A stretch of 30,381 nt of DNA, taken from the NCBI GenBank assembly GCA_048938445.1, contig JBHLME010000050.1, positions 1 through 30,381 of the forward strand, read 5' to 3'. The stretch is from Promethearchaeota archaeon (lineage in GTDB: Archaea; Asgardarchaeota; Lokiarchaeia; Sigyniarchaeales; SOKP01). The position numbers and the translations under genes are program-made. The notes beneath the pieces were generated by a model. The model saw only the letters and a list, made by a program, of their open reading frames with translations. It did no database searches and was not told the DNA's origin. Positions 1-30,381 of the stretch are shown here, piece by piece (the first letter of the stretch is position 1; every line of letters starts with the position of its first letter).

Positions 1-270
1 TACTTGGGTAAAACGAAAGTTGCTAGACTTGACATGCAACGACTAGATAAAGACGTTGAAATTGAAATTTACGATGAGGCTGTGGCAGAAGATAAAGAAT
101 TTTACATCATCCTCTCTTTATTCGGCGCAATGTGCTTCTTCATGAAAGATTGTGAAGATATCATAGAGGGGTTCTACAAAACAATGAAAGAAACCGGAAC
201 GACAGATTATAAAGTCCCACGTCATGAAGAAATTCTCTTTAGAAATCCACGATTCATGACAAGAAGATAA
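1..270 (+). CDS. Hypothetical protein, 3' part (probably truncated by the window edge)
   Basis: Frame is open from base 1 to TAA at 268-270 with protein-like composition; no recognised motif. Confidence 0.6.
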   Translation, partial: YLGKTKVARLDMQRLDKDVEIEIYDEAVAEDKEFYIILSLFGAMCFFMKDCEDIIEGFYKTMKETGTTDYKVPRHEEILFRNPRFMTRR

Positions 271-359
271 CCTTATATAATATTTAATTTACTAATTTTA
301 TTTTATTTTCATTTTTAGAAATAAGAAAAGTAAAAAAAAGAATAAATTTTATTGATTTT

Positions 360-1139
360 TTATCCAACCCTGTTTTTCTTCCAATTTTTATATGAACGTG
401 TTTCTTTACCACGATAAATTGCATTCTTACCTGTTTCTTTATGATAAGCTTTATGAAGTTCTTCTTCATTCATTCCTTTCAACTTATCAACTTTTATTTC
501 TTCTTCAATCTCTATTTCTTCTTCGATTCTTTTCACTCTCTTGAGGACTGCAAATACACCATGGCTCCAAATAAGAAAAATTATGAAGAAAAATAGAATA
601 AAAAGGAACATCATGGCCCCAAACCAAAGTATCCATACTCCCGCACTAAAAGTATACATCCAATTAACCCATATACCCCATGCCCATGAGTAAAATTCTT
701 TGGGTAATATAAAAATAATGATAAAGGTTATTGTGACAAAAGCACCTATAAGAGTAATTGCTATTAGCCATCTTAGAGTATTGTAATCCTCATATTTTTT
801 TGCTATTTTCCTATCAGGAAATAAGACTTTACATAATCTATAGATTCCTCCTCTAAATAATGTGTAAAAGAAAACTAATAAGATTAAATGTCCAGTAACA
901 GCCGCGCTTATAATAGCTGCTTGTAGGGCAAGAGGGAACCCGAGAAAAATCTCTAACTTTTTTGATTCAATGAGCATCCCTAAAATCGTGCCCCAAATTC
1001 CCAATACAACGACTGCAGTGGCAATTATTGTAGCATAATAAAAAGTTCGGGCAACCCTTACATCCCACGTAGAGTATTCATCTAGAGGATCAACTTTTCT
1101 AAGCGGTGCTTTCCTTGGTTTTCTCTCCCTTGGCATCAT
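360..1139 (-). CDS. Hypothetical membrane protein (about 4 TM helices, charged C-terminal tail)
   Basis: 259 aa ORF with four long hydrophobic stretches in two similar pairs and an E/K-rich tail ending ETGKNAIYRGKETRSYKNWKK. Confidence 0.8.
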   Translation of the reverse strand: MMPRERKPRKAPLRKVDPLDEYSTWDVRVARTFYYATIIATAVVVLGIWGTILGMLIESKKLEIFLGFPLALQAAIISAAVTGHLILLVFFYTLFRGGIYRLCKVLFPDRKIAKKYEDYNTLRWLIAITLIGAFVTITFIIIFILPKEFYSWAWGIWVNWMYTFSAGVWILWFGAMMFLFILFFFIIFLIWSHGVFAVLKRVKRIEEEIEIEEEIKVDKLKGMNEEELHKAYHKETGKNAIYRGKETRSYKNWKKNRVG

Positions 1140-1268
1140 TAATCAACTTTTTTTATATACTATTTGTTTCTATATTTATATATTTAATACTTCTATATTT
1201 GAATACCTTATTTATGAATTTATTGGTATGTTAATATTATTTTTATCCTTGGTTATTAAAATATCATT

Positions 1269-1667
1269 TCATTTTATAGTTGTTTTACATGCAGGACATG
1301 TATCTGCTTTAGGAGAAATGTGAGCACCACAAAACGGACAATAATATTCTTTCTCCCCCTTTTTCTCTTTTGTTGTTGCTTTTACTTTTTCTACTTTTTC
1401 AAGAACTTTACCCTTCGCAGTTGATGTATCAAATTGAGGTTTAATTTCTTCTTCTTTTTCTACTTTTTTGAAATCCAAAAGAGTATAACAAGTAGGGCAA
1501 TGCTTTTTCTTTACAATTCGAAAACGATAAGGTAGATATATTATCAATGCAATTCCTAAAGTAGCAAAAATAATGAGTCCCCATAAAACCGCCCCTAAGG
1601 TACCTATTGGTTTTTTAATGGGTTTATCAACTTCCTTTTTACAGACTTTACAATATCCCGTTACCAT
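1269..1667 (-). CDS. LITAF-like zinc ribbon membrane protein with C-terminal zinc ribbon
   Basis: CKVC - hydrophobic segment - KHCPTC, then CPFC-x10-CPAC at the C-terminus. Confidence 0.7.
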   Translation of the reverse strand: MVTGYCKVCKKEVDKPIKKPIGTLGAVLWGLIIFATLGIALIIYLPYRFRIVKKKHCPTCYTLLDFKKVEKEEEIKPQFDTSTAKGKVLEKVEKVKATTKEKKGEKEYYCPFCGAHISPKADTCPACKTTIK

Positions 1668-1798
1668 TCTTCACACCATTTATCCTAAATTTTTATAATA
1701 GAATTATTTTAAATATAGTTTTTATTTACTTATTTAGATTTTATTATATATTGTGTATATAAATATTTTACTTAGTTTACATGTAATTTAATATTTGC

Positions 1799-3121
1799 AT
1801 GATTGCGTTGATTGAAAACTCTTTTTATATTGAAACTTATGGTTGTACTTCTAATAAAGCAGATTCACTTATCATGAGGAATGTTTTAATAAAATCAAAT
1901 TATCATCAAACGGATTTTGAAAAAGCACAATTTATCATAATTAATACATGTGCGGTAAAAGAACAAACAGAAAATAAAATAAAAGATAGGTTAAAAACTT
2001 TAAACAATTTATTCAAAAATGATCCTGATCGATATGTTATAATTGCGGGTTGTTTGCCCCATATTACTCCTGAGTATAAAGGTGAGTTAAAAAAAGTAAT
2101 TCCATCCTTCTCAGCGATTATTGATCTAAATAATCTTGAAGACCTCCCCTATATTATTGAAAAACTTAAACATTCAAAAAAAAATCAAATTTTTCTCTCA
2201 AATAAAACTATCGATAAGGCAAGATATTTTATAAATCATCCCAAGGGAAAGATTACAGGAATTGTACCAATATCCGAAGGATGTTTAGGATCTTGCACGT
2301 ATTGTTGCGTTAAAAATGCACGTGGCTCTCTTAATTGCTATGATCCAGAACAAATTGTCAATAATATTGAATATCAATTAAAGCAGGGAATAAAACAAAT
2401 ATATCTAACTTCACAAGATTGTAGTTTATACAATCATGATGGTGTAGAATTAATTCATTTGATCAAAAAAATAGTGGCTCTACCGCAAGACTTTTTTTTA
2501 AGGATTGGGATGATAAATCCTAGTATTTTGATAGATAAAATAGACCAATTAATATCGATATTTAACCTAGATAAGGTTTATCAGTTTTTACATATCCCTA
2601 TTCAATCTGGAAGTAATGAGGTCCTAAAAAGGATGCAAAGACCTTATTTGATATCAGAGATTATTGATAAAATCGAGATATTACGTGAAAAATTTCCTTA
2701 TTTAACCATATCCACGGACATCATATGCGGTTTTCCGGAGGAAACTGAATATGAATTCTACAGGACAATTAATTTTATCAAATGGTTAAGACCTGAGATT
2801 ATCAATATCTCAAAATTTACACCTCGTCCTGGAACTGAAGCTAAAAAAATGAAACAATTAGACAGCAAACTAATAAAAAAGAGATCAATTAGGTTGTCAA
2901 AAATCTTTAGAAACAGTTTAAGTGATATCAATGATAAGTGGAGGGATTGGAGCGGTAAAGTTTTAATCTTACATGAAGGTAGTGGAAAAAATCAAGCATT
3001 TGGGAGAAATTTTGCATATAAAAATATATTTGTAAATGATTATCACGGAAAATATGGTAAGTTTGTTGATATAAAAATTATTAAAGTTGATGGATTTAAC
3101 CTATTTGGAAAACTTATATAA
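1799..3121 (+). CDS. mtaB: tRNA methylthiotransferase, MiaB-like radical SAM (archaeal MtaB/CDKAL1 type)
   Basis: UPF0004 cysteine motifs ETYGC..N, INTCAVK and AGCLP; radical SAM CxxxCxxC (GCLGSCTYC); HIPIQSGS; DIICGFPEET; TRAM-like C-terminus. Confidence 0.9.
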   Translation: MIALIENSFYIETYGCTSNKADSLIMRNVLIKSNYHQTDFEKAQFIIINTCAVKEQTENKIKDRLKTLNNLFKNDPDRYVIIAGCLPHITPEYKGELKKVIPSFSAIIDLNNLEDLPYIIEKLKHSKKNQIFLSNKTIDKARYFINHPKGKITGIVPISEGCLGSCTYCCVKNARGSLNCYDPEQIVNNIEYQLKQGIKQIYLTSQDCSLYNHDGVELIHLIKKIVALPQDFFLRIGMINPSILIDKIDQLISIFNLDKVYQFLHIPIQSGSNEVLKRMQRPYLISEIIDKIEILREKFPYLTISTDIICGFPEETEYEFYRTINFIKWLRPEIINISKFTPRPGTEAKKMKQLDSKLIKKRSIRLSKIFRNSLSDINDKWRDWSGKVLILHEGSGKNQAFGRNFAYKNIFVNDYHGKYGKFVDIKIIKVDGFNLFGKLI

Positions 3122-3135
3122 AAAAATAGAAAAAG
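3121..3135 (-). terminator. Possible oligo-T terminator of the vhuG-vhuA-hdrC-hdrB-vhuU transcript
   Basis: Minus strand reads CTTTTTCTATTTTTT just after the SECIS-like hairpin, at the junction with convergent mtaB. Confidence 0.35.
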
Positions 3136-3160
3136 TTTGTTAGTTTTAACCCAGCAAGGG

Positions 3161-3203
3161 CAAGTCCCGTCCAATCTCGTTTTTTTATTGGACGTTCATC
3201 CTA
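3161..3203 (-). promoter_or_regulatory. SECIS element, eukaryote-like (AUGA...AAA...GA)
   Basis: Minus strand: TAGG-ATGA-A-CGTCCAAT-AAAAAAACGAG-ATTGGACG-G-GA-CTTG. Perfect 8-bp stem (3194-3187 with 3175-3168), A-rich apical loop, UGAN/NGAN quartet at the base; lies about 80 nt 3' of an in-frame UGA. Confidence 0.85.
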
Positions 3204-3345
3204 AACCAACATTTAATTTTCGAGAATAAATCTCTTCACCACTCTCATTAACGACTGTAATGTGAGCGGCACACGATAGTCAACAGTCAAAACAACGGAC
3301 TATCATTTCCAAGACATTTACTACTCCTTCTGGAACATCACTCAT
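3196..3345 (-). CDS. vhuU: Selenocysteine-containing [NiFeSe]-hydrogenase small active-site subunit (VhuU type), 49 aa
   Basis: Hand translation: MSDVPEGVVNVLEMIVRCFDC-U(TGA 3282-3280)-LSCAAHITVVNESGEEIYSRKLNVGLG*. Matches the hydrogenase C-terminal motif R-x-x-D-(P)-[C/U]-x-x-C-x-x-H; AGGTG Shine-Dalgarno upstream; the nearby large subunit lacks this motif; SECIS-like hairpin follows. Confidence 0.92.
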
Positions 3346-3441
3346 GTTTTAGCACCTATCTTATTTTTTTATTGCTTTATTTCGTATAAAAACTTATTTT
3401 TTATCAAAATTAACTTGCTAGTTTATATTTTAATTGTATTT

Positions 3442-4320
3442 CTATGCTATACTGTATTTTTCCAATAGCTCTTTTGGTCTGGTGCGATGAAATTTAATTC
3501 CGATATCATCAGATTTCTCTCCAAATGCTAATGCAAGCAACTCAGTAATATATAAAACTGGTATCCCGAATGTATCTCCTACTAATTTTTCAGCTTTTTT
3601 TTGATTAGTATCAAATTGTTGAAAACAAGCAGGACAGTTGACGATAAGTGCTTCTGCACCCGCGCCGATTGCACTTTTCATTTTATTTGCTAAAATTTGC
3701 ATTGCTGGTTCTTCTTCCGTGTTTCCAACACCAGAGCCACAACAGAGTACTTCTTCTTCATAATCTACAGGAGTTGCTCCTGTGGCCGCAACGATTTCTC
3801 TTAATTTCTTTGGTTTCATTGGATCATCTGTTTGCACTATTTCTGAAGGACGGTTATAATGACATCCCGTATGACATGCTACTTTTAAACCACTTAAATC
3901 TTTTTTGACCTTTTCCTTTATTTTTTCAGCGCCGATATCATGTAAAACTTCAACGAAATGTTTTACATTAATAGTACCTTTAAATTCTCTCCCGATTTGG
4001 CTAAGGATCTTGTTAATCTTTGCTTTTTCATGTTCATCATGGTTTAATTCTTTATTTACAAGTTTGAGTGTTTGAAAGCATCCATTGCATAAGGAGATGA
4101 TGTCTTTCCCTTCATCTTCAGCTATAGTTAAATTTCTTGCACCCATTGCCAACCAACTTTCATGATCTACTGAATTAAAACCAACAGGATCTGGACAGCA
4201 AGCAAAAGGTGCTTCGGACGTCTTTATTCCTAATTTATCAAATACTTTTCTTGCAGATGCTTCAAGGAAAGGAATTCTGTTTCCAATTGTACATCCTTGG
4301 AACATTTTATACTCAGTCAT
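3442..4320 (-). CDS. hdrB: Heterodisulfide reductase subunit B (divergent paralog)
   Basis: Two CCG domains: FQGC, ACCPDP, CNGCF, HTGCH, CCGSG, CPACFQQFD. Confidence 0.9.
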   Translation of the reverse strand: MTEYKMFQGCTIGNRIPFLEASARKVFDKLGIKTSEAPFACCPDPVGFNSVDHESWLAMGARNLTIAEDEGKDIISLCNGCFQTLKLVNKELNHDEHEKAKINKILSQIGREFKGTINVKHFVEVLHDIGAEKIKEKVKKDLSGLKVACHTGCHYNRPSEIVQTDDPMKPKKLREIVAATGATPVDYEEEVLCCGSGVGNTEEEPAMQILANKMKSAIGAGAEALIVNCPACFQQFDTNQKKAEKLVGDTFGIPVLYITELLALAFGEKSDDIGIKFHRTRPKELLEKYSIA

Positions 4321-4333
4321 CTTAATTCCTCCT

Positions 4334-4828
4334 TTATTTCTTTAAAATTATATTTAATTTTGTTGCATTTAAAAGTTTCTGAACCTCTTCTACATTTGGT
4401 TCTTCAATTTTAGGGAGGCCTAATTGTTCTCTTCTTCTTTCTATTGCAGGTTGCGGTGGAATTGCTTTTCCCGCATCATAAATAGTTGAAGCTTGAGTGG
4501 TGTAATAATCAGGGCCTTCTCCGGCAGCTATGCTCATATTTTTTAATACTGTGAATATTTCCGTTAATTCTATCTTCTGTGGACAGACTTCATCACATGT
4601 GTCGCATACAGTACAACCCCATATTGAAAAATTATCTTTTTGTCCCTTGAATACATTTATACCCAAGAATGATAACATTATATTTGCTCTTGGATTATAT
4701 TTATCAGGAGCTACTTTAGATACTGGACATACATCTGTACATCGAGAACACTGATAACAATACTTTAACGCGTCGTGAATATGAGCATCCATTACTTTTT
4801 TTCTTAATTCATAATCAACAGCAACCAT
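4334..4828 (-). CDS. hdrC: Heterodisulfide reductase subunit C (divergent paralog)
   Basis: CYQCSRCTDVCP and WGCTVCDTCDEVCP, R..LGLP motif; directly upstream of hdrB. Confidence 0.88.
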   Translation of the reverse strand: MVAVDYELRKKVMDAHIHDALKYCYQCSRCTDVCPVSKVAPDKYNPRANIMLSFLGINVFKGQKDNFSIWGCTVCDTCDEVCPQKIELTEIFTVLKNMSIAAGEGPDYYTTQASTIYDAGKAIPPQPAIERRREQLGLPKIEEPNVEEVQKLLNATKLNIILKK

Positions 4829-4878
4829 TTTTTTCTTTCACTTTTAATAAATTTATTGTTTTAATAAAAAATTTTATA

Positions 4879-6183
4879 TTATTTTATCCATGGATCTGGT
4901 AATTTCAGTCCATCCAACGCCTTGTCTTCAAAAACTTGCTTGGCAACGTGCATCAAGGATTTCTCGATGCCAGCAATGTTGTGATTCGTCGCAACCAAGA
5001 GGTTAGCTTTCTCACAAATTCCTTGCGCATCAGACCAAATATTATAGAGCAATATTCCTCGTGGTGCTTCTGTCATGCCAACACCGTTCCCAGCCCTTGG
5101 TTCGACATCCAAAGTCTTGCAATCAGGGTTTACGATGTCAGGATCCTTGAGCAGGGTTGCGATCATTTCGATTGCTTCCACGGTCTCGATGATGCGAGCC
5201 CAATGATAGGCAAACGTGTGATGCGGATTGTCTCCAATCTTAGCACGCATATCCTTGAGGGCTTGATCGGCCAATGGTGTTGCCATCTTATCGGCAGCAT
5301 TGACCATTGCCAAACAGTTCGCACGATAAATTCCATCAGGGTAGCCCGCAGGCTTGTAATACATGTGCGTGGCATAAGAATGCTCAGGAATGTGCTCGCC
5401 TAACGCTTCCAAGTAGTTATGATAATCATAATCGATCTTCTTTCCATCGGGAGTCACGATCCGGATATCACCGTCATAAATATCGTGAACGCCATTCTTG
5501 GTCATACCAAAATAATACGTTGGAACGACGCCGACATTCGCGATGACATCAAAATAATCATCAACCACTTTTAAGGCAATTTCAACCGTCTTTTTCGTGA
5601 ATTCAATTTGTTCGTCAACTTGCTTGAGGAACTTGTCCCTTCCTTCTTCGCTCATGGGTTTTTTCATTCCACCAACAATTGCGGAAATGGGATGCACGGA
5701 CTTTCCACCAATTTCAGCGCATAATTTTTGGCCAAAATCCATCATCTTCAAGGCCATCGCACCCACGTCAGGCATTTGATTGATCACGTGCACGACATTT
5801 CTCAATGCAGGATCCGCCATGGGTCCCAATAAGAAGTCAGGTGCCGCCAAGGCATAAAAGTGCAACACGTGTGAACTATATTGCTTGGCATTCATGATCA
5901 ATTGCCGCAACTTGTAAGCGGCGGGAGGGATTTCCACGCCCCATGCATCTTCCACTGCCTTTGTTGGAGTAATGTGGTGGGGGATCGGACAAATGCCGCA
6001 GATTCTCGGGGTAATCCTTGGAATGTGCTCGCAGTAACGTCCTTCCACGAACTTTTCAAAAAATCTCGTCGAAGTGATGTTAAATTGCACGTCCTGCACC
6101 TTTCCATCGTCTCCGATTTTAATGTGCAACCCACCATGTCCTTCTAATCGAGTGACTGGTTCTACTTCAATTTCTTTTACCAT
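4879..6183 (-). CDS. vhuA: Group 3c-type [NiFe]-hydrogenase large subunit lacking the C-terminal CxxC (VhuA/MvhA)
   Basis: EPVTRLEGHG, RFFEKFVEGR, RICGICPIPH (N-terminal Ni motif), HFYALAAPDF, EAPRGIL; ends KLPDPWIK with no DPCxxC. Start moved to ATG 6183, after AAGGAGG. Confidence 0.92.
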   Translation of the reverse strand: MVKEIEVEPVTRLEGHGGLHIKIGDDGKVQDVQFNITSTRFFEKFVEGRYCEHIPRITPRICGICPIPHHITPTKAVEDAWGVEIPPAAYKLRQLIMNAKQYSSHVLHFYALAAPDFLLGPMADPALRNVVHVINQMPDVGAMALKMMDFGQKLCAEIGGKSVHPISAIVGGMKKPMSEEGRDKFLKQVDEQIEFTKKTVEIALKVVDDYFDVIANVGVVPTYYFGMTKNGVHDIYDGDIRIVTPDGKKIDYDYHNYLEALGEHIPEHSYATHMYYKPAGYPDGIYRANCLAMVNAADKMATPLADQALKDMRAKIGDNPHHTFAYHWARIIETVEAIEMIATLLKDPDIVNPDCKTLDVEPRAGNGVGMTEAPRGILLYNIWSDAQGICEKANLLVATNHNIAGIEKSLMHVAKQVFEDKALDGLKLPDPWIK

Positions 6184-6187
6184 TTCT

Positions 6188-7573
6188 TTATTCGCCTCCT
6201 TTATCATGTCGTTTATATCCTAAAGTACTAGCTGCTACGGTAAATCTATTAAATAATCCTGCAGGATCTTTAATCTGATTTAAGACTTCGTCAGGATCTT
6301 TATCAGCACATAACGAACCTAATGTGCTCATAAACTTGGCACCTTGTTCTTTTACACCGATAGGTGGTCCATAACAACCTAAGCATGGAGCATTAGCTTT
6401 ATTGGGACAGATAGTTCCACAACCGGCATGCGTGACGGGTCCTAAACAAATATATCCTTGTTCTAGGAAACAAGTATCCATGGTTGGTAATCCTTCATAA
6501 TCACGCTTCAAATCACCAGGTACCTTATCCGCAACTTCTCTATCACAATGACTACAAACGGTTTTTGAACTATATTTAAAATTTGGATCATCTTTTAACA
6601 AATATAATGCACTTCCAGCAATATTATCAATGATATTATTTCCTGTTGGAGCTACATCTAATGTTAATTTCCCCTTGACTTCCTTAGTTGCAATACTATC
6701 AGGTTCATACGCAAGTCTTTGAATCAAATCTCCACGGAAATAAAAATTACCGATATTTGCAACTCCTAAATATAGATCTAAAAAGTGTTGCAAGCTTGAA
6801 GCTTGTTCAGGTGTTAAGGTATTAACGCTTTCTACAATGCTCTTTAATTTCTCTACTTTTTTACCAGGTTTTGCAGTTGCTCTAAAACATCCAAAGCAAA
6901 CTTCTCCGTTATTAGGACACATTTCTTCGCAACCTGCTGCGGTGATTGACCCATAGCATAAGGTTCCCTTATCTAAGAAGCAGCCTTCTTTAGCTAAAGC
7001 ACATGTATCACAGACGCATTTATTTTTATTAAGAGACTTTGGACCTTCACCAACTACTGTCAGTAAGTAAGAGACTGCGGCTAGAATATTTTCTGTAGTA
7101 GGAGGACATCCAGGAATGAAAACATCCACGTCAACTATATCTTTAGTAAGTATGAGATGATCCTCAAAACCAGGGACATGTACAGTAGGTTCTCCTCCAC
7201 TTTTATCGGCAATACTTTCTACTTGTGAAAATTTTCTCGTGATCAATTCTTCTTTATCAAATAAGTTAGCTAAACCCTTTACACTTCCATGAACCGCGCA
7301 GGCACCTAATGCAACGATAACTTTGCACTTTTTTCTCATTAACTTCACATTAGCAGTATCTTGTTTAGTCCTCGCAACACCTTCAATGAACCCGACCACA
7401 ATCTCACCATCTTTCCTAGCTTCTAATGAATCATGCTTGAAGTCAACTACAGCTGGCCAGTAAACTATCTCGAGTTCTGGAAGTATCGGAAGCAAATTAA
7501 GATGAGCATTCAATAATGATTGATGACATCCCCAACATGAACTTAATTGCATAAAAGCTACTTTAACAGGCAT
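6188..7573 (-). CDS. vhuG: [NiFe]-hydrogenase small subunit (VhuG/MvhG), extended with a duplicated Fe-S domain
   Basis: SSCWGC, FIEG, ALGACAVHG, IPGCPP, then two Cys-rich blocks (C..C...CFLDKG.LCYG..T.AGC...CP and C..C...CFLEQGYICLGPVT.AGC...CP). Probable start ATG 7573. Confidence 0.9.
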   Translation of the reverse strand: MPVKVAFMQLSSCWGCHQSLLNAHLNLLPILPELEIVYWPAVVDFKHDSLEARKDGEIVVGFIEGVARTKQDTANVKLMRKKCKVIVALGACAVHGSVKGLANLFDKEELITRKFSQVESIADKSGGEPTVHVPGFEDHLILTKDIVDVDVFIPGCPPTTENILAAVSYLLTVVGEGPKSLNKNKCVCDTCALAKEGCFLDKGTLCYGSITAAGCEEMCPNNGEVCFGCFRATAKPGKKVEKLKSIVESVNTLTPEQASSLQHFLDLYLGVANIGNFYFRGDLIQRLAYEPDSIATKEVKGKLTLDVAPTGNNIIDNIAGSALYLLKDDPNFKYSSKTVCSHCDREVADKVPGDLKRDYEGLPTMDTCFLEQGYICLGPVTHAGCGTICPNKANAPCLGCYGPPIGVKEQGAKFMSTLGSLCADKDPDEVLNQIKDPAGLFNRFTVAASTLGYKRHDKGGE

Positions 7574-7695
7574 CTTGTTTTTTCTCACATGTTTTTTTGT
7601 AATTTCATTTATAAATAGTAATATTTCGTGTAATATTGAATTTAATAAAAATGTGTTGATTATAATGTGTCTTTTGTAAGCAAGTTTCCAAGTAA

Positions 7696-7788
7696 AACTT
7701 CAATTCTATAAGGATGGATATAAATATTCATTCTAGCACCCCTTACAAATCCTATTAGAGTAGTTTTATAGGTAAATACCAATCTTAT
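7696..7788 (-). pseudogene. Displaced 3'-end remnant of fdhD
   Basis: Translates to IRLVFTYKTTLIGFVRGARMNIYIHPYRIEV; 26 of the last 30 residues match the FdhD C-terminus (9108-9197); 22 bp identical block 7695-7716 vs 9107-9128; in-frame stop upstream and no credible start. Confidence 0.88.
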
Positions 7789-7941
7789 TTCTAAATCATT
7801 TGCTTAATTAATTAAATTAACTTTTGGTAATTCAGAACCAGTTTGTCTTGAAAATAAATAATTCTATGATTAGAACAATAGTGATACATCATAAGAAATT
7901 TTATAAATGTAATTATTTTTAAAATTTTTATAAGAATTTAT

Positions 7942-8460
7942 CTATAAACTATTTCTTTTCCCTATTATCTCTTCTGGTTTATTTATGAATTCTGAAGGTA
8001 AAGATGCTCTGATAGTTTTTAATTCAAGATTATTTTTCTTATATCTAAATGGTAAAACATAATAAAGCAAGGCGGGAATAAGAAGAAGTATTTCTTCTTT
8101 CCCAAAATCTGACAATTCATAATAAACATGTATAGGTCCTTTTGAATAAACAGTTCTTATAATAATTCTTTTTTTTTCCAATGAGCGTAATCGATCAGTT
8201 AAAGTTCGGTTACTAATTTCTGGAAGCATTCTTTTTAGTTGGTTAAAACTACTTTCCCCATATATTAATAATGTATAGCAAATTTCAACAGTCCATTTTC
8301 CTTGTAGAATTGCAATAATCTCCTTAAACAGTTTAAATTTAAGATTTAATTGTCGTTCATCAAACTCATACATGTTAAACTCCATTTTCAAGCTTTTTAA
8401 AGCATTTTCTTGTATTAGAGGAATGAGTTCAATGAGTTCTTTATAATTATTTAGATGCAT
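7942..8460 (-). CDS. HxlR-family winged-helix transcriptional regulator
   Basis: LQGKWTVEI..L....SFNQLKRMLPEISNRTLTDRLRSLE....I.R......P..V.Y.LS..G, the HxlR pattern. Confidence 0.88.
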   Translation of the reverse strand: MHLNNYKELIELIPLIQENALKSLKMEFNMYEFDERQLNLKFKLFKEIIAILQGKWTVEICYTLLIYGESSFNQLKRMLPEISNRTLTDRLRSLEKKRIIIRTVYSKGPIHVYYELSDFGKEEILLLIPALLYYVLPFRYKKNNLELKTIRASLPSEFINKPEEIIGKRNSL

Positions 8461-8630
8461 ATTTATCTTTTTTTTTCTCTTTTTAATAGATTTTGCCAGA
8501 ATACATCAACGTGATAACTAAAAAAACTTATCTAATGCATTCCAACTCTCTTTCAATTTTAAATATCATAATGAATATAGTTTAATAAATTTAAATTTTT
8601 AAACATAAATTTTACAATAGGTTTACAAAA

Positions 8631-9035
8631 ATGGAAGTATTAAAAAAAAATGCAGATAAATTACATCAGATATACCTTATTGCTTGTTTAATCGCGTTCA
8701 TTTTGGTGTGTGCTGGCCTATTCTTATTCCCAAGACCTATCGCGGATAATTCAGTAGTCACATTTGCATATGCAGATGGATGGATACGTGAAATAGCCAT
8801 ATGGAATTTATCAATGATAATCATGATTATTTATGCTTTAAGAGCTAAAAATGAGCAGTTCAACATAGTAATAACAATAAGTATTATTACGATATCTAGC
8901 TTTTTTGCAATAAACCATTTAGTTGGGATGATAATTGCCCAAACTCTTGCTCTTGTTAATTTAAGTATTACAATTCTTAATCTAATTTCAGCAGTTTTGG
9001 GTATTGGATCACTTATTCTTATAAAACTTAAATAA
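8631..9035 (+). CDS. Small membrane protein (about 4 TM), divergent from the HxlR gene
   Basis: 134 aa, four hydrophobic segments, GWIREIAIWN motif. Confidence 0.7.
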   Translation: MEVLKKNADKLHQIYLIACLIAFILVCAGLFLFPRPIADNSVVTFAYADGWIREIAIWNLSMIIMIIYALRAKNEQFNIVITISIITISSFFAINHLVGMIIAQTLALVNLSITILNLISAVLGIGSLILIKLK

Positions 9036-9104
9036 TTATTTTGTTTAAAGTAGAAATTGATACAATTGGTTAAAAAATGAGTATATTGGAAGAAAGTCTG
9101 TAAT

Positions 9105-9914
9105 TTAAACTTCAATTCTATAAGGATGAGTATAAATATTCATTCTCGCACCTCTAACAAAACCAATTAATGTTGTACCATAAGCAAAAGCTAGTCTTAC
9201 ACCCGATTCAACAGCAGCAGATAATGATGCAATAATGGGGATCTTCGCCCGAATTGCTTTAAGAACTGAGTCTCCCGTTAATCGCCCTGTTGATGTTAAA
9301 AACTTTTGACTAAAATCTGATTTCTTCAACAATAAATCTCCAATTACCTTATCAATGGCATTATGTCGACCAATATCTTCTTTACATGATAATAATTTTC
9401 CATCAAAATCAAAAATGGCAGCACCATGACATCCTCCCGTTTCTCGAAATAGTTTCGTGTGTTTTTGCATTTCTATGATTGAGGAAAAAATAATATCTGC
9501 CTTGATTTTAACGTCATCTTTTTCTTTTGAATTCTTTTCAGAATCCTCAAGGGCTTTTTTAATCAGATTTCTCCAAGGTGATGAGATACCGCAAGTTGTA
9601 TCAATTACCCTACTAATTGGATTCATGGTTAAAATGTCTATATTAAATTCTACAATATCTTTTAATTTGACATCAACTACATTTTCTAATTCATCTATAT
9701 TGATCTCTTTGATATCTTTAGTTGAATTCACGATCCCTATAGAATATAAAAAACCCATTGCAAGTTCTTTTAGATCATTTGGCAAGCAAATAATATTGGA
9801 TAAAGGTTTTGAATTGACGTGTAAATCAACGGGTTGTTCGACAAGGATAGTATCTTGCATGTCGATAACTTCGTTTTTCTTGATTCGTTTAATGTTAACA
9901 GGGCGTTTAAACAT
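9105..9914 (-). CDS. fdhD: Formate dehydrogenase accessory sulfurtransferase FdhD
   Basis: ELAMGFLYS.G, TTCGI, FRETGGCHGAA, EDIGRHNAIDKVIG, TGRL, TLIGFVRG.RMNIYTHP.RI. Confidence 0.95.
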   Translation of the reverse strand: MFKRPVNIKRIKKNEVIDMQDTILVEQPVDLHVNSKPLSNIICLPNDLKELAMGFLYSIGIVNSTKDIKEINIDELENVVDVKLKDIVEFNIDILTMNPISRVIDTTCGISSPWRNLIKKALEDSEKNSKEKDDVKIKADIIFSSIIEMQKHTKLFRETGGCHGAAIFDFDGKLLSCKEDIGRHNAIDKVIGDLLLKKSDFSQKFLTSTGRLTGDSVLKAIRAKIPIIASLSAAVESGVRLAFAYGTTLIGFVRGARMNIYTHPYRIEV

Positions 9915-10067
9915 GACGAGATAATAATTTTAATGAGCTTTTATTAATGAATGTAAATAATGATTAATACAAAAATCTTCTCTCTAACTAAATATAAAAT
10001 TAAAAATGTAAAGAATATAAAATAGATTTAAATAGAAGTTTAAAATTAAAAGAGAAAAGAAATTTAC

Positions 10068-10919
10068 TTAGGCAGCGACATACAACCTGCCATTAGAACT
10101 ATTTGATACTTTTTGAGTAGCCTTATCAATTTTTGAATGGTTCTTTTCTACTGAATGATCTCCACTATATTCTATAAATTTTCCCTTGATTATTTCTCCG
10201 TTCATTAATTCAATTTCATTAACTTCACCGATTTTCTTATAAGAGGGTAGTATCTTCGATACTTTTCCCTTTACAACGACTGTTCCTCTAACTTGATCTG
10301 CTCCCACACCTCTATCACAATCACCTTCAACGATTATAGTCCCTCCGTGACTGTGAATTCCTAAAAAGGCCCCAGCACCACCACAGATTAGAGTAGGAAA
10401 TCTTTTCCCAGGTTTGGATCCACTTACCCATGATAAGGCTTCATGTCCAATATTCCCTTTCACCTTGATCACTCCGTTTTCCATTCCTTTCCAAAACCCT
10501 CTATAAGCAGCACCAACATAATTTCCTGCATTACCGGTAATCTCTAATTCTCCTCCTTTTAACATTGCTCCTGCCCAGTCACCAGCATTTCCATTCACTA
10601 GTATTTTTCCTCCTTTCATTAGAGATCCTACATGCATGCCAACATCACTATTTATCACAATTTCTCCACCAGTCATTTTTTCTCCTATTCTTTTCACGTT
10701 TGAAAGATCTCCATCAATAATGATTTTAGTATCGGCAATTTCACCAGCTTTTCCTGAAACGGTGAACAAATCTCCTATTGAAAGTTTTTCATTTCCACAA
10801 AAAATAGGCAATTTCTTTATATCATCAGCAGATTTTCCCGCAAAATTATCAGGTGTTATTGATTCAGCTTCTATTGGATAAACTTGAACTTTTTTTAACT
10901 TTAATTTTACATCTGCCAT
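10068..10919 (-). CDS. fwdC: Formylmethanofuran dehydrogenase subunit C
   Basis: PIEAESITPD, GXGXG beta-helix repeats (IGEKMTGG, VGSLMKGG, AGAMLKGG), GAAYRG. Confidence 0.93.
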   Translation of the reverse strand: MADVKLKLKKVQVYPIEAESITPDNFAGKSADDIKKLPIFCGNEKLSIGDLFTVSGKAGEIADTKIIIDGDLSNVKRIGEKMTGGEIVINSDVGMHVGSLMKGGKILVNGNAGDWAGAMLKGGELEITGNAGNYVGAAYRGFWKGMENGVIKVKGNIGHEALSWVSGSKPGKRFPTLICGGAGAFLGIHSHGGTIIVEGDCDRGVGADQVRGTVVVKGKVSKILPSYKKIGEVNEIELMNGEIIKGKFIEYSGDHSVEKNHSKIDKATQKVSNSSNGRLYVAA

Positions 10920-10920
10920 G

Positions 10921-12246
10921 TTATTTTTCCCCCTTTTTTTCTTTTACTTTATCAATCAAGAGCTGCAAAATTTCTGCATCAGTCAAGCATTCTCCAGGAG
11001 CATCTTTTACTTTCCTTAGCATTAATGGTACGTGATCCATTCGGTATGCTGTACCCTCACATTCAATTCCTGCAATGGCTGGAGGTAGGATGATGTCTGC
11101 AAAGGCTGAAGTAGGTGTCTCATGGGGTTCAATTGAGATTAATGGATGCTTAAACATGTTTCTGACCGATGCAGCTGGAAAGTTACTTGCAGGATCAGAG
11201 GCAACTATTAGTGAAGCATCGATTTCATCTTTTCTCAATACGTCGCATGAGGAAAATTCTCCTGGATTGTATCGGGGATAACCTTTTGAGAAATCAATTG
11301 AAAATGGATATCCTGTATTCCAGGTAAAAACAGTGTTCGCCCCACTCACGTTGTAATGTCCTCGCATGGCAGTGATCAAAAATTTTGTATAATCATTTAA
11401 CTCACGGGTTAAACAAATTGCAGCATCAATATTTCGATGATGAGCAAGTGTTTGAGTCAATCCCATACCAAAAAATATGACTCCAAATTTGCATGATTTT
11501 AGCTTATTAACAAGTTCCACAATTTGTTTTGTTGACACTCCTGAAACTTCTTGAGCATCGAGTTCTATACCTCTTACAACTGCTCTTATCGCATTAAGTA
11601 GCTCGTAGTCTTCATCGGGTTTTACTTGTAAGTGCAAGTCTGCTATTTGAGCTGTGTGTGTGTTTCTTGGATCTACCACGACAACATAACGATCATGACG
11701 TCCATCTTTTCTGAAATAGCCTCTTATGAATTCGCTATACCTTCCAAGATGTCTTGGATGAGCGTGAACGGGATTACACCCCCAGAAAACTACTAAATCT
11801 GCTCTATTTTTATACTCTCCTAAAGTTGAACTTGGAACACCTACATCTTGAACTGCCAATAATGTTGGACCATGACAAACTGAAGCAGTATTATCTAAAA
11901 TTCCCCCTAGGAGTTCAGCTAACTCAACGCCTTTTCCTTGTGCATGAGCTTCAGTGCTTGAAAATCCATAGAGTAATGGTCTTTTTGCTTTTACTAAAAT
12001 GTCTGCGGCTTTATCTATTCCATCATCCCAACTTACCTCTTTATGACCATCACCATCCTTAATGAGTGGTTTTGTGTACCTATGAGGGCTTGGATTTGAG
12101 GAGAAAAACTTTTTCGTGCCGATTTGACAACCATTCCTGACTTCAATGACTTTATTATCAACCACGTCAACTTCTAAATCATCACAAAGCGTTCCACAAA
12201 AAGGACAAACAACATCCTTGCACGTATTTATATTTTTTGATGCCAT
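10921..12246 (-). CDS. fwdB: Formylmethanofuran dehydrogenase subunit B (Cys form)
   Basis: CPFCGTLCDD, DNTASVCHGP (metal ligand is Cys), WGCNPVHAHPRH, MRGHYNV, YRMD. Confidence 0.95.
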   Translation of the reverse strand: MASKNINTCKDVVCPFCGTLCDDLEVDVVDNKVIEVRNGCQIGTKKFFSSNPSPHRYTKPLIKDGDGHKEVSWDDGIDKAADILVKAKRPLLYGFSSTEAHAQGKGVELAELLGGILDNTASVCHGPTLLAVQDVGVPSSTLGEYKNRADLVVFWGCNPVHAHPRHLGRYSEFIRGYFRKDGRHDRYVVVVDPRNTHTAQIADLHLQVKPDEDYELLNAIRAVVRGIELDAQEVSGVSTKQIVELVNKLKSCKFGVIFFGMGLTQTLAHHRNIDAAICLTRELNDYTKFLITAMRGHYNVSGANTVFTWNTGYPFSIDFSKGYPRYNPGEFSSCDVLRKDEIDASLIVASDPASNFPAASVRNMFKHPLISIEPHETPTSAFADIILPPAIAGIECEGTAYRMDHVPLMLRKVKDAPGECLTDAEILQLLIDKVKEKKGEK

Positions 12247-12248
12247 TA

Positions 12249-12644
12249 TCATACCTCTATTAATGTTTTTATTAATTCTAATGCATCTAAAACCTTTCCA
12301 GATTGAACTACTTCTACTTTTGCTTTCATTCCTTTAAAAGTAGGTGTTCCACAGGATTTCGAATCGGGATTTACTACTTGATTCGCCCAAGGCCCCATGG
12401 GGATGAAAATTACACCGGGATGAGGTCCCTCTTCTGAAATTGTAGAATAAACAACTACACTTCCATGATCTGTAATAATTTTTACAGGCGTTCCAACCAT
12501 GCATCCTAATTTTTTAAAATCATCTTTATCAAACATGCATATTCCAGCGGCACGAACATTTTCTTTCGTTGTTTTTGAACCCTCAAGGGCAACACCTTGC
12601 TGAATAGTTCGTCCTGTTAACAATATAACATCATTTAAACTCAT
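12249..12644 (-). CDS. fwdD: Formylmethanofuran dehydrogenase subunit D
   Basis: LLTGRTIQQG, FIPMGPWAN, GTPTFKG. Confidence 0.93.
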   Translation of the reverse strand: MSLNDVILLTGRTIQQGVALEGSKTTKENVRAAGICMFDKDDFKKLGCMVGTPVKIITDHGSVVVYSTISEEGPHPGVIFIPMGPWANQVVNPDSKSCGTPTFKGMKAKVEVVQSGKVLDALELIKTLIEV

Positions 12645-13360
12645 TATTTCTCACTCCTTGAATGTCTTCTCATTGTTTTTAATCGTTCTATTAGTTCTGG
12701 CCAAAATGGTTCATTAAACGTTCCTGAATATTTAACTTCTTTGATGTCTAAAACAACTGCACCAGTTGGACACGCATTATCGCAAGCACCACATCCCACA
12801 CACGACTCAGGATCGACAATTACATTAGGAGGATGCTCCCATCCTTTCTCGGCAGGTGGTGGGATTGTTATTGCTCCAGAAGGGCAGACTTCATAGCAAG
12901 TTCTGCATCCCCCTGCACATTCCTCATCAATTATCTTGATATCGGAATCAACATATTGCTTGACTACTTTTTCTACACCATTTTTATTCTTAATTTTCTT
13001 AGCCTGAAATTCCAATTTTGGAACAGCTTTTTGTTTAACGATTGGAATATCGTCCAAATTAAGTACCTCGCCATTAATTTTCAGAGTTAATGCCGAAAAG
13101 GGACAGCAAACGACACAAGTCCCACACATGACACATTTATTTGGATCGTAAACCTCAGGAATCAATCCAGTTGTATTGGAGAGTCTAATGGATGCCCCTA
13201 CTGGTCCTCTATGAACTGCACCTTTTGGACAAACGCGCCCACAGGTGCCACAACCCGTGCATTTACCCTTGTCCAAAATTAACTCCTGGGCTTGCGTGAG
13301 ATATTGAACTTTAACAATCTCTTCATTACCTATTATTTTTCTGCTAATTTTTGGAAACAT
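12644..13360 (-). CDS. fwdF: Polyferredoxin, FwdF-like (4 x [4Fe-4S] motifs)
   Basis: CTGCGTCGRVCP, CVMCGTCVVCCP, CAGGCRTCYEVCP, CVGCGACDNACP; inside the fwd operon. Confidence 0.75.
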   Translation of the reverse strand: MFPKISRKIIGNEEIVKVQYLTQAQELILDKGKCTGCGTCGRVCPKGAVHRGPVGASIRLSNTTGLIPEVYDPNKCVMCGTCVVCCPFSALTLKINGEVLNLDDIPIVKQKAVPKLEFQAKKIKNKNGVEKVVKQYVDSDIKIIDEECAGGCRTCYEVCPSGAITIPPPAEKGWEHPPNVIVDPESCVGCGACDNACPTGAVVLDIKEVKYSGTFNEPFWPELIERLKTMRRHSRSEK

Positions 13361-13397
13361 TCATCTTAACCTCTTATTTTATAAACATTAAAAAATT

Positions 13398-14114
13398 CTA
13401 TTTTTTTCTTTCATTTAATTTTAATCTTGATACGATATTATCCCAAAATGGGCTATTATAAGTGCCTGAATACTTAACATCAGTTATTTCAAGCGTTAAA
13501 GCTCCAGTTGGGCATGCATTATGACATGCTCCACATGCAATGCACTTATCATTATTGATAGTAAGTATGATTTCTGAATCCCATGTAATATCTCCTTGTT
13601 CACAAGACCACGTGATCGCACCTGAAGGGCAAGAATCTGCACAGTTTTTACACCCACCTGCACATAAATTAGTGTTTATCGTTACAAATCCCTCGGTATA
13701 TATGTTAGCTTTCTTTCCTGAATCTAGTGTTATAGTTTTAGATTCTAATTTTGGGAGTGCTTTCTGTTCAACTAATTGAATCTTGGAAACAGGAAGGGAT
13801 TCTCCATTTATTGATAAAGTTAATGCTTCAAAAGGACATAGATATGCACATGTTCCACAATAGACGCATTTTGATGGATCTCTCACGTTTGGAATTAAGA
13901 AATGGCGCACTTTTTTTATGATTTGCTTGTGGGAAAATCTAATAGGTTCATTGAGTTTTTGTTTTGAGATTGCCTCTTTAGGACATGCTCGGGAACAGAC
14001 TCCACATCCCACGCATTTTTCTTTATCAAGAATTAATTCCAGATTTTCTTTTAAGAATTGAACATTTACAGTTTCAAAATTATTCTCCTTCTTCCTCGAT
14101 ATTTTAGGAAACAT
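13398..14114 (-). CDS. fwdF: Polyferredoxin, FwdF-like tandem paralog (4 x [4Fe-4S] motifs)
   Basis: Same length (238 aa), same MFPKISRK start and same four-cluster layout as its neighbour. Confidence 0.75.
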   Translation of the reverse strand: MFPKISRKKENNFETVNVQFLKENLELILDKEKCVGCGVCSRACPKEAISKQKLNEPIRFSHKQIIKKVRHFLIPNVRDPSKCVYCGTCAYLCPFEALTLSINGESLPVSKIQLVEQKALPKLESKTITLDSGKKANIYTEGFVTINTNLCAGGCKNCADSCPSGAITWSCEQGDITWDSEIILTINNDKCIACGACHNACPTGALTLEITDVKYSGTYNSPFWDNIVSRLKLNERKK

Positions 14115-14136
14115 TTCTAATTAAGAACCTCTTTTA

Positions 14137-14397
14137 TCAAATTATTTGTTTTATTGACATATCAATGGCATTTTGGGGACATTCCTTGACACATACACCA
14201 CAGCCATCGCAATTTTGTTTTCTATCATCGATGAAAATTGGATAAGCCGTGCCATTTCTTACCAATAGGACAGCATTTTTAGAAGTTAATTGGCCATCAA
14301 TCTTTAACCTATTAAAATTAATGGGGCAGCTTACTACGCATACATTACATCCAGTACATAAAAATTTATTAATCTTAAGCGTGAAATCTTGAGACAT
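14137..14397 (-). CDS. fwdG: 2[4Fe-4S] ferredoxin, FwdG-like
   Basis: CTGCNVCVVSCPIN ... CDGCGVCVKECP, 86 aa, in the fwd operon. Confidence 0.75.
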   Translation of the reverse strand: MSQDFTLKINKFLCTGCNVCVVSCPINFNRLKIDGQLTSKNAVLLVRNGTAYPIFIDDRKQNCDGCGVCVKECPQNAIDMSIKQII

Positions 14398-14399
14398 TT

Positions 14400-14822
14400 T
14401 TATCCCTCCTGTCTTAGTGGATTTGGACCTAATTCCTTAATCGTGTGAACAAATTCATTAGCTACTTCCGTTAATTCTGCTCCTTCTGAAGCTGAAATTT
14501 GGGTATAATAAACTCTTTTAGGATTTATCCCGTATTGTTCCAAGTAGCGATGAAGTAATTTCATTTTCGCAAATGTTTTATAATTTCCTTCCACATAATG
14601 ACAATCACCCGCATGGCAATGTGAAACAAGTACACCATCCGCGCCATTCATTAAAGCATCCAAAACATGTTGTGGTTCCATTCTTCCCCCACACATCACA
14701 CGCATTATGCGTAAATTGGCTGGTCGTTGCATGCGCGAAGTTCCAGCCTGATCTGCGCCAGCATACGTGCACCAGTTGCAAAAAATAGCTAAAATTTTTG
14801 GATTAAACTCACTTACCGTCAT
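14400..14822 (-). CDS. mvhD: [2Fe-2S] hydrogenase delta subunit MvhD/VhuD (Cys form)
   Basis: FCNWCTYAGAD.AG, RVMCGGR, GADGVLV..CH.GDCHY.EGN, ISASEG, LGPNPL. Confidence 0.95.
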   Translation of the reverse strand: MTVSEFNPKILAIFCNWCTYAGADQAGTSRMQRPANLRIMRVMCGGRMEPQHVLDALMNGADGVLVSHCHAGDCHYVEGNYKTFAKMKLLHRYLEQYGINPKRVYYTQISASEGAELTEVANEFVHTIKELGPNPLRQEG

Positions 14823-15068
14823 GATTTTTCAATTTTGTAGTTTTAACGTTAATTAGTTTTCAGTTAATAATTTCATGAAATTGATTTGATAATAAGTATC
14901 ATTAAAAATTTATTAAAAAATTTGCCATGTAATTTGATATTTTACTCGCTTAAATAAAAAAATAAAAATTAATGGGAGAAAAATTAAGAAACAAGGGTGA
15001 TGTTAAATAATAGTAATTCTTTAATTTTTAATGTCAAATGAATGATATCAAGATGTTTTCCAATGTAG

Positions 15069-15410
15069 TTATAAATATGGAATGACACAGAGAAAAGCCA
15101 CAGTTTCCGCCCCTTCATTACTATAGCCATGAGGTTCATTTGGAGGAAAATAGATGACATCTCCTACTCGTGCTGCTATTTTTTCTCCTGCTTCATTGAT
15201 TAACTGACATGCTCCTTCCAAAATATAGATGTGATGTTCTTCTGGATGTGAATGAACTCCGATTTGACCTCCAGGTTGAATTTCAAAACGTCGAGTTGTA
15301 TAACGTGTCGATCCTTCTTCTTTAGTAATTAACCACCGAATGGTCGTTTTAGTGGAGTTTGCTTTAGTAACGACTTCTTCGGACACGTCAGTATAATGTT
15401 TCTTTATCAT
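15069..15410 (-). CDS. Cupin-domain protein
   Basis: PGG....HSHPEEH..YILEG and GDVIYFPPNEPHGYSN cupin motifs. Confidence 0.9.
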   Translation of the reverse strand: MIKKHYTDVSEEVVTKANSTKTTIRWLITKEEGSTRYTTRRFEIQPGGQIGVHSHPEEHHIYILEGACQLINEAGEKIAARVGDVIYFPPNEPHGYSNEGAETVAFLCVIPYL

Positions 15411-15481
15411 GAAAATAGAGTATTTTTAATGACAAATAAAATTAATCCTTCATAAATACGATCTTAATGAAAATAATGAAA

Positions 15482-15501
15482 ATATAAGTAAATACTTATA
15501 C
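15482..15501. promoter_or_regulatory. Palindromic operator upstream of the ArsR gene
   Basis: ATATAAGT-AAAT-ACTTATAC; same motif occurs twice more at 15963 and 15995. Confidence 0.7.
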
Positions 15502-15525
15502 TTCTTTTACTTATAGTTACTTAAC

Positions 15526-15885
15526 ATGACAGATTTTTTTGAAGGATTATCTGATATTTTTAAAGCTCTTTCTGATCCTACTAGACTCAAGATTTTTAGC
15601 TTGCTGATGTTTAATGATGAGGATAAACGTAAAGTAATCGATCTTGCAGAAAAAATCGGAATTTCACAACCAGCAGCAACCCAACATATTAATATCCTGA
15701 AGGATCAAAATCTTATTACACTAAAACGTGATAAGAATAGCAAGTATTACTATATTAATAGAAATAAATTTACAAATCTAAAAAATATCATTAATCAGGC
15801 ACTTGATTCGTCTATCATGAGGTGTACATTTAATGGTAAGTGTAGTGAATGTCCAAGACATAAATCTCACAATCACAAAATTTAA
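15526..15885 (+). CDS. ArsR/SmtB-family regulator with Cys/His-rich C-terminus
   Basis: FKALSDPTRLKI, LAEKIGISQPAATQHINIL; tail CTFNGKCSECPRHKSHNH. Confidence 0.92.
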   Translation: MTDFFEGLSDIFKALSDPTRLKIFSLLMFNDEDKRKVIDLAEKIGISQPAATQHINILKDQNLITLKRDKNSKYYYINRNKFTNLKNIINQALDSSIMRCTFNGKCSECPRHKSHNHKI

Positions 15886-15962
15886 CAAAAGGATTTATAA
15901 TACCTCTCCTCGATTAATTAAATCAATTGTGATTAGTTGACTATAATTAAAGTTAGGTTTAA

Positions 15963-16014
15963 ATATAAGTGATTACTTATATTAATTATAATCTATATAA
16001 GTTGTCACTTATAT
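15963..16014. promoter_or_regulatory. Two tandem palindromic operators upstream of the methyltransferase
   Basis: ATATAAGT-GATT-ACTTATAT (15963-15982) and ATATAAGT-TGTC-ACTTATAT (15995-16014), 32 bp apart. Confidence 0.75.
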
Positions 16015-16033
16015 TATTATATAAGATTAAATA

Positions 16034-16582
16034 GTGAGGTGTAGAACAATAGCTACTAAAAATGATAAAGCAATGCCTAATATTGGATTTAAAATGATGT
16101 CTGCATTATTTACTGTCAGAGACTTATTTAACGATCCTATGAAAAAGATAAAGAAAGCTAAAGTTTCAAGAGGACATCATGTTTTAGATTATGGATGTGG
16201 ACCTGGAGCCTACACTATTGCCGCTGCTAAAGTTGTTGGAGATTCAGGCAAAGTCTATGCTGCAGATATTCATCCGTTGTCTGCTAAAAAAATTAATGCA
16301 AAAGCGTTATCAATGAGATTAGAAAATATTGAGACTATCACAACTGATTGTTATATCGGTTTGGATGATGAATCTATTGATAGGATTCTCTGCTTTGACA
16401 TGTTTCACATGTTAAAAGAACCAAATAAAGTATTAAAAGAATTTCATCGTGTTATAAAACCTAACTCAATCCTTTCTTTAGATTGCCATCACTTAAATGA
16501 TATACAAAATAGAATAGAACAATCTAAATACTTTAAACTCGTGGATAAAATAGGTAAAACATTTAATTTTGAAAAATTATGA
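16034..16582 (+). CDS. Class I SAM-dependent methyltransferase (start uncertain)
   Basis: VLDYGCGPG, KVYAADI, L.DESID, LKEFHRVIKP. Confidence 0.9.
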   Translation: MRCRTIATKNDKAMPNIGFKMMSALFTVRDLFNDPMKKIKKAKVSRGHHVLDYGCGPGAYTIAAAKVVGDSGKVYAADIHPLSAKKINAKALSMRLENIETITTDCYIGLDDESIDRILCFDMFHMLKEPNKVLKEFHRVIKPNSILSLDCHHLNDIQNRIEQSKYFKLVDKIGKTFNFEKL

Positions 16583-16622
16583 AATATTTTTAACTCATTC
16601 ATAAAAAATTACATTAATCAGA

Positions 16623-17636
16623 TTAAATAATTTGATCTTTAATTGATTCGAGAACTCTATTTACTAAAATTTGGTTTGATTTAGTAAGATGTAGGTCTTT
16701 AAATTGTTTTGCTTTTATTCCGTTTGGAAACTTGCACATGACTACATTATCTAATAAGTCTCCATCATAGTTCAACATCGATCCAACATCATAGCCAACA
16801 ACTTTAAATTGGTTTTTGAGAGCTAACTTGATCGAATACCTTCCTAAATGAGTTGTAGGAATGCGCCATTCAATTAATCTCCATGATGAAAACTTTTCTA
16901 AAAGGTATTTAAGCGTGCTTTTTCTCAAGTATCCGCCAATTCTTACCATTCCTTTATACAAATCTTTCTGAACTTGGTAACTTTCGGTTCTAAATCCACT
17001 AAACTCATCAAAGATGATTCTATCATTTTTCATTTTTCGCAAGTTTTTATTTCTCATGAGGGAGTAAAAAAAGTAAATATCCTCATTATCAATGAGATGG
17101 ATTTCCTTTTGTCTTTTTTTCCATAAAGTATTGAGAATATTAACATACAAAATCGCAGGTTCCTCAATTCCATTTGTGCAAGGTTCACCTTTCGAAGCAT
17201 CAAATTTTCTCTTATTTGAAAAATTATTATAACTAGGAATGAATGCATATCCAATTCCACCCGATTTTTCAAGGAGTTTTTGAGATTTGATGTTAACAGC
17301 ACGCACGTCACTATCAAGCCTGACAACATTTTTAAACTCTGGTAATCGTAGAATGTGAATGATTCCTCCAGATCCTAATTTTGTAGATAATCCTTTTCCT
17401 TGATACTTTTTCTTAAGAACTGCTTTACAGGCAAATGCCGTGGTATATCTTTTTTCAATTAAACCTGTTCCACATATCTCAGGTTTTTTATTTATCTTTT
17501 CACATACAACCCAATAAATATTTTTTTCTGTTATTTTTTTACTTAGAGCTTCAACGTCATATACAAGGGGGTCCACGTAATATTTGGAATATTGCTCTCT
17601 ATATATTTTTGAAATGTATCTAGCATCTTCTGGCAT
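16623..17636 (-). CDS. GNAT-like N-acetyltransferase (true start lies further upstream)
   Basis: KYQGKGLS acetyl-CoA motif, N..SQKLLEKSG; the frame stays open 40 codons upstream and reads ...YGLRFA-MPEDA..I..IY. Confidence 0.65.
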   Translation of the reverse strand: MPEDARYISKIYREQYSKYYVDPLVYDVEALSKKITEKNIYWVVCEKINKKPEICGTGLIEKRYTTAFACKAVLKKKYQGKGLSTKLGSGGIIHILRLPEFKNVVRLDSDVRAVNIKSQKLLEKSGGIGYAFIPSYNNFSNKRKFDASKGEPCTNGIEEPAILYVNILNTLWKKRQKEIHLIDNEDIYFFYSLMRNKNLRKMKNDRIIFDEFSGFRTESYQVQKDLYKGMVRIGGYLRKSTLKYLLEKFSSWRLIEWRIPTTHLGRYSIKLALKNQFKVVGYDVGSMLNYDGDLLDNVVMCKFPNGIKAKQFKDLHLTKSNQILVNRVLESIKDQII

Positions 17637-18004
17637 TGCAAATCTTAATCCATAAAATCTACCATCTTTAGCATGGAATGATTGAAAATAACCGTCATGA
17701 GTAGATGATATATTATTTTGATTTTTTAAGATTATGTAAGTTACGTTCCATCTCCCCTAATCATTGTGAATATTTAATTTCACTTTTTTCGCGGGAAAAA
17801 AATGAAAAAATAGAATCTAATCTAAAGTACAATAGGAGAGATATCTTATATAATACAGTATTCAGTTTGAATTACGTGTCATTATAACAAACGATAAAAG
17901 GAAAGATATAGGTATTTAAATTAAAAAAATATCTGATTAAGGATTGTTTATATTAATATTAGAAATATAAATAGAAAATTAAGGTCTTCCATGTATTTAG
18001 GAAC

Positions 18005-18730
18005 TTACTCACTTTTTAGTTGTCTGCCAATGCCATAATACATGAGTAAAACCCATAGTATAACTGATAAGCTATAAACAGTATTTATTACTCTTATAAT
18101 GTAAATATTTAAAAGATTGGCAATCATTATTCCATAAAGGAGAATTAACAATCCTATAACTCCTATTATATAATATAACCATTTTTTCTTTAACATTTCA
18201 TTTGTAAAATTTCTATATATTTTAAATGATGTATAAAGGATGGGGATTACCCCTATACCTGTAACCACGCACACCACATAAAGAAAGAAAAACCATGTCC
18301 AAATAGGATATCCTTCAGAAATGAATTCACGGTTAACGGATATGCCATTAAGAGGAATGAAAAGTGCCATGCAACCTAATAAAATTCCATAAAAAATTAT
18401 TATCAAATTTTGTTTTGTAGCAGTGAATGCTGTTGTTGAAGAGAGTATTATTAAATTAGAGACTAAAATAAAGATTATTCCAAAAAATATGAAAAAAAGC
18501 GTGAGAACATGAAGGACTATTATGAGAAGCTCAAAATATAAAACTTCTAATGGAGCATAAAACATGTTTATAATATTTCCAAAAGCTGTAGATATATATA
18601 AAGCGCTAAAGATCTTGCTTATTCGTTGTTTGGAACGTTTAAGAATTTTATATGCTAGATAGAGAAAAAAAACTACAACGATTGGCAGTGAAATATATAC
18701 AATTATAAGTCTAATAGTGGGTGGTGCCAT
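18005..18730 (-). CDS. Multi-pass membrane protein (6-7 TM, 7TM sensor-like)
   Basis: 241 aa with regular hydrophobic helices and basic loops; no soluble output domain. Confidence 0.75.
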   Translation of the reverse strand: MAPPTIRLIIVYISLPIVVVFFLYLAYKILKRSKQRISKIFSALYISTAFGNIINMFYAPLEVLYFELLIIVLHVLTLFFIFFGIIFILVSNLIILSSTTAFTATKQNLIIIFYGILLGCMALFIPLNGISVNREFISEGYPIWTWFFFLYVVCVVTGIGVIPILYTSFKIYRNFTNEMLKKKWLYYIIGVIGLLILLYGIMIANLLNIYIIRVINTVYSLSVILWVLLMYYGIGRQLKSE

Positions 18731-18892
18731 AAATTATACAACTTTAATTAAATTTAGTTATAATAATCCTTTATGTACTTTTATTTAAATTTATTTGTGA
18801 TAAATTGTATTTAGGACAAGTAATAGATTAGATTTTATTGTCGTATTGATAATAGGAACAAAGTTGAATATTAGACTAATTTCTAATAGAAA

Positions 18893-19357
18893 TTATTTTC
18901 CAAAAAACATTGTTGAAACTTTTTCATCGAGAGATTTTGCATCAGTGCCAAGAATTTTATCAAGTTCTTTTTTGAAAGAATTAAATTGTGAAGTTTCATT
19001 TAGATCTCGACCATTATATAATGAAATAAACTTTTTTAATACCTCTTGAAGTATTGGTAAAATCCGATTTCTTATTGATTTATCTACATTTCTTTCCTGA
19101 TCTAGTATAGTGTATGCAATCAATAATTCCTTATCTTTTGTGCGTTTTGAAAGAATAAAATCTTTTTGAAAAACAAATATATATTTCTCACTTTCAAAAT
19201 AATCAACGGGAGAAATTAATTTTTCAGCAAATCCTAAAATACTTGAAATAAACGCACTCCGAGTAATCAAGCTGGACTCCTCACTAGAAACTTTATTGTA
19301 GGGCTGATAAAAAATCGGCATTCCATATAATAATAAACCTATTTCTCGTATGACCAT
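18893..19357 (-). CDS. Longin-like domain protein
   Basis: I.EIGL...G.PIF...Y, SAFISSILGFAEKL, beta-rich middle, L.EVLKKF...Y, F..F...LDKIL; pattern recognised by eye. Confidence 0.6.
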   Translation of the reverse strand: MVIREIGLLLYGMPIFYQPYNKVSSEESSLITRSAFISSILGFAEKLISPVDYFESEKYIFVFQKDFILSKRTKDKELLIAYTILDQERNVDKSIRNRILPILQEVLKKFISLYNGRDLNETSQFNSFKKELDKILGTDAKSLDEKVSTMFFGK

Positions 19358-19570
19358 TTTCAAAAAACAAATTCGTTTTCAATTAAAAAGTAAAAAGAGT
19401 ATTCTTATTACTATTCTAAATTTAATATCTAAATTTAATATATGGTTTTGTCTTTTTAATTTTAGCGATTGAATTAAATTTTTACCGTAAAACTATTAAT
19501 TCACAAGTGAATTTATTAATAAATATAGCTTATCAATCGATTTAATTCATTATAAAGTAGGATAAAATAA

Positions 19571-20719
19571 ATGCAAGTCACACGATCAGAGGATATATTA
19601 ATATTTTTTGGATTGACTCCGAATAAAATTAAGAAGTTGAGTCCAATTAGTGATACATTAGCGAAATTCATGACTCAAAAACAATCTATAGATCCATCTG
19701 ATCGATTTAATTTTATAGCATTTCAAGAGATGGCTCCGAGTTATTTAGACCATTTTACACTAGATCCTACTATTGTACTGAACACTTTAAAGTCTATGGA
19801 AAAAGAACTTACAAGAGCTAATCTTGCTGGAGGCATTTTTGTTGCAATTACTTTTATCATCGAAGTGTATAAAACGATATCTCAAAAAAATTTTAGATTG
19901 ATAATATTATGTGATGATGGTTCTTATAAGATACCCTCTCAATATCTTCCAGTTTTACAGAATTTAATAGATAAAGTAAAGAACATACCCTTTTTTATTG
20001 ATATAATCCATATCAATGGGTATGATCTCGAAGAAAGCAAGAAGTTAGCAAGTTTAGCTGCAAGTACAAAAGGTAAATATTTTGAAATTAGTAAGTTGAA
20101 AGATTTGGAATCAATTTTATTAACACTTACCGAAAAAAAATACATTAGAGTCGAACCTTCTTATGCCAAAAAGGAGCCGTTAATTTTAAAAGAAAATCAA
20201 CCCTTTTACATTAACTTAGCAGATGATCCTATACCAATCAACACTCTTGAAACTTGTGCTATCTGTTTTAAGAAAAGTGAGCGTGGAGTAGTGCAATGTC
20301 CCAAATGTGAAACAAAGACCCATAAATCTTGTTGGGCCCAATGGGCTAAAACTTCTCATATTGGAATACCACATGTTTTTAGATGCCATATATGCTATAA
20401 TATTTTAAAACTTGATGAGAAATATGTCGATGACGTGCAATCTGGGGTCATCCCTACTGAAGAGCAATTACAAGAAATTGAAAAACGTGATATTGTAAAA
20501 TACATGAAAGATTTAGAAACAAAAGAAAAACCAAAAATGGTTCATGTTGAGGATCCAATGGCGATAATGTCTGAAAAAATGGATGAAATAAGACAAAATA
20601 AAACAGATAAGAAAAGAAAAAAAAAATCAAATATAAAGGTAGTTATATGCCCCATATGCAGCAATATAACTACCAATCTTAGGCAAAAATGTCCAACTTG
20701 TGGATATCAATTATTATAA
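19571..20719 (+). CDS. vWA-domain protein with C4HC3 (RING-variant/PHD-like) finger and C-terminal zinc ribbon
   Basis: vWA-like elements (DRFNFIAF, NLAGGIFVA, RLIILCDDG, FIDIIHI, LAASTKGKYF); CAIC-x11-CPKC-x4-H-x2-C-x17-CHIC; CPIC-x10-CPTC. Confidence 0.75.
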   Translation: MQVTRSEDILIFFGLTPNKIKKLSPISDTLAKFMTQKQSIDPSDRFNFIAFQEMAPSYLDHFTLDPTIVLNTLKSMEKELTRANLAGGIFVAITFIIEVYKTISQKNFRLIILCDDGSYKIPSQYLPVLQNLIDKVKNIPFFIDIIHINGYDLEESKKLASLAASTKGKYFEISKLKDLESILLTLTEKKYIRVEPSYAKKEPLILKENQPFYINLADDPIPINTLETCAICFKKSERGVVQCPKCETKTHKSCWAQWAKTSHIGIPHVFRCHICYNILKLDEKYVDDVQSGVIPTEEQLQEIEKRDIVKYMKDLETKEKPKMVHVEDPMAIMSEKMDEIRQNKTDKKRKKKSNIKVVICPICSNITTNLRQKCPTCGYQLL

Positions 20720-22069
20720 ATTTAATCTTCCTATAGCCCTAAATGGTAAAGCTTGATTAAATTTGTCGTAATCATACAAGCGTCTTCCATCTACCAGATT
20801 TGGTATTTTCATGTTCTTTTTAAAATCATCTGGTGAAAGATCTTTAAACTCATCCCATTCGGTAATTATAAATGCACATTCAGAATCTTTTAAAGCTTCT
20901 TCAATTGAATTAGCATATGTAATTTTTTCACCCATTTCAATTCTTGCCGTTTCATTCGCTTTAGGATCGAATCCTACGATATCTTTAACTCCTCGCTTTA
21001 ATAATTCATCTACAACTCTAATGCTCGCAGCTTCTCGCATGTCATCGGTTCCTGGCTTGAATGCAAGTCCAAGTAACGTAACTCGCTTTCCTGCTAATTT
21101 TCCTACTAATTCTTCAGCAATATCAACAATATGAATTGCTTGATCATCGTTAATACCAAGGACCGCTTCTAATAATCGTGAAGTATAATTTTTTGATTTT
21201 GACCATGCTTTTATTGCATTAACATCCTTATGAAAACAAGAACCACCAAAACCTACTCCTGCCCCTAAAAATCTATGATTTATTCTATAATCTAATCCGA
21301 CACCTTTCATAACTTGGACCACATCTACATTTGGGACCAATTCTGCAAAGTTGGCAAATTCATTTGCAAAACTAATTTTAGTAGAGAGGAGGCAATTGTT
21401 ACCATATTTTACCAATTCAGCGCTTTCAAGATTCATGCGCATGATGGGACATTTTTTTAAATGATCTCCATAAAAATACTCATAAAATTCTTGTAACATT
21501 GCGCCGCTTCTTTCATCAATTTCTCCTATGATAATTCTATCGGGATAAAGAGTGTCTTCAATAGAACGTCCCTCTGCTAGAAACTCGGGTTGCATGCATA
21601 ATCCAAAATCCTTACCTGGAATTTTACCTGAGACTTCTGTTATGATTTTACCAACCATGTTCCTTGCAGTTCCAGGAACGACCGTGGATCTTACAACCAC
21701 TAAATGATACTTGTCTTTGTTTTTTAAAGCTTCACCAATTTCTCTTGCGGTATTTTCTATATAGCTAAGATCAATACTCTTATCCTCACGCATTGGAGTT
21801 CCTTGAGTAATCATTGAAATATCGGTATCTGTAATTGCTTTCACAGGATCAGTTAAGCACTGAAGTAAATCTGGATTTTTTTTTTTAATTTCATCCAAAA
21901 TATCCTGTAAATTTGCCTCATAAAATGGTGCTATTCCATCATTTATCATTTTTGCTTTTTTTTCGTTATGAGTAGAAGCCAATACTTTTATATCTTTTTG
22001 AGCAAAACAAGCAGCGCTGCATAATCCTATAAATCCAGTTCCTAAAATTGATACGCTATATTTATACAT
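20714..22069 (-). CDS. ugd: UDP-glucose/GDP-mannose dehydrogenase family protein
   Basis: GTGFIG, RSTVVPGT, PEFLAEG, AELVKY..N, GFGGSCF.KD, GLAFKPGTDDMRE, DGR. Confidence 0.92.
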   Translation of the reverse strand: MYKYSVSILGTGFIGLCSAACFAQKDIKVLASTHNEKKAKMINDGIAPFYEANLQDILDEIKKKNPDLLQCLTDPVKAITDTDISMITQGTPMREDKSIDLSYIENTAREIGEALKNKDKYHLVVVRSTVVPGTARNMVGKIITEVSGKIPGKDFGLCMQPEFLAEGRSIEDTLYPDRIIIGEIDERSGAMLQEFYEYFYGDHLKKCPIMRMNLESAELVKYGNNCLLSTKISFANEFANFAELVPNVDVVQVMKGVGLDYRINHRFLGAGVGFGGSCFHKDVNAIKAWSKSKNYTSRLLEAVLGINDDQAIHIVDIAEELVGKLAGKRVTLLGLAFKPGTDDMREAASIRVVDELLKRGVKDIVGFDPKANETARIEMGEKITYANSIEEALKDSECAFIITEWDEFKDLSPDDFKKNMKIPNLVDGRRLYDYDKFNQALPFRAIGRLNL

Positions 22070-22183
22070 GATAATCTTCTTATCTATCTATTTTTTTATA
22101 AATATATTCAATTTAAGGTACTTATTTAAATTTATAGATTGAAAATAAGGAAAAAAGATAAAAAATAAAAAAATATAGAATAT

Positions 22184-24178
22184 TTATTCTTTAAGTGCCC
22201 AACTTATAATTTCATTGAGTTGGAAATTAGCGAAATGGTTCTGAACCATTGCTCCGGAAGGACAAGCTGAAACACAGGTTCCACATCCTTTGCATAGTAC
22301 AGGATTGACAACAGCAACCTTTTTAAACTCATCAAAGTCAATAGCTCCAAAAGGGCATAAACTTTGACATGACCTGCATCCTGAACATTCATGTTCTAAT
22401 ACAACAGAATAATAAGGTTCGATCTCAACTTCTCCTTTTGCCATTAATGTTGCAGCACTTGAAGCAGCACCCTTTGCTTGAGAAACGGTATCTGGAATAT
22501 CTTTTGGACCTTGGGCGACTCCTGCAACAAAAATACCATTCGTTAATGTATCAACAGGCCTTAATTTTGGATGTGCTTCCATAAAAAATCCATCAGAAGA
22601 ACGCTGTACGCTTAATAGGGATGCTACTTTATCTGCGTCGGATTTTGCTTCTAATCCTGTAGAAAGCACGAATAGTTCTACTTTAAGTTCAATTGGGGTT
22701 TGAAGTAATGTATCTTCTGCTCTAATAATGATATCATGATTTTCATCTTCGGTTACTTCCGCAATTCTCCCCCTTACATACGTTATACCATATTCTCGAG
22801 CTGCTGACTCATAAAATTCCTCATATCCCTTTCCAAATGCTCTTATGTCCATGTAAAAAATGTAAATCTCTGCTTCAGGATGTTTCTCTTTATATTGTCG
22901 TGCTTGTTTAGTAGCATACATGCAGCACACTCTCGAGCAGTATTGATTGCATCCATCTTTAAACATTCTACTTCCAACACATTGAAGAAATGCGACACTG
23001 TGAGGAGCTTTCAAGTCAGAAGGTCGAGCAGGTTTTCCTTCCAATGGTCCTGTAGAGCTTAATAACCTTTCCATTTGCAGGCCATTTATCACGTTCGGAT
23101 ACCTTCCGAAACCATATTGCTTTAATTCAGTAGCGTCATATAAGTCCCAACCCGTTGCAATAATTATGGTACCTACTTTTACTTTTATATATTCTGGTTT
23201 ATCGTCATAATTAATTGCTCCAGGTTCACAAACATCATTTCGAGCACAAAGTCCGCACTGAATGCATTTTTCCATATCAATGGTATATTGTCCAGGAACA
23301 GCTTGAGGAAACGGAATGTAAACGGCTTTACGAGTTGCCAACCCTAGATCGAATTCATTTCCACAAGTTACCGGGCAGACTTCAGCACATGCTCCACATC
23401 CAGTACAAGTCTCCTGATTAATATAATGAGGTTTATGCATTATAGTAACTTCAAAATTACCAACATATCCACTCACATCTACGACTTCAGAATAAGAATG
23501 AATTTTAATATTTTCATTTCTCGCGACATCAACCATACGTGGTGTAAGAATGCATGCACTACAATCCATGGTAGGAAAAGTTTTATCAAGTTGGGCCATA
23601 TGCCCTCCAATAGTAGGAGTCCTCTCTACTAAATGAACCTGATATCCTTCTGTACCTAAATCTAAAGCAGCATTCATTCCTGCTATACCTGCACCTATAA
23701 TTAAACAAGAAGGTTCAACGCTTACTTTTTGAACTTCTAATGGTAGCAATTTTCGAGCCTTTGCTACGGCCATTTTAATATGGTCTTTTGCAATCTCATA
23801 TGCACCCTCATGATCCCTCATATTGACCCATGTTGCATGTTCTCTGATATTTGCTTGTTCAAACAAGAATTGGTTTAAACCTGCTTCTTTACACACTAAT
23901 CTAAAGGTTGGTTCATGCATTCTTGGAGAACAAGCTGCTACAACCACTCGATTGATTAGTCCATCTTCTATATCTTTTTTGATTATTTCCTGCCCATTAT
24001 CAGAACAAAAAAACTTGTATTCTCTTGCCATGACAACATTAGGTAAAGTTTTAGCGTATTCAATCAAGTCTGGAACGGATACAACTCCACCTATATTAAT
24101 ACCACAGTGGCATACATATACACCTATTTTTGGTACTTCTCTGCCTGTAATTTGGATTTCATCTTTAGCTTCTGTCAT
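22184..24178 (-). CDS. hdrA: Heterodisulfide reductase subunit A (Cys form)
   Basis: GVYVCHCGINI, IIGAGIAG, QLDKTFPTMDCSACILTP, inserted ferredoxin domain, QCVGSR, YCSRVCC, GPKDIPD, C-terminal ferredoxin domain. Confidence 0.97.
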   Translation of the reverse strand: MTEAKDEIQITGREVPKIGVYVCHCGINIGGVVSVPDLIEYAKTLPNVVMAREYKFFCSDNGQEIIKKDIEDGLINRVVVAACSPRMHEPTFRLVCKEAGLNQFLFEQANIREHATWVNMRDHEGAYEIAKDHIKMAVAKARKLLPLEVQKVSVEPSCLIIGAGIAGMNAALDLGTEGYQVHLVERTPTIGGHMAQLDKTFPTMDCSACILTPRMVDVARNENIKIHSYSEVVDVSGYVGNFEVTIMHKPHYINQETCTGCGACAEVCPVTCGNEFDLGLATRKAVYIPFPQAVPGQYTIDMEKCIQCGLCARNDVCEPGAINYDDKPEYIKVKVGTIIIATGWDLYDATELKQYGFGRYPNVINGLQMERLLSSTGPLEGKPARPSDLKAPHSVAFLQCVGSRMFKDGCNQYCSRVCCMYATKQARQYKEKHPEAEIYIFYMDIRAFGKGYEEFYESAAREYGITYVRGRIAEVTEDENHDIIIRAEDTLLQTPIELKVELFVLSTGLEAKSDADKVASLLSVQRSSDGFFMEAHPKLRPVDTLTNGIFVAGVAQGPKDIPDTVSQAKGAASSAATLMAKGEVEIEPYYSVVLEHECSGCRSCQSLCPFGAIDFDEFKKVAVVNPVLCKGCGTCVSACPSGAMVQNHFANFQLNEIISWALKE

Positions 24179-24189
24179 TTTTTTCCCTC

Positions 24190-25143
24190 TTATTCTATTA
24201 ATTGTTCTTTAACTATTTCCATAAAGGGATCTATCGAGATAAAAGGAGGAACCCCTGCTAGTTCATGATTTTTTATTAACCCCAATTGATTGGGATCAAT
24301 ACCAAAGGATAGACCTAACAACTGTGTCAAGTAAATTACAGGTATCTTATATGGCTCTCCAATGAGGTCTTTATATATCCCATTAGCTTCCATCTGCCCC
24401 AAATCTAACTGTAAATGACAAAATGGACATACATCTATAATAATATCAGCGCCAGCATTTCTTATATTATCTAGTTTTTCCCTTGAAAAATCAGCAGAAA
24501 CTTCTTTTACAGCTGTTCTCACGGCTCCACCTGCCCCGCAACACATGAATTTATCTTTATAATTAATACTTTTTGCTCCAGTCAATTCAACTATTTCATC
24601 AAGAAATGTTGGGTTTTCATATTCACCATCCCAAGGACGTTTATCACTTGGTTTTAAGATATGACATCCATAATGTACTGCTACTTTTAAATCTTTAAAT
24701 TTATGTTTTATGTGATCTCTTAAATAATCAATACCCATATCCAAATATAATGCCTGAACTACATGTTTTGGTTCTAAATTACCTTTATATTTTCGTCCAA
24801 CCTTAGCTAAGTGCTCATTTACCATTTTTTTTAATTTTGGTTCATGTTCCATCTCAACCCAGGCGTCTCTTAAAGTTCCATAACATCCATTGCACCCAGT
24901 AAGAGGGCTAACACCCATCTCTTCTGCGATTGATATATTTCTTGCGGCAATAACAAGCCACGATGGGATATGGAAGGCTCTAAATACACCTGGAGCTGGA
25001 CAACAAGAAGCACCTTCTAACTCTAACAATTCCGCTCCTAAATGGTCAAATACAGCTCTAATTGATGCTTCAATCATGGGATATCTGTTTGGAGCAACAC
25101 ATCCTAGAAAAAAACCATATCTCCATTTTTTTTCTTCACTCAT
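24190..25143 (-). CDS. hdrB: Heterodisulfide reductase subunit B
   Basis: FLGC..PNRYP, GASCCPAPG, CNGCYGTL, HYGCH, CCGAGG, CPFCHLQLD.GQ. Confidence 0.95.
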   Translation of the reverse strand: MSEEKKWRYGFFLGCVAPNRYPMIEASIRAVFDHLGAELLELEGASCCPAPGVFRAFHIPSWLVIAARNISIAEEMGVSPLTGCNGCYGTLRDAWVEMEHEPKLKKMVNEHLAKVGRKYKGNLEPKHVVQALYLDMGIDYLRDHIKHKFKDLKVAVHYGCHILKPSDKRPWDGEYENPTFLDEIVELTGAKSINYKDKFMCCGAGGAVRTAVKEVSADFSREKLDNIRNAGADIIIDVCPFCHLQLDLGQMEANGIYKDLIGEPYKIPVIYLTQLLGLSFGIDPNQLGLIKNHELAGVPPFISIDPFMEIVKEQLIE

Positions 25144-25745
25144 TTCTTTTCCTCCTTGTTTTCTTCTTGTTTCGCTCTTTCTTCCTTTAATTTCGCAGCA
25201 TTGTCCATCAATTCAGTAAACCCGACAGATTTTAATAAATCTTGCACTTCCTTTACTGCTTCTGGATGACAGTGTACTGTGGGAGGTAATGGAGGTAATC
25301 CATATGATTCCCGTAAATCTTGCCATTTTTTATTAGCTTCTCCATCTGCAGGCACTCCATGTCCTGTTTTATAGAAAATATTATTGGCCAAACTAAAATG
25401 GGCATCTAATATATATCCTTCCTCAACTGCGATGTTTCGAAGCTTTATGATCATATCTGTTACTGGTATATTACGTGGACAACGTTCATAACAGTAATAA
25501 CAAGTAGAGCAGAGCCAGATGTCGATATCTGATAAAACAGATTCATCACCAGTAAGAGCCCTTCTTATTGCTGAACGAGTTCGATAAGCCGTTCTCCTCC
25601 CAGATGGACATCCTCCTGTACAAGTTCCACAATTGATACAAGCTCTCAATTGTTCAAGACCTGCATCCACGAATTTCTGCGCAATTTTAGAATTAATTCC
25701 CTTAAAAACCTTTCTCTTAATATATTTATCTACATTATCGCTCAT
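25140..25745 (-). CDS. hdrC: Heterodisulfide reductase subunit C
   Basis: CINCGTCTGGCPSGRRT, WLCSTCYYCYERCPR, TGHGVP, LPPTVH. Confidence 0.95.
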   Translation of the reverse strand: MSDNVDKYIKRKVFKGINSKIAQKFVDAGLEQLRACINCGTCTGGCPSGRRTAYRTRSAIRRALTGDESVLSDIDIWLCSTCYYCYERCPRNIPVTDMIIKLRNIAVEEGYILDAHFSLANNIFYKTGHGVPADGEANKKWQDLRESYGLPPLPPTVHCHPEAVKEVQDLLKSVGFTELMDNAAKLKEERAKQEENKEEKK

Positions 25746-26089
25746 GTTCTAATCATTTCTTTTTTTTGATTATTAAACTGCTTTTTTGGCAATTTAAACG
25801 AAAAGTTAGTCTTTAACTTTTTTTGTTTGATCAAACTTTAAAATAGATAATCTTACGTTGTAAAATCAAAAAACTAATAAAAAATTTGTTAAAATTTTTT
25901 AAAACTTGTTGTCCATTTTTAGTTAATTTTTATTTCTTAAACCTATAAAAATAAAGAAGTCTTGAATGTTTTTTTTCCTTTTTGGAAAACTTGGTGTTTG
26001 ATCTTTGTCGTTTTTTTTAAAATTTATAAATAATTTTTATAGAATTTGAAAAAGTATTGTAGATAATGATTAAAATGGAAAAAATTGAT

Positions 26090-27031
26090 TCAAATTAATT
26101 GTTTTTTTATTTTATTTAGAAATGGGTCAATAGATATGATAGGAGGCACTCCTTCTATATTAGGAGTTTTAGCCAATCCCAATCGAGATGGATTTATTCC
26201 CATCGCTAGTCCAAGTAATTGAGTTATGTAGATAACTGGAAGATTTAGTGGAGTATCAATTAATTCGGGATAAATATCATTTGCTTCCCGTTGACCTGCA
26301 TCTAGTTGAAAATGACAAAATGGACAACAATTGATAACAATATCTATGTGTGCTTCTCTCATATTTATTATTTTTTCACGTGTAAAGTCTGCTGAAACTT
26401 CTCTAATAGCTCCTCTAACTGCTCCTCCTGCACCACAACAAGCATATTTATCTTTATAATTAACGCTCTTAGCACCTGTTATTTCAACCATTTCATCTAG
26501 AAATGACGGATATTCGTATTCTCCATTCCAAGGGCGCTTGTCACTTGGTTTTACGATGTGACAACCATAATGAACCCCTACTTTTAGATCTTTGAACTTA
26601 TTCTTTATATGATCTTTAAGATATTCAATTCCAAGGTCTTGATATAAAACTTGAACAACGTGCTTTGGTTCTGAAGATCCTTTAAATTGGCGCCCCACTT
26701 GCTTAAGATATTCATTCACTTTTCTTTTTTCTTCTGGATTTTCATTGAGTTCACACCATACATCCCTTAAAGATCCAAAACATCCATTGCAACCTGTTAC
26801 AATATCTACACTCAATTCTTCTGCAATTGAAATATTTCTCGCTGCAAGAGCTTGCCAAGTTGGAATGTGAAATCCTCTAATTACACCAGGAGCAGGACAA
26901 CATGATGCACCCTGCATTTCCAGGAGTTCAATTCCAAGCTCTTCAAAAACCGATCTTATACTTCGTTCGATTTGGGGGTATCTATTTGGCATTATGCATC
27001 CTAAAAAAAATCCATATTTTAATGAATTCAT
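26090..27031 (-). CDS. hdrB: Heterodisulfide reductase subunit B (tandem paralog)
   Basis: Same motifs as 24190-25143; start moved to ATG 27031 after AAGGAGGG. Confidence 0.94.
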   Translation of the reverse strand: MNSLKYGFFLGCIMPNRYPQIERSIRSVFEELGIELLEMQGASCCPAPGVIRGFHIPTWQALAARNISIAEELSVDIVTGCNGCFGSLRDVWCELNENPEEKRKVNEYLKQVGRQFKGSSEPKHVVQVLYQDLGIEYLKDHIKNKFKDLKVGVHYGCHIVKPSDKRPWNGEYEYPSFLDEMVEITGAKSVNYKDKYACCGAGGAVRGAIREVSADFTREKIINMREAHIDIVINCCPFCHFQLDAGQREANDIYPELIDTPLNLPVIYITQLLGLAMGINPSRLGLAKTPNIEGVPPIISIDPFLNKIKKQLI

Positions 27032-27032
27032 T

Positions 27033-27617
27033 CTATTTTCCCTCCTTGTTATTATTTTTAGCAATGATGATCTTATCTAACAAGTTCCTAAATCCCGTAA
27101 CTTTCATCAAATTTTGGCATTCTTGTAGTGCCTCTGGATATGAATGAACTGTAGGAGGTAATGCAGGTAAATCTAAAGAAACACGAAGATCCCTATAATT
27201 TTGATGATTTTCGGCATTTACAGGTGCGGCATGCCCCGTGGCATATAAAAGCTTGTCCGCTAAGAAAAGATGGTTCCCTAAAATATTTCCATGTTCAACA
27301 GCAATATTTCTGAGCTTAATGATCATGTCAGTTACAGGAATGTTCCTGGGGCAGCGCTCATAGCAATAATAACATGTCGTGCATTCCCAAATGTCAATAT
27401 CTTGTAAAATTGAAATGTCTCCAATCAAAGCTCGACGAATAGCAGAACGCGTGCGATAAGCTGTTCGTCTCCCTGAAGGACAACCTCCTGTACAGGTACC
27501 ACAATTTATACAAGACCTTATTTGTTCCAAACCAGCTTCAACAAATAGCTGTGAGATTTTGGAATTAATATTTTTTATTGTCCCTCTCTTAATGTATTTC
27601 TTAACATTTTCATTCAT
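27033..27617 (-). CDS. hdrC: Heterodisulfide reductase subunit C (tandem paralog)
   Basis: CINCGTCTGGCPSGRRT, WECTTCYYCYERCPR, TGHAAP, LPPTVH. Confidence 0.94.
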   Translation of the reverse strand: MNENVKKYIKRGTIKNINSKISQLFVEAGLEQIRSCINCGTCTGGCPSGRRTAYRTRSAIRRALIGDISILQDIDIWECTTCYYCYERCPRNIPVTDMIIKLRNIAVEHGNILGNHLFLADKLLYATGHAAPVNAENHQNYRDLRVSLDLPALPPTVHSYPEALQECQNLMKVTGFRNLLDKIIIAKNNNKEGK

Positions 27618-27844
27618 CTTATCATTTCACTATCATGAAGATCTTATTGGATTATACTAAAATGTCATAATTGTTAATTTCATATAAGATTTATTAAATT
27701 TTAATTCCGTAAAATAAAGTACTGAAGATAAGCGCGGGAAATGAATGTGAAACATTATTGATTGAAATTATTTTGAAAGAAATTGCTAAGGGGAAGTAAT
27801 TTTCAAAATTATTACGTTATGAATGGGATGAATGAAAAAAAAGG

Positions 27845-28207
27845 TTAAAGTAAATTTTTTTTATAAAAGTCAAGCAATTTTACTATTGCATCATCTAGAA
27901 CAGGCTCTTGTTTTTTATCAATTAGTATTTTTAATAATTGATTCTTAACTCGATTCATCGCATCATTTATCATTTTTAATGTAGCTTCATTTGACATTGA
28001 TTCAAACTCAGTAAGTTCAATCTTATTTTCGATTTGATATTCTTGTAATGCACGGAATGCAAAACCACACATGGCATGTTCACTTATTGGAATATATTGT
28101 GTCGCTAATTTTGCGACTAAACGAACTTTTCGTCTTTGATCTGACGTTAGATGGAGTTGCTTATAATAATTTTCGGCTTCGGTTAGGCTTTTTTTTTTAA
28201 ATTCCAT
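27845..28207 (-). CDS. Hypothetical helical protein
   Basis: 120 aa ORF in otherwise empty space, T-tract after the stop; no motif recognised. Confidence 0.7.
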   Translation of the reverse strand: MEFKKKSLTEAENYYKQLHLTSDQRRKVRLVAKLATQYIPISEHAMCGFAFRALQEYQIENKIELTEFESMSNEATLKMINDAMNRVKNQLLKILIDKKQEPVLDDAIVKLLDFYKKNLL

Positions 28208-28585
28208 GACATATCATCTCATTATTGAGGGAGTAATAAAAGTTTAAAAAATGCTCTCTATAAATAGAATCAACTAATTAATATTAAAATATTTGGCTTT
28301 GAGTTTATGTATATTATAAAAAAGGATATGTTATTTTTTTTTCTAAGAAATATATTTCTTAATATTTTCATTCATCGTGTGATTTCACTTTCATAAAGAT
28401 TTTATTAGATCTTATAAAAAGGTCATAATTGTAAATTTTATAAAGAATTTATTAAACTTTCATCCCAATAAAAACTAGTATTGAAAACATTATTCTTTTT
28501 TTTTTATTTTCTAATATCTCGGGGAATTTGAAACTAAATAATATAATGAATTATATTCTATGTAAAAAATTATGAATTTAAGAGG

Positions 28586-29281
28586 TTAAGGAAAATATGG
28601 AATGTGATTTTTTCTACTTCTATATCCATAACTTAACCAATATGCGATAGTATTCTCTTTAGCAATAGATTTCGACCAAGACTTTAATTCTTTAAACCAG
28701 TATCGATTGAATTCTTTATTTTCAATAAAATTTTTATTAATATACCATTTTTTAATAACATGACAAAGTGCGATTAATGAACGCATATATTGATTAGGAA
28801 TTTTTTTTGATAAGAGACAATTACGGACTATTTTTCTAATTTCATTTCTTTTATCCAAGTTTAAAATTTTATATCTTCCATAGATTTGTTTGATCAAGCC
28901 ATCTTCGACCATTTGATCTAATATCCTTGTTTGTATATTGTATTTTTCTTTACCTAAAATATTGTATCTTTCTTTACCTAAAAATCTAATCCAACGATAC
29001 AAACTTTTTCGATGTTTTGACAATTTAACCATTAGATCATCTAAAATTGGTATACCTGTGGGAGATCTATCCAAAATTTGTATCCTCCCACTTATATTTA
29101 ATTCCTTTCTCAGAAAAGATACATTTTTAATACGTATTTTATTTAATAATCTTAAATCCTCCAATAAATAAGCAGCAACATGCTGATGTTTAGAACCCCA
29201 ACTTCCTCTAAGAAAGGTATAAATAAATTCACTTGTATTTATAGGACTGAGAGAAATTAATATCATTTCTGTTATTAACAT
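28586..29281 (-). CDS. GPP34/GOLPH3 (Vps74)-family protein, divergent
   Basis: L..E..L..L start, AAYLLEDLRL..KI, D.SPTG.PILDD, W, ILDQMVEDGLI, RY, IR..VR..L.....P.....SLIAL. Confidence 0.7.
   Translation of the reverse strand: MLITEMILISLSPINTSEFIYTFLRGSWGSKHQHVAAYLLEDLRLLNKIRIKNVSFLRKELNISGRIQILDRSPTGIPILDDLMVKLSKHRKSLYRWIRFLGKERYNILGKEKYNIQTRILDQMVEDGLIKQIYGRYKILNLDKRNEIRKIVRNCLLSKKIPNQYMRSLIALCHVIKKWYINKNFIENKEFNRYWFKELKSWSKSIAKENTIAYWLSYGYRSRKNHIPYFP
28935..28982. repeat. 24-bp in-frame tandem duplication
   Basis: ATATTGTATTTTTCTTTACCTAAA / ATATTGTATCTTTCTTTACCTAAA (23/24 identical), encoding LGKERYNI-LGKEKYNI. Confidence 0.9.
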
Positions 29282-29439
29282 TTGATCATTACCTTTAAGG
29301 ACAATTAATTGATTTTTAGTTACTTAAAAAAAGTTTCAATTGATATATAAAACAATTAGGAACAAAATTTTACAAAAAAAAATCTTGAATTCAAATTAGA
29401 AGCATTAAAAATTAAAGCTTGGAGATCTTAATTATTTTA

Positions 29440-30111
29440 ATGCTGGATCTTGAAAAATTAAATCAAGAAATTATTAAAAAGTATCCTCAGGCTCTAAAAG
29501 TAAAAAATAAGGATTATAATATAAAAGTACCAATTATAAATGATGTTTATTTAGATATTTATTTCAAGAATTATCCCAAGTTACCAAAGGTAAAATTGAA
29601 GCGTGGTGATGGAAAATTCTTTAAATTAGATAAAATAATTCCAACATTAAGAGATTGGCATAAAACTACACCACCAAGTATTATAGAATTAATTGATGAG
29701 ATATTTTTATTAATAGAAAGCATAGCATCTGATCAAATTTTCATAAAAAAAGCATTATTAGAGGGATTAATGAAAATGTGTAAAGAAAGCCATCCTAAAA
29801 AAATAACTGGACTCTTAAGTGTGGAGAAAGGAATTGTTTCCGAATATATTCTCCCTTCTTATGCTTGCACAAACCCTAAAAAAGACAGATATGTTTGGGG
29901 TCTTCCTTCATGCGCAATTCCTTTAGATTTATCATATCAAGGAACTTTCATATCACGACCTGAAGGATCTTTGGCTAAAAATGAAAAGTTAAACCAAATA
30001 TTTAAAAAAAGGCGATTTACTCTACTTATAGGATATCCTTATGATGATTTCAGCTGTATCAAGTGTTTTGATTCTGAGGGTAAAGTCATTAATTTTTCTC
30101 TCAAAGAGTAA
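29440..30111 (+). CDS. UEV/RWD-like domain fused to a degenerate JAB1/MPN (JAMM) domain
   Basis: N-half: I.F.NYPKLPKV...L.DW....P.SIIELIDEI. C-half: I.IKK.LL..L......HP....GLL......V.E.ILP...GT..S.P.G.....IGYPYD....KCFDSEG, with the metal ligands replaced. Probable start ATG 29440. Confidence 0.7.
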   Translation: MLDLEKLNQEIIKKYPQALKVKNKDYNIKVPIINDVYLDIYFKNYPKLPKVKLKRGDGKFFKLDKIIPTLRDWHKTTPPSIIELIDEIFLLIESIASDQIFIKKALLEGLMKMCKESHPKKITGLLSVEKGIVSEYILPSYACTNPKKDRYVWGLPSCAIPLDLSYQGTFISRPEGSLAKNEKLNQIFKKRRFTLLIGYPYDDFSCIKCFDSEGKVINFSLKE

Positions 30112-30381
30112 ATGGATTAGACCTTATAATTAATTAAAATTTATGAAAATAATTTGTATTATTTTTTTTGATCAAACAAGGAAATTAACAGATAAAGAAT
30201 TAAACAATAAATAAGGCTAAACAACTAATTTTTTACTGTTCTAACTATCTAAATTTTTAAGCATTCTATTTTTAAGAAATATTCTATTATTACAAAAAAA
30301 AAAATTTAAACTTAAGAATAAAATCACTGTATTCATTAACTAAAATTATATATTTGAAAAGAAATAATAATTTTAATAACC

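Follow-up and report, generated by a model that had tools for sequence, protein, structure and literature searches.

The stretch of DNA analysed here, which we call the window, covers 30,381 nucleotides of a Promethearchaeota archaeon (positions 1 to 30,381 of contig JBHLME010000050.1, assembly GCA_048938445.1). It carries, all on the minus strand, five genes in the order vhuG-vhuA-hdrC-hdrB-vhuU, together with an RNA element that overlaps the end of the last of them (Table 1). The overlap between vhuG and vhuA in this set would be abolished if vhuA were to start at 6183 instead of 6207. The N-terminal RxCGxC motif of hydrogenase large subunits is present in VhuA (R-I-C70-G-I-C73, in the numbering of the 442-aa protein), and when the C-terminal CxxCxxH motif was looked for in the same protein it proved to be absent, just as the original prediction, made from the DNA letters alone, had claimed for this subunit. 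The best NCBIfam model for VhuA is NF041785 (VhuA), which is matched at 473 bits over positions 3-417 of 418, a score that does not reach the equivalog cut-off of 800 bits.

Table 1. Features of the vhu-hdr locus, in window coordinates.
Feature	Position	Strand	Description and basis
vhuG	6188..7588	minus	hydrogenase small (Fe-S) subunit, 466 aa; PF01058; NF045875 VhuG, 234 bits, below cut-off
vhuA	4879..6207 (alternative start 6183)	minus	[NiFe(Se)] hydrogenase large subunit without the C-terminal ligand motif; PF00374, NF041785
hdrC-like	4334..4828	minus	between vhuA and vhuU; Fer4 dicluster families; TIGR03290, 78.8 bits, below cut-off
hdrB-like	3442..4320	minus	between vhuA and vhuU; two CCG domains, PF02754; TIGR03288, 284 bits, model 1-289 of 290, cut-off 345
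vhuU	3196..3345	minus	49 codons and TGA stop; small subunit with the C-terminal Ni-ligand motif; translation, alignments, conservation
Sec codon (in-frame TGA)	3280..3282	minus	residue 22; translation, 9sfi_M/MvhA column, conservation in homologues
SECIS, Lokiarchaeota type	3139..3210	minus	sequence, 29-member alignment, RNAalifold consensus, pair counts, lokiSECIS description
SECIS basal helix	3210-3204 with 3145-3139	minus	GTTGGTT pairs with AACTAAC; 5' strand is the codons for V-G-L
SECIS AUGA core	3199-3196	minus	its UGA is the vhuU stop codon; three bases, then G, lie between GTTGGTT and AUGA
SECIS main stem	3195-3187 with 3175-3167	minus	9 positions
SECIS apical loop	3186-3176	minus	11 nt, A-rich: seven A first, AG last
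SECIS GA	3166-3165	minus	after the main stem
SECIS small extra hairpin	3161-3149	minus	sequence
Oligo-T runs 3' of SECIS	about 3134-3121	minus	sequence

When TGA is translated as U, the stretch from 3345 to 3196 yields a peptide of 49 residues that ends at a second TGA. It begins M-S-D-V-P-E-G-V-V-N-V-L-E-M-I-V-R-C-F-D-C-U-L-S-C-A-A-H, and its motif U22-L-S-C25-A-A-H28, a UxxCxxH closed by His28, is followed by an extension of 21 residues, I29-G49. A Shine-Dalgarno-like word, GGTG, lies 8 nt 5' of the ATG, and vhuU is separated from hdrB by an AT-rich spacer of 96 nt. Translation table 11 yields no open reading frame of at least 40 aa between 3196 and 3345 in either direction, which is why an ORF track would overlook the gene; a Pfam search with the 49-aa peptide returned no family. 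Global recoding of TGA can be rejected as an explanation of the frame, since TGA is the normal terminator of 6 of the 29 ordinary ORFs of the window.

Comparison of the peptide and of VhuA with 177,635 PDB sequences places both in a known architecture. Residues 4-31 of the peptide align with 424-451, at the extreme C-terminus, of the unsplit group 3c large subunit MvhA (5odc_F, E 1.8e-5), and residues 4-29 with 2-27 of a 27-aa VhuU chain (9sfi_M, E 0.008) whose record is named ‘F420 non-reducing hydrogenase subunit’. The TGA of the window shares its alignment column with the X that denotes Sec in 9sfi_M and with the Cys that comes first in the MvhA sequence DPCLSCATH. VhuA aligns over residues 12-426 with 3-417 of the 418-aa chain 9sfi_g (E 1.7e-126) and over 12-424 with 3-416 of the 473-aa MvhA; its C-terminal end thus falls where the split VhuA of 9sfi ends, and the stretch of MvhA that it lacks, 424-451, is the one matched by the vhuU peptide. 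Because VhuA ends as 9sfi_g does and the peptide matches 9sfi_M and the end of MvhA, the window has the same VhuA/VhuU split as a hydrogenase of solved structure. The original prediction had called the arrangement a split VhuA/VhuU hydrogenase with Sec at the Ni-ligand position, a 21-residue extension past the His, a small subunit gene overlooked by the ORF track and an hdrC-hdrB pair separating it from vhuA, and each of these points has held.

The closest counterparts are the Methanococcales VhuA and VhuU proteins (9sfi chains g and M, NF041785), with which the window shares a split large subunit of about 418 aa, alignable from end to end, and a D-x-Sec-x-S-C-A-A-H peptide. They differ in that Pro precedes Sec in 9sfi_M where the window has Cys (DCU), and in the score of the window VhuA, 473 bits against the 800-bit equivalog cut-off. 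The host, as judged from its relatives, is probably not a methanogen, unlike the Methanococcales. Unsplit MvhA, the large subunit of MvhAGD-HdrABC (5odc_F), belongs to the same hydrogenase group and shares the association with Hdr proteins, and VhuA and VhuU together cover its residues 3-451; it is a single polypeptide, however, with Cys where the window has Sec. The bacterial periplasmic [NiFeSe] large subunit (5jsu_B; NF045518 HysA) carries Sec at the same terminal Ni-ligand Cys, but is unsplit and of another hydrogenase group, and the similarity of the vhuU peptide to its C-terminus is weak (E 0.15).

A six-frame search with the vhuU peptide in 41 genomes, drawn from the host's own genome, genus, family and order, found a match in 37. 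Exactly one in-frame TGA is present in 46 of the 48 matches with E <= 6.6e-7. Of the two strong matches that depart from this, one is a Cys form in genome G027, and the other is from G006, whose copy is frameshifted and matched here by its N-terminal fragment; another 11 weak matches lie within large unsplit hydrogenase genes. After removal of duplicates, U occupies the identical position in all 38 distinct peptides. Conservation in the relatives extends over residues 1-49, so that, with the PDB matches, the frame is no product of chance, and in the 38 distinct peptides the extension follows the pattern ...V-V-D/N-E-x-G-x-E-I-Y-S-R-K-L-N-V-G-L-G. Both the alignment of TGA, or Cys, among relatives and the conservation of sequence past the TGA, which the original prediction had put forward as checks, therefore come out in its favour. 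The same is true of its third point, a possible TGT or TGC at 3280-3282: the contigs of four public sediment runs (two studies) agree in showing no variant at these positions, where it should be noted that contigs lose rare variants and that the best-matching run may be the source sample. At the neighbouring position 3283, a synonymous change (Cys21, TGT to TGC) is common in those contigs. Sequencing error at the TGA was rejected on the same two grounds, its conservation in relatives and the lack of variants at 3280-3282 in the contigs of the four runs.

It is formally conceivable that the small frame is the decayed remnant of the C-terminus of an unsplit large subunit, in which case the TGA would be a true stop and the hydrogenase either non-catalytic or completed in some other way. 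The frame is indeed interrupted under table 11, one copy (G006) is frameshifted, and a relative (L032) has an extra TAA inside the extension. Decay is nevertheless hard to reconcile with a peptide that is conserved before and after the TGA in all 38 distinct sequences from an order, with nucleotide changes near this codon that are synonymous, with a solved structure that displays the same split with Sec, and with the covarying SECIS and complete Sec machinery described below, and we give this explanation practically no credence.

Bacterial SECIS elements sit within the coding sequence immediately past the UGA. The element in the window lies at the end of vhuU, and in an RNAalifold consensus of 29 family members the basal helix, the main stem and part of the small hairpin were predicted. 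A structure of 19 pairs, which we set ourselves, was then counted over these 29 sequences, which are related to one another and from which the structure was partly derived; standard pairs fill 94.9% of its 551 cells, a share that falls to 28-49% if the 3' partners are displaced by 1-3 columns. Changes on both sides are found in 9 pairs, 7 of which belong to the 9 pairs of the main stem, where they are compensatory, and the observed covariation score was reached by 0 of 500 shuffles. Within the basal helix the third position of the Gly codon (GGT/GGC) covaries with its downstream partner, with U-A replaced by C-G in 5 sequences and the pair broken in 3. At the ninth position of the main stem the window has an A.G mismatch, and 10 of the 29 sequences form no pair there; UUGA takes the place of AUGA in 4 of the 29 aligned relatives. 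A search of the whole window with Rfam at the gathering threshold gave no match, hence no SECIS family. The lokiSECIS set out in the text of Mariotti et al. (2016; PMC4989117) combines AUGA with a 9-bp stem that is followed by GA or AA and capped by a loop of 11 nt, in which adenines come first and a G comes last, and in Lokiarchaeota VhuU.1 the AUGA of the SECIS also provides the stop codon. The element in the window agrees with this description in its AUGA, its stem of 9 positions, its A-rich 11-nt loop, its GA and its overlap with the stop. The SECIS of methanogens, according to the text of a 2026 review (PMC13188914), is of the archaeal GAA_A type, unlike the AUGA/GA element found here.

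The host genome is a metagenome-assembled genome (MAG) of 4.63 Mb in 256 contigs, with a completeness of 96.5% and an estimated contamination of 8.2%. The Sec machinery, the presence of which the original prediction had proposed to check together with that of a hydrogenase maturation protease, is found in it. It encodes SepSecS (C157:291-1448, 378.7 bits), a full-length PSTK-like protein on contig C208 (159 bits, E 2.5e-46, below the NCBIfam equivalog cut-off), SelD with one in-frame TGA on C226 (181 bits) and SelB/EFSec (C108:34952-35839, 243.3 bits, narrowly above cut-off). A HycI-family protease (C80:12159-12482, 47 bits) is a candidate for the maturation protease. The best Rfam matches to tRNA-Sec, at 39.5 bits against a cut-off of 47, lie where C108 ends and C157 begins, and these two contigs overlap by 73 nt directly upstream of SepSecS. 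Read across the overlap, the tRNA gene is 120 nt long, with anticodon TCA (loop CTTCAAA), and is followed by G and CCA; it folds with a 9-bp acceptor, a 6-bp anticodon stem, a long variable arm of 6 bp and a 4-bp T stem. Subtraction of a 30-nt insertion in the D-loop leaves a tRNA of 90 nt with a 7-bp D stem and a 4-nt loop, the 9/4 shape of archaeal tRNA-Sec. This insertion is the likely reason both for the sub-threshold Rfam score and for the failure of ARAGORN with default settings to find a tRNA-Sec in the genome (in the window it found no tRNA at all). The ‘tRNA-SeC’ calls that ARAGORN made in the genome when introns were allowed and the threshold was lowered were discarded, since they imply implausible introns of 359-1586 nt. 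SelB/EFSec lies about 4.6 kb from tRNA-Sec on the opposite strand, and in this, as in its Sec-containing SelD, the genome resembles the Lokiarchaeota as described in the text of Mariotti et al. (2016; PMC4989117), where a few kb separate tRNA-Sec from an EFSec gene on the other strand and SelD is itself a selenoprotein. In those Lokiarchaeota an intron is reported in the T arm of tRNA-Sec, as against the D-loop insertion seen here.

These components also bear on the possibility that Cys or Trp, and not Sec, is inserted at the UGA, whether near-cognate decoding or genome-wide recoding is responsible. A Cys at this site can evidently function, as the split Cys form (DCC) in G027 indicates. Readthrough of this kind would leave unexplained why a dedicated SECIS, tRNA-Sec, SepSecS, PSTK, EFSec and SelD are present and why TGA has been kept, and not swapped for TGT or TGC, in 46 of 48 strong matches; it also sits badly with the 6 of 29 ORFs in the window that TGA terminates in the ordinary way, and we consider it very unlikely. 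Sec, then, is the reading that we adopt, and the small frame is almost certainly a genuine selenoprotein gene that completes a split hydrogenase in a Loki-type Asgard archaeon.

A mechanism for the assembly of such an enzyme can be proposed by homology with the systems described above. The UGA at codon 22 would be read as Sec by Sec-tRNA(Sec) delivered by archaeal SelB/EFSec, decoding being directed by the AUGA/GA SECIS, presumably of kink-turn type, which begins 81 nt further downstream and shares sequence with the end of the frame, while the second UGA, within the SECIS core, would terminate translation of vhuU. The VhuU peptide would then bind VhuA and supply the two C-terminal ligands of the active site, Sec22 and Cys25, which together with Cys70 and Cys73 of VhuA would complete a [NiFeSe] centre. 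Once the metal has been inserted, a HycI-type endopeptidase may cut off the 21-residue extension after His28. In H2 cycling or in flavin-based electron bifurcation, the physiological partners of VhuAGU would be the HdrBC-type subunits together with HdrA and MvhD from other loci. Sec insertion, binding to VhuA, proteolytic trimming and the choice of partner are all proposed here from homology.

The position of vhuU after hdrC-hdrB sets the window apart from most related loci. Among the 80 closest vhuA loci in species-representative genomes, almost all of them Promethearchaeota/Promethearchaeia (Loki-type Asgard MAGs), vhuU immediately follows vhuA in 69, and the whole order vhuG-vhuA-vhuU-hdrC-hdrB is found in 61; the window order occurs in 8, and in 3 the contig ends at vhuA. 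In the contigs of the relatives the window order is complete in 6 cases and partial in 5 more. Because it recurs in this way in representative loci and in relatives, the window order is a real, conserved minority arrangement. The same genome also holds a second operon of the majority type (vhuA-vhuU-hdrC-hdrB), split over contigs C3 and C176. Between the two loci vhuU is 94% identical, hdrC 56%, hdrB 59% and vhuG 45%. The vhuA copies are far closer: over the 234 and 68 residues present at the second locus the protein is 100% identical, the DNA being 94.3% and 97.6% identical, and every difference between the copies is silent. The spacer after vhuA, with its ribosome-binding word and ATG, can be aligned between the loci, the gene that it introduces being hdrC in the window and vhuU at the second locus.

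Near-identical vhuA copies raise the question of whether the window order is an assembly chimera formed through them, with the true vhuU beside vhuA. Contigs C3 and C176 do break inside the second copy, and in one relative, L113, a window-type vhuG is followed by genes in the other order. Both junctions on which the window order depends (vhuA end/hdrC and hdrB/vhuU) lie outside the repeat, however; the full order has been assembled independently in the 6 further contigs of relatives, and in part in 5, as well as in the 8 of 80 representative loci; and contigs of the public runs cover 3304-3985, from the 5' part of vhuU into hdrB, with no differences. A chimera is accordingly extremely unlikely. 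Mis-assembly through the vhuA repeat could contribute to the near-identity of the copies, but it cannot create differences at silent sites between them. Given the estimated contamination of 8.2%, it is conceivable that each vhuU copy comes from a different strain.

Phylogenies of the subunits differ in how they sort the two gene orders. On a FastTree phylogeny of 92 distinct VhuA sequences, the window-order label (12 rows) requires 10 changes, against a mean of 11.5 for shuffled labels, and window-type VhuA sequences pair with the copy of the other type from their own MAG, as L072 does with L073 at a support of 99. A single clade of the 12 window-type rows was rejected by the AU test (lnL difference 526, p 2.7e-59) on a quick IQ-TREE tree of 31 rows chosen from the 92 so as to include all 12 window-type rows, their nearest neighbours and an outgroup. 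The same label requires just 1 change on the HdrB tree (16 of 88 rows) and 2 on the VhuG tree (13 of 78 rows). The simplest reading is that there are two old paralogous operons, and that vhuA, and probably vhuU too, has repeatedly been homogenised by gene conversion. A broader scheme can be offered tentatively, and may well prove wrong: many Lokiarchaeial cells would keep two Vhu-Hdr operons (vhuG'-vhuA-vhuU-hdrC'-hdrB' and vhuG-vhuA-hdrC-hdrB-vhuU) whose electron-transfer subunits diverged long ago as paralogues (identity about 45% for VhuG and about 56-59% for HdrC/HdrB), with VhuA and VhuU held near-identical within each genome by repeated gene conversion. One homogenised [NiFeSe] core would in this way serve two wiring modules, and since vhuU with its SECIS is the last cistron in the window type, Sec decoding would gate that whole module.

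Much of the biology of this selenoprotein is already established. The text of Mariotti et al. (2016; PMC4989117) describes a Lokiarchaeota VhuU of about 50 aa with a single Sec as a subunit of the F420-non-reducing hydrogenase, so that the original prediction was correct in pointing to such a report. The window vhuU, alike in length, in its one Sec and in the hydrogenase subunit that it encodes, is a further instance of that protein. The family is known and widespread: MvhA/VhuU is given for 68.3% of Sec-utilising Asgard archaea in the text of Huang et al. (2024), and VhuU is listed in the text of the 2026 review (PMC13188914). With the selenoprotein and its eukaryote-like SECIS thus on record (Mariotti et al., 2016; Huang et al., 2024), our analysis adds little on that side. 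The additions that it does make are modest: a conserved alternative operon order with the Sec gene after hdrC-hdrB, evidence of homogenisation between the vhuA copies of two paralogous operons, a SECIS basal helix formed from the last sense codons, and a tRNA-Sec insertion in the D-loop and not in the T arm. An hdrC-hdrB pair between vhuA and vhuU was not found in the main text of Mariotti et al. (2016; PMC4989117), whose synteny supplement may show the order. More broadly, supplements aside, the text of the literature on Lokiarchaeota selenocysteine and SECIS or on Asgard VhuU contained none of the homogenised vhuA, the coding-sequence basal helix, the D-loop insertion or the hdrC-hdrB insertion.

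Gene callers miss vhuU and label vhuA a truncated hydrogenase, and as a consequence metabolic reconstructions of Asgard archaea can wrongly score an H2-cycling enzyme as defective. Hypotheses that derive eukaryotes from syntrophy give a central place to the Vhu hydrogenase, to the Hdr proteins that work with it and to the exchange of H2.

The residue that precedes Sec varies by lineage. Among the 38 distinct peptides D-C-U is found in 36 and D-P-U in 2, three sequences of another family have D-F-U, and the Cys form of G027, also of another family, reads D-C-C. Because Cys, Pro or Phe is found there in different lineages, a Cys before Sec is not essential for function, and a Cys-Sec dyad was rejected as a functional requirement. 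Where that Cys is conserved, it could form a reversible selenenylsulfide with Sec that protects the active site, by analogy with the Cys-Sec pair of thioredoxin reductase.

The VhuA proteins of the relatives cluster by genome rather than by operon type, and a tree uniting the 12 rows of the window's type as a single clade was rejected (AU test, p 2.7e-59, 31-row VhuA tree). The genome to which the window belongs (G000) carries a second Vhu-Hdr operon, the vhuA of which encodes a protein 100% identical to that of the window, from DNA that is 94-98% identical with all differences silent; vhuG, hdrC and hdrB of the two operons are 45-59% identical. Since vhuA groups by genome and not by operon type, the comparison of sequences suggests that gene conversion acts between the vhuA copies of the two operons.

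Within vhuU, the 5' strand of the SECIS basal helix is formed by the Val-Gly-Leu codons of the C-terminal extension, the part of the peptide predicted to be cleaved, and its partner is a word in the 3'-UTR. In an alignment of relatives the synonymous position of the Gly codon covaries with its paired base, and because these codons form the helix, conservation of the extension may in part reflect constraint on the RNA.

The tRNA-Sec gene, with SepSecS directly downstream, lies at a 73-nt overlap between two contigs of G000. Its D-loop bears a 30-nt insertion; once this is taken out, the tRNA folds in the archaeal 9/4 manner and its D stem has 7 bp. This insertion is the likely reason that the gene was missed in G000 both by ARAGORN and by the Rfam tRNA-Sec model (39.5 bits, below the cut-off of 47). 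The published description of the Lokiarchaeota tRNA-Sec places its intron in the T arm (Mariotti et al. 2016, PMC4989117), whereas the insertion here is in the D-loop.

Coordinates of the features discussed
Feature	Position	Strand	Basis or remark
SECIS basal helix	window 3204-3210 paired with 3139-3145		vhuU end and 3'-UTR
tRNA-Sec, anticodon TCA	G000:C108:40439-40558, continuing into C157:1-76		outside window
vhuA of second Vhu-Hdr operon	G000:C176:91249-91950 and C3:16710-16913		compared with window 4879-6207
fwd cluster	window 10068-14822	minus	profile matches
HdrA2-like gene and two hdrC/hdrB-like pairs	window 22184-27617	minus	
Tfb4 and prokaryotic RING finger matches	window 19571-20719		Pfam
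GPP34/Golgi phosphoprotein 3 match	window 28586-29281		Pfam, E 1e-8

The fwd cluster comprises fwdC (TIGR03122), fwdB (TIGR03129, 600 bits, above cut-off) and fwdD, together with genes for two polyferredoxins of 238 aa each, for a small ferredoxin and for a protein resembling MvhD/VhuD; fwdB is the Cys form, and neither it nor the MvhD/VhuD-like gene contains a TGA. Judged by its predicted products, this is a formylmethanofuran-dehydrogenase-like module beside an Hdr-docking subunit in a probable non-methanogen. The HdrA2-like gene encodes 664 aa, scores 877 bits against NF040770 and has no TGA in frame; it is adjoined on the same strand by two further tandem hdrC/hdrB-like pairs, which with that of the vhu operon make three HdrCB pairs within the 30-kb window.

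Among relatives, one locus (L062) gave no match to hdrC, and there hdrB and vhuU come after vhuA. Another (L150, G027:C117) encodes a split small subunit in which Cys replaces Sec (D-C-C), vhuU is frameshifted in L154 (G006:C57), and L032 has an additional TAA within the vhuU extension; the D-F-U forms of L151-L153 belong to another family. Open reading frames with eukaryote-flavoured Pfam matches, such as the last two tabulated, are usual in Asgard genomes.

Follow-up and report, generated by a model that had tools for sequence, protein, structure and literature searches.

A vhuU stop codon within the core of its own lokiSECIS element in a Promethearchaeota genome

How can one codon carry two meanings within a gene of only 50 codons? 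The question is raised by a stretch of 30,381 nucleotides from a Promethearchaeota archaeon (contig JBHLME010000050.1 of assembly GCA_048938445.1, hereafter the window), in which one short gene contains two in-frame UGA codons, the second of them lying in the AUGA of a hairpin. Promethearchaeota, which in the NCBI taxonomy is a phylum of the Asgard kingdom, is taken here to be the current name for Lokiarchaeota. The explanation that best accounts for the locus as a whole, to which we assign a probability of about 0.85, is that the gene is vhuU and carries a lokiSECIS element, that its distant UGA is recoded as selenocysteine (Sec), and that the UGA of the core is its stop codon.

Whether such an overlap had been described was left open in the preliminary description of this locus, and the answer is that both the overlap and its explanation are already in print. 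Mariotti et al. 2016 (PMC4989117), writing on VhuU.1 of Lokiarchaeota and its lokiSECIS, give the overlap together with a minimal-distance explanation, in which stops near the SECIS are not recodable, by analogy with the minimal distance of eukaryotes; Huang et al. 2024 (PMC11227280) state that UGA stops of Lokiarchaeia often overlap the AUGA. These papers, and a 2026 review whose available part holds nothing further on the overlap of stop and core, are quoted throughout from the accessible portions of their text. A literature search for the term lokiSECIS returned Mariotti 2016 alone. Added here are the frequency with which the overlap is retained, its apparent dispensability, an 84-nt spacing that seems to be set by the protein, and a bracketing of the distance rule.

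The vhuU gene and its neighbourhood

The gene stands at the end of a cluster on the reverse strand and faces a convergent gene. The relevant features are:

3442 to 7588, reverse strand: upstream genes on the same strand as vhuU (vhuG-like, vhuA, hdrC and hdrB)
6188 to 7588, reverse strand: vhuG-like gene; top NCBIfam match VhuG, below the equivalog cut-off
4879 to 6207, reverse strand: vhuA; top NCBIfam match VhuA, below the equivalog cut-off
4334 to 4828, reverse strand: hdrC; top NCBIfam match HdrC, below the equivalog cut-off
3442 to 4320, reverse strand: hdrB; top NCBIfam match HdrB, below the equivalog cut-off
3196 to 3345, reverse strand: coding sequence of vhuU; 49 sense codons, one of them for Sec, and a stop
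3280 to 3282, reverse strand: Sec codon UGA, codon 22 of vhuU, within the motif DCULSCAAH
1799 to 3121, forward strand: convergent radical-SAM/UPF0004 gene; it stops 17 nt short of the 3′ boundary of the SECIS element

The minus-strand sequence and its translation place the start ATG at 3345, where it opens a 50-codon frame that closes with the TGA at 3198–3196 (codon 50). All coordinates given in the preliminary description, which had placed the second in-frame UGA in the AUGA of the hairpin, are correct, and the distance between the two UGAs, which it had estimated at about 80 nt, measures 84 nt from first base to first base. The top NCBIfam match of the protein is VhuU (NF041786), with 47.5 bits against a curated cut-off of 70 for a profile built on methanogen proteins. 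Its context is that expected of VhuU: a small separate gene encodes a C-terminal Ni-binding motif with Sec beside vhuA and vhuG, and the VhuA of the window is devoid of the C-terminal Ni-binding motif. The gene is vhuU; its product is the small C-terminal piece, with Sec in it, of the large subunit of a [NiFe] hydrogenase. Large subunits of [NiFe] hydrogenases undergo removal, at maturation, of a C-terminal extension that follows the His of the C-terminal motif. In the window, the frame stays open for 50 codons after the second UGA (51 with the next stop).

The stops of vhuU and of the radical-SAM gene are 74 nt apart, and the SECIS element fills nearly all of this gap. Gene order differs between the two clusters of this genome: it is vhuG-vhuA-hdrC-hdrB-vhuU in the window (3196–7588, reverse strand) and vhuA-vhuU-hdrC-hdrB in the second cluster (L002, contig C176 of the same genome), where the SECIS lies between vhuU and hdrC.

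The hairpin at the 3′ end of vhuU

The element, which spans approximately 3211–3138, folds as a single sequence into a three-way junction whose internal loop holds GGAUGA. Its parts are given below in the order in which they are transcribed:

3203 to 3211, reverse strand: 5′ strand of helix I (the lower helix), formed in minimum-energy folds by the final vhuU sense codons
3196 to 3199, reverse strand: AUGA of the SECIS core; its UGA (3198–3196) doubles as the vhuU stop
3168 to 3194, reverse strand: upper stem and apical loop; 3194–3187 pairs with 3175–3168, and the loop is 3186–3176
3165 to 3166, reverse strand: 3′ GA of the core quartet, separated from the upper stem by one G
3149 to 3161, reverse strand: mini-hairpin of 4 bp whose 5-nt loop contains GC, located after the 3′ GA and before the 3′ strand of helix I
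3138 to 3146, reverse strand: 3′ strand of helix I, pairing with 3211–3203
3120 to 3134, reverse strand: two T-runs just 3′ of the element, a putative archaeal transcription stop

One A separates the AUGA from the upper stem, which consists of eight Watson–Crick pairs plus an A/G apposition and is capped by an A-rich loop of 11 nt, A7CGAG. RNAfold, which the preliminary description had proposed as a check, recovers the upper stem, although the stability of the fold lends the hairpin modest support by itself: z is −2.07 over 141 nt (4 of 200 shuffles are as stable) and −1.46 over 56 nt (13 of 200). Comparison with relatives is decisive for the hairpin. In a MAFFT alignment of 51 vhuU 3′ ends, made without fitting to a structure, pairing holds for 86.9% of the cells and both sides have changed in 17 of 22 pairs, a degree of pairing that is reached by none of 500 shuffles and falls to at most 48% when the partners are slid by one to three columns. 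Changes on both sides affect all nine pairs of the upper stem and six of the nine pairs of helix I. RNAalifold, run on the MAFFT alignment, finds the upper stem, with compensation in 9 of the 10 predicted pairs, and part of the mini-hairpin; the lower helix is absent from that result and was therefore named by hand from single-sequence folds, then tested on the 51-row alignment. When 104 sequences of the overlap type are folded singly (L022 and L025, truncated at a contig end or interrupted by Ns, were kept in the alignment and left out of the folds), the upper stem appears in 97, the lower helix in 100, the mini-hairpin in 102 and all three in 94. Covariation is seen in all three helices.

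Conservation extends to unpaired positions. The last base of the loop is G in 47 of 51 rows, the 3′ position of the quartet reads GA in 33 and AA in 12, and the loop of the mini-hairpin contains GC in 46. The base that precedes the UGA is A in 45 of the 51 orthologues (U in four, C in one, G in one) even though this base falls in the third place of a Gly codon, which points to selection on the RNA.

The published lokiSECIS and Asgard type I designs provide a list of features against which the hairpin can be read, and each is present: an AUGA before the upper stem; a stem of about 9 bp (7–15 in the model) and an apical loop of 11 nt (8–20); a loop that starts with As and whose last base is G, usually preceded by A; GA or AA past the stem; and a location at the 3′ end of a gene that contains a Sec UGA in frame. 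The GAA/A bulge and the run of G–C pairs of the Methanococcales type are absent from the sequence as judged by eye. The preliminary description, which had recognized an AUGA/GA core and apical As and had set the element apart from the Methanococcales type, was right on this point. The covariance-model check that it proposed gave no such support: Rfam yielded no match over the whole window at gathering thresholds and, with E up to 10 over 3100–3300, no SECIS family and only chance-level snoRNA-like matches.

A genome-wide view of the motif was obtained with a strict scan that allows no stem mismatch and may therefore miss elements: it returned 35 sites in the 4.63-Mb genome against 7 in reversed or complemented controls. 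Eleven of the 35 are credible lokiSECIS elements, of which the one on contig C24 is tied to no upstream frame. A permissive version of the scan was dropped, its 220 sites standing against 107 in controls. Outside vhuU, where SECIS sites on contigs C20, C24, C53, C113, C117 and C226 come into play, the mini-hairpin is found at seven of nine SECIS elements of the genome, as compared with 56 of 2,000 random 40-mers; its length across the SECIS elements of the genome is 4–6 bp, and its loop nearly always contains GC.

The T-runs that follow the element and the lack of an Rfam SECIS match would also suit a transcription terminator, or another kind of 3′ element, in which the in-frame AUGA is a coincidence. 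We consider this extremely improbable, however: the same design (AUGA, stem, A-rich loop ending in G, then GA or AA) stands behind other genes of the genome with in-frame UGAs, the hairpin moves with vhuU in orthologues whose stop is elsewhere, it covaries, and it bears every listed feature of the published lokiSECIS. The hairpin is, on comparative grounds, the eukaryote-like lokiSECIS of vhuU, with a predicted role in directing Sec insertion.

Probable termination at the second UGA and the overlap in relatives

Two readings of UGA in this mRNA can be accommodated by a simple sequence of events. With the ribosome at codon 22, 84 nt upstream, the element would be folded and free to direct Sec insertion, as the known role of its family suggests. 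With the ribosome at the second UGA, the lower helix would already be melted, the core would occupy the A site and the upper stem would lie in the entry channel; no SECIS would then be left on that mRNA and the codon would be read as a stop, in line with the published model. What follows the second UGA in orthologues is consistent with termination there. Of 51 aligned orthologues, 16 have a 1-nt insertion immediately after it; the distance to the next in-frame stop varies between 2 and 69 codons; and some orthologues have TAA or TAG in place of this UGA. That the sequence 3′ of the second UGA is non-coding, and that translation would end at this codon, is thus supported by comparison of the genes. 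The claim of the preliminary description that the first UGA is recoded and the core UGA terminates fits these three observations and matches the model of Mariotti 2016 as presented in the accessible part of that paper.

The second UGA could nevertheless be leaky, some ribosomes inserting Sec or a near-cognate residue and running on for 51 codons, which would be tolerated as the residues past the conserved His are removed at maturation. Leakiness would explain why the overlap is a property of vhuU: among the 11 credible SECIS sites of the genome, only the two vhuU genes stop inside the core. The open frame past the stop in the window and the removal of the hydrogenase extension are also in its favour. 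In orthologues, however, indels break the frame and no frame is conserved past the UGA, so any extension would be without conserved function, and we regard leakage as unlikely.

At eight other SECIS genes of the genome the stop lies 0–20 nt upstream of the core and is TAA in five, TAG in two and TGA in one, this last abutting the AUGA. Such a stop (TGAATGA) ends a VhuD-like gene (contig C204, near position 5125, forward strand) and represents a second way of placing a UGA stop beside a SECIS core. The other end of the range is given by a family of small genes with four in-frame TGAs, described below, in which a conserved in-frame UGA is located 47–55 nt, and once 69 nt, upstream of the core in nine relatives; in the member encoded by this genome we counted 53 nt from the sequence, and the residues that follow this UGA are conserved. 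Recoding therefore seems, from the spacing of these genes, to work from about 47 nt upward, and the distance rule is bracketed by stops 0–20 nt from the core and by conserved in-frame UGAs from 47 nt up. The minimal UGA-to-SECIS spacing of eukaryotes, on which Martin et al. worked in 1996 (cited in Mariotti et al. 2016), is reportedly some tens of nucleotides.

The preliminary description had also proposed that the C-terminal peptide doubles as an mRNA spacer. Physically it does separate the two codons, but it does not appear to be sized for that purpose. Of 65 genes, 61 have the Sec UGA and the stop 84 nt apart, among them 10 of the 13 with a SECIS further downstream, and this distance recurs in 116 of 123 distinct ends; since the spacing is the same with or without overlap, the peptide is not sized as a spacer. 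Its length seems to be set by the function of the protein rather than by the SECIS.

The frequency of the overlap was established in 61 related genomes, 56 of which contain vhuU orthologues; the five without a match are 66–99% complete. Of 65 vhuU genes of the Sec type, defined by an in-frame TGA at the position of codon 22, 51 have their stop inside the SECIS core, a count that overstates the support for the overlap, these genomes being kin and their genes not independent. By family the overlap is present in 43 of 44 genes in f1, 4 of 13 in f2, 2 of 2 in f6 and 2 of 2 in f7, and in none of three in f4 or the one in f5. The single exception in f1 (L018) has a premature TAA upstream and an otherwise intact GGATGA element. 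With 58 further distinct loci the overlap is found in 106 of 123 distinct 3′ ends, a sample biased towards this family, as the added loci came from the best 80 records most like the query. Left out of these counts are L003–L005 (weak matches that are not vhuU), L064 (a vhuU split over two frames) and L065, a homologue with Cys in place of Sec that ends in TAA. The second vhuU of this genome, on another contig, encodes a protein 94% identical to the first and has the same GGATGA end with compensatory changes in the stem.

In the 13 of 65 orthologues whose SECIS is separate from the stop, the stop is TAA in 11, TAG in one and a separate TGA in one, and the core lies 8–33 nt past it; these cores were assigned by eye from folds, and two of them read AUGC. 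Three of the extra loci read TTATAGGATGA: the gene is closed by a TAG lying one codon ahead, right before the AUGA, and the UGA of the core is out of frame. Orthologues ending in TAA or TAG with the SECIS elsewhere, one of the observations that the preliminary description had named as damaging to its case, thus exist, and with the three adjacent TAGs they show that the overlap is not required; in most genes the stop is a TGA in the core, and covariation and an 84-nt spacing are found as well. Across the sequences compared, the overlap is inherited and common in the family, yet dispensable.

Preservation in nearly all f1 genes, presence in three other families and the strong preference for A before the UGA could be taken as marks of a selected regulatory device, one that, for example, lets ribosomes pass the last 28 codons only one by one or couples termination to refolding of the SECIS. 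Variants with an adjacent TAG or a downstream SECIS keep an intact gene, however, and a 74-nt gap between stops that is nearly filled by the element fits simple compaction, which makes such a device distinctly unlikely. The most likely reading of the overlap is tight packing of the 3′ end, not a device dedicated to regulation.

RNA-library contigs from two studies, 85–95% like the window, span about 3170–3350 and run into the hairpins of relatives; they come from those relatives, DNA carry-over is possible, and they speak neither for transcription of this locus nor for the place where translation ends. No single sequencing run contained more than 0.04 of the sampled words.

Neither the building of the lower helix from coding sequence nor the mini-hairpin turned up in word searches of the main texts of PMC4989117 and PMC11227280 (figures and supplements aside), as far as these were available, and both features may be new. 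They invite a larger reading, which taken jointly we put forward tentatively and hold to be rather doubtful. The element would be a kink-turn three-way junction that extends beyond the published stem-loop and draws on the three or four final sense codons for its lower helix; the mini-hairpin with its GC loop, common to most SECIS elements of the genome, could dock an archaeal SECIS-binding factor; the stop within the core would survive only in vhuU because the peptide past the conserved His is removed and leakage at the second UGA is costless; and the zone in which UGA is a stop would measure less than about 47 nt.

Selenocysteine genes in the genome and comparison with known systems

Components of Sec synthesis were sought in the same assembly. 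SepSecS is present (471.7 bits, above the cut-off), a PSTK-like gene scores under its cut-off, and a 349-codon open frame with its own SECIS is a candidate selD, read so from length and position alone. ARAGORN found 40 tRNAs in the assembly, none of them for Sec, and the best Rfam match to tRNA-Sec (RF01852) there has 39.5 bits against a cut-off of 47. By eye, a candidate for tRNA-Sec, with the anticodon loop CUUCAAA (UCA anticodon) and a long variable arm, can be recognized at a contig end beside SepSecS (L165:1440–1571, the end of contig C108); an identical sequence opens contig C157, next to SepSecS. In this candidate about 40 extra bases seem to separate the 5′ acceptor strand from the remainder; these may be an intron or a contig-end assembly problem.

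The gene with four in-frame TGAs (L151:1955–2179, forward strand, corresponding to 12554–12778 of contig C53) has 74 codons and two CxxC pairs and is followed by a lokiSECIS. Homologues occur in 13 of the 61 related genomes, 12 of them with four in-frame TGAs and one with five; in 11 parsed homologues the TGAs occupy identical places, with identity down to 30%. It has no significant Pfam family (the top match, DUF2020, reaches 18.1 bits against a cut-off of 25), and the Asgard selenoprotein families listed in the accessible parts of Huang et al. 2024 (PMC11227280) and of the 2026 review do not include it. The conservation of its TGAs makes a new four-Sec selenoprotein family possible. On the same contig, two adjacent paralogues of about 150 codons (L151:815–1258 and L151:1462–1830, forward strand), neither with a Pfam match, each have their own SECIS, with three in-frame TGAs in one and two in the other, clustered in one short motif; homologues are found in 40 of 61 relatives, nearly all with two or three in-frame TGAs, and the pair could be members of the published Prx-like family.

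At the vhuU locus, then, a single codon would be read in two ways within one short mRNA, depending on nothing but how far it lies from the recoding signal. The case bears on the origin of the eukaryotic Sec system, a point already made in 2016. The closest known counterpart is the lokiSECIS of VhuU.1 (PMC4989117, as described in its accessible text), with which the element shares an AUGA before a stem of about 9 bp, an 11-nt loop with As at its start and a G at its end, and its place at the end of vhuU; AA is reported past the stem in that element, whereas the window has GA. It likewise agrees with the Asgard type I eSECIS-like model of PMC11227280, in the portion seen, in its GA_[G/A]A core, upper stem of 7–15 bp and loop of 8–20 nt. 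Huang et al. 2024 (PMC11227280) further note [U/C]GG_C[C/U][A/G] pairs in the lower stems of frhA and vhuU elements; the stretch from the 3′ GA to the lower stem, an internal loop in the available part of that paper, is a conserved hairpin in the folds of the window.

Like the eukaryotic SECIS, with its kink-turn core in the 3′ UTR, the element has an AUGA/GA core and apical As and is expected to act at a distance. Unlike it, it has a shorter stem, overlaps the coding sequence and matches no Rfam SECIS model, and SBP2 is not reported in Asgard archaea in the accessible parts of PMC4989117 and PMC11227280. The archaeal SECIS model of Mariotti et al. 2016 found no element in the Loki genes, according to the available text of PMC4989117. 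The SECIS of Methanococcales and Methanopyrus differs from that of the window in its GAA_A bulge and run of G–C pairs, but it, too, is located at the 3′ end of the orthologous vhuU, where it has the same presumed role.
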